Of a stretch of 64,000 bases of DNA, positions 1-64,000 are shown piece by piece. The position numbers were made by a program, and so were the translations under genes. The stretch lies in IMG/VR virus record IMGVR_UViG_3300033182_000674, positions 155,677 to 219,676 of that record; one strand, given 5' to 3'. Positions within the stretch are counted from its first letter, which is position 1, and each line of letters starts with the position of its first letter. The notes under the pieces were generated by a model. The model was not told the DNA's origin. It did no database searches and worked only from the letters and a program-made list of their open reading frames with translations.

Positions 1-188
1 TGTAAAATATCTTTAGTTTTAGTTGGATCAAAGTCATAACGACCATTACTAAAAAAATGAGAATTGGAAACCGCAGAAGACGTGTTGATAAATATTTTTT
101 GCTTAAGTTGGTCTGCTACAAAAGCAATGTCAAACTCAGAACCAAATTGTGGTAATTCACCTATACTATCAAATAAATAATAAGTCAT
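1..188 (-). CDS. Partial CDS running off the left edge, hypothetical protein (MTYLFDSIGELPQFGSEFDIAF...)
   Basis: ATG at 188 preceded by GGTGAG, 13 nt after the stop of the upstream ORF; frame open to position 1; absent from the ORF track. Confidence 0.65.
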   Translation of the reverse strand, partial: MTYYLFDSIGELPQFGSEFDIAFVADQLKQKIFINTSSAVSNSHFFSNGRYDFDPTKTKDIL

Positions 189-201
189 TTATCTCACCAA
201 C

Positions 202-459
202 TTAAGACATAGAGCTTACTGTAATTACAATGTTATCATTCAATCCAGCTTGATATGATAAATTAACACTTGTTCCGTTTGTTGCAGTAAAATCTTCTCC
301 GTCCAATAATGATACACCATTAGCAAACACCTGAATACTTCCAGGTGAATATGCTAAGGTATTTCCATTGTTATCTATACCAGAAAAAGCTTGTTGTCCT
401 GCTGTAGCAACATAGTAATAATGATTATATTGAACAGCTCTAAGATTACTTAATCTCAT
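202..459 (-). CDS. Small virion-associated protein (85 aa), a stand-alone copy of a domain repeated in the giant fibre
   Basis: Track ORF 202..480; better start is ATG at 459 after GGAG-TAA-TT. YYYVATAGQQAFSGIDNNGNTLAYSPGSIQVFANGVSLLDGEDF matches YHYVATDGQRVFTGLDANNNSLNVTAGSIQVYLNGFNLLEGVDY in the 4627-aa protein. Confidence 0.75.
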   Translation of the reverse strand: MRLSNLRAVQYNHYYYVATAGQQAFSGIDNNGNTLAYSPGSIQVFANGVSLLDGEDFTATNGTSVNLSYQAGLNDNIVITVSSMS

Positions 460-461
460 AA

Positions 462-3400
462 TTACTCCGTTAAAATCCAACCTCTGGTATTATTATAGTA
501 TACTAATCCAACTGCTGCAGCATTTACATCAATAACTAAGTTTCCACTTAAACCATTAATCTTATTGCCTTGTGGATCAACTGTAATGTTATTAGTAAAT
601 GCATTACCCATACCATCAATAATCTTCACTTCATCACCAAATCTTGGATTAACAGGAAGATTAACCGTTACTGCAGATGTAGTATCAACAATTAACTTCT
701 GACCAATATTTGCGTTATATGTTGTAGCAGTAATTTCTTGCCATGAACCATTATTAGCTCTAGTAACATTTACAATCGATACTAAATCATTGTTATTTGC
801 TGCTTGAGTTAATGTAATGGTATCACCAGAATCAATAGTATAATCAGCACCTTTAGCTACAAAGATACCATTGATGTATACCATATGATTAGATGGGTTA
901 TAGTGTAATGTTGCACCATTATCATCTGTACCATTAAAGACAGTTTGATTAGAATCTGCAGTAAAGTCATAAGAGTAGATAACAGTATCATCTGCTACAC
1001 CACCAAACATTCCTGCAACATTCTCAACTACATATAATTCATCACCAAGATCCAATCCTGTTGTTAATGTAACTGTTGTACCAGCTGAATCGATACTCCA
1101 GTCTTCACCTTCAACAATTAAGATACCACCTGCATATACAAGAGTAGCATTTGGATTAACTGTAAATCCAGTAAATACTGTTTGATTATTTGCTGTAGCA
1201 ATTATTCTATTAAAGTTAGTTGCAGCTTCAGTAGTATTTTCTGCTACAATTTGTAGAACTTGTGCTGAATCAACAGTACCAGCACCGCCACTAACTGCAT
1301 CAACTCTAGCATTAATGTATGCTGAATCGATTAAGCTAAAGATTGCATTTGAATCAACACCTACTTCAGGAATTGTTACTAATGAATTAATGTATGCGCT
1401 ATCTACAATATCTTGTACAAAACCAGAATCTCTTACACGATCTCTAGCTTGAATATAGACAGTATCTACAATGTTAGTAACAAATGCTGAATCTCTAAAG
1501 ATATCAGTCTGACGAGATTGGATATAATCAGAATCAATTAGAGCAAAGATTGCAGCAGAATCAACACCTTGTACTAAGTTGTTAATATAAGTTGCATCAA
1601 CAATATCTGTAATGAAGCTAGAATCTCTAACTCTATCACGTGCTTGGATATAAACAGTATCAACAATGTTAGTTACAAATGCAGAGTCTCTAAAGATATC
1701 CGCTTGTCTAGTTTGAATATAATTACTATCAATAATTGATGTTACTGCAGCAGAATCAACACCTTGTACTAAGTTGTTGATATAAGCTGCATCAATAATA
1801 TTTTGATAATCAAACGGTGTTACTCTATTATCAATATAAGAAGTATCAACTACTGTATTGATAACATTAATTGTATCACCAGAATCCCATACATTTGCAC
1901 CACCAGTACCTGATAGTGCATTTGATAGTGCACTAACAATCAAGTCATCGCTTGCACTTGCAGAATCAGTTAATGTGATTGATGTAGAATCTGCTGTATA
2001 ATCAACACCTTCTAATAAGTTGAAACCATTCAAGTAAACCTGAATAGATCCAGCTGTAACATTCAATGAATTATTATTAGCATCTAAGCCAGTAAATACT
2101 CTTTGACCATCTGTTGCAACATAATGATAGTTAACATACTCACCACCAATAACCTGAGTTATATTCTTAATAGTGGTGTAAGTATTATTAGTTGTATTAT
2201 TGATTGTTACATCGCCGTTTGAATCAATATCAACTCTAGCATTAATATAAGCTGAATCAATAATACTTGTTACTGTTGCTGAATCAACTCCACCAGAGAA
2301 GTTACTATCAACCGCAATAGTTAATGCTTTAGTTACTGCATCAGTAGAAAGAATGATTCCGTTACCGGCATCAACCGCAAGAGTATCTTCACCAATTGCA
2401 ACAATATCATCTTGGCCATCAACTTGAATAGTCTTAAATCCACTACCAAGTGCTACTTTAACTTCACCATTACCTAAGTCTGAAACCTGGAATCCAGTAT
2501 AGTTATCAAACTTAATTAATGAAACATCAGAGATAGTCTTATTAATTCCATTAGCAGAATCAACTTCTTGAACTGTTAATGAAGGAGGAGTTCTATCTGC
2601 GATGTAATCTGAATCGATGATATCTTGTACAAAACCAGAATCTCTTACACGATCTCTAGCTTGAATATAAACTGTATCAACAATATTAGTTACAAATGCT
2701 GAATCTCTAAAGAAGTCAACTTGTCTTGCTTGTACATAAGCCGAATCAATAACTGTAATATAATCAAAGTCATCAGCTAATTGATTAACATAAGCACTAT
2801 CAACAATATTAGTTATGAATGCTGAATCTCTGAAGAAGTCAACTTGTCTTGCTTGTACGTAAGCACTATCAACAAGAGCAGTTACTCTAGCTTCTGTATA
2901 GTATTGATTTGAGCCTTCAGTTAAGTTATCAGTAGTAAATGGTTGTAAAGTAATACTATCACTAAATGTATTACCATCAGCAGTAGATACAGATAGTTCA
3001 CCTGTTGCATCATTATAAGTTACACCTGTTACACCTGCAACATTAACTTCACCGACACTATCAATGAAACCAGAAGCATCAATTGTTACAACTGGAATCT
3101 TACTTGCTGAGCCATAAGTACCTGGATTAACATTTGAATTTCTAGATAATCCATCTGAATACAACGTACCAACTTGAAGATCTGCAAAGTTGAATGACGC
3201 ATGACCGGTATTAATTTGAGGATCATCATCAGGCTCTGGAGTATATCCATCAAAGATTTTCCATCTGCCATCAGTAGCATCTCTAAAGATACCAGTATGA
3301 GCATATGAACCAGTATCATTGTAGTTACCAGCAAAACCAAGATCAACATAAATTGTTGGAGAATTACCTGATTCTAAATGATTCAGATAAATCATATTAT

Positions 3401-6400
3401 CATCTACTAATAAGTTAACAGAGTTAATAGTGGTTGTAGTACCATTAACTTGTAAATCACCTTCAACAACTAAACCATTGGTTGTACGTAAGCTATTAAT
3501 AACAACTGCTGCATTTGAATCAATCGCAAATTCACCATCAGCTTGATTGTATGTAATACCATTACCACCAGAAGAGAACATTCCTCTTACTGTTGAAGCT
3601 TTAACTCTTTCTGATACATAATCAGAATCAACTGTTGTAATCAATATAGGACGAGTAATAATTTCGTCGCCATCAATAGTAACCTTAGAGTTATTATCTA
3701 ATCCAATAGAAGTACCATCTAAGTATAAACTATTACCACTTAAATATAATTCACCAAATGGTTTTGCAAGACTACCAATTGTTTGTCCTGAATCAGTAGC
3801 AATAATATTGCCTGATGTAGTAATATTATTGAATTGAACATTAGAAGTAGTTGATACTGCCTGACCAATCTTAAATTGACCGGTCGCTTTAGTATAAATT
3901 ACACCAGTTCCAGCAGAGAATAGATTTCTAATAGTCTGTTTATTAACTCTATCAGTTACATATCCTGAATCAACAATAGTAGCAATATATGGCTCATCAA
4001 CTGCAGTATGGATATAATCACTATCAGCATTATATCTAATCCAAGCAAGATTAGCAGCTGATAAGATATAGTTACTATCAGCATTTTGTCTAATCCAATC
4101 TTGACCAGCTGCTGACTTAATATAATCAGAATCAGCATTTAGTCTAATCCACTCTTGGTTAGCTGCAGTCTTAATATAATCAGAATCTGCTGCTGATAAG
4201 ATATAAGATGAATCTGCGTTATATCTGATCCACTCTTGATCAGCATTGAATTTAATCCAATCAGAATCTGCTGCGGTTTTAATATAATCACTATCAGCGT
4301 TAAATCTTATCCATTCTTGATTAGCTGCAGTTTTAATATAATCAGAATCTGCTACGAATTTAATCCAATCAGAATCTGCTGCAGTCTTAATATAATCAGA
4401 ATCTGCATTTAATCTAATCCACTCTTGATCAGCATGACTTTTGATCCAAGCTGAATCGGCGATTCCTTGTACCCAATCAGAGGTAAAGATATCTTCAACA
4501 AGACTTAATCCGTTAATGAATATGCCAGAATCAGCATTTATGGTTCCAGCAACATCAACATTATAAGCTGCAGTAGTTTTACCAATTGCAATATTCTTTT
4601 GTGGTAATCTATAAACTACATAAGATGGATCTTCACGGAAAGGTGTTTCAGGCTCAAGTAATACACCATCAATATAGATCTTGCCACCGTTAAGAGCAAT
4701 ATCACCGTTATTAACTTGTAAGCGACCTTGAAGATCTAAACCTTGGAAGTTAGGAGCTGGACGGCCAACACCCATTCTAACTCCAAAGAATGGAGACTTA
4801 GTATTAGATGCGTATGAGATTCTACCAAATGGATCATAATGGAATGCAACATCATCAACCGCTGTTGTAATTTCATCTGTAACTTCTGTAAAGCTTGGAA
4901 CAGTTGAATAATCAAAGCGTGCAGTTACATAAGCAGAATCAATAAAGAATTCGTAATCAAATGGAGTAACTCTTTGGTTAACATACGCAGAGTCGAAGTA
5001 TTCTTCAGCACTATCAGGACCAATAAAGTATTCATTGGTAATATGACTAACATAAACATCACCAATAGAGTCAATACTTGGAATAATCTTATCACCAGAT
5101 AGATATAATGCACCAGTAAAGTTAATGTCACCACCAACATCCAAATCATATTGTGGTTGACTAACATGAATACCTACATTACCACCGCCAATATATCTTA
5201 AGTTATTAGTGTAATTATCATGACCGAAGAAATATTGTGGATACATTAAGTCATGAATATAATCAAAATTAGCTGCACTATGAATATAATCGCTATCAGC
5301 GTTATATCTAATCCACGCTCTATTTGTTACATCATCAAGAATGTAGTTATATAATCTCTTACCTTGTCTATAATAATCAGTTGAGTTAATATTACCATTA
5401 ACATCTAATACGTAGTTAGCGCCAGCTTCTGCTTGGTTAATAGCAACCTGGCCGCCAACAATTGCAAGAGTATTATCATTTGCAACATCATAACCTGCTG
5501 CACCGGTACCTAAGCCAATTGCCATCGCATAGTTACCAGAGGCAGTAGCATATGCACCGAGAGCGGTTGATTTAAATCCAGTTGTTGTATTATCATGACC
5601 AATTGCAACTGATTGTGCAGTAGTTGCAGTATTATCATAACCTACCGCAAAACCTCTACCTGATACAGTATTACCTGCACCATAAGCATATGATGTTAAA
5701 CCACCTGCACCATCGACTGTATTATCGTAACCAAATGCGAAACCACCATTATTGATAGTTTGATTTGTACCAAATGCATAACCACCATGATCAATAGTAA
5801 GATTATCACCAAATGCGAAGCCGCCATAGCTAATAGCATTTGATTTACCATACACAAAACCAGAAGAGGAGATGGTACTATTATTACCATAAATGGATGA
5901 ATTATCTACGCTATTAATATTAGACGATCCTACATTGTTTCGGCCAAAGACAGTAATACTACGATTACTAGTATTACCTACACCGAATATTGTAGCGCCA
6001 TAAGTGTTTGAATGGTTGTCAGAACCAACTACTAGTCTAACTTGATAGTTACCATCGTTATTAACACCAATTACTGTACCATATGAATTGTTGTTATTAT
6101 TCCAACCAAGTACACCGCCTCGACTATTGCTAGTATTATTAAAACCAATTACAGTTTCGTAACTATTGCCTCGGTTGCCGCCACCTACAATATTTGAAGA
6201 ATAGCCATCTCTGTTACCCCAACCGATAACATGAGAATAAGTTGACATATTATTGTCATGACCAATTGCATGCGAACCTTGACCAGCTGAGCTTGAAGTA
6301 CCAATTACTGTAGTACCTGTGCTTGCATAGTTATTTTTACCAATTGCAACACCGCTATTACCAGCAGTACTTCCAGAACCAACAACAACCGAACCTGATC

Positions 6401-9400
6401 CAGCAGATATTGAAGCACCAACACCTATTGCACTATTACTAGTAGTAACATCATTACCAATAGATACAGATGAATTGGTTGAATTTACTCGACGACCAAG
6501 TGATACTGATGTATTGTGAGATGTTGCTTCACGACCAATCGATACAGATGAATTACCAGATGTAGCAATTCTACCCAATGATAACGCATTGTTTCCAGCT
6601 GTTACATCATAACCTAATGAAACACCGGTACTAGTAGATGTTGCTTCATAACCAATTGCAAGTAATTCAGCCGCACTAACATCATAACCAATTGCAACAG
6701 AGTTATTAGTATTACCATGAGATACGTTATAACCAATAGATATTTGTTGATCTGCTGTGTTACTATGTGTAATATGATGACCAAGCGCTATAGATTGATC
6801 ACCCGCGTTTAGAATATCACTACCAATAGATATAGAATAATATTTAGCGCCTGACGTGCCAGCCCCAACTTCATAACCAATTGCTGTTGAGAAGGCAGAA
6901 GCTGTAGCATTATAACCAAGGGCAATAGACGAAATTTCTACTTCGGTATCATCCCAATTAGTAGTAACACCATCAACCCAACCTGCTCTTAATGCACCAC
7001 GATGGCCGATCCACATGAATCTTGAACCTTCGCCATAATCAGGAACAACACCAGGAATCATACCGCCTGGGCTATCTGCAAAATCAGTACTCTTAAGAAT
7101 AGTATTACCGCCATCAACCAATAATCTGGTTGACGAATCGATAAGATTGTCTAGTGTACCAACTACTACGGCGCCTTCAGTTTCAGTATATAAATCTAAA
7201 TTACCTGAATCATCTCTATTTCTATATTTCCAAGGTGTAGCAATTCTTTCACCAATATAGTCAGAATCAACAATATCTTCAATACGATCTTGGAAAGGTA
7301 CACCATCAAAATAAATATCACCACTTTCAAGATATAAATTACCACTATCAGTAATATTAACATTGGTGTCAATGACATTTAGTTGGTTATTAAACTCAAC
7401 AACATCATTAAAATCTACAGTATTATTGAAAGTAACAATATCATTAAAGTCAGCTTCACCCGTGAAAGTAGATGTAGCTGGAACACTTAATGTGCCATCA
7501 ATATTAACTGTATTAACAATTCTCTGAGATTTACCGCCAATATAAATTTTATCATTTGGATTAATTAAACTATTAGCATTAAGAATTTCTAAAGTTTGTG
7601 TATCAACTTTATTAACATCATTTGATGTAAGTGTAGTTTTAGTTGCACCAGTTGAATCTAATATAGTAAATTGACTAAATTGTAAATTATAATTTAACGA
7701 TCCACCAGTTACGTCATCAGGACCAGATACAATAAATTTATTGTTTGGGAATGCTCTATCAGTAATAGTCCATTTTTTATCAGTTACACTAACTGAACCT
7801 TCATTAAACCACAATCTTGGTGGATTAACTGTACCGTCATAATAGAAATCAGGACCATATTGTAAAGTTATTGGTGTCCAATTTTGATCGTGTCTAATCC
7901 ATTCAATAAACTTACCAGTTGGCTCTACTGGATTTAAGAAGAAGTTAATATAGAACCAAGGATCACCAGCAGTAATTTGATTTGCAATTGTTACAATACC
8001 GGTACTTGGATTACCAATCTGATCACTATCATATACAAATGGATTTTTTCCAGCTACATATGGAATATCACTATCAGCAAAAGTAATATTATATGTGAAA
8101 TTCGAATCAGCAACAATCAAACTTTCGAAGAAGGTAGCATCTCCACCTACAACAACACCATCTTCAAACTTACCTTTACCTATAATATGTAATCTTTCTT
8201 CAGCATGAGCAGTTCCAACACCAAGTTTCCAATCAACTTGATTAGGACCAACACCCATGAATACAGTATGACCACCAAAAGAGTCGACCGTATTGTGTTG
8301 CCAATGGTCACTATCATGAACTCTTTCCATGATATAATTACTATCAATGAAGTATGAAAAATAGTCAGAATCAATAATGTCTCGTAATGCTGATTCGTTA
8401 AGCTCAACTCTATCATTAATATATGTTGCATCAACAATTGGACTTAAGAAAATAGAATCAATATAGCTATCTAAATGACCGTGGAATTCCATATCATCGA
8501 TATAGAGTTCACCAAAATTAGCATTACCATCAACATCTAAGTTATATCTTAAATCTGGAGTTGAAGTTCCAATACCAACTGAAGTAGGAACTGCGCCTTG
8601 AGGATTAAAGAATAATGAAGTACCAGTTTGATTTCTTTGCCAGAATTCGTCTGAAGATATTCTTGCTTGTATATAAGCACTATCTGCTGTTGCTAATATA
8701 GTGTCTATGATTGTTTGTAATGTTAAGATGCTTGCTTGTGGAACTGGATCTCCTAAGTTACCAGCTGCTAATAGCGAAGCTTTACCGCCACCAGTATATG
8801 GATATGTCCAAGTAGAACCATTAACTCGCGAAGTTAATTGATCATCTGAATACAATAAGTAGTCATAACTATCAGCACCTATTTCAACATAGTATTGATT
8901 CTGATTAGGTTCAGTTGTACCAGTTGCTTCATCAATCCAAATTAAATCGCCTCTATTAAATAGACCAGCAGTAAACATTGTAATTACTGGACCAGCCGAC
9001 TCTCTAATATTAGCAATAAAATCAAAAGTTCCAGTAAATGATTGCGGTGATGGACCGCCTTCAGCTGTACCATATGGACCTTGGTATGCTCCAGCAGCAG
9101 TTAAGTCAATAGATTGTGTTAAGTTAACATTAGAATAAATTTCGAATGTTGTAGCAGTAATTACTTTAGCAAAATACCAATTACCATTTAGAACAGTTGT
9201 TCCAACTATGTTGTTGAATTTAACATATTGTCCATCAACCAATCCATGAGGATCGGCTGTTGTTATGACACCAGGATCTGTCAATGAAATTGTAGTAACT
9301 TCAACTGGTCCTGTTGAACCAATAACTCTAGCATTTAATGCAGCATCAAGTGATCCACTTAATGTATGTGCAATATAACTATCTAATGATAACTCACCGA

Positions 9401-12400
9401 GATTAGTTTGAATGAATAAATCAACACCGATCTGACCATCAGTTCTTGTAGTTAATGGAAGAACTGTTTTATTACCAGTTGGAACAATTATGCCATTATG
9501 TGAATCATCATCAGATGTAAATACAAATGATGATACTGTTGAATCATATACAAATTGACCAGTTGCCTCACCATTTTTATAAAGATTACCATTGATATTA
9601 ACGTTACCAGTAACATCTAAAATTACTGGGAATCCATCAGCAGTCTCATCGCTTGGTGTAAAGGTACCAATACCAATTAGAGTACTACTATCAGGGAATA
9701 AAATAGTATTTTGAACATCAATTACTTCTTGAGAATCTTTTGAATAACCATAAACTGTATCAAATGTATGTGGAAGTTTTCTATTTGCAACTGAGAATAC
9801 AATGTTGTTACTAGCATTATCGCTTAAAGTAACATCATTACCAAGAACAATATTTTTACTTGCTCCAGCACCTTGATTTTTTGCATCAATATGCTGATAA
9901 ATTTTAGTACCAATGAAGATATTATTATCACCAGTAGGATATAAGTCTTCACCAATCGCAATAGACTTTTCGCCAGCAACAACATTATTGGTACCTAATC
10001 CAATAGAATGATCGCCGATATATTCATTAGGATTTTTAGTTAAATCAGTCTGACCAACTCTAAATACATTATATCTTGGATTATATAAGAAATGTGCATC
10101 ATTAGTTTGTGGTGACCAGCTATTAACTTGATCAGAATCAAATATACTAGAATCAGGCTGACCAGGTAATCCACCATATGTACCATTAATGCCAAATGCA
10201 TCCCCGACTTCCAACTTTTGCCAAGGATTACCTAAATTAATACCAATATTCTTATCAAGTGTATATTCAACATAAACACCATTATCAACAAATACATTAC
10301 CAGATGATAAACCTTGTCCTGGAATATTTCTAAGAAGATCACCTTCGTAATAGATATTACCTTTTACATATAAGTGACCTTCATAGTCAGGATATTCAAC
10401 GTCAGAATCAGAACCAATACTAACGTTACCACCCACAACTGTAATTTGACGTTCAGCATCAATGGTTCTATTAGTAGCACTTAAGTTATAACCATAATGG
10501 AATAAACCATCTACAGTTAAATTTTGACCAAATGCGTAAGAGTTATCGCCATTTACTGTAGAAGAAATACCAAGTATAAATGCGTTATTAGTTGTTGATA
10601 ATGGAATATTATTATTTTGACCCATTATAAATGATGGGTTACCATTTGCAATATTACCAATACCTAAAGCAACTGATCCACCACCACCAACGGTATTGTG
10701 TTTACCAATTGCAATCGATGCATCGCCTGTTGCTGAAATTGTATTTGAATCACCAATTGCAACACCAGCATTACCTTCAACTCTATTAGTAATACCAATA
10801 CCAATTGCTCTTGTATCTGTTGCGACGTTATCTTTACCTAAGGTAATAGAATAAGAACCGCCTGCATCATTATTAGTACCAATTGCAATTGCTGATATAT
10901 CATTTTGATCTTTAATGGTGCTTCGTGTACCAATTGCAACTGAGTTAATTGCAGAAGCTTGTGCACTATCACCAATAGCGATTGTTGAAGTATTTGTTGC
11001 AAGAGTATTTCTACCCATCGCAATAGAGTATTCACCAAAGTTACTAATATTCCAATCAGCACCTTTCCAAGAACCCGCTCTAAATGCAGTTAACTCTGGA
11101 ATAAATGCAAATCTTGAAAGATCGCTGTCATCAGAATAACCAGGTAAACCTGATAAAGCAAAGATTGCTGGTGAAGTGAATGATGAAGGATTATGAACAC
11201 CTGTAGCAGCAATAGAACCAGAAAGATGTAAATTGTATTTTGGATCATTTAGACCAAGACCAACTCTACCGCCAATACCATAAGGATTAGTTGCTAATGC
11301 AACTGGATCTGGAATAAAATATGCATCATCATTATCAAGTTTAGTGAAGATACCGCCGCCAGTAAACTTAGCACCATTCTTATAAAGATCTCCAGCAAAA
11401 TTAATATTACCGTCTTTTCTTACTTCAAATAATGGTTGTATGCTATCATATGATAATACTTCAAAGATTCTACTAGAATCTTCTGCTGACATTAGAACAT
11501 CTGATAATATTCTATTAGTTTGTACTGTTGATACAATTTTTTCACCAGTAATGTCTAATCCATAGAAATCATATACTGAAAAATCACCGGTATATCTTGG
11601 TTGTGGATTAAATTGACCAACCACTTGATCAACTTGATAACCTAATTTTAAGTTGTCGGCTTCAACTGCACCAGTATTTTTATCTACATAAAAACGGTAA
11701 TAGCCTGAATCGTATAATGGTTCCCAACCAATTTGTAAACCATTTTTAACTGATCCAAGAGAAGTTCTTGAAGCAAAGATAAAGTCTCTATTTGTTGTTA
11801 CCGAATCGCCACCATATTGTGAATATAAGATACCACCATCTTCAGCACTTAATAACTCAAGATCTTGTGTTCTTACAAAACCACTATCAATAACAACATC
11901 ACCACGTTGAACGTGGATATCGATATCAGTTAAACTTACTTCAGCACCATCATACTGTAAATTAGTATCAGTTGCAAATTGACCAGTACTATCAATAAAG
12001 ATAATTGAATTTGAATCAGACGCAGTGCCAACCAATAACTTTTCGGTTCTAACTAAATTAAATGTACCTGAATCAACTAATAACGCATCAACACTAAATT
12101 TAGTATAATGACCCGAATCACCTTCTAGATATTTAATTATACCTGAATCAGCATAAACATATTTAAATACACCGCTATCAGCAGTAAGTTTTGTTTGTAC
12201 TTCAAGATCACGATCAATAACAAACTTATCATCTACTGCATAATATGTGAAATTAGCATTAGCACCATTGATAGTAATACCGGCGCCATCTGCTTCAAAT
12301 GCATTTTGAGCAGAATCTGCAAGTACAACATTTTTATCATTAATAGTTACGGTTGTAGAATTAACAATTGTTTCTACACCTTCAACTTGTAAATTACCAA

Positions 12401-14345
12401 GTATAATAACTTGACCAGATTCTGTACCAATTGCAGAAGGATCAATTACAATCGTTGAAGGACCATGTAAATTACCAGTAAAGACTGTGCCAATTGTTGC
12501 ATAATCTGATTTTAATTGTTTAACATATGCCGAATCAATATCAGCATCTTCAGATTTTAAATATGTAATTTGAGCACTATCAATAAATGCATCATCGACA
12601 TTTAAATTACTAATATTAGCTTGATCAATATATGCTGAATCAACATCTGCTTGACTAACATTAATTTGATCAATATATGCCGAATCAATATCAGCTTGAC
12701 TAATATTAGCTTGACCGATATAAGCTGAATCGATAATAACATTATTTAAATGACCAGAATCTAAATCAAGATGTTGAGTTCCTAAGAATCTAATATAAGC
12801 TGAATCAACTGTTAACTCATTAACGGATAAAATATCAATATGAGCTGAATCTATATCTGCCTTAGATACATTTAAAATATCAATATACGCTGAATCAGCA
12901 TCAATATCTCTTAAATTAACTTGATCAAAAAATGCTGAATCTACATCTAAATCTCTTACATGTAATAAATCAACAAATGCTGAATCAACATTAAGATCTC
13001 TAACATCTAATTGTTTAATATGAGCTGAATCAATAATAGCATCTTGAACATGAATCTGATTAAAGAAAGCAGAATCACCATCTAATTGAGATACGTTTAA
13101 TTGATCGATATAAGCACTATCAATATCAGCCTGAGATACATTTAATTGATCAATATATGCCGAATCAATATCAGCCTGAGATACATTTAATTGATCAATA
13201 TATGCACTATCGATATCAGCTTGGTTGATATTAGCTTGACCAATGTATGCTGAATCAATAATAGCATCATCAATATGAGCTGAGTCAGCATCTAAGCTAT
13301 TAATATTAGCTGTATCGATATAAGCAGAGTCAACGTCTAATTGTGATACATTAAATTGATCTGCATAACCAGAATCAATATCGATATCATTAACATTTAA
13401 TTGATTAATAAATGCTGAGTCAACATCAAGATCATCAATATGAGCTGAGTCAACATCTAAGCTATTAATATTAACAATATCAAGATATGCAGAATCTACA
13501 TCAAGATCTCTAACATTTAAATGATCAATAAAGCCAGAATCAGCTTGTAGGAATGTAATATAACCAGAGTCTGCTCTTAAATAATGAATTAAAGCTGAAT
13601 CAACTTCTAGTTGAGATATATAAGCAGAGTCAACTACTAACTCTCGTAATTTTAAATAATCGGTATTTCTACTATCACCAATTAATAAGAATTTTCTATT
13701 TTCTGTGACACCTGGTTCAGTATCTAAGCGCCAAGTATAATGTTCACCACCAATCTTTGCAACTTTAGTTGAATAACCTTCGTCATCAATATCGCCTAGA
13801 CCAATATAAAGAACTTTATGTCTAAATTCTGTTGGAGGCGGACAAACACCAGTCCAGGTGAATGAAATTATATCACCATTAATACCAACATTTGTAATGT
13901 CAATAAGTAAATCATTGAAAGGAGATTCGCCACCGAATTGACGACCGTCAATATGGATTTTTTCTCCAGCTCTCCAGTCTTGACCACTTAAAATTAATTC
14001 AACTTCGTAGCCAAGACCAGCACGAGTAATTTTAAATTCTTGACCATATCCATTTGTTGGTAAATCTTTAGTACCATCATTATATGGAATAGGAGTTTCT
14101 GTATAATTTTCAAAAGGATATTCAGTATTATAAACGGCAGTATAAGGTGAATTGCCATCGTCAATTCCTTGACCATATGCGCCAGCTTCACCATAGGTAT
14201 ATACGATCTCACCAGGACGAATTTTGGATGTTAAGACTAAGAGATTACCAAGACCGTCACTGTCGGCTGCGCCTGCTGAGTCCGTTTTAAAAATGAGTGG
14301 AGCTTGCTCGGTAGCCGATCGTTTTATTTTAATAATAGATGCCAT
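462..14345 (-). CDS. Giant tail fibre / adhesin-like structural protein (4627 aa)
   Basis: Uninterrupted ORF; MASIIKIKRS N-terminus typical of environmental T4-like fibres; pentad repeats, YadA-head-like xIAIG repeats, nonapeptide array, DSAYVQARQ repeats; C-terminal domain resembling the T4 gp34 N-terminal module; late promoter upstream. Confidence 0.85.
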   Translation of the reverse strand: MASIIKIKRSATEQAPLIFKTDSAGAADSDGLGNLLVLTSKIRPGEIVYTYGEAGAYGQGIDDGNSPYTAVYNTEYPFENYTETPIPYNDGTKDLPTNGYGQEFKITRAGLGYEVELILSGQDWRAGEKIHIDGRQFGGESPFNDLLIDITNVGINGDIISFTWTGVCPPPTEFRHKVLYIGLGDIDDEGYSTKVAKIGGEHYTWRLDTEPGVTENRKFLLIGDSRNTDYLKLRELVVDSAYISQLEVDSALIHYLRADSGYITFLQADSGFIDHLNVRDLDVDSAYLDIVNINSLDVDSAHIDDLDVDSAFINQLNVNDIDIDSGYADQFNVSQLDVDSAYIDTANINSLDADSAHIDDAIIDSAYIGQANINQADIDSAYIDQLNVSQADIDSAYIDQLNVSQADIDSAYIDQLNVSQLDGDSAFFNQIHVQDAIIDSAHIKQLDVRDLNVDSAFVDLLHVRDLDVDSAFFDQVNLRDIDADSAYIDILNVSKADIDSAHIDILSVNELTVDSAYIRFLGTQHLDLDSGHLNNVIIDSAYIGQANISQADIDSAYIDQINVSQADVDSAYIDQANISNLNVDDAFIDSAQITYLKSEDADIDSAYVKQLKSDYATIGTVFTGNLHGPSTIVIDPSAIGTESGQVIILGNLQVEGVETIVNSTTVTINDKNVVLADSAQNAFEADGAGITINGANANFTYYAVDDKFVIDRDLEVQTKLTADSGVFKYVYADSGIIKYLEGDSGHYTKFSVDALLVDSGTFNLVRTEKLLVGTASDSNSIIFIDSTGQFATDTNLQYDGAEVSLTDIDIHVQRGDVVIDSGFVRTQDLELLSAEDGGILYSQYGGDSVTTNRDFIFASRTSLGSVKNGLQIGWEPLYDSGYYRFYVDKNTGAVEADNLKLGYQVDQVVGQFNPQPRYTGDFSVYDFYGLDITGEKIVSTVQTNRILSDVLMSAEDSSRIFEVLSYDSIQPLFEVRKDGNINFAGDLYKNGAKFTGGGIFTKLDNDDAYFIPDPVALATNPYGIGGRVGLGLNDPKYNLHLSGSIAATGVHNPSSFTSPAIFALSGLPGYSDDSDLSRFAFIPELTAFRAGSWKGADWNISNFGEYSIAMGRNTLATNTSTIAIGDSAQASAINSVAIGTRSTIKDQNDISAIAIGTNNDAGGSYSITLGKDNVATDTRAIGIGITNRVEGNAGVAIGDSNTISATGDASIAIGKHNTVGGGGSVALGIGNIANGNPSFIMGQNNNIPLSTTNNAFILGISSTVNGDNSYAFGQNLTVDGLFHYGYNLSATNRTIDAERQITVVGGNVSIGSDSDVEYPDYEGHLYVKGNIYYEGDLLRNIPGQGLSSGNVFVDNGVYVEYTLDKNIGINLGNPWQKLEVGDAFGINGTYGGLPGQPDSSIFDSDQVNSWSPQTNDAHFLYNPRYNVFRVGQTDLTKNPNEYIGDHSIGLGTNNVVAGEKSIAIGEDLYPTGDNNIFIGTKIYQHIDAKNQGAGASKNIVLGNDVTLSDNASNNIVFSVANRKLPHTFDTVYGYSKDSQEVIDVQNTILFPDSSTLIGIGTFTPSDETADGFPVILDVTGNVNINGNLYKNGEATGQFVYDSTVSSFVFTSDDDSHNGIIVPTGNKTVLPLTTRTDGQIGVDLFIQTNLGELSLDSYIAHTLSGSLDAALNARVIGSTGPVEVTTISLTDPGVITTADPHGLVDGQYVKFNNIVGTTVLNGNWYFAKVITATTFEIYSNVNLTQSIDLTAAGAYQGPYGTAEGGPSPQSFTGTFDFIANIRESAGPVITMFTAGLFNRGDLIWIDEATGTTEPNQNQYYVEIGADSYDYLLYSDDQLTSRVNGSTWTYPYTGGGKASLLAAGNLGDPVPQASILTLQTIIDTILATADSAYIQARISSDEFWQRNQTGTSLFFNPQGAVPTSVGIGTSTPDLRYNLDVDGNANFGELYIDDMEFHGHLDSYIDSIFLSPIVDATYINDRVELNESALRDIIDSDYFSYFIDSNYIMERVHDSDHWQHNTVDSFGGHTVFMGVGPNQVDWKLGVGTAHAEERLHIIGKGKFEDGVVVGGDATFFESLIVADSNFTYNITFADSDIPYVAGKNPFVYDSDQIGNPSTGIVTIANQITAGDPWFYINFFLNPVEPTGKFIEWIRHDQNWTPITLQYGPDFYYDGTVNPPRLWFNEGSVSVTDKKWTITDRAFPNNKFIVSGPDDVTGGSLNYNLQFSQFTILDSTGATKTTLTSNDVNKVDTQTLEILNANSLINPNDKIYIGGKSQRIVNTVNIDGTLSVPATSTFTGEADFNDIVTFNNTVDFNDVVEFNNQLNVIDTNVNITDSGNLYLESGDIYFDGVPFQDRIEDIVDSDYIGERIATPWKYRNRDDSGNLDLYTETEGAVVVGTLDNLIDSSTRLLVDGGNTILKSTDFADSPGGMIPGVVPDYGEGSRFMWIGHRGALRAGWVDGVTTNWDDTEVEISSIALGYNATASAFSTAIGYEVGAGTSGAKYYSISIGSDILNAGDQSIALGHHITHSNTADQQISIGYNVSHGNTNNSVAIGYDVSAAELLAIGYEATSTSTGVSLGYDVTAGNNALSLGRIATSGNSSVSIGREATSHNTSVSLGRRVNSTNSSVSIGNDVTTSNSAIGVGASISAGSGSVVVGSGSTAGNSGVAIGKNNYASTGTTVIGTSSSAGQGSHAIGHDNNMSTYSHVIGWGNRDGYSSNIVGGGNRGNSYETVIGFNNTSNSRGGVLGWNNNNNSYGTVIGVNNDGNYQVRLVVGSDNHSNTYGATIFGVGNTSNRSITVFGRNNVGSSNINSVDNSSIYGNNSTISSSGFVYGKSNAISYGGFAFGDNLTIDHGGYAFGTNQTINNGGFAFGYDNTVDGAGGLTSYAYGAGNTVSGRGFAVGYDNTATTAQSVAIGHDNTTTGFKSTALGAYATASGNYAMAIGLGTGAAGYDVANDNTLAIVGGQVAINQAEAGANYVLDVNGNINSTDYYRQGKRLYNYILDDVTNRAWIRYNADSDYIHSAANFDYIHDLMYPQYFFGHDNYTNNLRYIGGGNVGIHVSQPQYDLDVGGDINFTGALYLSGDKIIPSIDSIGDVYVSHITNEYFIGPDSAEEYFDSAYVNQRVTPFDYEFFIDSAYVTARFDYSTVPSFTEVTDEITTAVDDVAFHYDPFGRISYASNTKSPFFGVRMGVGRPAPNFQGLDLQGRLQVNNGDIALNGGKIYIDGVLLEPETPFREDPSYVVYRLPQKNIAIGKTTAAYNVDVAGTINADSGIFINGLSLVEDIFTSDWVQGIADSAWIKSHADQEWIRLNADSDYIKTAADSDWIKFVADSDYIKTAANQEWIRFNADSDYIKTAADSDWIKFNADQEWIRYNADSSYILSAADSDYIKTAANQEWIRLNADSDYIKSAAGQDWIRQNADSNYILSAANLAWIRYNADSDYIHTAVDEPYIATIVDSGYVTDRVNKQTIRNLFSAGTGVIYTKATGQFKIGQAVSTTSNVQFNNITTSGNIIATDSGQTIGSLAKPFGELYLSGNSLYLDGTSIGLDNNSKVTIDGDEIITRPILITTVDSDYVSERVKASTVRGMFSSGGNGITYNQADGEFAIDSNAAVVINSLRTTNGLVVEGDLQVNGTTTTINSVNLLVDDNMIYLNHLESGNSPTIYVDLGFAGNYNDTGSYAHTGIFRDATDGRWKIFDGYTPEPDDDPQINTGHASFNFADLQVGTLYSDGLSRNSNVNPGTYGSASKIPVVTIDASGFIDSVGEVNVAGVTGVTYNDATGELSVSTADGNTFSDSITLQPFTTDNLTEGSNQYYTEARVTALVDSAYVQARQVDFFRDSAFITNIVDSAYVNQLADDFDYITVIDSAYVQARQVDFFRDSAFVTNIVDTVYIQARDRVRDSGFVQDIIDSDYIADRTPPSLTVQEVDSANGINKTISDVSLIKFDNYTGFQVSDLGNGEVKVALGSGFKTIQVDGQDDIVAIGEDTLAVDAGNGIILSTDAVTKALTIAVDSNFSGGVDSATVTSIIDSAYINARVDIDSNGDVTINNTTNNTYTTIKNITQVIGGEYVNYHYVATDGQRVFTGLDANNNSLNVTAGSIQVYLNGFNLLEGVDYTADSTSITLTDSASASDDLIVSALSNALSGTGGANVWDSGDTINVINTVVDTSYIDNRVTPFDYQNIIDAAYINNLVQGVDSAAVTSIIDSNYIQTRQADIFRDSAFVTNIVDTVYIQARDRVRDSSFITDIVDATYINNLVQGVDSAAIFALIDSDYIQSRQTDIFRDSAFVTNIVDTVYIQARDRVRDSGFVQDIVDSAYINSLVTIPEVGVDSNAIFSLIDSAYINARVDAVSGGAGTVDSAQVLQIVAENTTEAATNFNRIIATANNQTVFTGFTVNPNATLVYAGGILIVEGEDWSIDSAGTTVTLTTGLDLGDELYVVENVAGMFGGVADDTVIYSYDFTADSNQTVFNGTDDNGATLHYNPSNHMVYINGIFVAKGADYTIDSGDTITLTQAANNNDLVSIVNVTRANNGSWQEITATTYNANIGQKLIVDTTSAVTVNLPVNPRFGDEVKIIDGMGNAFTNNITVDPQGNKINGLSGNLVIDVNAAAVGLVYYNNTRGWILTE
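1408..2669. repeat. 50-bp exact direct repeat pair (1408..1457 and 2620..2669) inside the giant fibre gene
   Basis: atatcttgtacaaaaccagaatctcttacacgatctctagcttgaatata occurs twice, 1212 bp apart; encodes YIQARDRVRDSGFVQDI. Confidence 0.9.
4002..4460 (-). repeat. Coding tandem array, 17 x 27 bp (nonapeptides ADSDYIKTA / ADQEWIRYN)
   Basis: 17 consecutive 9-aa units from ADSAWIKSH to ADSDYIHTA; span 459 bp = 17 x 27. Confidence 0.9.
12520..13640 (-). repeat. Coding repeat region of 10- and 15-aa units (DSAYIDQLNVSQADI type)
   Basis: More than 20 DS(A/G)(Y/F/H)I units spaced 10 or 15 residues apart; 45-bp near-perfect tandem at 13121/13166; boundaries approximate. Confidence 0.85.
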
Positions 14346-14394
14346 TGAATAGAAATCCTACTAAAAAGTCATATAGAATATATTTTATTACTTA

Positions 14395-14402
14395 TATTTA
14401 TA
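14395..14402 (-). promoter_or_regulatory. T4-type late promoter TATAAATA
   Basis: Exact consensus on the minus strand in the intergenic gap, 50 nt upstream of the 4627-aa gene. Confidence 0.8.
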
Positions 14403-14407
14403 TGCTT

Positions 14408-14641
14408 TTAGAAGCCTTCTCCACCTTCAATGGTTTGATTTTCCAATAAATTTGATGTTTCCCATTTCTTTGTAGCAGGGTTGTATATTAATAAGTCGCC
14501 TAAATCTGGATCACCAAGTACATCTAAGAGTTTACCAACAGAGGTAAAGATTTCAATCTTAGTTGCAGATGGAACTGGAACACCAACAGTGATTTTTTTA
14601 ATAATTGTTCTAGATGAAACTACTCTTATTGCGTCGGCCAT
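14408..14641 (-). CDS. Hypothetical small virion protein (77 aa)
   Basis: ORF with GGAG Shine-Dalgarno; GDLLIYNPATKKWE resembles short fibre-associated motifs. Confidence 0.65.
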   Translation of the reverse strand: MADAIRVVSSRTIIKKITVGVPVPSATKIEIFTSVGKLLDVLGDPDLGDLLIYNPATKKWETSNLLENQTIEGGEGF

Positions 14642-14652
14642 GACTTATCTCC

Positions 14653-15042
14653 TCATGTTACCGAAGGTGTAACTGTTAGTTTACCTTCTAGAATTCTTTC
14701 TACAATATCAGCATCAGTATCAGAATCATAATAAGTAATTTCGACATCATAAACATAATTGGTTGGCTTCATTGCATCTGTTTGTTCATGTGTCAAAGTC
14801 AATGTAATGATATTATCTAAATTTTGATTATTAACTGTAGTAGCAGAAAAAAGAATTGCATCTGAATCTGGCGTGCTATAATTAAGTTTAATTTTACCAT
14901 TAACATTATAATGAGGAATAATATCACCACTATTAGAATCAAGCATATTAAATCTCTTACTACTTCCATCTGGATTATAGCATTCTAACTTAATGACAAC
15001 GTCAGTTCCTTTATCAATTATAAGATCTTCATATTGTGCCAT
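14653..15042 (-). CDS. Structural adaptor-type protein, BppU-N/LtfC-like beta-sandwich (129 aa)
   Basis: Pattern LIIDKGTD...ITLTLTHEQT...YVYDVEI...RILEGKLTVTPSVT is common among fibre-associated proteins of T4-like phages. Confidence 0.6.
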   Translation of the reverse strand: MAQYEDLIIDKGTDVVIKLECYNPDGSSKRFNMLDSNSGDIIPHYNVNGKIKLNYSTPDSDAILFSATTVNNQNLDNIITLTLTHEQTDAMKPTNYVYDVEITYYDSDTDADIVERILEGKLTVTPSVT

Positions 15043-15047
15043 TTTAA

Positions 15048-18000
15048 TTAAACCTCGTAAATTTGTTCTACATTATCTGCTGGGAAAGCTCTTTCATTTG
15101 CTCTACCAAATACTAATCTAACAATACCAGCTCCGCCTGATGCATAGAAGCTTGATGTTTCTGGTTTTTCATTTAATCCAACAAATGAAATGTTACCACT
15201 AGAGTCTACAGCTGTTCCATCAAATTGGCCAGAACCGCCACCACCAAAATTCTTAAATGATGGAATACCAGTCACACCATCTGTAGTTAATGTCGCATTA
15301 CCAAAGTATGAAACTTGAGATGTACCATCAGCACTTTGATTATTCTTAGTAATTGACGCCCACTCTGTATATGTATAGCCTGTTTCTTCAACGTTTTGTA
15401 AGCGATTATTAGTTGCAGAATATGTACCAAATGTATTAGATGGTTGAGCACCAGCGCTATCATCATTAACTAAGAAGTTATATTGAGCAGAATCAAATCT
15501 ATATGTGGCATTAATAACTGGAGTAGCAGCCATTGATGTATTTGGATAAGATCCTCTAATCTCGCTTTCTAACATAGTAGTTGGTAACAAGCTAGTTAAA
15601 CCACTGGTGCTTTGACCATAAATGTTAGTACCACCACCTTCTCTTGCACAAGGTCCTGGACCTACACCAAGATATAATGGTCCATATGGATTATCAACTA
15701 ATGGATCTAACCAATCATTAAATCCAAGTTGTGTTAAAGAATTAGGTAAGCAACCAATCATATTAGGTAAGACGGCCGAATCAAAAGCATCAGCTGTTCC
15801 ACCGCCACCACCGTTTTCATCCCATCCACCAGCAGCACCACCAAAACCAGCTAAATGGTTTTCAGTAAATAACAACTGATTATTATAGTTACCTATAATC
15901 GGTTGAGATAAAGAACCAGGATTTCCATTAAGACCACCATAACTGCCAAATTTTTGCAAGTTAAATTTGTTTTCTAATGAAATGCCATCAATATTACCAA
16001 ATGCTATTTCGCCACCAGCCATCGTTGCATCAGATACAGTTGGATATGAACTAGACTTTTTAACCCCACCACCGCCACCAGCGATTGCAACAATTTCACC
16101 ATTAACAGATACCCAACTATTTGATGGAGATAATTGTGCAGCACTAGAATTACCGCTTAATATAAAGTTTGAATCTCCATTCCAAACCATTGGTGGATGT
16201 TGAATACCAAAACAAGAATCAGCTGATAAACCAGTCGCAGGATCAAATTGATTACCAAGTATTTCAAATCTTGGCCATGTTAAATCAGCGCCGCTAAACT
16301 CTGAATCAATCATTTTAACAATTGGAGCTATACCAGCATAGAATCCAATCTTATCACCAGGTTGGACTGGAATAAAGTTAGCCCAAGCTAAACCTGCACC
16401 ACCGCCGCCATATGCACCATTTGCATGTGCGTTATATGCTGCAACATAATTACTCTTAGCGAGTTCAACATCTGGTAAATCTGTACTACTATGCAAACCA
16501 GGTAAGAACATAGAACCTGGTGCACCATAACCACCAGCACCAATTGCTGCCAATGAAAGATAGTTACAACCATCAGGTACTGTTATTTCATTATAACCAT
16601 TTAGACCAACATATTCAACTAATCCACTATTAAATGCACTCATAGGAATTGCTTGTGGTGTTGGATTTTCATTTACAAATTTAAAAATTGCACTATTACC
16701 AGCAGAATCAATACCTGAAGCAATTATTTCTTTACCAGTTTTTTCTGTATATAAACCAGTAATTTCTTTAAGACCACTTTTAAATATTGACGCAGAATCA
16801 TTTTGGAAAACTAAAGTATTAATATTATATGGACTTAAAAGATTACCAACTTTAATTGTACCGTCTGAATCGTCACCAGCAAATAAAGCAACTGCGCCAT
16901 CATTCATAAATGAGAATGTATTAGGAGTGAATCCCAAATTTAATTCTGTTTCGTATTGAACCAAAGCTAAAGCAATATTCCAAGGATCAATTATACTATA
17001 TTGTGTTATAACACCGTCTACGGTAGAATCAGATGATGATCCAGGATTACTAAGAACATATAAACGTGATCCAGCTGTTTCGAATGAATCATATCCAAAG
17101 TTTATATCTTTAATTGTACCACGTGTAAGTGTATCAAATGGTTTATATGTTGATAGTCTATGTTCACTGAATTGATTATATCCTAAGATATTAGATACAG
17201 GTAAATCATATTCTAAAATTTCTGAACCAATAACATTACTATCAGCACCAGATGATTCTATGAAAACAGTATTAATTGCTGTGTATAATTTTCTACCGCC
17301 CGCACCTATCTTATGATTTTGGAATTGATCATAATATAAATTACCATTAGTAACATCAATTCCATTAAATGTCATATTTTCCCATTTGGCTGCATCCTGT
17401 GACCAACACGCAGGACCAATTCTAACACCACCTGCAAGTTCATTAAACGTGTTTTCAAGCGCGTCTGAAGTTATGTTTTGGTATAGCGTACCAGTACTAG
17501 CAGGAGGTATACTATAAACATAACTACTCAAATATGGACCACCATAGTTTGTTGATAATGTAACTCCCGATGATCCATTCCAATATTGTTTATTAATAGT
17601 TCCAATATTAATAGTTCCTACAGTTGGTCTTTCTAATACATCAAAATAAATCCAACCAAACTTTCTTGTTTGATCCCATGATGTATCACTTGTTTGTGTA
17701 CTTGGCGAATTTCTCCAGTCTGGAGGGAAAGCAAAATTAGTATCATTGACATCATATGTTTCTATTTCGCCAAAATAAATTGCGTATTCACTTCCTTCTT
17801 TAATGCAATGAACCCAAGCTTGATTACTATACCAGTTTTGAAAATCTATTGACCCTTCATTTGGCAATGTGCCAGCAAGTAATAAAGTTTGATCCATGAA
17901 GAAATCATTATCACCACTTGAATCTATATCATATGCTAATAAATTTTTATATGCATTATCACCTTGATTATTATTTTGTCCTAGATTTAGTGTTAAAGTC

Positions 18001-19679
18001 CAGCTCGAGTTTCCACTTATATCACCAGTACCACCTTCTGTGTGTCTATTAAATGATAATGTATGTTCTGCACGAGTACTAGGATCATTTCCTTTTTCAG
18101 TTTCGAAATATCCTAATACAAAACTAATAGTGTCGTCATCCCAAGCATTATCTGATGTCATCTTCATTTTTATATCATACTTATGATATGTGTCAGAAGA
18201 TACAAATCCAATATAAGAGGTTGAGTTAACATTACAACGAATTGATCCTGTGGCAGAATCATATACCCAAGCACTTGCAGCAGGTGAAGTATAAGTTCTA
18301 GTATTTGTAAAGAAATCATTATCAGCAATATCATCAACGTTTTGATGTTGGAATCTATACCAATTATTATAAATGTTTTCTTGTGAGAAACCTTGAAGCT
18401 TTTGAGCAGCAATAGACATTGTTTCTACTGGCGCAGCACTTAATGTATCTAAGTTAAAAGCAGAATCAAGTGTATGTTTAAACACTAATGTGTCAATACC
18501 TTGACCAGCATTAGTATACATAAATTCACCACGCTCATCAAAATATACACCTGAAGTAATATAACCAGCAGAGTTATATGTTAAAGTAGCATCTTGTGCT
18601 GGTGAATCATTATAATAATTAACTCTAGATAAATCAAACTTAGTAGGGATTAATTTATTTTGATCATTATCTTCAACTAATGCTTCACCTCTATAATAAT
18701 CACCTAAATGATAAGGAGTTGGAATACCACTAACTGGCAATTCCCATCTATGAAGACCTGATGGACCAATCATAGTTAAGTTTTCGTTTAGATCATTACC
18801 TGCGCCATCTTTACCAAATGGAGCAAATGTTAATGATTGAGGAACTGTTTCATAGACATATGGAATAAGCGCTGATTCAATTTTAGCTGTTGTAGGCTCA
18901 AATGCAGTACTTAACTTAAACTTGTAAATAAAAGATGTTTGCCCGGTTTGATATCCACTAACAAACATTTCAGAACCATTTTTATTAAACGCAATACTTG
19001 TTGGTCTATCCATTAATGGTATACCAATAGTGTCAACTAAAATCCAAGCACCGGCATATCTATACCGAGATAATGAAAAAGCATTTCTTAATTTAATTGT
19101 ATGAACAGCATTTTTATAATCACCCATTACAAAAAGCTTTTTACCATCAGATGAAAAAGTTAAATCTATAGGTGCATATTCTTTTATTTTTCTTTGTGCC
19201 ATTGATATGTTGGCTGAATATGATGCAGTAGTAATATCCCAAGGAGTACTCAATTTATATTCATTAATACCGGCACCATCACCAGCAACAAACATACGAG
19301 TACCATTCGTATTAAATACTACGCCTTGTGGGCTGTTTTCTAATTTAGAAAAACCAGAACCAGTACCAATGTTTAAGCTCATATCAGCTTGGCCAACATC
19401 ATCAATATCCATTTGATATGGATTAGATGCTACATAGCGATAGATTGTGTTTGTATTATTATCAGCAACATAAAAATATTGATTGTTGGAACCACCCCAA
19501 CAACATCCACGCATATCAGCAGATCCACTCATATCGGTATCAAAGAAAGAAGATGCAACTGATTCTACATATGTAGATGAGGTTATAGTAGCCTCTACAG
19601 GTTTAACAAACTCTTTCGTGATATTCTCAAGAGTGATACTACCGTCAAAAACATTTTTTGGTAAATAGGTAAATGCCAT
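15048..19679 (-). CDS. Large virion appendage protein: beta-propeller repeats, central lectin-like region, C-terminal glycine-rich domain (1543 aa)
   Basis: Repeats such as PQGVVFNTNGTRMFVAG...EYKLSTPWDITTA; DDDTISFVLGY motif; AIGAGGYG / GGGGAGLAW / GGAGIVRLVFG glycine-rich signature. Confidence 0.7.
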   Translation of the reverse strand: MAFTYLPKNVFDGSITLENITKEFVKPVEATITSSTYVESVASSFFDTDMSGSADMRGCCWGGSNNQYFYVADNNTNTIYRYVASNPYQMDIDDVGQADMSLNIGTGSGFSKLENSPQGVVFNTNGTRMFVAGDGAGINEYKLSTPWDITTASYSANISMAQRKIKEYAPIDLTFSSDGKKLFVMGDYKNAVHTIKLRNAFSLSRYRYAGAWILVDTIGIPLMDRPTSIAFNKNGSEMFVSGYQTGQTSFIYKFKLSTAFEPTTAKIESALIPYVYETVPQSLTFAPFGKDGAGNDLNENLTMIGPSGLHRWELPVSGIPTPYHLGDYYRGEALVEDNDQNKLIPTKFDLSRVNYYNDSPAQDATLTYNSAGYITSGVYFDERGEFMYTNAGQGIDTLVFKHTLDSAFNLDTLSAAPVETMSIAAQKLQGFSQENIYNNWYRFQHQNVDDIADNDFFTNTRTYTSPAASAWVYDSATGSIRCNVNSTSYIGFVSSDTYHKYDIKMKMTSDNAWDDDTISFVLGYFETEKGNDPSTRAEHTLSFNRHTEGGTGDISGNSSWTLTLNLGQNNNQGDNAYKNLLAYDIDSSGDNDFFMDQTLLLAGTLPNEGSIDFQNWYSNQAWVHCIKEGSEYAIYFGEIETYDVNDTNFAFPPDWRNSPSTQTSDTSWDQTRKFGWIYFDVLERPTVGTINIGTINKQYWNGSSGVTLSTNYGGPYLSSYVYSIPPASTGTLYQNITSDALENTFNELAGGVRIGPACWSQDAAKWENMTFNGIDVTNGNLYYDQFQNHKIGAGGRKLYTAINTVFIESSGADSNVIGSEILEYDLPVSNILGYNQFSEHRLSTYKPFDTLTRGTIKDINFGYDSFETAGSRLYVLSNPGSSSDSTVDGVITQYSIIDPWNIALALVQYETELNLGFTPNTFSFMNDGAVALFAGDDSDGTIKVGNLLSPYNINTLVFQNDSASIFKSGLKEITGLYTEKTGKEIIASGIDSAGNSAIFKFVNENPTPQAIPMSAFNSGLVEYVGLNGYNEITVPDGCNYLSLAAIGAGGYGAPGSMFLPGLHSSTDLPDVELAKSNYVAAYNAHANGAYGGGGAGLAWANFIPVQPGDKIGFYAGIAPIVKMIDSEFSGADLTWPRFEILGNQFDPATGLSADSCFGIQHPPMVWNGDSNFILSGNSSAAQLSPSNSWVSVNGEIVAIAGGGGGVKKSSSYPTVSDATMAGGEIAFGNIDGISLENKFNLQKFGSYGGLNGNPGSLSQPIIGNYNNQLLFTENHLAGFGGAAGGWDENGGGGGTADAFDSAVLPNMIGCLPNSLTQLGFNDWLDPLVDNPYGPLYLGVGPGPCAREGGGTNIYGQSTSGLTSLLPTTMLESEIRGSYPNTSMAATPVINATYRFDSAQYNFLVNDDSAGAQPSNTFGTYSATNNRLQNVEETGYTYTEWASITKNNQSADGTSQVSYFGNATLTTDGVTGIPSFKNFGGGGSGQFDGTAVDSSGNISFVGLNEKPETSSFYASGGAGIVRLVFGRANERAFPADNVEQIYEV

Positions 19680-19680
19680 A

Positions 19681-22194
19681 TTATTTAATCTTTTGCTTTA
19701 ATTCTTCTACTTCTGATTTAAGCTCTTTAACTGCTTCGATAAGCAAACCAACTACGTTACCGTAAGCAACTTGTAAGTAACCATCATCACCTTGTACAAC
19801 AGCTTCTGGTAATACTGCTTGTAATTCTTGTGCGATTACACCAGTACCACGTTGACCATTTGATACTTTGTTAAATGTTACGCCACGAACCTGATCTACC
19901 TTTGCCATTGCATCAGTAATTAATTCGACATTTTCTTTTAATCTTGAGTCAGAGTATGCAGTAACATTACCTTGTGAAGTAATATCACCATCTGCATCAA
20001 TAGTACCAGTAACATATAAGTCACCATTTATTTGTGTTGAATCAGTATTTAATAATCCAGTAAAACTAACACTACCTACTGAATCAACTGTTAATCCACC
20101 AGCGGAAAGTCCACCACTAAATGTTGCACTATCATTAAATACCATTACACCAGTAATGGTATCACCATTAACATTTACATATGTACTATCTACTAATGAC
20201 TCAACAAATGCTGTATTAATTTTACTTCTAACATGATTTGAATCTATAATATTTAATACTTCACTTGAATCAACTGCAGGATCTACTCTAAAGTTAATAT
20301 AAGCTGAATCAATGATTGTATTATAATCGAAGTCATCAGCGCGTGCATTTACATATGCGCTGTCAACAACACCTAACCAATCTGCTCTATAGTTAATATA
20401 ATCTGAATCAACAATATTAGTTACAAAACCAGAATCTCTGTAAATATCTACTTGACGAGCTTGGACATAAGATGAATCAATGACTGTGATATAATCAAAG
20501 TCATCAGCACGAGCATTTACATATGCGCTATCTACGTATGATGCAATAGTTGAAGAACCAATTGTTTGAACATGGCCATGAGTATCAAATGTGATTGCAT
20601 CTACAAATTGACCTGGTGTTGATGTAACATCACTAATGATAATGTTATCATGTCTAGCCATAATCCAGCTTGAGTCAACCATTTTATAAAGTTCAGCTGA
20701 GTCAACAGTACCAATTGCTCTATCAGCAATATAAGATGAATCAACTAAGTTAATAACTTGTTGTTGTGTTAGTCTTAAATTAATTGCTGCAAGTAATGTA
20801 CCATATGCATCGCTATCATTATTCAATGCATCCGCAATTTCTTTAAGTGTATCTAATTGTCCAGGTGCGCCATTAATAAGAGCAGCAATCGCACTGTCAA
20901 TTAAACTAACTGCTTCTTGTGAGTCTAAGTAAATATGATCAATTAAGTTTTCAACATATGATTGATTGACAACCGTAGTAATTCTAGTATCTAAATTACC
21001 TGCAGTAGATTTAACACTTACAACATGACCATAATTATCTACATTAACACCAGTAACATACGTATTTGTGGAATCAATTACTTCAAACGTTTTAGACGAT
21101 GATAAAACACCAGTTGAATCATGATGAGACATAACATATGCGTTATTAACATAATCACTTATGTCTTGAGTACCAACTTCTACTGGGTGACCTTTATCAT
21201 CAAAAATTATATCACTAAGGTATGTGCCAGCAGATGGGAAAACATTAGAAAGAGTTGGTTCTTTATCTGCATGTCGATCCATTACATATGGTGCATCAAC
21301 AAAACGATTTGTAACTGAAGCAAGTGCAGCAGTTAGATATTTACTATTAAGAGCTGGATCTTGAACTGCTTCATCAACTAGTTCTATACCAGTCATTGCT
21401 CCAACAGAATCACCCCAAACATCTGCAACATAAGCAGTATATTTAGTTAATGAACTATCAACCAATGCTGCAATATAATCACTATCGATAAAGATTGATA
21501 AGTCAGATGAAAGAATTGCGTCTAAGCTTTGAGTTGAGTATGCAGTTAAGTGACCTTGAGCATCAAATGTTAGACCATTAACAAACTCATCTGGATTAGT
21601 TGCTAAGTTATTTAATGTTGGTGCTTTAGGATCGTGATTAATTGTAATTGTTCTATTGGCATCAGTAAATTGATTAGCACCTGACACACTTAAGTTATCA
21701 CCTGCGACAATTTGAAAATCAAACTCGCTTCTTGGAATAAAACCACTATCTAAATCAACAGAACTAATTGATGTAATATGTGCATGATTATCAATAGTAA
21801 TATTTGAAACAACATTATTATTCGTATTACTAGTATTTGCTGCTCCAGCTTGTTTCAACGCGTGTTTAATTTGAATAACAAAATCAGAATCACCTTTGGT
21901 GGTGAACATATCTTCATTTAGACCAAAATTAGCAGAATCACCATTATTAACTGAAAGCATACCATCAGGAGTTTTAATCGTAATTAATCCATTAAAGATA
22001 TTGGCTGCTATTTCATCAATAATTAATTGCTGAGCGGTTGCTGCACTAATTGCTTGGTTTGTTACAAAGTATTTTAAAGCAGTTCCAAGATTTAGTTTGG
22101 AAACTCCATATAAATCAGTTGTATTAGCGACAATAAGATAATTAGAATCTCTAAGATCCTGTTCCGCCATTGAGTCTAAATCTAATATTCTCAT
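19681..22194 (-). CDS. Tail fibre protein with C-terminal peptidase S74 intramolecular chaperone (837 aa)
   Basis: C-terminal YSDSRLKENVELI...GVIAQELQAVLPEAV...VAYGNVVGLLIEAVKELKSEVEELK; fibre motif APGQLDTLKEIADALNND; DSAYV repeats. Confidence 0.85.
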   Translation of the reverse strand: MRILDLDSMAEQDLRDSNYLIVANTTDLYGVSKLNLGTALKYFVTNQAISAATAQQLIIDEIAANIFNGLITIKTPDGMLSVNNGDSANFGLNEDMFTTKGDSDFVIQIKHALKQAGAANTSNTNNNVVSNITIDNHAHITSISSVDLDSGFIPRSEFDFQIVAGDNLSVSGANQFTDANRTITINHDPKAPTLNNLATNPDEFVNGLTFDAQGHLTAYSTQSLDAILSSDLSIFIDSDYIAALVDSSLTKYTAYVADVWGDSVGAMTGIELVDEAVQDPALNSKYLTAALASVTNRFVDAPYVMDRHADKEPTLSNVFPSAGTYLSDIIFDDKGHPVEVGTQDISDYVNNAYVMSHHDSTGVLSSSKTFEVIDSTNTYVTGVNVDNYGHVVSVKSTAGNLDTRITTVVNQSYVENLIDHIYLDSQEAVSLIDSAIAALINGAPGQLDTLKEIADALNNDSDAYGTLLAAINLRLTQQQVINLVDSSYIADRAIGTVDSAELYKMVDSSWIMARHDNIIISDVTSTPGQFVDAITFDTHGHVQTIGSSTIASYVDSAYVNARADDFDYITVIDSSYVQARQVDIYRDSGFVTNIVDSDYINYRADWLGVVDSAYVNARADDFDYNTIIDSAYINFRVDPAVDSSEVLNIIDSNHVRSKINTAFVESLVDSTYVNVNGDTITGVMVFNDSATFSGGLSAGGLTVDSVGSVSFTGLLNTDSTQINGDLYVTGTIDADGDITSQGNVTAYSDSRLKENVELITDAMAKVDQVRGVTFNKVSNGQRGTGVIAQELQAVLPEAVVQGDDGYLQVAYGNVVGLLIEAVKELKSEVEELKQKIK

Positions 22195-22213
22195 TTCTTT
22201 TTATTCCGATTAA

Positions 22214-23548
22214 TTAGTACGTTCTTGAAGTCGCATTACTTACAGCACCGACTGTTTCGTTGGTAGTATTAAATTGAATCATTCTTACTTTTAATGACCA
22301 TTTAGTTGCATCTAAATCAGCATGAACTCCAGTTTCTTTTATTGGTGCTGTACCAATACCATTAGCACCGATTGTAATTGCCATTGCTGAACTATTACCA
22401 GTTACTACATTAGGTGCAACCGCTGTTAATACTGCGCCAACACCATAGCTTAAACTAGTATGACGTGTTGGTTCAACTGTAGGTGCTGGTATAACATCTC
22501 CAACTGTATATGACTGATCACTTGTTTTACAAACAAGTTCTATTTGATAGAAATCTGGAGTACCTGATCTACCATCAGCAGCATATGGGTTATTACCACT
22601 TTGAGTATAATCATAAAGTAAATAATAAACACCAGCATTAGCAAGTGTTGTAACTTCATACTCAACAACACTGTATAATGTATTACTAAAAGCATTTAAT
22701 CCTTGAACTAACGTTGCAGGTGTAACAATTAAGTTATCTGAAGTTAATTGTGCAACGTCTGAATCTTCTGCAAATAGAGTTGAGCTATGATCATTTACTA
22801 AACCAGTAGTTGTAATTTGATTTGTTGTTACGCTATTGAATGTAACATCTGACGTTGTTTCAACAGCTTGACCAATACTAATAGCATTATTAGTAATAGA
22901 TACACCAGTACCTTCATTGGCTGCATTCAGTGCTACTGGAATAGAAAGTGTACTTAAATCAATTTCAAGTAAACCGGTTGTATTATCATAAGATAAGCCA
23001 TTATTAGGCGTAATTGAAAGAGCTGCTCTTGCTCTAGCATCAGTATAATAAAGATTACCGGTACCTTCTAAAATTTGGTCAGTATTATATTGACCACCAC
23101 CACCTTGTTGAGCAGCATCAACAATATCAGCTAAAACTATAGGCAATTGACTTGATACTAAGGTACCAGTAATTTTACCTGCATCGATATTTGGAATTAA
23201 AGCTGGACTTAAAACACCAGAAGTAATTTTACTTGCAGGTAAATTAGGAATATCTGTTACTTGTATATCATTTGATACAAAAGAAAATACACCAGTTAAT
23301 GGATTATAACTAAGTTCTGTATGAGATGAACCAGTACCAACAACTTCAACCATATCTCTAATAGTAGAAGGTTTTGTTCTTTCAATAAGTGTATTGACCG
23401 CATCAGTAATAGATGAATAATCTCCATCACCTTGGTCATTAATTGAACCAACACCTCCGACATTTGTCGATAAGGTATTAATTTTCTTTCTTAAAGTACC
23501 AATAGTGTCGGTAATATCAATAACAATTGGATTAGGATCTGCTGCCAT
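22214..23548 (-). CDS. Fibre/whisker-like structural protein, paralogue of 32126..33235
   Basis: Track ORF starts at TTG 23563; ATG at 23548 preferred. IPNLPASKITSGVL / IPNIDAGKITG fibre repeats; N-terminus aligns with the 369-aa protein. Confidence 0.7.
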   Translation of the reverse strand: MAADPNPIVIDITDTIGTLRKKINTLSTNVGGVGSINDQGDGDYSSITDAVNTLIERTKPSTIRDMVEVVGTGSSHTELSYNPLTGVFSFVSNDIQVTDIPNLPASKITSGVLSPALIPNIDAGKITGTLVSSQLPIVLADIVDAAQQGGGGQYNTDQILEGTGNLYYTDARARAALSITPNNGLSYDNTTGLLEIDLSTLSIPVALNAANEGTGVSITNNAISIGQAVETTSDVTFNSVTTNQITTTGLVNDHSSTLFAEDSDVAQLTSDNLIVTPATLVQGLNAFSNTLYSVVEYEVTTLANAGVYYLLYDYTQSGNNPYAADGRSGTPDFYQIELVCKTSDQSYTVGDVIPAPTVEPTRHTSLSYGVGAVLTAVAPNVVTGNSSAMAITIGANGIGTAPIKETGVHADLDATKWSLKVRMIQFNTTNETVGAVSNATSRTY

Positions 23549-23587
23549 AATAGTTTTCTTCAATAGTTAGTAAAAGTTGATTAATAG

Positions 23588-23595
23588 TATTTATA
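23588..23595 (-). promoter_or_regulatory. T4-type late promoter TATAAATA
   Basis: Exact consensus immediately after the last gene of the radical SAM cassette, 40 nt upstream of ATG 23548. Confidence 0.8.
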
Positions 23596-23601
23596 TGAGA
23601 T

Positions 23602-24000
23602 CTACGACACAGAGAAAAACTCTTCCTCATAATATTCTCTAATATCAGGTATCATTCCTTCCATTGGAATAGGAAAATCTATATTATCTAATAAAAATTC
23701 ATAAACTTCTGGGCTTTCATCATATGTTTTATAGTATGGATCATTACCATATAACAAATCGGGATCCATTAATAGATCCCTAAAGTCTTCTTGAAAATCT
23801 TGACTTATCCAATATGCATAACAAAAAGCAACAACATAACTTTTTGCTGGATATATCCATTCATCTACTCTTTCATAAAAATGCCGTAATGCATTATTCT
23901 TTAAATCATGTGATAAAGTAATTTCTATTTTATTTAGATCATCTTTAAAATAATGGTTTAATTTATGAAATACTTCTTGTCTTATTTTCCATTCTTGCAT
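23602..24000 (-). CDS. Hypothetical protein of the radical SAM cassette (132 aa)
   Basis: ORF overlapping the upstream rSAM gene by 38 nt; aromatic/acidic; no family recognised. Confidence 0.7.
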   Translation of the reverse strand: MQEWKIRQEVFHKLNHYFKDDLNKIEITLSHDLKNNALRHFYERVDEWIYPAKSYVVAFCYAYWISQDFQEDFRDLLMDPDLLYGNDPYYKTYDESPEVYEFLLDNIDFPIPMEGMIPDIREYYEEEFFSVS

Positions 24001-24898
24001 AATCTAATAATCCTTTGTAGCCATTACACGAATTAGTTAGGTCTGTTACATATCTATAATGTTCAGTTAAACAGTGTCCATAATATTCACATTGCTTACA
24101 TATTTCGCTTGTGTTTACTTCAGCTTCATTATCTGCCCATTTCAAATAATCATCAAATGAATCAAGCTCTAAGAAATATTCATTGTCATTCTTATCGAAT
24201 TCTAATACTGCAAATTTGCCATTTGGTGTAATATAAACATGATCATTTGAAAATGCATTATATGTTTTATTTAATGAATCTTCAATATGATATTCATTAA
24301 TAAATTCAAAGCTTTTTTCCACAGGACTTTCTAACCATTTAATAATAAAATCTTCAAAGTCTTTATGTGTTACATTTTGTTGATTAGCTTGATTAGTCGA
24401 ATATGGTTTTATTTCAACTGAAGTAATTGCTCTACACATATTTAATTGTGTAATCATATGATCAACATCCATTTGAATAACCTTTTCTGATGCTAATATA
24501 AGAACAGCAATTGGTACTTCAGACATAAACATATTATTAAATACTTTTTCACTTTGTTCTCTTGCATCGAAATCATATGATACTGATAACGTAATATCAT
24601 CATCAAAGAAAGGTTGATAAACTTTTGAGAAATTAGTATTAATATTAATTTTACCAGTATAATAATTTTTTATAACATTCTTTAACTGATAAAAATAAGA
24701 CTTAGGCATTGCTGTTATTTCTCCGCCATATAAATCTACGTGATCTATATTTGGAACTTGAGATAATAACTCATCTAATTGGCCTAAGTCTATTCGCTTT
24801 TGATCTTTTAATTGCTCAGGTGTTAAATAACAAAAATCACAATTGAAATTACAAAAATAACTTGGATTAATTGATAGATTCATATCTAATATACTCAT
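23963..24898 (-). CDS. Radical SAM protein with C-terminal Cys cluster (311 aa)
   Basis: NPSYFCNFNCDFCY (CxxxCxxC), LYGGE, C-terminal CKQCEYYGHCLTEH...C. Confidence 0.9.
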   Translation of the reverse strand: MSILDMNLSINPSYFCNFNCDFCYLTPEQLKDQKRIDLGQLDELLSQVPNIDHVDLYGGEITAMPKSYFYQLKNVIKNYYTGKININTNFSKVYQPFFDDDITLSVSYDFDAREQSEKVFNNMFMSEVPIAVLILASEKVIQMDVDHMITQLNMCRAITSVEIKPYSTNQANQQNVTHKDFEDFIIKWLESPVEKSFEFINEYHIEDSLNKTYNAFSNDHVYITPNGKFAVLEFDKNDNEYFLELDSFDDYLKWADNEAEVNTSEICKQCEYYGHCLTEHYRYVTDLTNSCNGYKGLLDYARMENKTRSIS

Positions 24899-25916
24899 TA
24901 ATATAAGGTGTTAATTCACGCTCAACTGCATTAGCTTCAAGAATCTTTGGAGCTAACTGTTTCATATGATAGCAATGATCTTCTACCATATTATGATTTT
25001 TTAAATCTTTAATTGTTTTCTTACAACCATTACATATCTCAAACATAGGACATGTGTAACATGCTTGTTTTAAACTACTTAATTCTAAACTATTCATTAA
25101 TGGTGTAAGAAACTCGCCATTCATTTCTCTTTCCCAATCAATGGCCATATCTCTATCATCGCCAAAAGCACCACACGTATAATAGTCACCTTCAGGCTGT
25201 ATAGTTCTTATACCAGCATCACATCCTCTATTTTGTGGACATACTGTTGGTTCACCTTGCAAACGTTTCATCATTTGCATTGTATTAAATTCCCATGAAG
25301 CTAATCCAGCTTCCCATATCTCAACATATTTTTCATATATTTTAGATAAGCGATATGGTTTATCTTGATCGCCACTTGACATTGCATAATTCAATTTACA
25401 TACAACATCCATTTCTTTTGCAAGTTCAACTGTACGTATAGCACTCCATTCATTTTCTTCTGTTATAACAGCAATAAAGTCTGGACGATAACCACAGTGT
25501 TCTAACATTGCATCTGATGCTTTCCAAAAGTCCGCTTCAGTAAATACTTTACCATCACCCATTAGTCTTCCTTTACCATATTGAAATGATGTACATACTC
25601 CAACTCGGGGGTGATTAAATAAATCAACCCATTTTTTTGGTTTAACAACAAATGGCCAAAGATTAGTTGTTAATGATATAGTGGCGTGTGAATCTACTTT
25701 GTCTAAATACTCAATAATCTTCCAATAATAACTTGGATGCATCATTAATGGATCTCCACCATTTACAATAATAGTATTTGTCTCTGGAAATCTATCGATA
25801 AATTGGTAGATACGATCTAGATCTAGTTCTGATGTATGATCATCAGCTATCTTAGTGCTTGAACAGAAAGTGCATTTAAAATTACACTTTTCTGTTGGTT
25901 TAATAATTAAGTCCAT
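24867..25916 (-). CDS. Radical SAM/SPASM protein (349 aa)
   Basis: KPTEKCNFKCTFCSS, NGGDPL, SPASM-like CPQNRGC...YYTC...CYTCPMFEICNGC...C. Confidence 0.92.
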   Translation of the reverse strand: MDLIIKPTEKCNFKCTFCSSTKIADDHTSELDLDRIYQFIDRFPETNTIIVNGGDPLMMHPSYYWKIIEYLDKVDSHATISLTTNLWPFVVKPKKWVDLFNHPRVGVCTSFQYGKGRLMGDGKVFTEADFWKASDAMLEHCGYRPDFIAVITEENEWSAIRTVELAKEMDVVCKLNYAMSSGDQDKPYRLSKIYEKYVEIWEAGLASWEFNTMQMMKRLQGEPTVCPQNRGCDAGIRTIQPEGDYYTCGAFGDDRDMAIDWEREMNGEFLTPLMNSLELSSLKQACYTCPMFEICNGCKKTIKDLKNHNMVEDHCYHMKQLAPKILEANAVERELTPYINEYIRYESIN

Positions 25917-26370
25917 CTATATCATACATAAAGTTGGCGACTATTCTTACATCATCTGTATGAATAACCTTGTGTTGAACGTTTGGTGCTTGGCTTAACA
26001 TAATTAAATCATATTTACTAGGTTGAATAATACCAGTTTTTTCATTATTCATTCTAACCATTAACTCACCATTATTTTTTATATCAGTCATATAATATAA
26101 AAAGAATATATTATAACCTTCTCTTAGATCATTATGCCATTCACATGTAGAATCTTCTGATCCTTTCCATATTGAATGATCTGTTTTATTATAATTACCA
26201 AAAAGCGGTATTACATACTTATCTACAATATATTTATTTGCTTCATTAATATCTATATTGAGCATTTCAAATTGATTATCGTTTACTTCTGGAACATCAA
26301 TAAAAGAATATAACTCCTTATCGATAGTTTGCGCATAACCTTTTATAATAAAATCACTAAAATCAATCAT
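25900..26370 (-). CDS. 2OG-Fe(II) oxygenase-like protein (156 aa)
   Basis: WHND (HxD), following IFFLYYM strand, GELMV, distal QHKV and RIVANF. Confidence 0.7.
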   Translation of the reverse strand: MIDFSDFIIKGYAQTIDKELYSFIDVPEVNDNQFEMLNIDINEANKYIVDKYVIPLFGNYNKTDHSIWKGSEDSTCEWHNDLREGYNIFFLYYMTDIKNNGELMVRMNNEKTGIIQPSKYDLIMLSQAPNVQHKVIHTDDVRIVANFMYDIDGLNY

Positions 26371-26851
26371 CTAATACTGCTTTAAAAGTAAATTTTAAAA
26401 GTTTTCTTGGAGAAGTATTTTCAAAGTTTGTTGCTCTATGTAAAACATCACCATTAAAGAATACTGCTCTTCCTTTTGCAATATTCACATTATGGATATT
26501 GCCGTTATAATCCTTTATTTCTAATGGATCTTCACAATCTTCTAAGTATACAACAACAGTAAAACTAACGTCAGGAATTTCTATATTATCTTCTTCTAAA
26601 TTATCTGGATGAAATTTATAAGAACCATAATCTAAATTATTCGCTAATAATTTTGCGGTACTTAATTTATATCTTTTACCAAGATAATCATTAATTTTTT
26701 CTATAACATAAAAAGCACTCGGTGGAATAATACAATCAGATCTTCCATCACCCCAACTCCAATCTTGAGTTTCATTGGCATATTCTTTAAATATAATATC
26801 GTCAACAAAATCGTCAACAACTTTCCATTCTGGATCAAATACTCTAATCAT
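26363..26851 (-). CDS. 2OG-Fe(II) oxygenase-like protein (162 aa)
   Basis: FHPD (HxD), SFTVVVYL, GRAVFFNGDVLHRA, RKLLKF (2OG-binding Arg). Confidence 0.8.
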   Translation of the reverse strand: MIRVFDPEWKVVDDFVDDIIFKEYANETQDWSWGDGRSDCIIPPSAFYVIEKINDYLGKRYKLSTAKLLANNLDYGSYKFHPDNLEEDNIEIPDVSFTVVVYLEDCEDPLEIKDYNGNIHNVNIAKGRAVFFNGDVLHRATNFENTSPRKLLKFTFKAVLDD

Positions 26852-27866
26852 TCATTTTATCTGCATATTTAAATGTTTCTTTATAAACACAACCATCAAA
26901 GTCACGTTCTAATCTTTTCCAATCATTTCTAACAAAACAACTAAATGGACATCTATTATAATATTCACAACTAAAGCAATCATGATCATTTAAAAACTTT
27001 TCAATAATTGCATCATTGGTATCAGATATTATAGTAATAAAGTCTTCGGTATCTTTATGTTGTCTTATTCTACAACTTGATGTCCTATTATCTGCTTCCA
27101 ATAATAATTTATTTACACTGGGACAACTCATTTTATTTAATGATGCGTTATTAGTAAAAGCAGATAAGTTAGTACATTCTGGATAATGATCTAAAAGGAA
27201 TATATTAAAATTATATAAGTCTCTCTCACTTGGAACAAGTGTATTTGGAACAGTAGGACCTGGTGTCAATTGATCCCAATAACATGGGAATAGACTATAG
27301 AGATAATCAAAATATTCATCACCATTATTTTGAAGGCGATACATACTTTGTTTAGTTGCAACAAGACATATTAAACTAATATGGTCCTTAAAAATTTCTA
27401 TATTTTCTTTGAATATTTTAAATTGTGCTGGATTAAATCTACCTGTTATATCATAACTTACACTTAATTTTAAATTATGTTTTTGTAGCCATTCAAGCAT
27501 AATAGATGTATTATCAAATACAAGATTACTTACAAAATTGAATGTTACAGACTTATCTAATTCATTACATAATTCATTTACACCATCTATAAATTCGTCA
27601 TAGATTGGTAGATATTCATCAAACAAATGATCTTGAAATAATTCGCCACCCATTATATTAAGAATATAATGATATTTGGTATTGGTATTAAAAAAGTCTC
27701 TTATTACATCAAGCTTGGAAAGTATTTGCTCTTTACTTTGACCAATTTTAGATTCATGATCTTGAAAGCAGTGTATACAACGTAAATTACATTCCTCAAA
27801 AAAGAATATTTCTAATTCTCCAGAGTCAGGTATTTTACTTTCTATAACACTTTGTAAATAACTCAT
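26844..27866 (-). CDS. Radical SAM protein with C-terminal Cys cluster (340 aa)
   Basis: FEECNLRCIHCFQ, MGGELF, C-terminal CPS...SSC...CFSCEYYNRCPFSC...C. Confidence 0.9.
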   Translation of the reverse strand: MSYLQSVIESKIPDSGELEIFFFEECNLRCIHCFQDHESKIGQSKEQILSKLDVIRDFFNTNTKYHYILNIMGGELFQDHLFDEYLPIYDEFIDGVNELCNELDKSVTFNFVSNLVFDNTSIMLEWLQKHNLKLSVSYDITGRFNPAQFKIFKENIEIFKDHISLICLVATKQSMYRLQNNGDEYFDYLYSLFPCYWDQLTPGPTVPNTLVPSERDLYNFNIFLLDHYPECTNLSAFTNNASLNKMSCPSVNKLLLEADNRTSSCRIRQHKDTEDFITIISDTNDAIIEKFLNDHDCFSCEYYNRCPFSCFVRNDWKRLERDFDGCVYKETFKYADKMND

Positions 27867-27883
27867 AATAAAAATAAATTAAT

Positions 27884-28933
27884 TTACTTAATTGTAAATT
27901 TAGCTAATTTATCTAATTCATCTTCTTGTTTAAGCGATCTAATATATGTAACAAATGGCAATACAATAGAACCACCTAGTGTAAATGGCAAATAGATTAA
28001 AGCAATTTTTTCATCTAAAATTTCTTGTAAAGCAGATTCAAACTCTTCATCTGTTAGTTCACCTTTATAAACCGAATCAAGATATTTAAACATCATTTCA
28101 GAAGAAATTGGTGATTGAATACCGGTTCCGCTTTGATTGAATGCCATATCACCATAAATTGCACTAGTAACTTTTTGTACAATATCAACGAGCTCTTTAA
28201 CTTCTTTTTCTGTACCATTAGATATATCTAATTTAGAACCAGCTCCACCAACATATGCTTTTCCAATCTCTATGCTTTTTCTGTTATTCCAACAATTATT
28301 AACAAATGGTTTCATACCAGGAAGCTCTTTATAGTTTTTAATAGTTTTCCCTGAGCCGCCTAATAATTCTTGTAAATCATTATCTAAAATTAATATATCA
28401 ATATGGCGACGACACTCTAAAATAGTATCTTCATATTCACGCTTAATCATTTTAGACATTAATGTTTTGAGTTTACTCTTATGGCTAGATCCAGAATCAG
28501 CAAACACAGATGCAATTAAAAATTCATATGAAGGCATATAATCAATATGACTATAATCTCCTTCTTCTGTATCTTCAAAAGAATCTTTCATAATTTGAGC
28601 TAATTGTGTATTTTGCTTTCCATACATTTCAAGTGTATGGTTATAACAATCAACCCATACATCAAATGAATCTTGATCAAAGTTTACGGTTGACTTAAGC
28701 CAATGAGTAGCAATTTGTGCAAAATGAAATGTATCAGCATAGATAGTAACTTTTTCATTCTTAGTAAAGCCAAGTTGAATAACTGATTGTGGTGTTAATG
28801 TTTCTGCCGCAGCAATTATAGATTTAGTATTATAAACATTACCACCATATTCTTTTGATACAACAATACAAGTGTCTAATGTATTAAGATAAGTATCTTG
28901 TTCTAAAAATACATTGTTAAATAAATGGATCAT
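27884..28933 (-). CDS. Hypothetical protein of the radical SAM cassette (349 aa)
   Basis: Long ORF with a 4-nt ATGA overlap with the upstream gene; no family recognised. Confidence 0.8.
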   Translation of the reverse strand: MIHLFNNVFLEQDTYLNTLDTCIVVSKEYGGNVYNTKSIIAAAETLTPQSVIQLGFTKNEKVTIYADTFHFAQIATHWLKSTVNFDQDSFDVWVDCYNHTLEMYGKQNTQLAQIMKDSFEDTEEGDYSHIDYMPSYEFLIASVFADSGSSHKSKLKTLMSKMIKREYEDTILECRRHIDILILDNDLQELLGGSGKTIKNYKELPGMKPFVNNCWNNRKSIEIGKAYVGGAGSKLDISNGTEKEVKELVDIVQKVTSAIYGDMAFNQSGTGIQSPISSEMMFKYLDSVYKGELTDEEFESALQEILDEKIALIYLPFTLGGSIVLPFVTYIRSLKQEDELDKLAKFTIK

Positions 28934-29637
28934 GCTTTTAGCTCCTGCATTGTTTGCAATTTATCAAACATTTTATGATAGTCTTCTATATCTAAACTAC
29001 CTGATGCCATACTATGTGTTAAAATAAACATTGGGTTGTTTCTATTTGCCCAATAACTAAATAAGTTTTTACCTTTAAAAATATATTCATTGAAAAACTT
29101 AGGATAATATCTTAGGTTATCTGATTTAGTTTTTTCAAGCAATGAATATAATGAATCTCTTTTTAATAAACTAACAAAATTAACACCTTTCATATCACCA
29201 TCATCTTCAGCAATTGGTGCATTTTCACTAAACTCTTTAAAAGTTTCGTCTTGAATTGAATGCATATTATATAGTGTTAAACTATCAATTCTTTGTTCCC
29301 AAATATCTAGTTCTTTAGAATACTGTTCTAATACATCTGAATCTATAACTGGAATAATACCTCTTTTTTGCATTAATAAATTAATAATAACTTCTTCAAG
29401 CAATGGTATATTAACTATCGATGTTGAGTTAAGATATACTCCAACCATTTCAACCAATTCATCTGGCTCAGTAATATTTAAATCACAAGGAATATCTAAA
29501 TTACTCAAATATGTAATAAGCTTTTCGCCTTTTAAATTTGAATCTTTATAGTTAATAATAAATTTAGTTTCTTTATCTTCAAAATATAGTTTCAACAAAT
29601 CTATGGAAATAGGTGCTGTTGTTTCAATAATATTCAT
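28930..29637 (-). CDS. Hypothetical protein of the radical SAM cassette (235 aa)
   Basis: GAGGAA Shine-Dalgarno right after the precursor stop; no family recognised. Confidence 0.8.
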   Translation of the reverse strand: MNIIETTAPISIDLLKLYFEDKETKFIINYKDSNLKGEKLITYLSNLDIPCDLNITEPDELVEMVGVYLNSTSIVNIPLLEEVIINLLMQKRGIIPVIDSDVLEQYSKELDIWEQRIDSLTLYNMHSIQDETFKEFSENAPIAEDDGDMKGVNFVSLLKRDSLYSLLEKTKSDNLRYYPKFFNEYIFKGKNLFSYWANRNNPMFILTHSMASGSLDIEDYHKMFDKLQTMQELKA

Positions 29638-29646
29638 AATTTCCTC

Positions 29647-30606
29647 TTATCTTCTGCCACGCGAACCATGACAAGAACTATGACAGCTCGAATGACAAAC
29701 ATCTGTTTGAATAGCTAAATCAGCTGTAGTAGATTGTGCAACCTGCTCCCAAGCGCTTTTTAGAGCATTAAAGTAATTTTCAAGTACACCTGCGGTTATA
29801 ACATAACCTTCTTCAACGCGCATAATCCCATTAATAGCATGTATTCCACCGGTCCAATTTGCTTTTACTTGTCCTACATCAGTTAAATATGAATCATCTA
29901 ATAATGCGTATTTGGTTTCATCAAATGCGATACCAGGATTAGCATAAGTTCCCTTATTTCCGCCTCCGCCAGTTACATTTAATTTAACATTCATTGTTCT
30001 AACACGAGTATATCTATTTGTTTCCCATAATATAGCTTTCCATATTACATATGCTGCAATTGGATTTTCTACTCGCTCAACAATCATATCACCTTGATCA
30101 TCTAAAATTGGTTCAATTGTTAAAATACCATCTGCTGCAGTATCTGCTTGTGCTTGAGCTTTAAATGCTTTTTCAACTGTTGAGAACTTCTCAGTTAAAC
30201 ATCTAGCATACCAATATTGTAAACCACCAATTTCAGCATCACGTTGTAAGTGTGTATTATATAACTTAGCTACTTTATCAACTAATGCTGGACCAGTACC
30301 AGTTTCATATAATAACCAGTCTTCTCTTGGACCATGCGGTAGTGGTCCGTCCCACATTGTAAGATATGTGCCATCTGATTTGCGTATTTTGGCTTTATAA
30401 AAAGTACCTAAAACAAACCAAGACCCATCACTTGGAATTACTTGAGTTATAGGTGTGCCCCAACCGCTAAAGGTAAATCCTTCATACGGTAAATTGTTAG
30501 CAGACCAGACATTAGGATCAGTATGAAAACTATAAACTGCTTTCGCATAATCTAAAAATCTTGGTACAATTTCTTCTTTTTTAACAGGATTAGTTAAACT
30601 CGCCAT
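29647..30606 (-). CDS. Putative modification substrate / precursor protein with C-terminal CHSSCHSSCHGSRGRR (319 aa)
   Basis: Directly downstream of and overlapping an rSAM/SPASM gene; terminal (C-H-x-S)x3 motif; internal DUF4214-like segment. The CDS is secure; the substrate role is inferred. Confidence 0.7.
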   Translation of the reverse strand: MASLTNPVKKEEIVPRFLDYAKAVYSFHTDPNVWSANNLPYEGFTFSGWGTPITQVIPSDGSWFVLGTFYKAKIRKSDGTYLTMWDGPLPHGPREDWLLYETGTGPALVDKVAKLYNTHLQRDAEIGGLQYWYARCLTEKFSTVEKAFKAQAQADTAADGILTIEPILDDQGDMIVERVENPIAAYVIWKAILWETNRYTRVRTMNVKLNVTGGGGNKGTYANPGIAFDETKYALLDDSYLTDVGQVKANWTGGIHAINGIMRVEEGYVITAGVLENYFNALKSAWEQVAQSTTADLAIQTDVCHSSCHSSCHGSRGRR

Positions 30607-31630
30607 TTTGTTTATCCAAATGAATCATTAATAGTTTAGGTGCAGGACAGACATCGCCTTCCCACGGTAATTGGTGGCAATCTCCACCACAATATTTAAA
30701 TACAGGACATGAAAAACATTTAGGATTTCTTCCTCGTTCTTCAGCTATATTTTGTAATCTTCTAGGACTATTTATAAGGTTTTCTATAGAATCGTTTATA
30801 TGACCAAATTGAAATGTTGGCGCAGAATTAGGACAACCTGAAATAGTACCAGTTGCATTAATGGTGAAGATCTTTTCTTCGCAATCTCTACAGAAAGTAC
30901 CACATGTATTTAATCCATTTTCAAACTTAGCATATACATCTTCAAGGAATGAATTTTCAAACCAATTTCTTGCACCAACTTCTTCTGATTGTAAATGCAT
31001 TTTTAAGAACCATTCATTAATTTCCATATTGGATGGGAATATATCTGGATGCTGATTTGCATTACCATCTCTTGTTAATCTTTCAAATGAAACTTCTTGA
31101 ACACCAAGCTCTTTACAAAACTCTAATACTTTAATTGGTTCCATGTTTATTAGTCCTTTTGTAACACTAATAAACATTCTAATTGTTACGCCACGTTTTA
31201 ATAATGATTTAACATTTTTATGCCATAGATTATATTGTCTATCATTATCAAATCGAATATCTGGATCCCATGATGTACCAATACGATTATTTAAACACTC
31301 TTCAATAAATGAATAATGCTCATCATACATTTTAAATGTTAAATTTGATGTAATGCCCCATGACATATCAAGCCATAAGTCTTTACACTCATTATAGACT
31401 TTACGCATTTCAGAGACATGAACAAGAAAAGGCTCACCACCATGAAATTCACAATGAGCCGTATCTAATAAATTAGGTCTATGTTGTCTAAAACGCTTTA
31501 ACCAATCTGCTATTTTATTTGGATTCCAATATTTCTTTGGACCGTTGATTCCATTCGTAAAGCAATGACGGCAATTAAGATTACACGTTTCAGTTGTCTT
31601 TAGGTAGAACATCCATTGCATCATCAGCAT
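30590..31630 (-). CDS. Radical SAM/SPASM protein (346 aa; start may be 31624)
   Basis: KTTETCNLNCRHCF, FHGGEPF, SPASM-like CGTFCRDC...SGC...CFSCPVFKYCGGDC...C; AAGGA lies 5 nt before ATG 31624. Confidence 0.92.
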   Translation of the reverse strand: MLMMQWMFYLKTTETCNLNCRHCFTNGINGPKKYWNPNKIADWLKRFRQHRPNLLDTAHCEFHGGEPFLVHVSEMRKVYNECKDLWLDMSWGITSNLTFKMYDEHYSFIEECLNNRIGTSWDPDIRFDNDRQYNLWHKNVKSLLKRGVTIRMFISVTKGLINMEPIKVLEFCKELGVQEVSFERLTRDGNANQHPDIFPSNMEINEWFLKMHLQSEEVGARNWFENSFLEDVYAKFENGLNTCGTFCRDCEEKIFTINATGTISGCPNSAPTFQFGHINDSIENLINSPRRLQNIAEERGRNPKCFSCPVFKYCGGDCHQLPWEGDVCPAPKLLMIHLDKQNGEFN

Positions 31631-32111
31631 CCTTTAGTTTGTTTTGTATAAAATTTTCAAGTCCAAAACTTAACATTAATGATTCATAGTAATTTGTTGC
31701 GCAATGAGGTGTGTTTGCTGGTATAAAAATAGATTCACCTTCATTTAATATAACTTCATCATTTCCAACAATTAATGTTTTAGTTCCTTCTACACAAAGC
31801 ATATAAACATCATCTGGATCTTTATGCATTGGAAATGAGTATGCATCTTTAGTTGCATAAAAAGCATGACATGTCACTGGACCATTATGTTCGTAATGTA
31901 ATGCTAATTCCTTACAATAATCAAATATCTCTTGATTATATTTTTCTAAACTTTCAATCTTTATAGTGGCGTGGCTATATTTTGATAATTCAAGAGAACT
32001 TTCAAGAACGGTATTTCTACCTTCATCATCTATAATAGACACAATCCTTTCTTCGTAAGGAATCAAATCTTTATTATATAATATTTCAACCAAATTGTAA
32101 ACTGAAAACAT
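31590..32111 (-). CDS. JmjC/cupin-type oxygenase (173 aa)
   Basis: SFPMHKDPDDVYMLCVEGTKTL and GESIFIPANTPHCA: HxD...H triad in a JmjC (YcfD/ROX-like) context. Confidence 0.85.
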   Translation of the reverse strand: MFSVYNLVEILYNKDLIPYEERIVSIIDDEGRNTVLESSLELSKYSHATIKIESLEKYNQEIFDYCKELALHYEHNGPVTCHAFYATKDAYSFPMHKDPDDVYMLCVEGTKTLIVGNDEVILNEGESIFIPANTPHCATNYYESLMLSFGLENFIQNKLKDADDAMDVLPKDN

Positions 32112-32125
32112 GACAAATTCTTTCG

Positions 32126-33235
32126 TTATAATTTAAGAATACATTCAACTAATTTTAAAGCTTCGCTATAATTATCTTCTAACGCAATACCAACTAATCT
32201 TCCAGTACCATTTACAGAAGCTATACCATTACTTGATACATATACACCTTCACCTTTCTTAACTGGATCAGTAACTTTAACAGGAACTCGACCAACTAGT
32301 GCAAGAGGTACACCACCTTCTAATTCACTATTCATAAGAACAGCTGGCTTTTCAGAGATAACACCCACAGGACACACTGTTGCATTGGCTGCGGTTACTT
32401 CTTTTTCTCCACCAACCATCATTACTGTACCAACTTCATATTCTTCATCTGGTAAATATTTCTCAGCCAAGTCAGCGTATTGAGCAAATTGAGCAACACC
32501 AGACATAAAGGTAATGTATGCATTAGAAAATGGACTACCGGCTGTACCGATTTGACGACCAGATCCTGATGCTTTAATATTGGCCGCCATTGTGACGTCA
32601 TCATTAAATGTTTTTAAGCTATTAATCGCTTGATTAACATCCGTATACACAACACCTGATGGCATTACCGCACGATCTAATTGCGCGCCTGATGTGGCAA
32701 TCTTACTAATTGGAATAGTAGGTAATAAAGCTAAATCAAATGTTTCACCAAAAGAAGCTGATGTTCTAGATGCAGGTAACGACGGAATAGTATTCAAATA
32801 TAGAACACCTGTGTCGATCCAACTCGCATCTAATAATGGAATTCTACCACGGCCTAATACACCAGAATTAATTTTATTTGCATCTAATGATGGAATTCTT
32901 AGTGGATCAAATTGACCAGTAGTAATTTTTGCTGCACTTAAACTAGGAATATCGGTTTCTTGTAATACATCACATGTATATGTAAAGACAGCATTAGATG
33001 GATCATATGTTAAATTACTATATGTTCCTTGACCATTTTTTGTAACAGTAAATAAGTTTTTCGCTTCGGTTTCAGTGATAAACTTAGTTTCCATTGAATT
33101 AATTGCGTCAACAATAGTAACATCAGTATCAGTAATTAGATTATCTAAATCACCAACCCATGTGCTAAGACAATTCGTCTTTTGACGCCATGCTTCTAGC
33201 GAATTACTTAAATCAACATATATCGTTCTAGCCAT
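32126..33235 (-). CDS. Fibre protein with C-terminal peptidase G2-like autoproteolytic chaperone (369 aa)
   Basis: LEAWRQKTN N-terminus, IPSLDANKINSG repeats, C-terminal YADLAEKY...GVISEKPAVLMN...ALVGRVPVKV...KGEGVYVS...VGIALED. Confidence 0.75.
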   Translation of the reverse strand: MARTIYVDLSNSLEAWRQKTNCLSTWVGDLDNLITDTDVTIVDAINSMETKFITETEAKNLFTVTKNGQGTYSNLTYDPSNAVFTYTCDVLQETDIPSLSAAKITTGQFDPLRIPSLDANKINSGVLGRGRIPLLDASWIDTGVLYLNTIPSLPASRTSASFGETFDLALLPTIPISKIATSGAQLDRAVMPSGVVYTDVNQAINSLKTFNDDVTMAANIKASGSGRQIGTAGSPFSNAYITFMSGVAQFAQYADLAEKYLPDEEYEVGTVMMVGGEKEVTAANATVCPVGVISEKPAVLMNSELEGGVPLALVGRVPVKVTDPVKKGEGVYVSSNGIASVNGTGRLVGIALEDNYSEALKLVECILKL

Positions 33236-33458
33236 TCTGATGTACCTTTTGAATTAATTCCTTAAGAAGATCTTTAATTTCTCCAACCTCTGTTTTTAAA
33301 TTTTCAAGATCTTGTTTTTCTTGTTTCCTAGCTTGTTTAATTTCCTTTAATCTATCTATTTCAGATTGATTATCACATAATATAGCATTTGTTTTAGGAT
33401 CACGATATAAACCACTATGATCCTTGACTGGTATTAACCTATCACGTATATCACTCAT
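33228..33458 (-). CDS. Conserved small hypothetical protein of T4-like phages (76 aa)
   Basis: Track start 33476; ATG at 33458 follows the DUF4815 stop (TAA-T-ATG); LYRDPKTNAIL motif plus coiled-coil C-terminus. Confidence 0.7.
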   Translation of the reverse strand: MSDIRDRLIPVKDHSGLYRDPKTNAILCDNQSEIDRLKEIKQARKQEKQDLENLKTEVGEIKDLLKELIQKVHQNG

Positions 33459-33459
33459 A

Positions 33460-36400
33460 TTAATTTGCCAATGCAATTGCTCTTAAATCTCTTACCACTG
33501 GTACTTTACCCATAGTAGTTGAAGTAAAGACTAGTTTTAATTGGAAGGTATCAAAATCATCAAGTGTTCCATCAACACCACCAATTGTATATTCATAGTC
33601 TCTGAAAATATTTTTATTTTCATCTGATGGTACTAACGAATCAGGTGTTGCTAATGTCCACTCTTTCTCATAAATACCGTCTGAACCTTGAGTTGTTCTA
33701 TAATAGACATCCATTCTACATACAGAAGGTCTGTTTGCAGCAATCAAAACTTTTAAACCACTTGCATTATTCAATAATGATACTGGTTTAGTTATGTGTT
33801 TAGCTGCTGCTGAACCACCTGTTGCAGAAGTTTCTGGTACAAAACCAATAACTTCATTATATCCATTACCTGTTCCTGGATTATCTATAACATTTTCAAT
33901 CATAGTTAAACTTGCACGTTGCATATCAACAACAGGTGAAACATATTTGTTAGACGATGTCATATTAACTGTAACAATCGCAGACTTAGATACCGCATTA
34001 TAAGATGCAGGATTTTCTTGACCTCTATCTCTAATTACTCTTGGATAATTGTCTAATGGATTATCTTCATTATTAATTAAACTAAAGTGTTCAGTTGGAT
34101 CTTGCGCATATAAACTTTCTTGACCAGCATATGATTGAGTCGAAGTAAACTGACCTTTTAAATTATATGCAGAGCCAGTTGGTTCCAATACAGCAATTGC
34201 TGGTTGAACAGAATTGAATGCAAAACATTGTGTTACAACAACCGAGTTACCACCAACAGGTGTAGGAGCAATAGGACTAGGTGGTGTGACACTAAATCCA
34301 GCAGGCTTATCAATTGTATAACCTGTATGATCTACTTTAACAATAGTATGATCATCATTCAATGCATTTAATCCAGATATAACAGAATTATCAACACCGT
34401 CAATTGTTACAGTATTACCAACTTGGAATCCATGTCCTGGATGTAAAATCTTGATATATTGAGGATTTGTTTCAGTTGGATCATCATCCCACCATAATAC
34501 AATAGGATCAAATTGTAATAACTTACGAGGAGGAGAATGATTAACAAGAACAGCTTTACCTGATGCATTATCACCAAAGTTTGCTTTGTGTAAATCAAAC
34601 TTAAGATCTTCCCACTGTAATGCTTCCCAAGTCGATGCATTTTGAGATTTAAATAATGAACCATAGAATGCTTGCTTAGAAATTCTCTTTTCAGTTGTTC
34701 CTAATTCAAACTCACCAACTTTAGACATCCATACTTTATATGCTGGTGTTACAGTTTGAACCATAACTGCATATTCAGTATTACCTTTAAGATATACTGG
34801 CTCATCAAATTCAAAGTCAGTACCAACAGTAGCATCTGCTGAAGTAACAACATCACTAGACTGTAATAGCTTATATGAACCAGGAAGAATATCAGTAGAT
34901 GAAGGATAACCATTAACCATTGGTCTTAGTTGTACCCATACTGGATTTTCATCTTTAGATTCAAAATAAACAGTAACTTTAGTTGCAAACATACCTGCAG
35001 GATCTGTTACTTTAAATGATTGTGCAATTGGATCGCCACCATCACCGTCACCTGGATCAGGTTGGAAGTTAGTCCAATTAACAGAACTTTCAACAACAGA
35101 TGTTTCTACACCAGTTACTTCTAAATGACGAGTTGAAAGAATATCTTTTTGACGTGTATGTAAATAACCAGTTGAAGTAAAGATAGTCTTTGCTTTACTA
35201 ATTGCATCTTTTTCTTTAGGTATAGAAATATCTAATAATTTAAATTCATTCTCACCTGTTCTAAATCTTCTAGTATTATTATTAGGAATAAAGAAGACAC
35301 CTTCAACAGTACCTTGAGCATCAGTATATAGTTCATCAGCTCCACCAGGAATTGCTTGAGCTAAGTCATAAATATTACCTGGTTCAATCTTATCTGCGTC
35401 AATATTAGCATTCATCATTTCAATTGCTTTACGAGAGAATGATTCTCTTCTACACCAAGATGAAACATCAGCATTATCAAAGAATGGCCACACTCTAGTG
35501 TTAGGCATTAAGCCTTCACCTTTAAATGAAACATAGCGTGATCTCATAAATGGAATTAAGTCAACACTTACTTCACGATCACCAATTTCTTCATGTACAA
35601 TATTAGAACTTGTAATTGTATTAACAACTGTTGTAACAGTATCATCTCTCCACGATGTTGTGCGAGTACCACCGCCTTCTCTGTTACTTGTTTGTCTATT
35701 GGTACTACCAGTAACATGAGTTTGACTAACAGAGTCACCTACACTTAATTGATTCGGATCTACGCCGTGCCAGTTAAAGTTCCAATCATTCCATCTTAAT
35801 GCACCTTCGTAATGAACAACTGTGCCATTATCAATAATGTTTGGATCCATGTACTCTGTAACATGCCATGTATCAGATGCTGGTGATAATGTAATATGAC
35901 CAGGATAATCTAATGTCATATATGGATTAACTTGAATAGTCGAGTTTGCTTGATCATGTGAGATCGCAACTTCTTCAGTATAATCTAAATAAACATTATC
36001 ACCTTTAAGTACAGTATTAGATGATAGGTTTGGTTCAAAATATAAACCAATATGCTTTGATAGATATCCAGGACGAACGTTCTTATTTAGAATATCAATA
36101 GACGCTCTATATTCAGGATTTCTTGTATCTGCATTATATCCTGATGCAAAATTATCAACAAAGAAACCAGACTTAGCTCTATTACGGCCATCAGCATCCA
36201 ATACATCAATATTTTTAGTATCTAATTCTAATAATGATAATGCTGTTGTTCTTTCGATTTGAGTAATTCTCTTATCCAATTTACCGATATCACGCATCGT
36301 ATAACGACGATTATCGATCATTGTATAATCTACATAATCAGGACCAGAAACATTACCTGGCATATCAATAGTATATAATGCCATTGAGTTATCTGGCGTT

Positions 36401-38913
36401 TGTGGATATGATGGATTATCTGAAGGTGTACCTGTAACATAATTAAATGCACCAAGTTCAGTTAATACTAACTTATCTTTTCTATCAGCGTAATATGTGA
36501 TATCACCTAATAATACATCACCATCTTGTGGAATAGGACGTTTAATTGAGTTACCACCAACAAACTTATCATCATCTCTCGTTGGTCTAAAATCTAGGTG
36601 TTGTAATAAGTCAATATTATCACCATTGCTATTCACATATGTTGGCTCTTCACCAGACGGATATGAATTAACACAGAAGAAATCACCTGAAGTACTGTGA
36701 ATATAATATTCATATTCAACATAAAGTGTATTAGAAGGTGGAACTCTTCCAGCTTTTGCAATTAATTTACCAATTTGATAATGAGTATCTCTTTGGCCAT
36801 TATCAAGAGTAAATGTACTCATTGCATCTGGACCAGAGGCACTATTAAATTTAAGTACATTAACTTTAATAACATCAGAGTTAAGTAATTCAGCATAGCC
36901 TTTGGCTGGATCATATGTAATAGTAGTTTGCTTTAATCCTTTTGTTTTGACAGATGGAATTAAACTTGCTGTTTCGTAATAAACAACATGAACAACTTGA
37001 TCTTGTAAACCAAACACACCAGCATTAATATCAATTGTACCACTAGTTGTACCAATACCAGAAATAGTAACATCAGTTACTACACTTAAAGGTGTATATG
37101 TTCCATTACCTTCTGGTTTTAGAATAATCCAATCAGAAGAATTACTTAATGTACCACTACCAGTTCCTACAGAAATTTGTGTAATACTATTACTTGTTAA
37201 TGTAACCTGTTGTGTCTTTTGAATTCTAGCACCTTGCATAGATGAAATATTTTTAACATTTCTTCTACCAACGGGGAAGATCATATCAGAATTATTAACT
37301 TCTTTAATGAGTACTTTATTTCCTGTTAATTCTGGAACAACATAAGAAGGAGTATAAATTGCACTTGATGGAAGTTGTGGAACATTTGTCCAAGGATAAA
37401 CAGTTGGATCTACACCATAGGCATTAGTAATTGCTTTTGGAACACCAATACTTCTTGCATAATCTTTAAATGTAAACTTCTCACCTAAATTAATTCTTTG
37501 TGCAGTGCCGCTATTTGTTTCTTCAAGCATTTGAATATCCATCAAATAGACTTTATATTGTCCATTTCCAATAGCTTCAACTGCTTTAATTCTACATGTA
37601 CCAATCCAATAATAAGTACTTGATGCATCTGCTGGAGCATTACCAGAGTTTAATGGAAAAACTGCTGCATCAGAACCAGTATCAATTGCTGGTGTAGTAG
37701 TTGGATCTAAGAATGCATTTGATTGACTTGAAATAACAAGACGATCTAAATCTTTTACACCAGGTAAACCTTGTAATTCATCAACGATTACATAGTAACC
37801 ATAGTCAACGCCAACTGCGTCATCTTCATATGTAATTTCATCATTAATTGGTTTATCTACATCAATAAATGTGGGTGTTGGTTTAGTAATTCTAAAACCA
37901 TTAACATACGCAATACCAGGACTAATTCTAGCAGTTAACTTAGTAGAATCTGTTTCATGCTCATCAAATCTAAATTTAAATGGTTGAACAGTATAATCAC
38001 CAGACTCTTCTTCTGTTCTTTTAGCCATTAACTCATTGATCTTATTATAACCTTCATATCCAGTTACTTGATCAATAGCTTTTGAGTTTTCAATAGTCGC
38101 ATAATAAATGAATGTATCTGATGAACTAATATTAGCTTTGTCAATTAACTCAAGAGTAATCTTTAATCTATCTGCACCAGGCGCTGTTGTGTTAGGTAAT
38201 AAACCTTGATTATCAAATAATGATGGATCATCATTTGGTGTTATAACTTCTTCATACGCTCTGAAACCAACTGTACCAGTATAATCATCACTATACTTTG
38301 ATAAGTATATAGTTTGTGATGGAGCTCTAACAAAGAAACCTAAAGCAAAAAATTCAGCTTGATTAACTGAAATGGTAGTGCCTTTACCTGTTGCAGGATT
38401 AAGAGTAGTATTTGTGGTCTGTACTTTTAATACAGCATTACCATCAACTTCGTTTAAGTCTTCACCTGCTGCTACAACAGGTGATGTTGTTTGTGATGTA
38501 ACACCTGCTGCAATTGCTGCTCTATCGGTATAACGTACATATAATGTTGCAGGATCAGTCGCTGTAGCAGCAAGGATATCAACAACTGTACATCTAATAC
38601 CAGTCGTAGCACCTTCAAAAGTTCTGCCAATAAGAGTTGTAATATCAGATGGCAAATTAGTAACAGCATCTAATTTAATAAATTGAATTTTTCTATCAAT
38701 TTTGGCACCGCCTGGATTTGCAGCAGCACCTTCTTTAAATATATTACGACCAAAGATTGCAATTTCTTCTTGAATGATAGTTTGTAGCTGAGTTAACTCT
38801 CTAGCTTGCAAATGTCTTTCATTATTAAATAAGATTCTATGATATCCCTTTTCGATATCAAAGTCATCTCTATATTTGCTTTTAAGAGTATTCGCTGTTA
38901 GTTTTGTAGCCAT
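33460..38913 (-). CDS. DUF4815 / VrlC-like large virion structural protein (1817 aa)
   Basis: YRDDFDIEKGYHRILFNNERHLQARELTQLQ...IFKEG; NRAKSGFFVDNF; DPIAQSFKV; C-terminal FQLKLVFTS...VPVVRDLRAIALA. Confidence 0.85.
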   Translation of the reverse strand: MATKLTANTLKSKYRDDFDIEKGYHRILFNNERHLQARELTQLQTIIQEEIAIFGRNIFKEGAAANPGGAKIDRKIQFIKLDAVTNLPSDITTLIGRTFEGATTGIRCTVVDILAATATDPATLYVRYTDRAAIAAGVTSQTTSPVVAAGEDLNEVDGNAVLKVQTTNTTLNPATGKGTTISVNQAEFFALGFFVRAPSQTIYLSKYSDDYTGTVGFRAYEEVITPNDDPSLFDNQGLLPNTTAPGADRLKITLELIDKANISSSDTFIYYATIENSKAIDQVTGYEGYNKINELMAKRTEEESGDYTVQPFKFRFDEHETDSTKLTARISPGIAYVNGFRITKPTPTFIDVDKPINDEITYEDDAVGVDYGYYVIVDELQGLPGVKDLDRLVISSQSNAFLDPTTTPAIDTGSDAAVFPLNSGNAPADASSTYYWIGTCRIKAVEAIGNGQYKVYLMDIQMLEETNSGTAQRINLGEKFTFKDYARSIGVPKAITNAYGVDPTVYPWTNVPQLPSSAIYTPSYVVPELTGNKVLIKEVNNSDMIFPVGRRNVKNISSMQGARIQKTQQVTLTSNSITQISVGTGSGTLSNSSDWIILKPEGNGTYTPLSVVTDVTISGIGTTSGTIDINAGVFGLQDQVVHVVYYETASLIPSVKTKGLKQTTITYDPAKGYAELLNSDVIKVNVLKFNSASGPDAMSTFTLDNGQRDTHYQIGKLIAKAGRVPPSNTLYVEYEYYIHSTSGDFFCVNSYPSGEEPTYVNSNGDNIDLLQHLDFRPTRDDDKFVGGNSIKRPIPQDGDVLLGDITYYADRKDKLVLTELGAFNYVTGTPSDNPSYPQTPDNSMALYTIDMPGNVSGPDYVDYTMIDNRRYTMRDIGKLDKRITQIERTTALSLLELDTKNIDVLDADGRNRAKSGFFVDNFASGYNADTRNPEYRASIDILNKNVRPGYLSKHIGLYFEPNLSSNTVLKGDNVYLDYTEEVAISHDQANSTIQVNPYMTLDYPGHITLSPASDTWHVTEYMDPNIIDNGTVVHYEGALRWNDWNFNWHGVDPNQLSVGDSVSQTHVTGSTNRQTSNREGGGTRTTSWRDDTVTTVVNTITSSNIVHEEIGDREVSVDLIPFMRSRYVSFKGEGLMPNTRVWPFFDNADVSSWCRRESFSRKAIEMMNANIDADKIEPGNIYDLAQAIPGGADELYTDAQGTVEGVFFIPNNNTRRFRTGENEFKLLDISIPKEKDAISKAKTIFTSTGYLHTRQKDILSTRHLEVTGVETSVVESSVNWTNFQPDPGDGDGGDPIAQSFKVTDPAGMFATKVTVYFESKDENPVWVQLRPMVNGYPSSTDILPGSYKLLQSSDVVTSADATVGTDFEFDEPVYLKGNTEYAVMVQTVTPAYKVWMSKVGEFELGTTEKRISKQAFYGSLFKSQNASTWEALQWEDLKFDLHKANFGDNASGKAVLVNHSPPRKLLQFDPIVLWWDDDPTETNPQYIKILHPGHGFQVGNTVTIDGVDNSVISGLNALNDDHTIVKVDHTGYTIDKPAGFSVTPPSPIAPTPVGGNSVVVTQCFAFNSVQPAIAVLEPTGSAYNLKGQFTSTQSYAGQESLYAQDPTEHFSLINNEDNPLDNYPRVIRDRGQENPASYNAVSKSAIVTVNMTSSNKYVSPVVDMQRASLTMIENVIDNPGTGNGYNEVIGFVPETSATGGSAAAKHITKPVSLLNNASGLKVLIAANRPSVCRMDVYYRTTQGSDGIYEKEWTLATPDSLVPSDENKNIFRDYEYTIGGVDGTLDDFDTFQLKLVFTSTTMGKVPVVRDLRAIALAN

Positions 38914-38931
38914 CTATCTTTTCTCTTTAAA

Positions 38932-40773
38932 TTAAATTGGATTATTGCCATTAAGTTGTTTAAGCTTAGTAACTATTCTATTTATTGCTTCTACTAAAGT
39001 AGTCGGAGCAGGAGCTTCCCAATCAGTAGGTATTAATCCAGCAAGAATTGTTTGATCTATTGCTTCAGGTGCATTTTGTGTAATTGAAGCTTCAACTGCA
39101 GGTGTTACTTTATTAACAACATAATCACTATCTATAACAGTAGATATATCATCATTTATTGAAGCGCGTGTTATTGGTGCAGCCACATGCTCAAATGTAT
39201 GAATATAGCCAGAAACGCTACCAGCATAATCTGTTAAAAATGTATAGTAATGTTGATTATTTGGTTCTAAAGAATAAGTATAATTACTAGTAATTGTTAA
39301 TGTAGTAAAGTCTAAAGAAGTACCAGTAATATTAATTAATTTATCACCTTTAGATATATTTTTAACTTTTGCTATCCAAGTAGCAGTTACTGGATCTGGA
39401 TCATAAAATCTAAATGCAACTTCTCCATTTCCATTTTCGTTAAAGTGTATTGCTGATACACCACCAAAACCTTCACCGCCAACAAATGGATTACTATGTA
39501 CAAAATTACCACTTGAATCCATACTTACTTTGGTATCGCCAATATACATAGTTGCGGAAGAAAGATATAAATCTCTAAACTTATTGTCTGGTTCGCCTAG
39601 ATCGTATACACTATTTGAAGCTGGAATTAAGTGAGTACCAATTTTACCATTTAAATAATCTTCTAAACCAGCAGAATCTAAACCAGTACCAGTAGTTTGT
39701 CTTGCTTGTACATAAGCTGAATCAATAATAGTAGTTGCATCTACTTGTCTTGCTTGTACATAAGCTGAATCAATAATAGTAGTTGCATCTACTTGTCTTG
39801 CTTGTACATAAGCTGAATCAATAATTGGCTCTAAGAAATCTTGATCTATTGTTTGAGCAGCAATATTACTTACATATGAGAATGGAACTCTTGCTTGTAC
39901 ATAAGCTACATCTACAATACTACTTACAAAACTTGATTCAAATTCAACTAAACTATTAATGTAAGTTGCATTAACAACATCTTCAGGCATAACTTGGTTT
40001 GCTTGTATATAAGCTGCATCAACGATACCAGTTACAAAAGCAGAATCTTTTACTGGTGTTTGGTTTGCTTGTATATAAGCTGCATCAACGATACCAGTTA
40101 CAAAACCAGAATCTCTATAAAAGTCTACCTGTCTTGCTTGAACATATGCTGAATCTACAATATCAACAACAAAACCAGAATCTCTATAAAAGTCTACCTG
40201 TCTTGCTTGAACATATGCTGAATCTACTAATGATGTTACACCATCAGCATTTAAAAAACCACTGTCATTTACTAAATCACTAAGAGCTGCTGGAGCGCCA
40301 GTTAAAGATGAATAAGCATAATCCTGTCTTGCTTGTACATATGCTGAATCAAAACCAGTAACACTGGCAACAAATGGAGCGACATACGCTGAATCAACAA
40401 TTGAATTTATTAGATCAATTACGTATGCTCTATTGTCATTACCATCAATTTGTGTAGTAATATTATTATTACTATCTAATTCTATTACACCATCACCTAA
40501 ATGAATAACTTTATTACTTAAATAAAGATCTCTAAATCTTTTAGATGAAGTGCCAACATCAAACGATGCATCTGAATCCGGAACTAATGTAGATTTAATA
40601 TCACTAAAATCTAATCCATATTTTAAATCATTCCACGGAGTAATACCATTACCAACTTTTACTTTGTTATAAGTAGTATCTAAACCGAGTTCACCATCAT
40701 TTAAAACCGTATTGGCATCACGCCAACCAACCCAAGTGTCTCTTCTAATTTTAATTATAGTTGGCGCGGCCAT
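38932..40773 (-). CDS. Fibre protein with Mtd_N/hyaluronidase-like N-terminal domain and DSAYVQARQ repeats (613 aa)
   Basis: IIKIRRDT...NTVLNDGELGLDTTYNKVKVGNGITPWNDLKY; two YDLGxxxxxFRDLYLS motifs; many DSAYVQARQ units. Confidence 0.8.
   Translation of the reverse strand: MAAPTIIKIRRDTWVGWRDANTVLNDGELGLDTTYNKVKVGNGITPWNDLKYGLDFSDIKSTLVPDSDASFDVGTSSKRFRDLYLSNKVIHLGDGVIELDSNNNITTQIDGNDNRAYVIDLINSIVDSAYVAPFVASVTGFDSAYVQARQDYAYSSLTGAPAALSDLVNDSGFLNADGVTSLVDSAYVQARQVDFYRDSGFVVDIVDSAYVQARQVDFYRDSGFVTGIVDAAYIQANQTPVKDSAFVTGIVDAAYIQANQVMPEDVVNATYINSLVEFESSFVSSIVDVAYVQARVPFSYVSNIAAQTIDQDFLEPIIDSAYVQARQVDATTIIDSAYVQARQVDATTIIDSAYVQARQTTGTGLDSAGLEDYLNGKIGTHLIPASNSVYDLGEPDNKFRDLYLSSATMYIGDTKVSMDSSGNFVHSNPFVGGEGFGGVSAIHFNENGNGEVAFRFYDPDPVTATWIAKVKNISKGDKLINITGTSLDFTTLTITSNYTYSLEPNNQHYYTFLTDYAGSVSGYIHTFEHVAAPITRASINDDISTVIDSDYVVNKVTPAVEASITQNAPEAIDQTILAGLIPTDWEAPAPTTLVEAINRIVTKLKQLNGNNPI
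39697..39825. repeat. Perfect 48-bp tandem repeat, 2.7 copies
   Basis: ttgtcttgcttgtacataagctgaatcaataatagtagttgcatctac at 39697 and 39745, partial copy at 39793. Confidence 0.92.
39994..40227. repeat. Two adjoining direct-repeat pairs: 46 bp (39994/40060, period 66) and 59 bp (40100/40169, period 69)
   Basis: Exact matches read from the sequence; encode VTGIVDAAYIQANQ and VDSAYVQARQVDFYRDSGFV. Confidence 0.85.
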
Positions 40774-42203
40774 TACGCATTGCCTCCATCAATAACTGGA
40801 TTAGTTACGCTGCCCCATGTAGCATAATTAGAACCTGTACTACATTCAGTTAATTCGACAACAATCTTAATATCTTCTGTTTGGTTGATTACTCTTTCAA
40901 CAGCAGTTCTATTATGCAAATAAAGAATATCACCAGACCAAGGATCAACTTCAGGCTTAACTCTTGGATCAGCAATCGTTGCATTACCAATGCCACCTTG
41001 TTCTGTAATAGTTTCACCAGCTTGGAAAGCAACATAACCAGTGCTATCATTTTGGTGATACCATAATTCTGTTCCAGTGTTATTAATATCATCAACAATA
41101 CCTACAGCACCAGATGTTGAACCTTCAAAATATCTATCTTTTGTAAATGAAATTGGACATGCAGACAATGTCATTGAATATAAAGACTTACCAGTTACAT
41201 CAGTAAATGGATTGCCTTGTGCAGAATCCATTGGATCTTTTAGAATTGCAATTTGTCTAAAGTCTTGTAAAGTAATAAAGTCATCATCATCACCAGCAAT
41301 TTTAACATTAAACATTACTGAATTACATAATAGATCTGACGGTGCATCTTTACCAAAACCTTTATTAGAACTAATTACTGGTCTAACAACTGCACCAACA
41401 CCATTTGAATCAACTAATGTTAGAAGTGCACCATCAACTCCTGAGATATAATCTAATGTAGATGAATCATTTTTATATTCAACTTTAGCAATACCACCTG
41501 TAGAAGAATCAACAAAAATGTCTACCTTATTAGTTACTTGCTCATTAATATTTAATTTAACATTTGAAGAGTAACCGCTACCGCTATCATCAACAATAAA
41601 TGAAGTAATCATTTTAGGTCTAGCTGCGGTTTGAACTTCATATTGTTTTAGAGCAATACCATTAGAATTAGAATCTACAAAACCAATTGTTTGAGTAGGC
41701 ATATAATTCTTAGACATAAACAATGATGCTTTTAATGTAGATACGGTGTACAAGAATTTCCATACATAACCATCTGATAATTCAAATGGATCATTATTTG
41801 CAGCAGTTGGTTGAACAGTAGAAGGAACTGGAACACCTTGATCATTTCTACCAGTTCTTAAACAAACATAAACACCATAGTCATTATTTAAAACAAAGAA
41901 AGGTGAACTATATTCACTTAATCTTAGCTTATCGTCATATTGAGAATATACAGTTCCTTTTTTCCAGTCAAATCTTTCTACTACTAAAGATGCAGCACTA
42001 ATTTTAATAATGCCTTGCATACCTTTTCTGAAATCATTTTCATTAATGTAGTTATTGATAGGCATATCAGGTGAATCTAAATTATTTGCCCAAGCCTCAG
42101 ACTTACCTACTGCGACATAATAGTTTGAAGTAGGATTACCAATTTCTCTAACTAAGAAACTTAATAATTCCTTTTTAAATCTGTCTGTAACGATTGCTGA
42201 CAT
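40773..42203 (-). CDS. gp8: Baseplate wedge subunit gp8
   Basis: NYYVAVGKSEAW, RFDWKKGTVYSQYDD, YGVYVCL, DGYVWKFLYTV, SGDILYLHNRTAVER...EDIKIVVE; position after gp6/gp7. Confidence 0.9.
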   Translation of the reverse strand: MSAIVTDRFKKELLSFLVREIGNPTSNYYVAVGKSEAWANNLDSPDMPINNYINENDFRKGMQGIIKISAASLVVERFDWKKGTVYSQYDDKLRLSEYSSPFFVLNNDYGVYVCLRTGRNDQGVPVPSTVQPTAANNDPFELSDGYVWKFLYTVSTLKASLFMSKNYMPTQTIGFVDSNSNGIALKQYEVQTAARPKMITSFIVDDSGSGYSSNVKLNINEQVTNKVDIFVDSSTGGIAKVEYKNDSSTLDYISGVDGALLTLVDSNGVGAVVRPVISSNKGFGKDAPSDLLCNSVMFNVKIAGDDDDFITLQDFRQIAILKDPMDSAQGNPFTDVTGKSLYSMTLSACPISFTKDRYFEGSTSGAVGIVDDINNTGTELWYHQNDSTGYVAFQAGETITEQGGIGNATIADPRVKPEVDPWSGDILYLHNRTAVERVINQTEDIKIVVELTECSTGSNYATWGSVTNPVIDGGNA

Positions 42204-42204
42204 T

Positions 42205-44421
42205 TTAATATACCTGTGTTATACCGTAAAGTTGTTCATCAATTAACTCTTGAAGAGTCATATTCTTAATTGACCTATTGTGTTTTAAATCAAAATTTCC
42301 TGGATTATATCTGACATCATCGTATTTAACTAGATCCCAAATATACTTATTTTTTCTTACTTTAACAATAGTAAAAACTATTGCCGCATCCACTTGATTA
42401 AAGATTGTAGTGGGTGACGATCCTCCAGTATTAGTTGTCCATTCAGCTGGTGTCAATCCAGGAAATACTGTTAGAGATCCTGTGATACTATTACTATCTG
42501 GCCACACCTGTGTCACAAACCAATCATCGGATAGTGTCATTCCATTTGCATCTTGAATATTACCTTGTGTAAAAGTACTATTCGTAAGAGTATTTTTATT
42601 ATTTATATGAATTTCAAAACGATTTTCATTTGTTTGATAACCAGTAGTTGTCTCATGAGCTATATAATACATTCTAGTTATGAAAATGTCATGATCTGAA
42701 TCAGCAAAACCAATAGGTAATAACATTTGAAAATTTTGTGATTGGCCGCTAGAACTAGTTGTAACTTTATCAAATCTACTTCCCCAATTTGCAGGAGGTG
42801 TAACATTACTATAATATTGAACTGCAGCTTCATCAATAACAATATCTTTTGCAATTGGAGGTGATTCGTATGGTATAGTATTACTTGCATCCACAACAGG
42901 AAGAGCTAAACCACTATAATACAAAGTTTTTGATCTAGTACCAAGATCAAATGTTCCACCACCTTTATTTACTCTTTCAATTTGTGATTCATTTTTAGTA
43001 TATGTAATTCCAATTTCATCGCCATTGAAATAGTTCCAATTTGGATTCTGTGAATAGTCATCTAAAGAACTTGCAGAATAGAAACGCATTGGACTTCCAT
43101 ACCATTCACTATAAGATAAACTTGGATTATAAAAAGGATCAGACGACTTTAAATTAGCTAAATATTCTCTTTCATCTAACCAGCTTTTTGTGGCCATACC
43201 AGCAACTGCTGGATACGTTGGCGTATAAAGAGGAGGAGTGGTTCCTGGTTTACGATAAATTGCTGAAATAACATTATTACCTTCATCACCTATTTCATAT
43301 CGAGAAATATTACCAATAATCATGGTTTCTTCATATCCAATTGAATCTACATGACAAATTCTATCTGTCATTAATTCTTCTGATAGATAATCATAATCAC
43401 TTTCAAACATTTCAGCTACAACTGTTAAATCTGTAGGTGCAATATTATTATGCATACTTTCCCAGAAACGAACTGATATACTAGAATCTAATACGATATC
43501 TCTTCCTGTACCATATACAGCAGTTGATGTATTATATTCCTCATAGGAAGGACCCCATAATTCTAAATAATCCATTTCGCCGTTATTAACAGATGGATCA
43601 TTTATACCAAGTAAAGAACCAGTTTCATATGAGTCACACCCAGGTCCTAATAATTTCCATTCATCAGCTCTTCTTGTATTTGATATTGCACTAGAAAGGT
43701 AAGTATCAGTATTACCAATTGGAGATTTACCGGGCTTATCGACTAATGATCTATAATCAAATTCTACTTTGCTTTCTGTGTGTAAGTCATTGTCAATTTC
43801 TGGAAGTACAGGCATCGGGCGGACATCAACATTCTTTTTAGTGTTGATCCACATATTGTGATACAAGTAAATACCAGCTGGGTGAACATATTTCTTATAT
43901 AAGTTACCCCACTTAGCAATTGAAATTTCAGATGATAATAGAATAGATAAAATCTGAAGAGATTTACCATTTTGAATATACTTTTTACTGTCTGGACCGA
44001 TCTTAGATTCAGGATCACCAATTGTAAAGATGTCTTCCTTTGGATAATGGAATTCCATATGAGTATCAAAGAATGCTCTAAAGAATCCTTCGATAGAATA
44101 TTCAGAACCTTTGATTCTAAAATATCTTGCAAAGTTCTTAACAATTTCTCTTGGATTGTCGAAGAAATCTCCCGCAATACCAAGTCCAACTTCTTCAAGA
44201 ATATTATCAATGTATTGTAAGTCAGTAGTGCTAACATCTCTTAATCCTTTTAGATCATCGATGACTTCACTGAACTCACCTTCTTGATTCATATATTCAT
44301 AATACGCTTCAAGGAAAGCAACCAACGTCGGATAATCGGTCGCAAAATACTCAGGCAACACTTCCTTGATTGCATCAATTTCTAATATATTAATTGGTGT
44401 TCTTAATATTTTATTAGACAT
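42205..44421 (-). CDS. Baseplate wedge subunit, gp7-like N-terminus with long unique extension (738 aa)
   Basis: LPEYFATDYPTLVAFLEAYYEYM, YFRIKGSEYSIEGFFRAFF, KKYVHPAG; lies between gp6 and gp8. Confidence 0.7.
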   Translation of the reverse strand: MSNKILRTPINILEIDAIKEVLPEYFATDYPTLVAFLEAYYEYMNQEGEFSEVIDDLKGLRDVSTTDLQYIDNILEEVGLGIAGDFFDNPREIVKNFARYFRIKGSEYSIEGFFRAFFDTHMEFHYPKEDIFTIGDPESKIGPDSKKYIQNGKSLQILSILLSSEISIAKWGNLYKKYVHPAGIYLYHNMWINTKKNVDVRPMPVLPEIDNDLHTESKVEFDYRSLVDKPGKSPIGNTDTYLSSAISNTRRADEWKLLGPGCDSYETGSLLGINDPSVNNGEMDYLELWGPSYEEYNTSTAVYGTGRDIVLDSSISVRFWESMHNNIAPTDLTVVAEMFESDYDYLSEELMTDRICHVDSIGYEETMIIGNISRYEIGDEGNNVISAIYRKPGTTPPLYTPTYPAVAGMATKSWLDEREYLANLKSSDPFYNPSLSYSEWYGSPMRFYSASSLDDYSQNPNWNYFNGDEIGITYTKNESQIERVNKGGGTFDLGTRSKTLYYSGLALPVVDASNTIPYESPPIAKDIVIDEAAVQYYSNVTPPANWGSRFDKVTTSSSGQSQNFQMLLPIGFADSDHDIFITRMYYIAHETTTGYQTNENRFEIHINNKNTLTNSTFTQGNIQDANGMTLSDDWFVTQVWPDSNSITGSLTVFPGLTPAEWTTNTGGSSPTTIFNQVDAAIVFTIVKVRKNKYIWDLVKYDDVRYNPGNFDLKHNRSIKNMTLQELIDEQLYGITQVY

Positions 44422-44422
44422 A

Positions 44423-46270
44423 TTAAATAGTTACTTTTGGTGATTGATTATCTTGAATAGGCGAAACAATTAATTCATCTTCATCTAATGAAAGAATATA
44501 ATTTCTAAGTGGTTGTATATAAGTCGACTCTGCGGGTGTAGCAGAAATCTTAATATAATCTACACCACCATTAATTGATGTTGGCTTAAATGATTCTAAT
44601 AAAACTGTGCCATTTCTATAATCATATGATCCAGCATTATCAATTACAACTTCTCCATATGAAACAATTTCAATAGTTGTTGTATTTATTTTATTTCTAA
44701 AGGTACATGTTTTACCGTTATATAAGAACTTACTAGATTGAATTGAATAACCAGTACTCTTTGGCGCTTCCAATGCTACTGGGAAATTAACTTGATAATC
44801 ATATTCAAATCCTAGTGTTGGCTCAAAGCGCTGTTGAACTTTAAAATCAGCTCTAGAAGAAAGAATTGATTTTTCAATATCATCAACTTCAGTTAATAAG
44901 TTTGATTTTCTAAATGTTTGTTGGAACTTATTAAAGTTATTATTGAAATAATTTTTAACGTATGCTTCAACAACAGATTTAATTTCTGATAAAGATTTAC
45001 CAGTTAATTCTGGATTATAATTAAATGCAACTGATAATTCAATAAATGTATCAACTGGATCTACAAACTTATTTGAGATAGACATAATAGAAAGTCTATC
45101 AGTAAACTTAGATTCAATATTTTGTTTGATTTGATCTTTTGTTACATTAGCTAAGCCATCTTTAAATTGCATACTAATATAGACTCTACCATAATCAACA
45201 GGTAAATTATCCTCGCCACCCCAAACAGTGACATCTGTTACATCAGTAAAGTTACTTAAAATCATACCTTTATAATCTAAAGGTGTTACTAATCTTTGTT
45301 GTGCTGCAAATTGAATAGGTGCTAATTTACGAATTGATTCAATTGTTTCTTTTTCAGCACCACTAGATGACGGTGTTTGTGTACTAATTAATATATCAAC
45401 AATAGAACTATTAACGACTAATGTGTCTAATGAAGCAAAATCGTTTGCACCATTCGCTGCAGATCCATTTGCTGCAGTATATTTTACAACAATCTTTTCA
45501 CCGACACTTGGCTTTTTACCAAATGAAACACCATCACCAAAATTAATTTCATAATAACCATTTGGCGCTTCTTTAATATCAAAGAAACGTGTAGTATCAT
45601 CAACAACAATTGCTGTTAATAAATCATAGTATGTTTCATAATCATCAGATGTAGGATTCTTATAAACATCGATACTTACAGATGATGTATCCATTTTAGC
45701 ATCTGGAATAACATACACTTCATCTTCAGCTACATTATCTACAATAAATGTTTTGGTTTTAGAAACACCTTCAAATACTTCAATACGATAATTACCATCA
45801 TCATCTAAGAATCTATAAATGCCATTACCATCATCATATGCATAATAGTTTTGACGTGTTTTAAATTCATAATCTGTATCTTGAGCTTCATCATCTTGAC
45901 CAACTGCTCTAAACTTAGTACCAATTGGTAATTTAACAGTTGATGGTCTATTTGACATTGATGATAAATCTAAGTATGCACTAAGTAAACCTTTTGATGC
46001 AGTTACTGACTTAGGTCTATAACCTAATGCTTCAGCATGAGATACAATAGATGATCTTAATTGTGCAGTATTTAAGAATGATTCATTTAAAGAAAAGTTA
46101 GCAATTAAACCATTAAAATGTGTATTATAAGCTAAGACATCAAGGATATTATTAATACCAGAAGCTTCAAAATCATAGTCTCTAAACTGATCTTGCGCTT
46201 GTAAATATGTTTTAAGTCGAGACTTAATATCTTCGAAATCTAACGCTGTTGATGAAATATTAGTTGCCAT
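44423..46270 (-). CDS. gp6: Baseplate wedge subunit gp6
   Basis: LDFEDIKSRLKTYL...FRDYDFEASGINNILDVLAYNTH, EINFGDGVSFGKKP, ETIESIRKLAP...QQRLVTPLDY, WGGEDN...YGRVYIS. Confidence 0.95.
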   Translation of the reverse strand: MATNISSTALDFEDIKSRLKTYLQAQDQFRDYDFEASGINNILDVLAYNTHFNGLIANFSLNESFLNTAQLRSSIVSHAEALGYRPKSVTASKGLLSAYLDLSSMSNRPSTVKLPIGTKFRAVGQDDEAQDTDYEFKTRQNYYAYDDGNGIYRFLDDDGNYRIEVFEGVSKTKTFIVDNVAEDEVYVIPDAKMDTSSVSIDVYKNPTSDDYETYYDLLTAIVVDDTTRFFDIKEAPNGYYEINFGDGVSFGKKPSVGEKIVVKYTAANGSAANGANDFASLDTLVVNSSIVDILISTQTPSSSGAEKETIESIRKLAPIQFAAQQRLVTPLDYKGMILSNFTDVTDVTVWGGEDNLPVDYGRVYISMQFKDGLANVTKDQIKQNIESKFTDRLSIMSISNKFVDPVDTFIELSVAFNYNPELTGKSLSEIKSVVEAYVKNYFNNNFNKFQQTFRKSNLLTEVDDIEKSILSSRADFKVQQRFEPTLGFEYDYQVNFPVALEAPKSTGYSIQSSKFLYNGKTCTFRNKINTTTIEIVSYGEVVIDNAGSYDYRNGTVLLESFKPTSINGGVDYIKISATPAESTYIQPLRNYILSLDEDELIVSPIQDNQSPKVTI

Positions 46271-46271
46271 C

Positions 46272-46721
46272 TTATCTTAACCTTGTTAGTTGTGTTGTTA
46301 ATTCTACTACTTCACTAGTATTAACAACTTTAAATGTAATTGATACATCAATCGTATATTCGTCATAGCCAATATCAGCTACAATCCTTTGTACTTGTGC
46401 TCTAGGTTCATACATTTCAATAGCATGTCTAATTTGTGATTCAACATCATCTTCGAATATACCAGTAGATAATTCAAATAATAATCCTTGAATATTAGCA
46501 CCAAAGTATGGTTGAAATGGCTTTTCATAATAGTTAGTTAGAATAAGATTCTTTACTGCTTGTTTAACAGCAGCAGCATCATTCTTTTTAAAGATATCAC
46601 CATTTCTTTTACGCGCAAAAGTCAAATCGATATCTTTATAAGATGTCAATTTCTGCGATGTAATCCTAGTTATAGAATTAAGATTACGATCTTCTGCTGA
46701 TAAACTCTTTACGATTGCCAT
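46272..46721 (-). CDS. gp25: Baseplate wedge subunit gp25
   Basis: YKDIDLTF, AVKQAVKNLILTNYYEKPFQPYFGANIQGLLFE, IEMYEPRA. Confidence 0.95.
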   Translation of the reverse strand: MAIVKSLSAEDRNLNSITRITSQKLTSYKDIDLTFARKRNGDIFKKNDAAAVKQAVKNLILTNYYEKPFQPYFGANIQGLLFELSTGIFEDDVESQIRHAIEMYEPRAQVQRIVADIGYDEYTIDVSITFKVVNTSEVVELTTQLTRLR

Positions 46722-46742
46722 ATGTTAAAACTCTTTTTCTTA

Positions 46743-46750
46743 TATTTATA
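46743..46750 (-). promoter_or_regulatory. T4-type late promoter TATAAATA
   Basis: Exact consensus in the intergenic gap 22 nt upstream of gp25. Confidence 0.8.
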
Positions 46751-46753
46751 CCT

Positions 46754-48787
46754 TTATTCAGGTATTACTTCCACTAGATCGTTAGGACTTTGAATTTTAC
46801 CATTAAACATTGTTTGAATTTGCATATCAAAGTTGCCAGCATAATCTTCACCGATTTCTGGTCCAACTACTACAATTTGACCATTCATCTTCTTATCAGG
46901 ATCAAACTCATCATAGAATAAAATAATCTTTTGATATGATGCATTGTCCTTTAAGTATACAGCTAATTCATATAGTTTCTCAAAGTCTTGCTCACCTGTT
47001 GCATCATATAATTCATATGCAACAACACGACCTTTCATCGCAAGATCTTTTAATCCACCACTTTCAATATTTTCTGCATCATTATCTTTCTTATATAAAC
47101 CTTCCGCAACAACTAAATTATATCGATCAAACTTTTTAGTTCCATTAAATAATTTAAGTATACTTACTTGCGTAATAAGATTACGTGCTATTGATTTTCT
47201 TTCATCTTGATTAGTAATATGATCTAATGTAAATGAATCACCATATGAAGATACAAATTTAGAAAGAGGAATACCAGGTCCTAAACTTGTTTGTAATGTA
47301 ATCTTATCCATATGATTAGGATTATAATACGGATCAGGTAAGATATTTCTTACTCTTGCTTTTGCTGCCATTTGAGGTGGTTTATACTTCTTAAGACCAA
47401 CAACAGTTTTACCACCAACACCTAATCCAGTATTACCCATTGTTACTGTTGATGATGCACCTCTAATCTTACCAACTTTACTTGGTGTTGGATTAGTATA
47501 ACCTGCATTTAAAACACCATCTTTAATTAATTGAGAAGTGTATTTACTATTACTCAAATGATTATTATCTTTTAGTCTAGATCTAGCTTCTCTTGTATTA
47601 TGTGGTCTAGATGTAACATTATCTGTATTGACCTTTAAATCAATTGCATTTAATAAGCCATCATTTTCATCTACTCTTACCTCACGAATACCACCTTGTG
47701 ATTCATGTAAATATGATTGTAAAATAGATTTAGTAGGTTTAGATGTTTTCTTACCATCAGGTGAATGACCCTGTGATGGATGAGATCTACCACCGCCACC
47801 TAGTCCACCAGCAACTGCTGACCAACCAGCAGTGTTTGCATCACCATTTAAGCTACCATGAAACTCAATTGTTTTCATACTCTTAGCCGCAGTTACTGTT
47901 TCACAATTAACTTCATGTCCAACATAAGTATTATAAGAATACATGATAATGTTTTCACCGCCAATAGTTCCAGTATTACCAAACACTGATAAACTTTGTG
48001 CTGCAATATTCATATCTTCAGATGATATTTGTATTTTAGTTTCAGATGTTATATTAGTATCATGTGAATGTAAATAGTTTGCTTCGCCATTTACATGGTG
48101 TCTAAATGTATTTTTTACAAATGAATTGAATCCATCTAAATAAGTATGAGATACCATTTTAAGTACAGTTGATGATTTAGTCTTTTGTATAATTTCACTT
48201 AATACACCAACAATTCTTTTTCTATATGATCCCATTACATTCACAAGCCAGTTACCACCAACTCGCATTTTCATATCACCTTTAACATCAAGATCATAAT
48301 CACCATTAACAGTCATCTTTAAATTACCATAATAAGTAACACAACCATCGCCTTCAACAGATAACTTATGATCTCCATTAACAACATCAACTCTATTATT
48401 TAATGCATTAACAACAATTGTTCCATCAGGTTTAATTTCGATACCTGCACCATTATTATGCATAATTAAAATACGATCACCACCAGGTGTATCATTCATT
48501 TCAAATACATGGCCGCTTGGTGTTTCATCTATTTGTACATATGGATATTTAGAAATTGTATGTGGTTTAACACCAAGATCGCAGCCTGGTGTACCATTTG
48601 TAATATTTAAATTCTTTACTTCTAAACCACGAGCAGCTTTACTTAATGATGATTCACCACCATAATTTGTCTTTGGATATTTTAATTCAGGATCATTAAA
48701 ACCTTCTTTAGGCCGACCTGTATTAGAAGCAGTTGCTTTACCAACTTTATTTTCTCTAGCTATTAAATCATTATCTGTAATTGACAT
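46754..48787 (-). CDS. gp5 C-terminal part (beta-helix needle) with additional C-terminal domain (677 aa)
   Basis: KYPYVQIDETPSGHVFEMNDTPGGDRILIMHNNG...IEIKPDG, followed by 8-residue VxGD-type repeats. Confidence 0.8.
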   Translation of the reverse strand: MSITDNDLIARENKVGKATASNTGRPKEGFNDPELKYPKTNYGGESSLSKAARGLEVKNLNITNGTPGCDLGVKPHTISKYPYVQIDETPSGHVFEMNDTPGGDRILIMHNNGAGIEIKPDGTIVVNALNNRVDVVNGDHKLSVEGDGCVTYYGNLKMTVNGDYDLDVKGDMKMRVGGNWLVNVMGSYRKRIVGVLSEIIQKTKSSTVLKMVSHTYLDGFNSFVKNTFRHHVNGEANYLHSHDTNITSETKIQISSEDMNIAAQSLSVFGNTGTIGGENIIMYSYNTYVGHEVNCETVTAAKSMKTIEFHGSLNGDANTAGWSAVAGGLGGGGRSHPSQGHSPDGKKTSKPTKSILQSYLHESQGGIREVRVDENDGLLNAIDLKVNTDNVTSRPHNTREARSRLKDNNHLSNSKYTSQLIKDGVLNAGYTNPTPSKVGKIRGASSTVTMGNTGLGVGGKTVVGLKKYKPPQMAAKARVRNILPDPYYNPNHMDKITLQTSLGPGIPLSKFVSSYGDSFTLDHITNQDERKSIARNLITQVSILKLFNGTKKFDRYNLVVAEGLYKKDNDAENIESGGLKDLAMKGRVVAYELYDATGEQDFEKLYELAVYLKDNASYQKIILFYDEFDPDKKMNGQIVVVGPEIGEDYAGNFDMQIQTMFNGKIQSPNDLVEVIPE

Positions 48788-48791
48788 TAGA

Positions 48792-50399
48792 TTAATCCTC
48801 TCGTGGTGGTAATGCCACTAATTCACTTGGTGATAAAGAAGAACTATTTGGAAGAATTGTTAAGTTTCTTTTTCCAAATTTTCTTTCAACAAAATCGGAT
48901 ACATCAAATCCTGGATCAAAGAAATTAGTATCAATATCATTATGACCCCATGCTTGACCACCCGGCCAAACAATATAAAATGCATTCATAAACCGAGATA
49001 GTGTTTGCCATTGCTCAGCTGTAATTGAATCTTCATTGCGATGTTTTTCTGGATTTTCTGTTCCAGATGGACATGCATAACCTGCAATTAAACAAACCGC
49101 AATACTATAGTTATTATGTCCATCAGCATGTCTACCTACTTCATTTACTGGACGACCTTTTTGTAAGTCACCATTTCTTTTAATCACATAATGATAGCCA
49201 ATGCCATCTTCACTCCAGTCGTGTATTTCTTCAGAACCAACATCACCTTGATCACTATATGTATCCGACCAATGTACTACAACTTCAGTTACTTCTCTAT
49301 TAACATATTTTAAATCAGCAAGTAATTCTTCAAATGTATCAATGAAATAAAATTGGAATGTTCCTGCTTCTTCTGCTTGTACATTTTCTAATGTTGGATC
49401 AAAATAAGATGGGGGTGCTGGTCTAACTGGTGTCTTTGCTTTATACCAATTATTTTCATCAACATTCATCTCAAATGCAGGAACAGCAGTTGTACCTAGA
49501 TCAACACCTGCTGTTTCTTGTACGTTATTAACAATGTTATTTAATGATGGATCAATACCAAAGATTGCAGCTTCAACATCTTCTCTATCTAATTCAGTTT
49601 GTCCTGTAATTGGATCAGGTTCAAAATAACCATCTTCATCTAATTTTTCAACAGCATATTCTAATGCTTCTTTATTTTTACCTTGTAGAATAAGAGTTGT
49701 TACTCTTCCTCTTTCAATTGGATTTAATCTATTACGTGTAATTTGGTTAATCTCACCAGTTAATACATCATTTGTATTTAAAGCAGCGATGTTCATTACA
49801 CCACCACCTTCTGGTTTACCTGCATCCGCAATCTTTAATACTGAACTAACAGCTTCTTCAAAGAATGCAATTTGTGATCCAACCTTATTTGAAAATGTTT
49901 TTGAGTTTTGTAAAAATGTATTTAATCCACCTGCATACTTAGATGATGTGATTGCACCTAATACACCAGGTGGTACATTTAAACCAGTTGCACTTTGAAT
50001 AGCACCTTGAATAGCAGATGGAGAAGTACCTGATGTAATCTCCTTTAAGAATCCAGTTGCCTTACCAGTATATTCAGTAATAGCAGAGATATCGGTATTT
50101 GCTTGAGGTTCTTTTTCAAATTCAGATTCCATTCCTGGAATAGTATTAATCCTTGCAACACCTGTACCATCAATGGTATCATCAGGATCAAGCCAATCTG
50201 TTTCAGATGATACTGCTTGAATTCCATTAATAACCATACCAACATTAGAGCTTGCACCTAATTGTGTAACAGATGCTGCTTTCGCTTCAAATGCAAGATC
50301 GCCAATTTTATGAGTAAATGGAGTTAAACCAGAAATACGCTGAACTTGAGATAGTGTTGAATTAAATTGTGAAAATGAAAGTACATTAGTAAGACTCAT
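48792..50399 (-). CDS. Virion-associated protein with C-terminal N-acetylmuramoyl-L-alanine amidase (Amidase_2, T7 lysozyme/AmpD-like) (535 aa)
   Basis: VVVHWSDT, GIGYHYVIKRNGDLQKGRP, GRHADGHNNYSIAVCLIAG, WGHND...DPG (His/His/Asp Zn ligands). Confidence 0.85.
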   Translation of the reverse strand: MSLTNVLSFSQFNSTLSQVQRISGLTPFTHKIGDLAFEAKAASVTQLGASSNVGMVINGIQAVSSETDWLDPDDTIDGTGVARINTIPGMESEFEKEPQANTDISAITEYTGKATGFLKEITSGTSPSAIQGAIQSATGLNVPPGVLGAITSSKYAGGLNTFLQNSKTFSNKVGSQIAFFEEAVSSVLKIADAGKPEGGGVMNIAALNTNDVLTGEINQITRNRLNPIERGRVTTLILQGKNKEALEYAVEKLDEDGYFEPDPITGQTELDREDVEAAIFGIDPSLNNIVNNVQETAGVDLGTTAVPAFEMNVDENNWYKAKTPVRPAPPSYFDPTLENVQAEEAGTFQFYFIDTFEELLADLKYVNREVTEVVVHWSDTYSDQGDVGSEEIHDWSEDGIGYHYVIKRNGDLQKGRPVNEVGRHADGHNNYSIAVCLIAGYACPSGTENPEKHRNEDSITAEQWQTLSRFMNAFYIVWPGGQAWGHNDIDTNFFDPGFDVSDFVERKFGKRNLTILPNSSSLSPSELVALPPRED

Positions 50400-51241
50400 T
50401 TCATATACCTCTCAACTACATCTCTTGCAAATGAATAACGACCTTCATAGTTACTCGGACTTCTTAAATATTTTTCTTGCACTGCTCTTACTGCTTCTTT
50501 TAAGTTTTTAGAACCAAGCAATGCGCCATTAGCATGAGTATAACTTGTACCAAACTCATGAATAATAAATTTTAATTGACCTTCTAATTCAATAGGTAAA
50601 TTATTATCTGCACAATATGCAATCATATTCTTTAAACGTGAACCAGACCAATTAGCAAGTCCACCCCCACCAACTTTTAAATTTGATTCAGCTGATAAGT
50701 TACCAACCATTGCTGCTGCTTGGTCATAGTTATAACCATTTGCTAAAAAGAAATTAAATACCTTTTCACCTGTTGATTCACCTGCAATTTCAGGATTACC
50801 TGGTGTAGTCTTTGGTACAGCAGCATTTGTTGAATACTTATTTTGAACTGGTTTTGCAATAGTATTTAATAAACGATTATTAAATGAAGAAGAATATGCT
50901 TCTTCTTTTGCATCTTTTTCTAAACGTGGAATAGTACCAAGCACTAATGGTATTTGAGAACTAGTTCCATCCATGAATATACCAAATACTTGCGCACCAT
51001 TTTCAATCTTAGGTGTTTTACCAAGACCAGATACACCACCTTCAGTTCCAGGCACTGTTACTTGTGCCCAAGGTAAATCGCTATTAGGTATATCTAAAAC
51101 ATCACTAGAGTGAATACCGTGTATTCTGACCTGGACTCTGCCAAGCCTTAATGGATCTTTATTATTTGTAGCAATACCCACAAACCAACGAGTATTATCG
51201 CCATAATATTCACTATTAAATACTTTAAGATTCATACTCAT
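50396..51241 (-). CDS. gp5: gp5 N-terminal OB-fold fused to a phage-tail-lysozyme domain (281 aa)
   Basis: WFVGIATNNKDPLRLGRVQVRIHGIH...LPWAQV...VFGIFMDG...PLVLGTIP; then AAAMVGNLSAES...GLANWSGSR...QLKFIIHE. Confidence 0.85.
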   Translation of the reverse strand: MSMNLKVFNSEYYGDNTRWFVGIATNNKDPLRLGRVQVRIHGIHSSDVLDIPNSDLPWAQVTVPGTEGGVSGLGKTPKIENGAQVFGIFMDGTSSQIPLVLGTIPRLEKDAKEEAYSSSFNNRLLNTIAKPVQNKYSTNAAVPKTTPGNPEIAGESTGEKVFNFFLANGYNYDQAAAMVGNLSAESNLKVGGGGLANWSGSRLKNMIAYCADNNLPIELEGQLKFIIHEFGTSYTHANGALLGSKNLKEAVRAVQEKYLRSPSNYEGRYSFARDVVERYMK

Positions 51242-52587
51242 AGTTGTGGACCTTTCTCATGAGCTAGCTTAGCACACGTTAATGTTGCATTATATTTATC
51301 AGCCGCAAAGGTATGTCTTACCGCATAGATTAAAAACTCTCCACTTCTTTTATTATCTCTATGATCATCTAAAAAGTTTTGTTCTCTTGTATTCTTAAAA
51401 GCAATTTTAATTATATTACCAAGTGTTTTATTGGTATTTGCATAAAAGAAGTTCTTACCCGCAACAGTAATATCGATATTAGTTTTATGTAAGAAATATC
51501 TCATTGCTTTTGCTGCAGGTTTTAGCATATGCATTTTAGATGATGATGCTTCATAATAATTAAAATTGGTATCGCCATAAATTTGTGTTGTTGATATTTG
51601 TGCAATTTCAGTTGAAGTGTGTTGGTGTAATTTCCTATCACCAATAATTCCTTTTTCATCATAATTATATTTGTCTTGACTCTTAAAAGCACCTCTATCT
51701 TTTAAACCATCAAATACTTTTGATACATCAAATTGTTTAGATATATTAGTACCAGTTGTTGTATCAATAAAGTTATATGTTGCACCAATTAAACCTAATC
51801 GAGAAAGATCTAATGCATTTTCTTGTTTAGTTGTTCTATATGCTTTAATTGCATATGCTTGTGCATTAATATCATACTTATCTAAATCACTACCATATGT
51901 TTCAGACATTGTATATTCATTTGCATTAATTGGTTGTGCATTTAATATTGTTTCTAAATCAACGTATCTTATTTTATCATCACATAAAGAAGCAAACATA
52001 AAATATGGCATTCCATATGTTGTGCATGATCTATCCTTTACCCAATTCATCGCATCTAATGGAGTTAAGTTAGGAATAACAACCTTTAATTTTTTACTTT
52101 CAGCTAATTCATTATCACCAATAACCTTTACTTCTTTACCTAAAAAGTCTTTTGCAATTGATTTAATAATTTTATTAGGCTGATTAGTATATGATTTAGA
52201 TACACGTTTAACTCTTGATAAAGCACCAGACTCTTCAATTAATTGTAATGAAACTGTTTCGCTTTGATCATTACCTTTCACTGCTGCAGAAATCTCTTGA
52301 ATAACAAAAACTTTTTCAATACTATAATTAGGATCACCTTGTTCAGTTATATCTGTTGTGAGACGGATTCTAACCTTTTCTACACCAGAAATATTTAAAT
52401 CATTTATAATGTTATTATTATCAACAAACAATAATGATCCAGTTAAATATGGTTTATCAATATGTTCAAAGATATTAAGCTCAACAACCATTCCACCGAT
52501 ATTCATCGGCTGGCCTAGAGCTTCATTCTCTATAAAAACATAATCAATAACATAATCAAATGCTGTGGATTCACCGCTCTTAGCCAT
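51238..52587 (-). CDS. Baseplate hub protein (gp27-like) (449 aa)
   Basis: ELNIFEHIDKPYLTGSLLFVD, VVIPNLTPLDAMNW, ITVAG...LGNIIKI...SGEFLIYAVRHTF; lies between gp53 and gp5. Confidence 0.7.
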   Translation of the reverse strand: MAKSGESTAFDYVIDYVFIENEALGQPMNIGGMVVELNIFEHIDKPYLTGSLLFVDNNNIINDLNISGVEKVRIRLTTDITEQGDPNYSIEKVFVIQEISAAVKGNDQSETVSLQLIEESGALSRVKRVSKSYTNQPNKIIKSIAKDFLGKEVKVIGDNELAESKKLKVVIPNLTPLDAMNWVKDRSCTTYGMPYFMFASLCDDKIRYVDLETILNAQPINANEYTMSETYGSDLDKYDINAQAYAIKAYRTTKQENALDLSRLGLIGATYNFIDTTTGTNISKQFDVSKVFDGLKDRGAFKSQDKYNYDEKGIIGDRKLHQHTSTEIAQISTTQIYGDTNFNYYEASSSKMHMLKPAAKAMRYFLHKTNIDITVAGKNFFYANTNKTLGNIIKIAFKNTREQNFLDDHRDNKRSGEFLIYAVRHTFAADKYNATLTCAKLAHEKGPQL

Positions 52588-53308
52588 TTGTACCTAATTC
52601 TCTTTGGTGTGCTAGGAAGATTTGTTTTGCAACGTCTTCTTTTAATATTTTAATTTCTCTATTCTGTTCATTCTTTTCAGCATAATAATCTAAGAATGTT
52701 ACTTCTCTTAATTCAGCGCCAGGACCAATATAAGGATCAATGTCAACCTGTTCATCATCTTTCGTATAATAAATTGCTGAATTATATTGTTCTGAATATG
52801 AATGAACAGTAAATAAAGGTGTTTGATCTGAATCATTTAAATGAATCGTTTCACCATCTTGGAATATATGCTGTCCTTCAACTAAAATCTGGCCAAGATC
52901 TAAAGTTTTACTTTTAATCGTTGCAATAGTACCTGATGTACCACCAATAATTTCATTACCAACTTTAATATCTTCACCATATAATGGATCACGACTTGTA
53001 ATTACTGTATCATTATACTTATTAATTAAATATTCACGTAATCTAGATGATGTGGTTGGCCAACCAAACTCTCTTAAATTATCATTTATAAAAAAGAAAG
53101 TCCAATAAAAGTTTGAAGTACCATATAATTTATGTGATAAAACATCTGGTCTATCACCTTCTAATATAGTATATAACTCGTAAAAAGAATTATCTTCTTT
53201 TAAACGATCTAATAAATCAATATAAACACTTAGGTTTTGAAATCTAGTAGTATAAGTTTCATCACCAAAATTATAATCGATTTGTGGAAAAGCTTTAAAA
53301 TAACCCAT
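52580..53308 (-). CDS. gp53: Baseplate wedge subunit gp53
   Basis: MGYFKAFPQIDY, YTILEGDRPDVLSHKLYGTSNFYWTFFFIND, terminal NEQNREIKILK. Confidence 0.92.
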   Translation of the reverse strand: MGYFKAFPQIDYNFGDETYTTRFQNLSVYIDLLDRLKEDNSFYELYTILEGDRPDVLSHKLYGTSNFYWTFFFINDNLREFGWPTTSSRLREYLINKYNDTVITSRDPLYGEDIKVGNEIIGGTSGTIATIKSKTLDLGQILVEGQHIFQDGETIHLNDSDQTPLFTVHSYSEQYNSAIYYTKDDEQVDIDPYIGPGAELREVTFLDYYAEKNEQNREIKILKEDVAKQIFLAHQRELGTNG

Positions 53309-53320
53309 TATAATTCTCCA

Positions 53321-54253
53321 TTAAAAGGTGTTACTATTAAGACCGTCATTATTCCAATCCCATTGCTTAATAATATCTTCATATGTTAGAGCGCGTGCTT
53401 CGATGAAGGTAAGTGCCATATTAATTTCTTGGAAATGACCACCCTTATAGAATGATTGTTGTTGTGGGTTATAGTTTGTTTGTACTACACGTAAATACAT
53501 TCTTTCAAATCTAATATCATTGCTTAATGGTTTTCCATCATACAATGCAGTTATTTGAAATTGATTAGGAAACTTATATGCAATAGGAATACCAGTATTT
53601 GCCATTTTAATTGTTTTAGGATAAAGATTCTTTCTAAAGTAATGAATAATTCTTTTTACTTGTTCTGCTTCTGCTTCACTCTTTGGCAGCATTTTAAAAT
53701 CAAAAGAAAATTCTCTTAAGTTAACAGATTTAAATAATGCTCTAGTATTTGGATTGGGTACAGTCTTTAATGCGGATTGAACAGCACCAGCTGTTGCTCC
53801 ACCCATACCACCCGCAAATCTTGAACCAACCGCTCGTGCTGCATCTTGACTAATCTCACCTTTAAACATATCAGCCAATGAACCAACACCAGCAGCAGCG
53901 GTAGCTTTTGCGGCAGCTCCTAATGATGCACCATTATTTAATGCATTTTCTCCAACCGCACCCAGAAAACCAAGATCAACGTTATCTAATTGAACACCAT
54001 CTGCAATTTGTAATGATGGCGGTAAGTATAATAATACTGAATCAGATTGTTTAATGCTTCGCGCATTTTGTAATTCAGCACTAGCCACTTGGTCATATGT
54101 CGGTAAACTATTCCCTGTTGCGCCATCAGTTGAATTGCTTGCTTCGCCTTTAGATGTATCAAAGCTCGGTGGAACTTGCTCGTATGTCTCAAATTTGAGC
54201 CAAGCTTTGTTTCTTTGCTGATCATCTAATGGAAATGTATATCGTCCGGCCAT
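53321..54253 (-). CDS. gp48: Baseplate tail-tube cap gp48
   Basis: LLYLPPSL, NPNTRALFKSVNLREFSFDFKMLPKSEAEAEQVKRIIHYFR, PNQFQI, VQTNYNP, INMALTFIE. Confidence 0.85.
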   Translation of the reverse strand: MAGRYTFPLDDQQRNKAWLKFETYEQVPPSFDTSKGEASNSTDGATGNSLPTYDQVASAELQNARSIKQSDSVLLYLPPSLQIADGVQLDNVDLGFLGAVGENALNNGASLGAAAKATAAAGVGSLADMFKGEISQDAARAVGSRFAGGMGGATAGAVQSALKTVPNPNTRALFKSVNLREFSFDFKMLPKSEAEAEQVKRIIHYFRKNLYPKTIKMANTGIPIAYKFPNQFQITALYDGKPLSNDIRFERMYLRVVQTNYNPQQQSFYKGGHFQEINMALTFIEARALTYEDIIKQWDWNNDGLNSNTF

Positions 54254-54272
54254 TATGTTATCCTAAATTATG

Positions 54273-54280
54273 CATAAATA
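54273..54280 (+). promoter_or_regulatory. Probable late promoter CATAAATA (one mismatch) for gp4
   Basis: Near-consensus in the strand-switch gap, 37 nt upstream of ATG 54317. Confidence 0.55.
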
Positions 54281-54299
54281 AGTTAAAAACCTTTTTCAA

Positions 54300-54307
54300 T
54301 ATTTATA
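54300..54307 (-). promoter_or_regulatory. T4-type late promoter TATAAATA for the gp48 leftward operon
   Basis: Exact consensus on the minus strand, 47 nt upstream of the gp48 ATG. Confidence 0.8.
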
Positions 54308-54316
54308 AGAGTTATC

Positions 54317-54814
54317 ATGACATACCAAGGGAAATACAAAGTTAAAAATCCAGAAAAGTATCGAGGCGACTACAATGATGTTATTTACAGATCAATGTGG
54401 GAAAGGAATTCATTTAGATGGTGTGATGAAAATCCAAACGTAAAGTATTGGAGTTCTGAAGAAGTTGTCATACCATATTTTTATGATGTAGATAAAAAGT
54501 ATCATCGATATTTTGTTGACCTTAAAATAACATTCACAGATGGTACAACATTTTTAATTGAAATAAAACCAGCAGTCCAAACTGAACCACCAAAATATCA
54601 TGGGAAAAAGACTAAACGTTATATCACAGAAGGTATGACATATGTAAAGAACATGAATAAGTGGGAAGCTGCTGAAAAGTATTGCAAACAACGTGGTTGG
54701 AAATTTCAAATATGGACTGAAAAAGAATTAAGTAAAATGGGTTTATTACCTAAGAAATTAAAACCTATGGCACCAATGAGAAAAAAGAAAAAGAAGACTG
54801 TAAAGAAAAAGTAA
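54317..54814 (+). CDS. gp4: Head completion protein gp4 (TnsA-like nuclease fold)
   Basis: YQGKYKVKNPEKYRGD...IYRSMWE...WSSEEVVIPY...HRYFVD...LIEIKP...NMNKWEAAEKYC...WKFQIWTE. Confidence 0.95.
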   Translation: MTYQGKYKVKNPEKYRGDYNDVIYRSMWERNSFRWCDENPNVKYWSSEEVVIPYFYDVDKKYHRYFVDLKITFTDGTTFLIEIKPAVQTEPPKYHGKKTKRYITEGMTYVKNMNKWEAAEKYCKQRGWKFQIWTEKELSKMGLLPKKLKPMAPMRKKKKKTVKKK

Positions 54815-54822
54815 TTAAAACA

Positions 54823-54830
54823 TATAAATA
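54823..54830 (+). promoter_or_regulatory. T4-type late promoter TATAAATA
   Basis: Exact consensus between gp4 and gp2. Confidence 0.8.
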
Positions 54831-54836
54831 GTCTGT

Positions 54837-55421
54837 ATGAGTAATTTATTTCAAAATTTAGAACAACAAGCATTTAGAGCTGGCATCACGCCTAGGTCTA
54901 ATGAATCAATGGACTGGTTTCGTAAGAAAGCCCAGAAGATTCGTCGCATCAATAGAAAAGAATTGATGAATGAAGATCCACTTGAATTAAGAACTAATAT
55001 GAGACCTGGTAATATGTTTATGTTCTTCTACGATCCTAAACATAAAGAAACTCTACCATATTATGATACGTTCCCTTTGGTTATTATGGTTGATAAAGCG
55101 CCAAAAGGTTTTTATGGATTAAATTTACATTACTTAAATCCAATTCTAAGAGCTAAATTTTTAGACTCATTAATGGATATAACAACTAATGCATCATATG
55201 ATGATTCAACTCGTTTTAAAGTATCGTATGCATTATTAAAGAAAGCCGCAAAGTTTAAGTATTTTAAACCTTGCTTTAAACATTATTTGACTGAACATGT
55301 TAAAAGTCGATTTGCTTATGTGCCAGCACCAGAATGGGAGATTGCTACATTCCTTCCAACAGCTGACTTTAAGAAAGCAAATCCAAATACTGTTTATAGT
55401 CAATCTAGAGGAATGATTTGA
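54837..55421 (+). CDS. gp2: DNA end protector protein gp2
   Basis: PGNMFMFFYDPKHKETLPYYDTFPLV...GFYGLNLHYL...PCFKHYL. Confidence 0.95.
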   Translation: MSNLFQNLEQQAFRAGITPRSNESMDWFRKKAQKIRRINRKELMNEDPLELRTNMRPGNMFMFFYDPKHKETLPYYDTFPLVIMVDKAPKGFYGLNLHYLNPILRAKFLDSLMDITTNASYDDSTRFKVSYALLKKAAKFKYFKPCFKHYLTEHVKSRFAYVPAPEWEIATFLPTADFKKANPNTVYSQSRGMI

Positions 55422-56023
55422 TGCCGAACATAGATCAATTAAAATCAACATTAACAGCTGAAAGTGGATTAGCAAGAACTAATCTATATTCAGTTATACT
55501 ACCATTCATTAATGGTGTTGATATTCGTTCTGATTCATTAAACATCCTCGCAAAGAATATTACACTACCTGGTCGTCAAATTAGTACAAGTGAAAGACAA
55601 ACTGGTACTAAGTTTGAAAAAATGGCATATAACCATTTGGTTGATGATGTAGGTATGACATTTTATGTTACAAATACTTTTAATCTTAAAAGATATTTTG
55701 AAGCTTGGCAAAATCTTACATTTGATCAAGAAACATTTGAATTAAATTTTAAGAAACCAAGTTTTACTACTGGTGCTGATGGTTATGGTAAAACAATTGA
55801 AATTAGACAGTTGTCTAAGTCGTCACCAAACCTTCCACCAACAACAGGTCCTTTTGACCTAATCAAATCATATAATGTAGATGAATCAAAAGATGTTATC
55901 TACACTGTATATCTAGAAGAGGCTTTTCCTACTTCTGTAAATGCTATCGAGTTGGGAAATGAACTTGATGGTTTAGTTGAATTGAATGTGCAATTTTCGT
56001 ATACAAACTGGAGATCTAAATAA
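55418..56023 (+). CDS. Tail tube initiator / tube-like protein (gp54-like)
   Basis: GLARTNLYSV, NITLPGRQI, MTFYV, YFEAWQN, LEEAFPTSVNAIEL...LNVQFSYTNW: gp19/gp54 fold pattern. Confidence 0.75.
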   Translation: MMPNIDQLKSTLTAESGLARTNLYSVILPFINGVDIRSDSLNILAKNITLPGRQISTSERQTGTKFEKMAYNHLVDDVGMTFYVTNTFNLKRYFEAWQNLTFDQETFELNFKKPSFTTGADGYGKTIEIRQLSKSSPNLPPTTGPFDLIKSYNVDESKDVIYTVYLEEAFPTSVNAIELGNELDGLVELNVQFSYTNWRSK

Positions 56024-56733
56024 TGGCTTTACCAATTTTAAATGATAAACCCAAATATGTTATGACACTTCCTTCCACTGGAAAGGAAATAAAATATAGA
56101 CCATATTTGGTCAGAGAAGAAAAGATTTTAATGGTTGCATTAGAATCACAAGACAAAGCAGCGGCAATGAATGCAATTGTTGATACCATTGCTGCTTGTA
56201 TCTATGACGATATCAATAAGAATGCATTAACCGTATTCGATATTGAATATATGTTTTTAAAGATTAGATCTAAATCTGTTGGTGAAAAGATTCAGATCGG
56301 TCTAAGATGTACTAACTGTGAAGAAGTTAATGAAGTAGAAGTAGATATTGAAAAACTACCTTTACCTAAAGTTGAAAGTAAAGAAGTTTTTGTTGATATT
56401 ACAGATGATATCGTACTTAAAATGAAATATCCTAACTTTAAAGATATGGCCGAATTAGAAAAGAATACTAATTTGTCTGATACAGATAAAACATTTAAAC
56501 TCATTATTAGTTGTATGGATTCTATCCAAACCGGTGATGAGAATATTCTTATTAAAGATGAAAAAGAAGCTGATGTGATGAACTTTATTGAATCATTAAA
56601 CACTGCACAATTTAATAAGATTAAAGATTATGTTGAAGCAATGCCAAGAGTTGAATATGATATTGACTTTAAGTGTACAGGTTGTGGTACAGAAAATCAT
56701 GGTGAATTAAGAGGCGTTGAAGATTTTTTTTAA
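56023..56733 (+). CDS. gp26: Baseplate hub assembly protein gp26
   Basis: MALPIL...PKYVMTLPSTGKEIKYRPYLVREEKILMVA, DIEYMFLKIRSKSVGE, C-terminal CTGC...LRGVEDFF. Confidence 0.93.
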   Translation: MALPILNDKPKYVMTLPSTGKEIKYRPYLVREEKILMVALESQDKAAAMNAIVDTIAACIYDDINKNALTVFDIEYMFLKIRSKSVGEKIQIGLRCTNCEEVNEVEVDIEKLPLPKVESKEVFVDITDDIVLKMKYPNFKDMAELEKNTNLSDTDKTFKLIISCMDSIQTGDENILIKDEKEADVMNFIESLNTAQFNKIKDYVEAMPRVEYDIDFKCTGCGTENHGELRGVEDFF

Positions 56734-56912
56734 TAGCTCTTTCCCATGATAATCTAGTTAATTATTATAAGACTAATTTTCAAATGATGCAACATCATCA
56801 TTATAGTCTAACAGAACTTGAAAATATGATGCCGTGGGAAAGAGAGATTTACATTACTCTTCTTATCGCACACATCGAAGAAGAGAATGAACGACTTAAA
56901 AAGCAACAGTAA
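56733..56912 (+). CDS. gp51: Baseplate hub assembly catalyst gp51 (short form; start uncertain, first ATG at 56784)
   Basis: Not in the ORF track. Reads IALSHDNLVNYYKTNFQMMQHHHYSLTELENMMPWEREIYITLLIAHIEEENERLKKQQ, the typical short gp51 signature; frame open from 56721. Confidence 0.85.
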   Translation: MALSHDNLVNYYKTNFQMMQHHHYSLTELENMMPWEREIYITLLIAHIEEENERLKKQQ

Positions 56913-56916
56913 TTAA

Positions 56917-56924
56917 TATAAATA
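56917..56924 (+). promoter_or_regulatory. T4-type late promoter TATAAATA
   Basis: Exact consensus 28 nt upstream of ATG 56952. Confidence 0.8.
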
Positions 56925-56951
56925 GTAAAAAGTATTTTTAGGAATTAACAA

Positions 56952-59453
56952 ATGACAAGATCAAGAGACATATCTGCATTACTTGGTAGTACAGGTACGA
57001 TTACAGCAAGTGTTTTAGATGCATCGGTTTCTGAAGCATTAGGTGGTGGTACTGATACGTATGATTCTGTAGCAACGTTACCATTAACAGGTAATGATGC
57101 AGGTGATCAAGCATTTGTATCTGAAAATAATCGTTTATATCTTTGGAACGGTTCTGGTTGGTATAATATCGCTTTGATTAATACCGCACCGAGCATCACT
57201 GGTGGTGGCGCTGGTTCATACGAACTAGCTATTGATGGTACACCAACAGTTATTACATTAACTGCTACAGATCCAGAAGGTTTACCTATTACTTGGTCTT
57301 ATAGTGTTACTTCAGGCTCTCTAGGTTCAACAGCTACTGTATCTCAAGTAGATAATGTATTTACTATTACTCCAAGTACTAGTACATCTGATCAAGGAGA
57401 ATTTACTATAACATTTACTGCTTCAGATGGTGTAAATATTGCTACTGATGTGAATAGCTTCTCATTAAACTTTCTATCTGCACTATGGAGTGAGGTAGCA
57501 TTAAGTATTGGAACATCATCTACAAATAGTTTAAATAATTCTACATTTGTTGATCGATCTACTAATGCACATACAGTAACACCATCTGGATCTCCAGTAC
57601 AGACCGCATTCAATCCATATTTAGATACATGGTCAACTTATTTTGATGGATCCACTCGAGCTTATCTTAATAATAATCCTTTTCAAATTACAACCGGCGA
57701 ATTCACAATTGAAGCTTGGATCAAAGCACCTATCAATCGATCAGAAACTAAGATGATTATTGAGAATACTAATTGGAATACAGGCGATAATGGTGGATGG
57801 AGAGCACAGGTAAATGCTGATGGTACGATTGGTATTAATGCATCAGTAGGTGTTTGGAATGACTTCCCAGCTATTACTGCATCAACTCAAACTATTAATG
57901 AAGGAGAATGGAATCACATCGCATTTGTTAGGAATGCATCTAATGAAGTTTCAATCTATATTAATGGAGTTCAAGATACAGCTTCGATTGTGACTCATGC
58001 AACATCTTTAAATTTATTTGGAGATAATGATGGAACACTAGAAACACTTTACTCACGAATTGGTTATCATGGGGCCGATGGTGGTGTATACAACGTATTT
58101 TCTGGATATATGTCTACAATTAGAGTCTCGACTGTTTGCCGATATACTTCAACGTTTGATCCTTTAAGTGCAGATTACAGCGCAGATGCTAATACAAAAT
58201 GCTTATTATTACACACAAGCGATGCATCTTTTACAGAAGGAACCTCTTCTGAAGTACCAGTGTGGACAGGAACTCCCGTTACTAGAGGAGGATATGATTT
58301 ATCTGAGTATACTTCATCAACAAATTATGGTTCTGTATATTTAGACAACAATTCATATATAACAGTTCCGACTAATATTACTATATCTAATACTGCTACA
58401 ATTAGTTGTTGGGTGAATCCAAATCAAATTTCATCATCAGAAGATCCAATATTTAAATTTTATGATGGATCTTCTCCCGTAGAATTTCGTCAGACTTCAA
58501 ACGATTTAAATGTTGCAGTTGGTAGCAACTGGACACATACTGTTCAAGATGTATTTAGAGTTGGAGAATGGGTACACATTGCTGTAACTAAAAATGGTAC
58601 CAATAGTAATTTATTTGTAAATGGCATATTAGTATCTTCATCTACAAGTGCAACAAATGGAATAATTAGTTTTGCTGGCCCAAATAGAATTGGAGCTAAT
58701 CAAACTAATTCTTACTATTTTCATGGAACAATATCCGATTTTAAAATAAGTACAACTGAAGATTATACTACAAACTTTACTCCACCAACAGCACCAGTTG
58801 GAAACACAAACGCAGAACTGTATCTTCCAATGGATAATGCAGGAATTTTCGATAAGACTGGAAATAATACTCTAACACTTGGTGGTAACGCAGCTACTTC
58901 TACAACTCAGACTAAGTTTGCTGATACTTCTATGTATTTTGATGGTACTGGGGATTATATCTCAGTAAATGATTTTCCACCAATTGGATCGGGTGACTAC
59001 ACAATGGAGTTTTGGATGAACGGATCATCTGTAGATGCATCAGGAACATGGCAATCTTTATTAAGTAGGGATTACGCAAACACAGATGGGTTTAGACTTT
59101 ATAAAAAAGATGCTGCAGCTGAACTAGTATTCTATAATGGTAGTACTGCAACTGCAACTACTGTAAGTGCAGGATTAACTAATAATACATGGCATCATAT
59201 CGCAGTAGTTAGAAATAGTGGCACTTTAGACATATACGTTGATGGTGTTTCAAAGGTATCAGTATCAAACTCTACTAATATTTCTGAAGCAGTTCAACCA
59301 ATAAACATTGGTGGTAATACTGGAGAAGCATCGAGCTATCCATTTACAGGATACTTAGAAAATGTACAAATACTTATAGGTGTCGCTAAATACACTACAA
59401 ACTTTACATCTCCTACTAGAACTCAAGGTAGAACTTTCCAGGCGGAATCATAA
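56952..59453 (+). CDS. Virion appendage protein: shared N-terminal/Ig-like module plus LamG/concanavalin A-like domains (833 aa)
   Basis: FTIEAWIK...WNHIAFVR, ATISCWV...WVHIAVTK, YTMEFW...WHHIAVVRNSGTLDIYVDG: three LamG-like repeats. Confidence 0.8.
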   Translation: MTRSRDISALLGSTGTITASVLDASVSEALGGGTDTYDSVATLPLTGNDAGDQAFVSENNRLYLWNGSGWYNIALINTAPSITGGGAGSYELAIDGTPTVITLTATDPEGLPITWSYSVTSGSLGSTATVSQVDNVFTITPSTSTSDQGEFTITFTASDGVNIATDVNSFSLNFLSALWSEVALSIGTSSTNSLNNSTFVDRSTNAHTVTPSGSPVQTAFNPYLDTWSTYFDGSTRAYLNNNPFQITTGEFTIEAWIKAPINRSETKMIIENTNWNTGDNGGWRAQVNADGTIGINASVGVWNDFPAITASTQTINEGEWNHIAFVRNASNEVSIYINGVQDTASIVTHATSLNLFGDNDGTLETLYSRIGYHGADGGVYNVFSGYMSTIRVSTVCRYTSTFDPLSADYSADANTKCLLLHTSDASFTEGTSSEVPVWTGTPVTRGGYDLSEYTSSTNYGSVYLDNNSYITVPTNITISNTATISCWVNPNQISSSEDPIFKFYDGSSPVEFRQTSNDLNVAVGSNWTHTVQDVFRVGEWVHIAVTKNGTNSNLFVNGILVSSSTSATNGIISFAGPNRIGANQTNSYYFHGTISDFKISTTEDYTTNFTPPTAPVGNTNAELYLPMDNAGIFDKTGNNTLTLGGNAATSTTQTKFADTSMYFDGTGDYISVNDFPPIGSGDYTMEFWMNGSSVDASGTWQSLLSRDYANTDGFRLYKKDAAAELVFYNGSTATATTVSAGLTNNTWHHIAVVRNSGTLDIYVDGVSKVSVSNSTNISEAVQPINIGGNTGEASSYPFTGYLENVQILIGVAKYTTNFTSPTRTQGRTFQAES

Positions 59454-59468
59454 GAAGGATAATCGATA

Positions 59469-60938
59469 ATGGCATCTAAATCACTATACTTATCGTCTCT
59501 AATCGGTGCTGATAATAAAGTAGCAGCTGAATCTCTTTCAGCAGATATTCCATTAGGTACTGAAGATTATTCAACCGCCAATGATTTACCTGCAACTGGT
59601 AATCAAGTAGGTGATCAAGCATTTGTTGCGTCAACACAAAGATTGTATATCTGGACTGGCGCAGGCTGGTATAATATTGCTTTAATCAATCAAACACCAA
59701 CGTGGGATTCAGGTGGTCAGCCAGAAGTAGAATACGAATTAGATTCTATCGGCGGTACTGCTACTTCAATCATACTATCAGCTACTGACCCTGATGGTCT
59801 ACCAATTGAATGGACTTATTCGATTACAGATTCAGGTAATGATCTTGCGACTATTACGAACGATTCAAATGGTACATTTACGATTACTGCAAAATCATTA
59901 GATGACATATTAAATGCAGGTTATGATTCAGAAGGCGGAGTATTTGATATTACCTTTAGAGCAAGTGATGGGGTAAACCTTGCAACTGCTTTATCAACAT
60001 TTACTCTTTCATTTAGTGCTGCACTTTCTTTCCAGGGAACAAGCTATGGATATATTTCAGGCGCATCTAATGGTGCTACTATTGAAAAATTCTCTATAGC
60101 TTCTGATGGTAATTCAACTACTATTGGAAATATGACACTTGATACTTATAAAAGAGTTGGTGCAACTGCTGTTGATGCTGGTTTTTCTGCTGGTGATAGA
60201 AGTAGTCCTGCAACAGCAACAATTGATAGATTCCCATTTGCATCAGATACTAACGCAACAAACGTAGGTTCAACAACGACGACAAGAGAACGTTTAGGCT
60301 TTGCTAATACATCAGTATTAACACAATATGGATATTTGTCTGGTGGTTATTATGGACCAGTTTGGCCTCAAATAGTAAACACAATTGAAAAATACGCTTT
60401 TGCTAATACAATTACTTCATCAAACGTTGGTAATTTAGCTGAAAGTACAAGGTATAGTGAAACACAATGTTCCCTTGATAATGGATATTCATCTGGCGGG
60501 TGGGGTACACCAGGCAATAACCAATATATCAGTTTAATTCAAAAGTTTCCATTTTCCGCAGATACCAATGCATCAAGCATTGGTAATTTAAGTAATAATA
60601 GAGATCCGGCTGCAGGTGCATCTTCTCTTACAGATGGGTATGCAATGGCTGGAACCAGTGGTGGACCAGCTGGTAGTAATTATTTAGATATTCAAAAATT
60701 CCCATTTGCCACAAGTGTCACCAGATCGACCGTTGGTAGTTTATATAATCAATCTAGAGATGGTGCAGGAATAAGCGGTGATACATATGGATATTTAGCT
60801 GGAGGTTATGCGCCTGAAGCGCCATATACTGGTTATTACCCATTGATAGTCAAATTTTTATACGCGTCTGAGGGAACTAAAGCTCAGGTCGGATCAATAG
60901 CTGCTGATAGTCTAGATCATGCTGGTCACCAAATTTAA
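59469..60938 (+). CDS. Virion appendage protein: shared N-terminal module plus Kelch-like propeller repeats (489 aa)
   Basis: About six repeats of GYxxGG...IEKFPFASDTNAxxVGxL. Confidence 0.75.
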   Translation: MASKSLYLSSLIGADNKVAAESLSADIPLGTEDYSTANDLPATGNQVGDQAFVASTQRLYIWTGAGWYNIALINQTPTWDSGGQPEVEYELDSIGGTATSIILSATDPDGLPIEWTYSITDSGNDLATITNDSNGTFTITAKSLDDILNAGYDSEGGVFDITFRASDGVNLATALSTFTLSFSAALSFQGTSYGYISGASNGATIEKFSIASDGNSTTIGNMTLDTYKRVGATAVDAGFSAGDRSSPATATIDRFPFASDTNATNVGSTTTTRERLGFANTSVLTQYGYLSGGYYGPVWPQIVNTIEKYAFANTITSSNVGNLAESTRYSETQCSLDNGYSSGGWGTPGNNQYISLIQKFPFSADTNASSIGNLSNNRDPAAGASSLTDGYAMAGTSGGPAGSNYLDIQKFPFATSVTRSTVGSLYNQSRDGAGISGDTYGYLAGGYAPEAPYTGYYPLIVKFLYASEGTKAQVGSIAADSLDHAGHQI

Positions 60939-60948
60939 GGAATAAGAA

Positions 60949-62292
60949 ATGGCATCATCAAACGCAAGAAATTTAGGTAACTTACTTGGTACAAGTGAAA
61001 CCATTACAGCAACAAAACTTTCAACTGAAGTTTCAGAATCTTTAGGTGGTGGTACTGATGCATATGATTCTGCAGCAACATTACCATTAACGGGTAATGA
61101 AGTTGGTGATCAAGCATATGTTCAAGCAACTAATCGTTTATATCTTTGGAATGGTACTGGCTGGTACAATATTGCTTTAATTAACACTGCACCAGAAATT
61201 ACTAGTGGTGGTACTGGTGCGTACGCACTTGCAATAGATGGTACACCAACTGTTATAACTTTAGAAGCGACTGATCCAGAAGGAATACCAATTAATTGGT
61301 CTTATTCAGTTACTTCTGGATCATTAGGCACAACAGCTACTGTATCTCAAGCAGATAATGTATTTACGATTACACCAGGAACAAATGATCCAGTAGATGC
61401 CGGAACATTTGAATTAACATTTACTGCTTCCGATGGTGTAAATATTGCTACTGATGTTAATTCATTCACTTTAGCATTTGAAGAACCAGCTGTGGTATTT
61501 AGTCCTGCTCTTGCAGATGCAACAACAGAATGGAATCTAGTAACTGGCGCTTCTTCTTATACAATAACAGATACAACTGAAAGAACTATAACCAATAATA
61601 CCTCAGCTAACATCGAATTACAATTCGATGTACAGGGTGCGGCAGGTGGCGGAAACACACCACAACTTGGTGGTAGAGCAATTGGTACGTTTACAATTCC
61701 AGCAAATAGCTCAATTAAAATGTGGGTTGGTGCTAATGGTAACTCAATGGGTGGAGGTGGAGCCGCTTCTGCTATATACAGTTCATCTAATGCAGATACT
61801 GCTTACATAGTTGCTGGCGGAGCCGGTGGCGGTGGTGGTGGAAGAGATGCTTCATCTAACTTAACATATAACGGTGGTACTGGTGGTGGTGCTGCTGGTA
61901 ATACTGGTACTGAAAACACCGGTATTGCGGGTGGGCCAGCAACACCAGGAGGCGGAGGTACACAAACCGCTGGTGGCTCTGGTGGCGCTGGTGGTCGAGG
62001 CGATGGACAAAGTGGATCATTCAGACAAGGTGGCAATGGTAGTGGTAATTCATCATCATACGCAGGTGGCTCTGGTTGGGCTCCAGGCGGAGATGGTCGT
62101 TTATTATCGGGAGATGGTGTACAAGGCGGTGGTGGCGGTGGCTACTATGGCGGCGGTGGTTCAGGGGCAGCGTCAGCCGGTTCTGGCGGCGGCGGTGGTT
62201 CTGGCTTCATTGGTAATGGAGCAACTGCTACATCTAATACAACAGGTGGTGCTGAGCAAACATCTGGTAAGATAGTAATTACGGTGGTTTAA
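60949..62292 (+). CDS. Virion appendage protein: shared N-terminal module plus glycine-rich domain (447 aa)
   Basis: N-terminus near-identical to the 833-aa protein; VQGAAGG...YIVAGGAGGGGG...GGGGGYYGGGG...GGGGGSGF glycine-rich signature. Confidence 0.8.
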   Translation: MASSNARNLGNLLGTSETITATKLSTEVSESLGGGTDAYDSAATLPLTGNEVGDQAYVQATNRLYLWNGTGWYNIALINTAPEITSGGTGAYALAIDGTPTVITLEATDPEGIPINWSYSVTSGSLGTTATVSQADNVFTITPGTNDPVDAGTFELTFTASDGVNIATDVNSFTLAFEEPAVVFSPALADATTEWNLVTGASSYTITDTTERTITNNTSANIELQFDVQGAAGGGNTPQLGGRAIGTFTIPANSSIKMWVGANGNSMGGGGAASAIYSSSNADTAYIVAGGAGGGGGGRDASSNLTYNGGTGGGAAGNTGTENTGIAGGPATPGGGGTQTAGGSGGAGGRGDGQSGSFRQGGNGSGNSSSYAGGSGWAPGGDGRLLSGDGVQGGGGGGYYGGGGSGAASAGSGGGGGSGFIGNGATATSNTTGGAEQTSGKIVITVV

Positions 62293-62295
62293 TAA

Positions 62296-64000
62296 ATGGC
62301 AACTATACAAGATGTTGTAAACGAATTAGAAAACAACAGAACAGATCAAGAGAAATATTCTTATATTGCTTCAGAAGAAAGAAGTAATATTGTTTCTGCT
62401 GTTCAAGAGTTAAATAAAACATTTACATCATCTATTAATGGATTAACCGATGGGTTAAAAAACATTACTGTTAAAACTGGTTTCAAATTTAAGATTCCTG
62501 GATTAGAAGCACTAAAGTCTGGTATTACTGATAATGTTATTGTTAAATCAATTAAGAGTGCAATCAGTGGTGTCAAAGATGCTTTCTTAGCGCCATTCGC
62601 ATTAGTAAAAGAGACTATGACACTTGTTAAAGATTCTTTTATGACTGCATTAAAAGGTTTTGGCAGTATTATCTTATCACCATTCAAAGCAATCAAAAAC
62701 TTCTTTGGTAATAAAGATGAAAGAGAAGAACTTGGTGTATTAAAATCTATTGATAAAAATACTGGTGCTCTTAATAAAAACTTTGAGCGCTGGATTGAAA
62801 TAATGGCTAGCCAAGAGTTAGATAAAGCTGAACAAGAAAGAGAAGCAGGAAAAAGAAAAGATAAAGACGGAAAAGAGCAAAAACCTGGAATGTTTGATAA
62901 GCTACTTGGCAATAAAGGCAAGAGTATGCTTAAAGGACTACCAGAATTCGGTGCAGGTTTAGTCTTAGTATCTGGTGCTTTATGGGTTGCATCAAAAGCA
63001 TTTGCATCATTTGGTGATGTTGGTTGGGGTGATGTTGGTAAAGGTTTACTTGTTCTTGGTGGTTTCGTTGCTTTAGGTAAATCATTAGAATTAATGAAAG
63101 GCTCTCTCATAAAAGCAGCTTTAGGTTTTGGTGTATTTGCAGCTGCCACTTGGGGAGTAAGTAAAGCACTTGGTGAATTCGGTAATGTTGATTGGAGTAC
63201 GATTGCGAAAGCAGTGGTTGTTCTAGGTGGAATAACACTAGCCGCTACAGCAATGAGTGCTGCCGCAGTTCCAATGGCTATTGGTGCTGCTGGTTTAACC
63301 GCTATTGGTGGTGCTGTTTGGGTCATCGGAAAGGGCTTCCAGGAGCTCGGAGATTCATTCAATATGTTCATTGATAGTGTAGTAAGGCTATCAGAAGTTG
63401 GGTTCGCTGGCCTAGCTGGAGTGGCCGGTGGACTAGGTTTATTGGCCCCTGCTTTAGTAGCATTTGGTGCTGGTGCTGGATTATCTGGATTTATGAGTCT
63501 ATTTGGTGGTGGAAGTCAATTAGATAATCTTGCTAAATTAGCAGAACACGGTGATGGTATTGGTAAAGCGGCAAGTGGTTTAAAGAAACTCGCAGAAGCA
63601 TTAAAAGAATTGGCTAAGGTGCCAAGTAATGCAATGGATGCTATTAATGATTTCCCTTGGTTAAGAGCAACTGCATTTGTTGCAGCTGGTGGATCAATGG
63701 AAGTAAGTGGTGCTAAAGTATATGCTAAAAGTAATGATGCACCACCAAGTGTAGAAAAAACAGTTACGAAAGCAGAAGCGGTTAAACAAATTGCAGCTAA
63801 GACACCAAGTGGTTCAACTGAATGGACACCAATGTCTCATAAAGATCCCAATTATAAAGGACCACAAAAAGCTACTGTTTTAGGTAAAGGTGCTTTAACA
63901 AAAGAACAAATTCGTGAAGGTATTAAAGACGGATCTATAAAAAGATCACTTGGTAATAAAGCGCTTAAAGTAATTGATATGAAAGAAAAAGCGCATAAGG
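62296..64000 (+). CDS. Partial tape-measure-like / gp29-like protein, runs off the right edge
   Basis: ATG at 62296 (MATIQDVVNELENN...) with no stop seen to the window end; Ala/Gly-rich amphipathic helical repeats with periodic Trp (GDVGWGDVGKG, GNVDWSTIAKA); not in the ORF track. Confidence 0.7.
   Translation, partial: MATIQDVVNELENNRTDQEKYSYIASEERSNIVSAVQELNKTFTSSINGLTDGLKNITVKTGFKFKIPGLEALKSGITDNVIVKSIKSAISGVKDAFLAPFALVKETMTLVKDSFMTALKGFGSIILSPFKAIKNFFGNKDEREELGVLKSIDKNTGALNKNFERWIEIMASQELDKAEQEREAGKRKDKDGKEQKPGMFDKLLGNKGKSMLKGLPEFGAGLVLVSGALWVASKAFASFGDVGWGDVGKGLLVLGGFVALGKSLELMKGSLIKAALGFGVFAAATWGVSKALGEFGNVDWSTIAKAVVVLGGITLAATAMSAAAVPMAIGAAGLTAIGGAVWVIGKGFQELGDSFNMFIDSVVRLSEVGFAGLAGVAGGLGLLAPALVAFGAGAGLSGFMSLFGGGSQLDNLAKLAEHGDGIGKAASGLKKLAEALKELAKVPSNAMDAINDFPWLRATAFVAAGGSMEVSGAKVYAKSNDAPPSVEKTVTKAEAVKQIAAKTPSGSTEWTPMSHKDPNYKGPQKATVLGKGALTKEQIREGIKDGSIKRSLGNKALKVIDMKEKAHK

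What the first reader, a model, noticed from the sequence alone, without database searches (positions are those of the whole stretch)
29647..29697. Terminal C-H-S-S-C-H-S-S-C-H-G-S-R-G-R-R motif conserved at protein level, not by DNA slippage
The codons are TGT CAT TCG AGC / TGT CAT AGT TCT / TGT CAT GGT TCG. The Ser codons differ in each unit, so selection acts on the peptide. The motif is at once a His-Xaa-Ser triple repeat (as in HxsA-type rSAM substrates) and a CxxxCxxxC pattern (as in Cys-repeat ranthipeptide-type substrates), followed by a basic tail. It is the most likely core peptide, with one site per repeat.
Basis: partly seen in the sequence, partly recalled or inferred. Interest (0 to 1): 0.85.

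Follow-up and report, generated by a model that had tools for sequence, protein, structure and literature searches.

The report
Phage virion protein with radical-SAM tag
A large phage carries a particle protein whose last 16 amino acids (three Cys-His-x-Ser units plus Arg-Gly-Arg-Arg) are kept almost unchanged across hundreds of very different phages. The gene always sits among four to six radical SAM enzyme genes, which points to an undescribed enzyme-driven maturation of a phage structural protein.

Summary
Window 29650-29697 (-) encodes CHSSCHSSCHGSRGRR, followed directly by the stop codon. It is the C-terminus of a 319-aa ORF (29647-30606), not a small peptide.

- **Conservation:** across 63 distinct DNA versions, Cys x3, His x3, Ser4 and Arg13/15/16 never change, while codons vary freely. 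The rest of the protein is 30-45% identical or unalignable.
- **Family size:** 767 clusters at 50% identity, essentially all from phages.
- **Gene context:** the gene always lies in a co-directional cassette: fibre, JmjC-like cupin, rSAM_D, CH-tail, g235, (g349), rSAM_C, rSAM_B, 2OG oxygenase(s), rSAM_A, g132. A second, very diverged cassette type has tandem tail genes and five or six radical SAM genes. No tail gene was found without radical SAM neighbours.
- **Expression and location:** the gene has its own conserved T4-type late promoter. Its Agrobacterium phage Atu_ph07 homolog (gp170) is a virion protein that runs far above its 32-kDa size on SDS gels.

Best reading (about 0.55): the tail is the substrate tag of the radical SAM/SPASM enzymes on a fibre-associated virion protein. 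It resembles the bacterial HXS system and anSME in logic but fails every membership test for HxsA, ranthipeptide, CXXX-repeat and anSME families. The chemistry is unknown. It is a new variant of a known kind, and interest is high.

The parts
29650..29697 (-). Invariant 16-residue C-terminal tag C-H-x-S-C-H-x-S-C-H-x-S-R-G-R-R; the stop codon is at 29647-29649
29647..30606 (-). CH-tail protein, 319 aa. It has a family core (N-terminal helix, ETNRYTRxR...NVTGGGGN hairpin, C-terminal helix and strand) plus a ~125-aa insertion that typical ~190-aa members lack
   Evidence: only the tail matches phrog_35144
30769..30776 (-). T4-type late promoter motif TATAAATA inside rSAM_D, 163 nt upstream of the CH-tail start codon
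   Evidence: The placement is conserved: 54 of 66 distinct loci have the motif within 400 nt upstream, against 0.43 expected per 50-nt bin
30590..31630 (-). rSAM_D: radical SAM/SPASM enzyme with CxxxCxxC at residues 16-23 and nine further Cys. Its 3' end overlaps the CH-tail start by 17 nt
31590..32111 (-). Cupin / JmjC-like (PF07883, PF08007) putative protein oxygenase
   Evidence: present in 70 of 80 loci
32126..33235 (-). Fibre protein with a Peptidase_G2-type C-terminal intramolecular chaperone domain; it heads the cassette
33228..33476 (-). 82-aa protein of phrog_473 (annotated virion structural protein)
   Evidence: present in 40 of 80 loci
28930..29637 (-). g235: cassette-specific protein of unknown fold (phrog_20767), directly downstream of the CH-tail gene
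   Evidence: present in 79 of 80 loci; AF2 pLDDT 90; no PDB fold match; matches only its own orthologs in BFVD
27884..28933 (-). g349: conserved unknown protein with no radical SAM motif
26844..27866 (-). rSAM_C: radical SAM/SPASM enzyme with CxxxCxxC at residues 26-33
26363..26851 (-). g162: probably a 2OG-Fe(II) oxygenase-like protein. It is labelled phrog_274, but its DT01 homolog is annotated PF13759
25900..26370 (-). 2OG-Fe(II) oxygenase-like protein (weak matches)
   Evidence: present in 49 of 80 loci
24867..25916 (-). rSAM_B: the most conserved radical SAM/SPASM enzyme (53-59% identical to RSF1, DT01 and Atu_ph07). It aligns full-length to anSME
23963..24898 (-). rSAM_A: radical SAM enzyme with a four-Cys (twitch-like) C-terminus. 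Its nearest solved relative is the peptide epimerase YydG
23602..24000 (-). g132: small conserved protein (phrog_20737) that closes the cassette

Best explanation
The 319-aa ORF encodes a late-expressed, fibre- or baseplate-associated virion protein. Its body evolves fast. Its last 16 residues, (Cys-His-x-Ser)x3-Arg-Gly-Arg-Arg, form a fixed tag.

The tag is most likely the recognition and reaction site for the four co-encoded radical SAM enzymes (A-D), three or four of which carry SPASM or twitch auxiliary-cluster domains. These would abstract peptidyl C-H hydrogens at the Cys/Ser/His positions, giving thioether or other cross-links, formylglycine-type oxidation, epimerisation, or a small carbon-bridging change like the +8 Da change in HxsA. 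The JmjC-like cupin and the 2OG-Fe(II) oxygenases may add hydroxylations, for example on the Arg or His residues. g235, g349 and g132 would be accessory or chaperone-like partners. The matured tail then gives the virion protein a covalent or very stable linkage or surface chemistry that it needs in the particle.

Shown: the motif; its purifying selection; strict co-occurrence and synteny with the enzymes in two cassette types; the gene's own late promoter; and virion presence with anomalous high-molecular-weight migration of one homolog.

Inferred: that the tail, rather than another protein, is the substrate; which residues are modified; the chemistry; and the role in the particle.
For: 1. Tail invariance under heavy synonymous change and always at the extreme C-terminus. 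The body is 30-45% identical, or unalignable between lineages.
2. The enzymes are far more conserved than the body across T4-like, phiKZ-like (RSF1), Rak2-like (Atu_ph07) and DT01 phages: rSAM_B 53-59%, rSAM_D 40-48%, rSAM_A 43-52%.
3. Co-occurrence. 49 of 53 loci are complete. The same 15 of 50,697 phage records carry rSAM_D and g235, and the tail protein is present in each cassette inspected among them. All 18 apparent exceptions in a body-independent scan carry a diverged rSAM cassette that has a g235 homolog wherever the fetched stretch reaches that far.
4. The genes are tightly packed and overlap.
5. All four enzymes have CxxxCxxC at residues 11-33 and C-terminal Cys clusters. The SPASM model is above cut-off for rSAM_D. 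The nearest solved relatives are peptide- or protein-modifying enzymes: anSME full-length, CteB and YydG. The core starts at about residue 10 as in anSME, which acts on proteins, so there is no RRE.
6. The CH-tail gene has a conserved late promoter of its own.
7. Atu_ph07 gp170 (tail FCHSSCHASCHNSRSRR) is in purified virions with 8 peptides and 35% coverage. It is most abundant in gel band 1, whereas other 30-32 kDa proteins peak in bands 7-8. None of the cassette enzymes is in the virion list (PMC6102473).
8. 127 of 174 distinct family members have no Cys outside the tail.
9. Precedent: bacterial HxsA is a ~214-aa protein with HxS repeats that is covalently matured by two radical SAM enzymes (PMC13128918).
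Against: There are no mass-spectrometric or biochemical data on the tail itself. Guilt by association cannot exclude another substrate, such as the adjacent fibre protein.

Three Cys plus three His with i/i+4 spacing is also a good metal-ligand set.

The Atu_ph07 gel buffer as described contained no reducing agent. The high-molecular-weight species could therefore be plain disulfides or SDS-resistant oligomers.

In the RSF1 record the homolog is annotated only as hypothetical, while a neighbouring gene is called a virion structural protein.

Four to six enzymes for a 16-residue tag is more than any known peptide maturation needs.

The AF2 model of the protein is of modest confidence (pLDDT 62.8) and has no fold match.
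Confidence: 0.55

Rival explanations
1. The tail is an unmodified metal-binding or disulfide-forming module. For example, Cys3/His3 layers in a trimer could bind Zn or Fe, in the way the His-x-His iron sites work in the T4 gp37 fibre tip; or it could ligate an Fe-S cluster. On this reading the radical SAM enzymes act on something else (the fibre protein, another virion protein or a small molecule), or they help build a metal cluster on the tail.
For: Three Cys and three His sit at fixed i/i+4 spacing, and they are the only Cys in most members. The gene lies next to fibre genes. The high-molecular-weight species was seen in a gel run without a listed reductant. That T4 fibres bind metal through His motifs is established knowledge and was not tested here.
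Against: This does not explain the invariant Ser4, the near-invariant Ser8/Ser12 and the R-G-R-R end. It also does not explain why four to six distinct radical SAM orthologs and g235 track the tail through two cassette types and unrelated phage lineages while the body diverges. No other conserved short motif was noticed in the cassette alignments that were made (A2-A8).
Confidence: 0.2
2. It is a classical RiPP: the ~170-300 aa body is an oversized leader, and the modified 16-mer is cut off and released as a bioactive peptide or cofactor, as in the PQQ or mycofactocin logic.
For: SPASM enzymes lie next to a Cys-rich repeat at the C-terminus, as in MftA or PqqA-type systems (one search lists weak similarity to many RiPP maturases). 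Oxygenases are present in the cassette.
Against: There is no recognisable protease, exporter or RRE domain in about 200 loci. The body is a structured, conserved domain within lineages. It is found in virions with 35% coverage. It has a late structural-type promoter.
Confidence: 0.07
3. The protein is a phage-borne analogue of, or counter-measure to, the bacterial HXS defence. The matured, basic H-x-S tail would act in the periplasm at the DNA-entry step, for example by shielding or guiding the phage's own DNA, competing with HxsA, or excluding superinfecting phages. This concerns the biological role and is compatible with the best explanation for the chemistry.
For: The logic is shared with HXS: a protein effector, H-x-S units, basic residues and more than one radical SAM maturase. 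The protein is in the virion. The cultured hosts are all Pseudomonadota, the phylum that holds 99.7% of HXS systems.
Against: There is no sequence homology to HxsA, HxsB, HxsC or HxsD at curated thresholds. No peptidoglycan-binding domain or signal peptide was detected. The Cys residues are absent from the HxS motif. The gene context is fibre and baseplate rather than ejected internal proteins.
Confidence: 0.1

Closest known systems
Bacterial HXS anti-phage system (HxsA effector matured by rSAM enzymes HxsB and HxsC with HxsD; PMC13128918)
   Same: The substrate is a ~200-aa protein, not a short peptide. It has short His-x-Ser units in a basic context. More than one radical SAM enzyme and small accessory proteins are encoded alongside. 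HxsA carries a covalent modification on an S-H-x-S-S unit.
   Different: No homology at curated thresholds. There are three units, not five. Each unit begins with an invariant Cys. The motif is at the extreme C-terminus. There is no peptidoglycan-binding domain. It has four to six rSAMs plus cupin and 2OG oxygenases. It is phage-encoded and virion-associated rather than a periplasmic host defence effector.
Anaerobic sulfatase-maturating enzyme (anSME) acting on the C/S-x-P/A-x-R motif of sulfatases
   Same: rSAM_B aligns full-length to anSME, and rSAM_D also matches it. The architecture is the same: the core starts at about residue 10, there is no RRE, and there is a SPASM domain with 7-8 Cys. 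It acts on a full-size protein. The third tail unit, C-H-[GST]-S-R, loosely resembles C-x-P/A-S-R.
   Different: Scores are about 40 bits against a 349-bit cut-off. Position +2 is mostly Gly, Ser or Thr (Ala in only 5 of 174 members) and never Pro. Units 1 and 2 have Cys rather than Arg at +4. There is no sulfatase domain.
Ranthipeptide, SCIFF and CXXX-repeat maturases (PapB, CteB, TIGR04115) and the peptide epimerase YydG
   Same: SPASM or twitch radical SAM enzymes act on Cys-rich periodic motifs. PapB is the best NCBIfam hit for rSAM_D, CteB is among its PDB hits, and YydG is the best PDB hit for rSAM_A.
   Different: There is no RRE domain, no short leader/core precursor, no Asp or Glu acceptor in the tail, and scores are far below the cut-offs.
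QhpD/QhpC (rSAM/SPASM cross-linking of the quinohemoprotein amine dehydrogenase gamma subunit)
   Same: A SPASM enzyme installs several Cys-based thioether links in a protein subunit that stays part of a larger complex. rSAM_D shows weak similarity to TIGR03906.
   Different: The score is 29 bits against a 453-bit cut-off. QhpC is a small Cys/Asp/Glu-rich subunit. There is no phage context.
T2/S16-type gp38 adhesin and T4 gp37 fibre tip (an analogy by position and function only)
   Same: A small, fast-evolving protein with a Gly-rich loop is encoded directly after a long fibre gene. This is clearest in the type-2 cassettes, fibre then CH-tail x2. Fibre tips are known to bind metal through His motifs.
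   Different: No sequence or fold similarity was detected. gp38 has no Cys-His tail and no radical SAM partners.

Membership tests
HXS system (HxsA/B/C/D) | Effector homologous to HxsA (TIGR03979) | tested here: not met
   NCBIfam scans of the full protein and of the 30-residue tail gave no family even at E<=10
HXS system (HxsA/B/C/D) | Five HxS repeats plus a peptidoglycan-binding domain and N-terminal processing/export (PMC13128918) | tested here: not met
   There are three H-x-S units, at the extreme C-terminus, each preceded by Cys. The protein has no Pfam domain. Processing cannot be tested here
HXS system (HxsA/B/C/D) | HxsB (TIGR03978) and HxsC (TIGR03977) radical SAM pair above curated cut-offs | tested here: not met
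   rSAM_D scores 33.2 bits against HxsB (cut-off 370). rSAM_B scores 32.1 bits and rSAM_A 15.8 bits against HxsC (cut-off 267.9)
HXS system (HxsA/B/C/D) | Small partner HxsD | tested here: not met
   g132, g82, g235 and g349 gave no HxsD hit at E<=1
HXS system (HxsA/B/C/D) | rSAM-dependent covalent modification of an H-x-S unit | not testable with these tools
   This needs mass spectrometry of the tail
Ranthipeptide / SCIFF / CXXX-repeat RiPPs | Maturase in the PapB (NF047865), CXXX-repeat (TIGR04115) or related equivalog families | tested here: not met
   PapB 43.6 bits against cut-off 340; TIGR04115 20.3 bits against cut-off 350
Ranthipeptide / SCIFF / CXXX-repeat RiPPs | Short precursor with a leader, and an RRE domain in or beside the maturase | tested here: not met
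   Tail-bearing proteins are 102-364 aa. CxxxCxxC begins at residues 11-26, so there is no N-terminal RRE. The alignment to CteB starts at its residue 101 but at residue 7 of rSAM_D. g235 has no RRE-like fold match
Ranthipeptide / SCIFF / CXXX-repeat RiPPs | Cys donors paired with Asp/Glu (or other) acceptors at fixed spacing | tested here: not met
   The tail contains no Asp or Glu at any position in 174 distinct proteins
Anaerobic sulfatase maturase (anSME) and its substrate | Enzyme above the TIGR03942 cut-off | tested here: not met
   39.4 and 40.2 bits against cut-off 349, although the PDB profile alignment to anSME is full-length for rSAM_B
Anaerobic sulfatase maturase (anSME) and its substrate | Substrate motif C/S-x-P/A-x-R (established knowledge) | tested here: inconclusive
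   The third unit is C-H-[G/S/T/N]-S-R with Arg invariant at +4, but position +2 is Ala in only 5 of 174 members and never Pro. Units 1 and 2 have Cys at +4
Radical SAM superfamily with SPASM/twitch domain | CxxxCxxC cluster motif and a C-terminal auxiliary-cluster Cys motif | tested here: met
   All four enzymes have CxxxCxxC at residues 11-33 and 4-9 C-terminal Cys. The SPASM model TIGR04085 scores 35.8 bits against cut-off 27 for rSAM_D and 24.6 for rSAM_B. Pfam Radical_SAM scores 36.5 against 29.5 for rSAM_B
Virion structural protein | Detected in purified particles | tested here: met
   This holds for the Atu_ph07 homolog gp170 only: 8 unique peptides, 35.16% coverage (Table S5 of PMC6102473). 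It was not tested for the window's own phage

The most novel reading that the evidence does not exclude
Large myoviruses use a dedicated set of four to six radical SAM enzymes, with Fe(II) oxygenases, to install covalent modifications on a universal 16-residue Cys-His-Ser tag of a fibre-associated virion protein. These may be cross-links to itself or to the fibre. This would be the first radical-SAM-matured structural protein of a virus. It would mirror, on the phage side, the radical-SAM-matured HxS effector that bacteria use to block phage DNA entry.
Probability: 0.45. Interest if true: 0.88.

Novelty: new variant of a known kind. Interest (0 to 1): 0.78.

Why it matters
Clusters of radical SAM genes in big phages have been noted as a puzzle since 2010, for example in the Campylobacter phages CP220/CPt10 (a different cluster, which lacks this cassette; PMC2853527) and in T4-like marine genomes (PMC5332604). 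They have usually been read as metabolic genes. For this cassette, the present analysis supplies a concrete, testable substrate: an invariant tag on a virion protein.

If confirmed, this would add post-translational radical chemistry to the known ways of building a phage particle. It would define a new substrate/enzyme family (767 substrate clusters at 50% identity, four enzyme orthogroups and three unknown partners, one of which, g235, has a confidently predicted fold with no PDB match). It would also provide a short portable tag with dedicated enzymes that could interest protein engineers. Finally, it offers a phage-side counterpart to the recently described HXS defence system.

Tried and rejected
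- **HxsA, CXXX-repeat, SCIFF or other curated substrate family.** No NCBIfam hit for the protein or the tail, even at E<=10.
- **g235 or g349 as degenerate radical SAM paralogs.** Suggested by the beta-alpha pattern and a weak SuiB fold hit. hhalign against the rSAM_D family gave probability 0.2% and 0.1%, so this was rejected.
- **g235 as an RRE/PqqD-like domain.** No Pfam signal in 17 members, no PDB sequence hit and no PDB fold hit. BFVD returns only its own orthologs.
- **Fold of the CH-tail protein.** AF2 pLDDT was 62.8, and there was no PDB match (best E=1.1).
- **Tails without rSAM neighbours.** The 18 candidate loci all resolved into a diverged cassette or had too little flank.
- **Bacterial origin.** Only 3 hits in 185,579 species genomes, all MAG contigs; two carry radical SAM cassette genes, and the third (L084) shows only a fibre gene and two tail genes on a short contig.
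- **Anti-phage defence membership.** PADLOC gave only generic rSAM-core hits to viperins.
- **Heme c-type CX3CH reading.** Considered and dropped: no signal peptide or Ccm context. This was not formally tested.
- **Sigma-70 promoters and terminators in the cassette.** Not above chance.
- **Literature.** No paper mentions the motif or assigns a function to the cassette.
- **Near-identical DNA, or the 319-aa protein by tblastn, in INPHARED.** No match. BLAST's low-complexity filter masks the tail.
Full report
**1. What is there**

The reverse complement of window 29647-29697 reads C-H-S-S-C-H-S-S-C-H-G-S-R-G-R-R-stop. These are the last 16 residues of a 319-aa ORF at 29647-30606 on the minus strand. 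The finding is therefore not a small peptide gene.

The window is the baseplate and tail-fibre module of a T4-like myovirus. It has gp25-, gp6-, gp8-, gp5-, gp48- and gp53-like genes, several fibre genes, and giant ORFs of 1543, 1817 and 4627 aa, all on the minus strand from 462 to 54253. It comes from a 219,676-bp IMG/VR contig.

**2. Is it more than chance, and is it DNA slippage?**

- The degenerate DNA pattern for three Cys-His pairs spaced by two codons occurs once in the window and in none of 100 shuffles. CH..CH occurs nowhere else in the six frames.
- TRF sees only a sub-threshold 12-nt periodicity.
- The strong evidence is comparative. An alignment of 35 homologs that are otherwise 29-44% identical has C304, H305, S307, C308, H309, S311, C312, H313, S315, R316, R318 and R319 invariant.
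- In 80 IMG/VR loci there are 63 different DNA versions of the tail. Both Cys codons, both His codons and both serine codon families are used at Ser4 (33 AGY, 30 TCN). Yet C, H, S4 and R13/15/16 never change, and the stop codon always follows directly.
- Those loci were retrieved through tail-derived patterns. As a control I looked at the 190 proteins returned by the two protein searches: 48 from the word-indexed search and 142 more from the exhaustive HMMER search. That search finds 767 clusters at 50% identity, 422 of them at E<=1e-10. Of the 190 proteins, 179 end in the exact pattern. The rest are truncated or close variants, for example with one extra Gly before RxRR, or with two CH units.
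- 127 of 174 distinct members have no cysteine outside the tail.

**3. Neighbourhood**

The ORF sits in a tightly packed, co-directional block with overlaps of 4-41 nt or gaps of at most 17 nt:

| Coordinates (-) | Gene |
|---|---|
| 32126-33235 | fibre protein with Peptidase_G2-type C-terminal chaperone |
| 31590-32111 | cupin / JmjC-like |
| 30590-31630 | rSAM_D |
| 29647-30606 | CH-tail |
| 28930-29637 | g235 |
| 27884-28933 | g349 |
| 26844-27866 | rSAM_C |
| 26363-26851, 25900-26370 | two 2OG-oxygenase-like ORFs |
| 24867-25916 | rSAM_B |
| 23963-24898 | rSAM_A |
| 23602-24000 | g132 |

These assignments rest.

All four rSAMs have CxxxCxxC at residues 11-33 and C-terminal Cys clusters: seven to nine Cys in B, C and D, and four in A. 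They are only 20-28% identical to each other, so they are old, distinct paralogs. They have no N-terminal RRE extension.

Their nearest solved relatives are all peptidyl C-H-activating enzymes. rSAM_D matches 8vpo, anSME and CteB. rSAM_B aligns to anSME over its full length. rSAM_A matches the epimerase YydG.

g235 gives a confident model (pLDDT 90) with no PDB fold match, and only its own orthologs appear among viral models. g349 and g132 have no detectable relatives of known function.

**4. Co-occurrence**

- The same gene order is found in the 80 IMG/VR loci. Of the 53 with at least 2 kb upstream and 9.5 kb downstream, 49 have all four rSAM orthologs, g235 and the cupin.
- Among 50,697 GenBank phage records, the same 15 records carry both rSAM_D and g235: the RSF1/RSL2/FLC/S13 group, Pseudomonas phage DT01, Agrobacterium phage Atu_ph07 and Sinorhizobium phage Phosso. 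The tail protein was confirmed in each cassette I inspected, namely the 11 RSF1-group records, DT01 and Atu_ph07.
- These phages belong to unrelated lineages (T4-like, phiKZ-related, Rak2-like). Between the window and these phages the enzymes are 40-59% identical, while the CH-tail protein aligns only over its last ~55 residues.
118 contain a tail ORF, and 23 contain two in tandem.
- Eighteen of those loci seemed to lack rSAM genes. They turned out to carry a second cassette type: fibre, two short CH-tail genes (126-140 aa), a 400-423-aa rSAM, a 367-aa ORF, a g235 homolog (profile E about 1e-9) and three or four more rSAMs.
- Every one of these 18 loci with more than about 500 bp downstream has a CxxxCxxC ORF right after the tail gene, except L197. 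There, g235 and g349 homologs fill the 1.6 kb before the contig ends.
- I therefore found no tail without radical SAM neighbours.
- The family is essentially phage-only. There are three hits in 185,579 species genomes, all MAG contigs. Two carry radical SAM cassette genes. The third, an 11.9-kb contig, shows only a fibre gene and two tail genes.

**5. Expression and location**

The T4 late-promoter motif TATAAATA is depleted in the window (8 sites against 15.7 in shuffles), and six of the eight lie within 50 nt upstream of gene starts. One lies inside rSAM_D, 163 nt upstream of the CH-tail start.

This placement is conserved. 54 of 66 distinct loci have the motif within 400 nt upstream: 37 at 150-249 nt and 17 at 0-49 nt, against 0.43 expected per bin. 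The substrate-like gene thus has its own late promoter, separate from the enzyme genes upstream.

In Atu_ph07 the homolog gp170 (296 aa, tail FCHSSCHASCHNSRSRR, no other Cys) was detected in purified virions with 8 unique peptides and 35% coverage. It was found in gel bands 1-9 and was most abundant in band 1. Other 30-32 kDa proteins peak in bands 7-8, and bands 1-2 hold 117-137 kDa proteins. The cassette enzymes gp165, gp168, gp169, gp171 and gp172 are not in the virion list (PMC6102473).

The sample buffer as described had SDS and 95 C heating but no reducing agent. The large species may therefore be disulfide-linked, otherwise covalently linked, or an SDS-resistant oligomer.

One family member, P0071, is fused to a Gly-rich fibre-like N-terminal region.

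**6. Interpretation**

The pattern is a fast-evolving body, a frozen 16-residue C-terminal tag, a frozen set of protein-modifying radical SAM enzymes that follow the tag through two cassette architectures and several phage lineages, a late promoter, and presence in the virion. It is best explained by a virion protein whose tail is the substrate of these enzymes.

The chemistry cannot be read from sequence. Candidates are Cys-based thioethers, anSME-like oxidation of Cys or Ser (the third unit C-H-G-S-R loosely resembles C-x-P/A-S-R), epimerisation (YydG-like rSAM_A), or a small carbon-bridging change as reported for HxsA. The JmjC-like cupin (PF08007 above cut-off) and the 2OG oxygenases may hydroxylate the Arg or His residues.

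The main rival is that the Cys/His array simply binds metal or forms disulfides and that the enzymes have another substrate. That reading does not account for the invariant Ser and Arg positions or for the co-inheritance. A classical released RiPP is unlikely: there is no recognisable protease, exporter or RRE, and the body is found in virions.

**7. Comparison with what is known**

A 2026 study shows that HxsA is a ~214-aa protein effector with five basic HxS repeats. It is matured by the rSAM enzymes HxsB and HxsC with HxsD, carries a +8 Da change on an S-H-R-S-S unit, and blocks phage DNA entry in the periplasm (PMC13128918).

The phage system shares that logic but fails every membership test:
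- no HxsA, HxsB, HxsC or HxsD homology at curated cut-offs;
- three Cys-led units rather than five HxS repeats;
- C-terminal position of the motif;
- no peptidoglycan-binding domain.

It also fails the ranthipeptide, CXXX-repeat and anSME equivalog thresholds, and it has no acidic acceptor residues.

No paper in the searched library mentions the motif or assigns a function to the cassette. Earlier genome papers only list the cupin, radical SAM and 2OG genes, or remark that so many radical SAM genes in a phage is unusual.

**8. Verdict**

It is a new variant of a known kind, namely radical-SAM maturation of a protein carrying short repeats, in a new setting (a phage structural protein), with unknown chemistry. 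Interest is 0.78.

Noticed in passing
window 462-14345 (-): A 4627-aa ORF, the largest in the window, with a TATAAATA late-promoter motif 50 nt upstream (14395-14402). It was not annotated here.
   Followed up: no
window 46754-51241 (-): The gp5-like baseplate hub appears split into two ORFs (50396-51241 and 46754-48787, both matching phrog_430). An amidase-domain ORF (48792-50399, phrog_822) lies between them.
   Followed up: no
window, whole: TATAAATA is depleted overall (8 sites against 15.7 in shuffles). Six of the eight sites lie within 50 nt upstream of ORF starts, which fits a T4-type late promoter.
   Followed up: partly
L084:9195-10030; also L087, L140, L172 and L174: A second cassette type has two tandem short CH-tail genes (126-140 aa) directly after a long fibre gene, followed by five or six very diverged radical SAM genes with a C...CPGC motif.
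   Followed up: partly
L086:8068-8958 (Atu_ph07 gp170): In published virion proteomics, the 31.9-kDa homolog is most abundant in the top gel band, among proteins of 117 kDa and above. The sample buffer listed no reducing agent.
   Followed up: partly
window 26363-26851 (-): g162 matches phrog_274, which is labelled 'DNA endonuclease V'. Its DT01 homolog is annotated as a 2OG-Fe(II) oxygenase (PF13759), so the PHROG label is probably misleading here.
   Followed up: partly
L083, L084, L085: Three GTDB MAGs (Bdellovibrionaceae UBA2316, Rhodobacteraceae Water_Bin34, Marinovum MED682) hold contigs with CH-tail genes. L083 and L085 also carry the radical SAM cassette genes. They are probably phage contigs binned into bacterial MAGs.
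   Followed up: partly
L081:7571-8641 (RSF1 ORF072): The RSF1 group has an extra 356-aa gene of unknown function between the CH-tail gene and the g235 homolog. The g235 homolog there is 357 aa, with an N-terminal extension.
   Followed up: no
P0071, P0098, P0131, P0146, P0188: Rare variants of the family. One is fused to a 270-aa Gly-rich fibre-like N-terminus (P0071). Others have tails with only two CH units or with an interrupted unit.
   Followed up: no
window 29647-30606, residues ~55-180: The window's own CH-tail protein carries a ~125-aa insertion that typical 190-aa members lack. The insertion is predicted at low confidence as two long helices.
   Followed up: no

Follow-up and report, generated by a model that had tools for sequence, protein, structure and literature searches.

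In long-tailed phages, a conserved -1 frameshift in the tail assembly chaperone genes is reported to yield two proteins with a shared N-terminus, the short G and the C-terminally extended GT of lambda (Xu, Hendrix and Duda 2004, Mol Cell). The slip occurs at a heptamer near the end of the upstream ORF, the -1 ORF has no start codon of its own, and the genes lie between those for the tail tube and the tape measure protein. G/GT-type chaperones bind the tape measure protein, recruit tube protein and are absent from the virion, as T4 gp51 is (PMC3004832). In T4, the baseplate hub assembly chaperones gp26 and gp51 come from two divergently transcribed paralogous genes, as also in Aeromonas phage phiAS4. 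In cyanophages and marine vibriophages, by contrast, a "short gp51" of only about a fifth of the length of T4 gp51 was treated as a small separate gene (Sullivan et al. 2010, PMC3037559; the KVP40 record note), with no frameshift mentioned in either text. A further -1 site, in E. coli dnaX, generates gamma and tau from a homopolymeric heptamer with a downstream stem after a 6-nt spacer.

A possible site of this kind was examined in a marine T4-like phage (IMG/VR record IMGVR_UViG_3300033182_000674), in a window of 64,000 nucleotides covering positions 155,677 to 219,676 of that record. The gene 26 homologue (56023-56733, plus strand, as are all parts of the site described below; 236 aa) ends in the codons GGC, GTT, GAA, GAT, TTT, TTT and TAA, with a run of eight T at 56724-56731, the slippery heptamer T_TTT_TTT at 56724-56730 in gp26 phase, and the stop at 56731-56733 directly after it. 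The -1 frame has TGA at 56718-56720 and then stays open from 56721 to the stop at 56910-56912; an ATA lies at 56733-56735 inside TAATA, whereas the gp54-like/gp26 junction has TAATG (56021-56025), and the first in-frame ATG is at 56784-56786, 17 codons after the ATA. Every coordinate given in the initial annotation was thus confirmed, and its observation is correct. The identity of gp26 is solid (PF12322, E 3.3e-60, 203.9 bits against a curated cut-off of 24.5; phrog_150, E 1.8e-58), and it is the only PF12322 gene in the 219,676-bp genome. The T8 run is more than chance, since TTTTTTTT or AAAAAAAA occurs once in the window against 16.1 +/- 6.2 in dinucleotide-preserving shuffles. Furthermore, of 39 Phe-Phe dipeptides in 33 other genes of the window none has the T_TTT_TTY configuration, and all 15 that follow a T-ending codon use TTC as the first Phe codon. 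The only other in-phase T_TTT_TTA in the window's genes (40252-40258, minus strand) was dismissed because its -1 frame closes after 4 codons.

Conservation of the terminal codons, the T-run and the -1 frame among T4-like gp26-gp51 pairs had been named in advance as the check on a frameshift, and the comparison favored it. In-phase T_TTT_TTN is present in all 103 related loci examined and in all 85 clusters formed at 80% identity, and is invariant in an alignment (A3), although the T-run has 6 T in 35 clusters, 7 in 16 and 8 in 34. The preceding codon always ends in T (GAT 44, AGT 22, AAT 9, TCT 8, GCT 2), while in the same genes T-ending use is only 70-77% and TTT makes up 75% of Phe codons. 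The second codon may be Leu (TTA or TTG), so the bases are more conserved than the amino acid. The zero-frame stop lies 0 codons (39) or 1 codon (42) after the heptamer in 81 of 85 clusters. The heptamer is kept in the GC-rich phages ACP17 (59% GC at the locus), DLP_6 and pf16, and is lost exactly where it is not needed: in T4, which has a separate 249-aa gene 51, the gp26 Phe-Phe is TTC TTT, and LIMEstone1 has ATT TTC with an ATG for its tail ORF. The two-gene arrangement of Aeromonas phage phiAS4 likewise has no heptamer. Transcriptional slippage, in which RNA polymerase adds one extra U on the T8 run and the same protein results, is an unlikely alternative. Homopolymer runs of this kind are slippage sites in Thermus dnaX, IS elements and endosymbiont genes, and the genome otherwise avoids T8/A8 runs; however, such sites typically have 9 or more A/T, the T6 and T7 of the relatives are too short for efficient slippage by E. 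coli RNA polymerase, and polymerase slippage needs neither the codon phase nor the wobble T of the preceding codon. No RNA runs were found, so transcript editing and expression were not examined. An assembly indel that split a single gene is conceivable, since homopolymers are error-prone in some sequencing chemistries and a T9 would give one continuous ORF, and an untranslated relic might be imagined as well. Both are effectively refuted, because contigs from three independent metagenomic studies span the T8 run without indels, the split arrangement recurs in 103 of 103 loci, and the tail is under strong purifying selection. In-frame gp26-gp51 fusions were sought among close relatives, but the 120 best homologues are all 230-241 aa, showing that the split arrangement is stable.

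The -1 frame extension (56730-56912, 60 codons plus stop) encodes the conserved gp51 C-terminal module. It matches phrog_634 (E 7e-28) and aligns with T4 gp51 residues 200-244 by BLASTP (E 2e-5) and with T4 gp51 by hhalign (E 6e-5). T4 gp51 itself is a PF12322 domain (residues 1-201, E 4e-52) followed by this tail in one ordinary ORF; on phrog_150, gp26 covers positions 5-232 and the -1 peptide 236-276, so that the junction is collinear and gapless. Both parts of a gp51-type long form are therefore present but in two frames, and whether the locus belongs to that type is left undecided here, since membership holds only if the slip occurs. The tail is more conserved than the gp26 body (63% against 45% mean column identity), with coding periodicity in the -1 frame (codon-position conservation 0.78/0.88/0.58), and its model is helical (pLDDT 87). 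Translation of only the 42-aa ORF from the ATG at 56784 is very unlikely, although many database records start gp51 at the equivalent internal Met, among them C48C1, Mosig, Melnitz, S-RSM4 and pf16. The 17 codons before the ATG, which include the Leu-Ser-His..Tyr-Tyr-Lys segment (56742-56771), are among the best conserved (the L-S-H..L.N.Y..N-F motif is nearly invariant), show coding periodicity and align with T4 gp51 residues 200-220. In C48C1 the first Met is only 34 codons from the end, and in ACP17, avDM12, Syn30, S-WAM1 and Sf-CH1b no gp51 ORF is annotated downstream of gp26 at all.

The initial annotation also offered an ATA start, which fits poorly. On such a reading the tail would be a separate protein of roughly 59 aa made by termination-reinitiation or leaderless-like non-AUG initiation, and no fusion would be made. 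At the ATA position, the second codon after the slip and here read as Ile, relatives have ATA 32, GTA 20, CTA 12, ATT 9, GTG 5 and others; Ile (ATA/ATT) is the commonest (41 of 85), but the codon is GTA, CTA, TTA or GTC, two changes away from AUG, in 35 of 85 clusters (about 41%), and only 7 of 85 have ATG, GTG or TTG. No Shine-Dalgarno-like sequence lies in front, the upstream bases being the U run. It had been stipulated that homologues with a canonical ATG at this place and no conserved T-run would speak against the frameshift, and the outcome was more nuanced: KVP40, phiM19, DLP_6 and RSP15 have an ATG near that position but keep the heptamer, whereas the one lineage that lost the heptamer, LIMEstone1, has an ATG. 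In KVP40, ValKK3, RSP15, LIMEstone1 and DLP_6 the ATG is one or two codons away, with TAATG or TGATG overlaps. The tail may thus be able to work as a separate small protein in these lineages and phiM19, and a free-standing tail seems viable in LIMEstone1. Independent initiation does not explain the invariant phased heptamer, its retention in GC-rich genomes or its loss only where a full gp51 or an ATG exists, and is considered unlikely.

A 12-bp long-range stem with one G-U pair begins 6 nt after the heptamer, in which 56737-56748 (Leu-Ser-His codons) pairs with 56833-56844 (Pro-Trp-Glu-Arg codons) across an 84-nt loop. It is the closing helix in both the MFE and centroid folds of 56724-56860 (-29.3 kcal/mol, z -3.28). 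Two of its base pairs covary specifically: alignment columns 21 and 120 (CG 31, UA 26, Fisher p 4.6e-8) and columns 18 and 123 (CG 36, UA 22, p 2.8e-9). Neither associates with any of 14 other A/G-polymorphic columns, so a GC3 or codon-bias effect was rejected. Tree-independent pairs go the same way (5.7 against 0.1, median p 0.03; 3.8 against 0.1, median p 0.125), though the second test is underpowered. RNAalifold predicted no consensus structure on the same 84-sequence junction alignment; the stem was found by eye and then tested as a named structure, so that a slide control is biased, and about a quarter of cells at the two covarying pairs do not pair. The duplex is strong in the window, Mosig, Melnitz, C48C1 and KVP40 but not evident in S-WAM1, Syn30, S-RSM4, Sf-CH1b, pf16, ACP17 or avDM12, several cyanophages among them, hence it is not universal. 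Such a covarying stem 6 nt downstream is nevertheless the geometry of a ribosomal stimulator, which also argues against polymerase slippage.

Based on these findings, a model is proposed with good confidence that gene 26 carries a programmed -1 ribosomal frameshift site at its last two sense codons; the main interpretation of the initial annotation, a slip on U_UUU_UUU giving a gp26-gp51 fusion analogous to lambda G/GT, is supported. In this view, most ribosomes read GAU UUU UUU, stop at UAA and release the 236-aa gp26-type chaperone, while a fraction slip back one base, either with both tRNA-Phe together or with the P-site tRNA while the stop codon waits in the A site, and read UUA AUA GCU and onward to 56912. 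The result would be a 296-aa protein of about 34 kDa with gp26 at its N-terminus and a 60-aa three-helix tail, the counterpart of T4 gp51, so that one gene would supply both hub-assembly chaperones in a fixed ratio. The slip is probably stimulated by the stem and possibly also by the adjacent stop codon. The signal, its conservation, the stem covariation and the collinearity with gp51 are demonstrated by the analysis, whereas the occurrence of the slip, its efficiency, which was not measured for U_UUU_UUU in the unknown host, and the roles of the two products are inferred. There is no direct protein or RNA evidence, as no proteome or ribosome profiling of the fusion was found and only DNA metagenome contigs were recovered. 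The model nonetheless accounts for the shortness of cyanophage and vibriophage gp51, in that gp26 would supply the missing 200 residues.

The signal is conserved across most T4-like phages other than T4 itself. T4-like marine phages are among the most abundant viruses in the ocean, and 977 phage records have a gp26 hit, while 588 hold the tail; in the 19 of those whose annotation was inspected it is truncated, unannotated or called as a small separate gene, and none of 21 records inspected in all carries a joined CDS. Literature searches found no description of this frameshift, although subscription journals were not covered and a prior description cannot be excluded. The site was found in Kyanoviridae, Schizotequatrovirus, Chrysonvirus, one Ackermannviridae member (RSP15), Emdodecavirus, Busanvirus and Chakrabartyvirus. 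It is slightly more likely than not that the slip is the T4-superfamily version of the near-universal tail-assembly-chaperone frameshift and ancestral to the superfamily, and that T4 and its close relatives replaced it by duplicating the gene and hard-wiring the two products as genes 26 and 51. T4 gp26 and gp51 would then be the long-missing G and GT of T4, a pair whose ratio matters by hypothesis, deposited T4-like genomes, to judge from the records inspected, would generally mis-annotate gp51, and the chaperone-frameshift rule would reach the one large group of long-tailed phages thought to lack it.

Compared with lambda G/GT, the locus shares the predicted short and extended products (236 and 296 aa, inferred from sequence and from collinearity with T4 gp51), the heptamer near the end of the upstream ORF and the lack of a conserved start in the -1 ORF. 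The AlphaFold2 model of gp26 (pLDDT 93.8) shows two similar halves, and its top structural matches by VIA-align are 3fgx (Z 8.0) and the tail assembly chaperones YqbN 3klu (Z 7.3) and HK97 2ob9 (Z 7.2), with unrelated proteins at 4.5 or below. These borderline values fit the analogy but lie within the range the method calls common, and the best Foldseek hit in the PDB, 2ob9, reached only E 0.26; a chaperone fold is thereby neither established nor excluded. Sequence searches of the PDB with gp26 and with T4 gp51 found nothing, and a Pfam scan of the two gp26 halves and the tail at E up to 10 gave no tail-assembly-chaperone family. Tape measure binding, tube protein recruitment and absence from virions were not examined, nor was a complex predicted, as no binding is claimed. 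The lambda-like position upstream of the tape measure gene, as suggested initially, is not supported: the upstream neighbor is a tail-tube-like gp54 homologue (phrog_45), but the next gene (56952-59453) is an 833-aa LamG-domain structural protein, no tape measure gene is recognizable next to it, and the only tape-measure-like hit is weak and lies 5.4 kb away at 62296-63999. The locus differs from lambda further in its protein family (PF12322, a tandem duplication with two CxxC hairpins), in the heptamer U_UUU_UUN, in the long-range stem as stimulator, and in that the T4 counterparts act on the baseplate hub rather than the tube as such. In dnaX the shift shortens the product, whereas here it would extend it; both are bacterial-type -1 sites with a homopolymeric heptamer and a stem after 6 nt, and possibly an upstream purine-rich, Shine-Dalgarno-like element, here AGAGG at 56710-56714, 9 nt upstream, which is confounded with conserved (Glu/Lys/Arg)-Gly codons and was not shown to matter. 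The short gp51 of cyanophages and marine vibriophages is the same ORF as the tail here. In conclusion, short and long forms of the PF12322 protein exist in T4 as two genes without the heptamer, whereas in the window one gene plus a frameshift would give both.

The DNA comes from a marine T4-like myovirus whose 219,676-bp record was judged complete and ends with the 64-kb window; by gp26, the nearest named relative is Phage C48C1 (Kyanoviridae), at 43% identity. The site lies in a baseplate and tail module containing a gp48-like tube cap (53321-54253, minus strand), a gp4-like head closure protein (54317-54814), a gp2-like DNA end protector (54837-55421), a gp54-like tube protein (55418-56023) and gp26 (56023-56733), with large LamG-domain structural proteins further downstream. 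Two of these downstream proteins (56952-59453 and 59469-60938) share a similar N-terminal region of about 90 aa (..GDQAFV....RLY.W.G.GWYNIALIN..), and the first also has three LamG/concanavalin-like domains; they may be baseplate-attached fibres or receptor-binding proteins. A partial 568-aa ORF running off the end of the window (62296-63999) has a weak match to part of a tape-measure PHROG (E 7e-11) and might be the gp29 counterpart, 5.4 kb downstream of gp26. On the minus strand (46754-51241), gp5-like hub/lysozyme similarity is split over two ORFs (46754-48787 and 50396-51241) with an amidase-domain ORF (48792-50399) between them, a layout that differs from T4 gene 5.

The initial annotation described gp26 as ending GAT TTT TTT TAA on a run of eight T with an open -1 frame behind it, and this observation proved correct in every detail, no alternative genetic code being used. 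The T8 run occupies 56724-56731, the -1 frame is closed by TGA at 56718-56720 and then open from 56721 to 56912, ATA sits in TAATA at 56733, and the first ATG is at 56784. The gp26 product belongs to PF12322 (E 3e-60), whereas the -1 peptide matches the gp51 family phrog_634 (E 7e-28) as well as positions 236-276 of the gp26/gp51 family phrog_150, on which gp26 itself covers positions 5-232. Read across the slip, the two pieces are therefore collinear and gapless on a profile built from one-ORF proteins. In T4, genes 26 (208 aa) and 51 (249 aa) are divergently transcribed paralogues, both of PF12322, and residues 200-244 of T4 gp51 align with the -1 peptide of the window, starting at the Phe-Phe (BLASTP E 2e-5; hhalign with 60 tails E 6e-5). 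Since the genome of the window has only one PF12322 gene, a gp51-type long form can arise only by joining the two frames.

Conservation of the T run and of the -1 frame among homologues had been proposed beforehand as the check on a frameshift, and was examined on 103 junctions from 4 named phages, 19 plus 80 IMG/VR loci at 26-54% gp26 identity, and the window, which fall into 85 clusters at 80% identity. Every junction has T_TTT_TT in the gp26 codon phase, with the seventh base being T in 50 clusters, C in 25, A in 8 and G in 2. The preceding codon always ends in T (GAT, AGT, AAT, TCT, GCT), although in the same genes those amino acids use the T-ending codon only 70-77% of the time and Phe is TTT 75% of the time. 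The second codon is sometimes Leu (TTA/TTG), so that the bases, not the peptide, are what is kept. The run length varies, with 6 T in 35 clusters, 7 in 16 and 8 in 34, but the phase never does, and the zero-frame stop follows within 0 or 1 codon in 81 of 85 clusters. Polymerase slippage on the T8 run would give the same protein and may contribute here, but it does not explain the invariant phase or the 6-T sites, and is regarded as unlikely to be the main mechanism. At the position of the ATA, which the initial annotation had offered as an alternative start, relatives have ATA 32, GTA 20, CTA 12, ATT 9 and GTG 5, plus others, and only 7 of 85 have a canonical start. Initiation at ATA or reinitiation is contradicted by the GTA and CTA codons in 41% of relatives and is considered improbable.

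The same heptamer and -1 tail occur well outside this clade, in cyanophages S-WAM1, Syn30 and S-RSM4, vibriophages KVP40 and ValKK3, Sinorhizobium phage phiM19, Stenotrophomonas phage DLP_6, Pseudomonas phage pf16, Ralstonia phage RSP15 (Ackermannviridae), Acidovorax phage ACP17 (59% GC at the locus) and Aeromonas phage avDM12. The negative controls fit: T4 has its own gene 51, and its gp26 codes Phe-Phe as TTC TTT, while Dickeya phage LIMEstone1 (positions 1468-1665 of its locus) has lost the heptamer, which reads ATT TTC, and its 49-aa tail ORF starts with an ATG in a TAATG overlap. KVP40 (positions 1465-1680 of its locus), ValKK3, phiM19, DLP_6 and RSP15 have both a heptamer and a nearby ATG. 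These ATG-bearing lineages show that a free tail protein may be viable, and may be evolutionary intermediates between a frameshift and separate genes. Within the window, runs of 8 T or A are strongly avoided, the slip site being the only one in 64 kb against 16.1 +/- 6.2 expected. Furthermore, none of 39 Phe-Phe dipeptides in the other genes has the slippery form, and whenever the preceding codon ends in T they are coded TTC-first (15 of 15). The only other in-phase T_TTT_TTA heptamer in the long ORFs of the window (40252-40258, minus strand), in the 613-aa ORF 38935-40776, has a -1 frame that closes after 4 codons and is probably meaningless.

A downstream stem was recognized by eye in an alignment of 84 junctions, which align without gaps, from the complementarity of the Leu-Ser-His codons to the Pro-Trp-Glu-Arg codons about 90 nt further on. 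In the window, 56737-56748 pairs with 56833-56844 in 12 bp with one G-U, starting 6 nt after the heptamer, and this is the closing helix of both the MFE and the centroid fold (-29.3 kcal/mol, z -3.28, 0 of 200 shuffles as stable). RNAalifold found no consensus structure, but counting the named helix gave 78.2% paired cells against 74.7% in shuffles (0/500) and a covariation score of 0.162 against 0.108 (0/500), a comparison to be read with the selection by eye in mind. Two wobble positions covary in the helix register: column 21 x 120 has CG 31 and UA 26 (Fisher p 4.6e-8), and column 18 x 123 has CG 36 and UA 22 (p 2.8e-9). Neither column associates with the other's partner or with any of 14 other A/G-polymorphic columns, and base composition therefore does not explain the covariation. 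On a gp26 tree these sites change at least 14-19 times, and phylogenetically independent pairs go the compensatory way (5.7 against 0.1, median p 0.03; and 3.8 against 0.1, median p 0.125, the latter underpowered), whereas cross-controls are flat. The duplex is strong in the window, Mosig, Melnitz, C48C1 and KVP40 but not evident in several cyanophages or in pf16, ACP17 and avDM12, so that it is probably a clade-level stimulator and not a universal one. Polymerase slippage does not explain this stem either.

An assembly error is excluded, in that contigs from three independent metagenome studies (97-98% identical to the window) span the run with no gap, and no difference was seen between 56637 and 56754. 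Many short contigs from other phages in four metagenomes map to 56785-56850 at 88-95% identity; this stretch, covering the tail and the 3' arm of the stem, is among the most conserved DNA at the locus. The tail is not a relic: the 120 best database homologues of gp26 are all 230-241 aa, the tail is better conserved than gp26 (63% against 45% mean column identity), and it shows codon periodicity of 0.78/0.88/0.58 in the -1 frame, starting right after the heptamer. Translation of only the 42-aa ORF from ATG 56784 ignores the best-conserved 17 codons, and is held to be very unlikely.

Of the two readings proposed in the initial annotation, the -1 slip is supported and the ATA start is not. The best explanation is -1 ribosomal frameshifting on U_UUU_UUU, helped by the stem and perhaps by the adjacent stop, which would give a 236-aa and a 296-aa product. 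This is held with good confidence; the heptamer, its conservation and the stem covariation are what the sequences themselves show, whereas the slip and its longer product are inferred from them.

The gp26 model is confident (pLDDT 93.8) and is a tandem duplication (hhalign of the two halves: E 1.8e-6, prob 90%), in which each half is strand-strand, three helices, then a strand hairpin with a CxxC pair, so that two zinc-ribbon-like hairpins are predicted; the annotated internal product gp26' of T4 (C-terminal 95 aa) roughly equals the second repeat. The tail is predicted as a three-helix unit (pLDDT 87). Sequence searches found no solved relative, but the three best structural matches of the gp26 model are 3fgx (Z 8.0), the prophage protein YqbN 3klu (Z 7.3) and the HK97 tail assembly chaperone 2ob9 (Z 7.2, 85 residues), with unrelated proteins at 4.5 or below. 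YqbN belongs to the XkdN-like tail assembly chaperone family, and 2ob9 is also the first hit of Foldseek, though a non-significant one. Z 7-8 is borderline by the note of the alignment tool itself, and the chaperone fold is taken here as a lead only, which leaves the structural relationship undecided. In the T4 literature, gp26 and gp51 are listed as hub assembly chaperones.

None of the 21 records inspected carries a joined or ribosomal-slippage CDS; in public phage records gp51 is annotated from an internal Met (34-47 aa; 57 aa in pf16), as a small ORF, or not at all. Full-text searches, which did not extend to subscription literature, found no description of this frameshift. Sullivan et al. 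2010 (PMC3037559) noted that gp51 of cyanophages and vibriophages lacks "the first ~200 amino acids", and the KVP40 record notes similarity to the C-terminus of T4 gp51, but neither text mentions a frameshift. With respect to the E. coli dnaX frameshift, a purine-rich AGAGG (56710-56714) lies 9 nt upstream of the heptamer and could act like the dnaX Shine-Dalgarno stimulator; similar GAGGG, GAAGG or AAGGG motifs occur in most relatives, but they coincide with conserved (Glu/Lys/Arg)-Gly codons, and the two were not separated. In conclusion, the -1 frameshift of the tail-assembly-chaperone type is already known, and the proposed site joining gp26 to gp51 is placed with that type.
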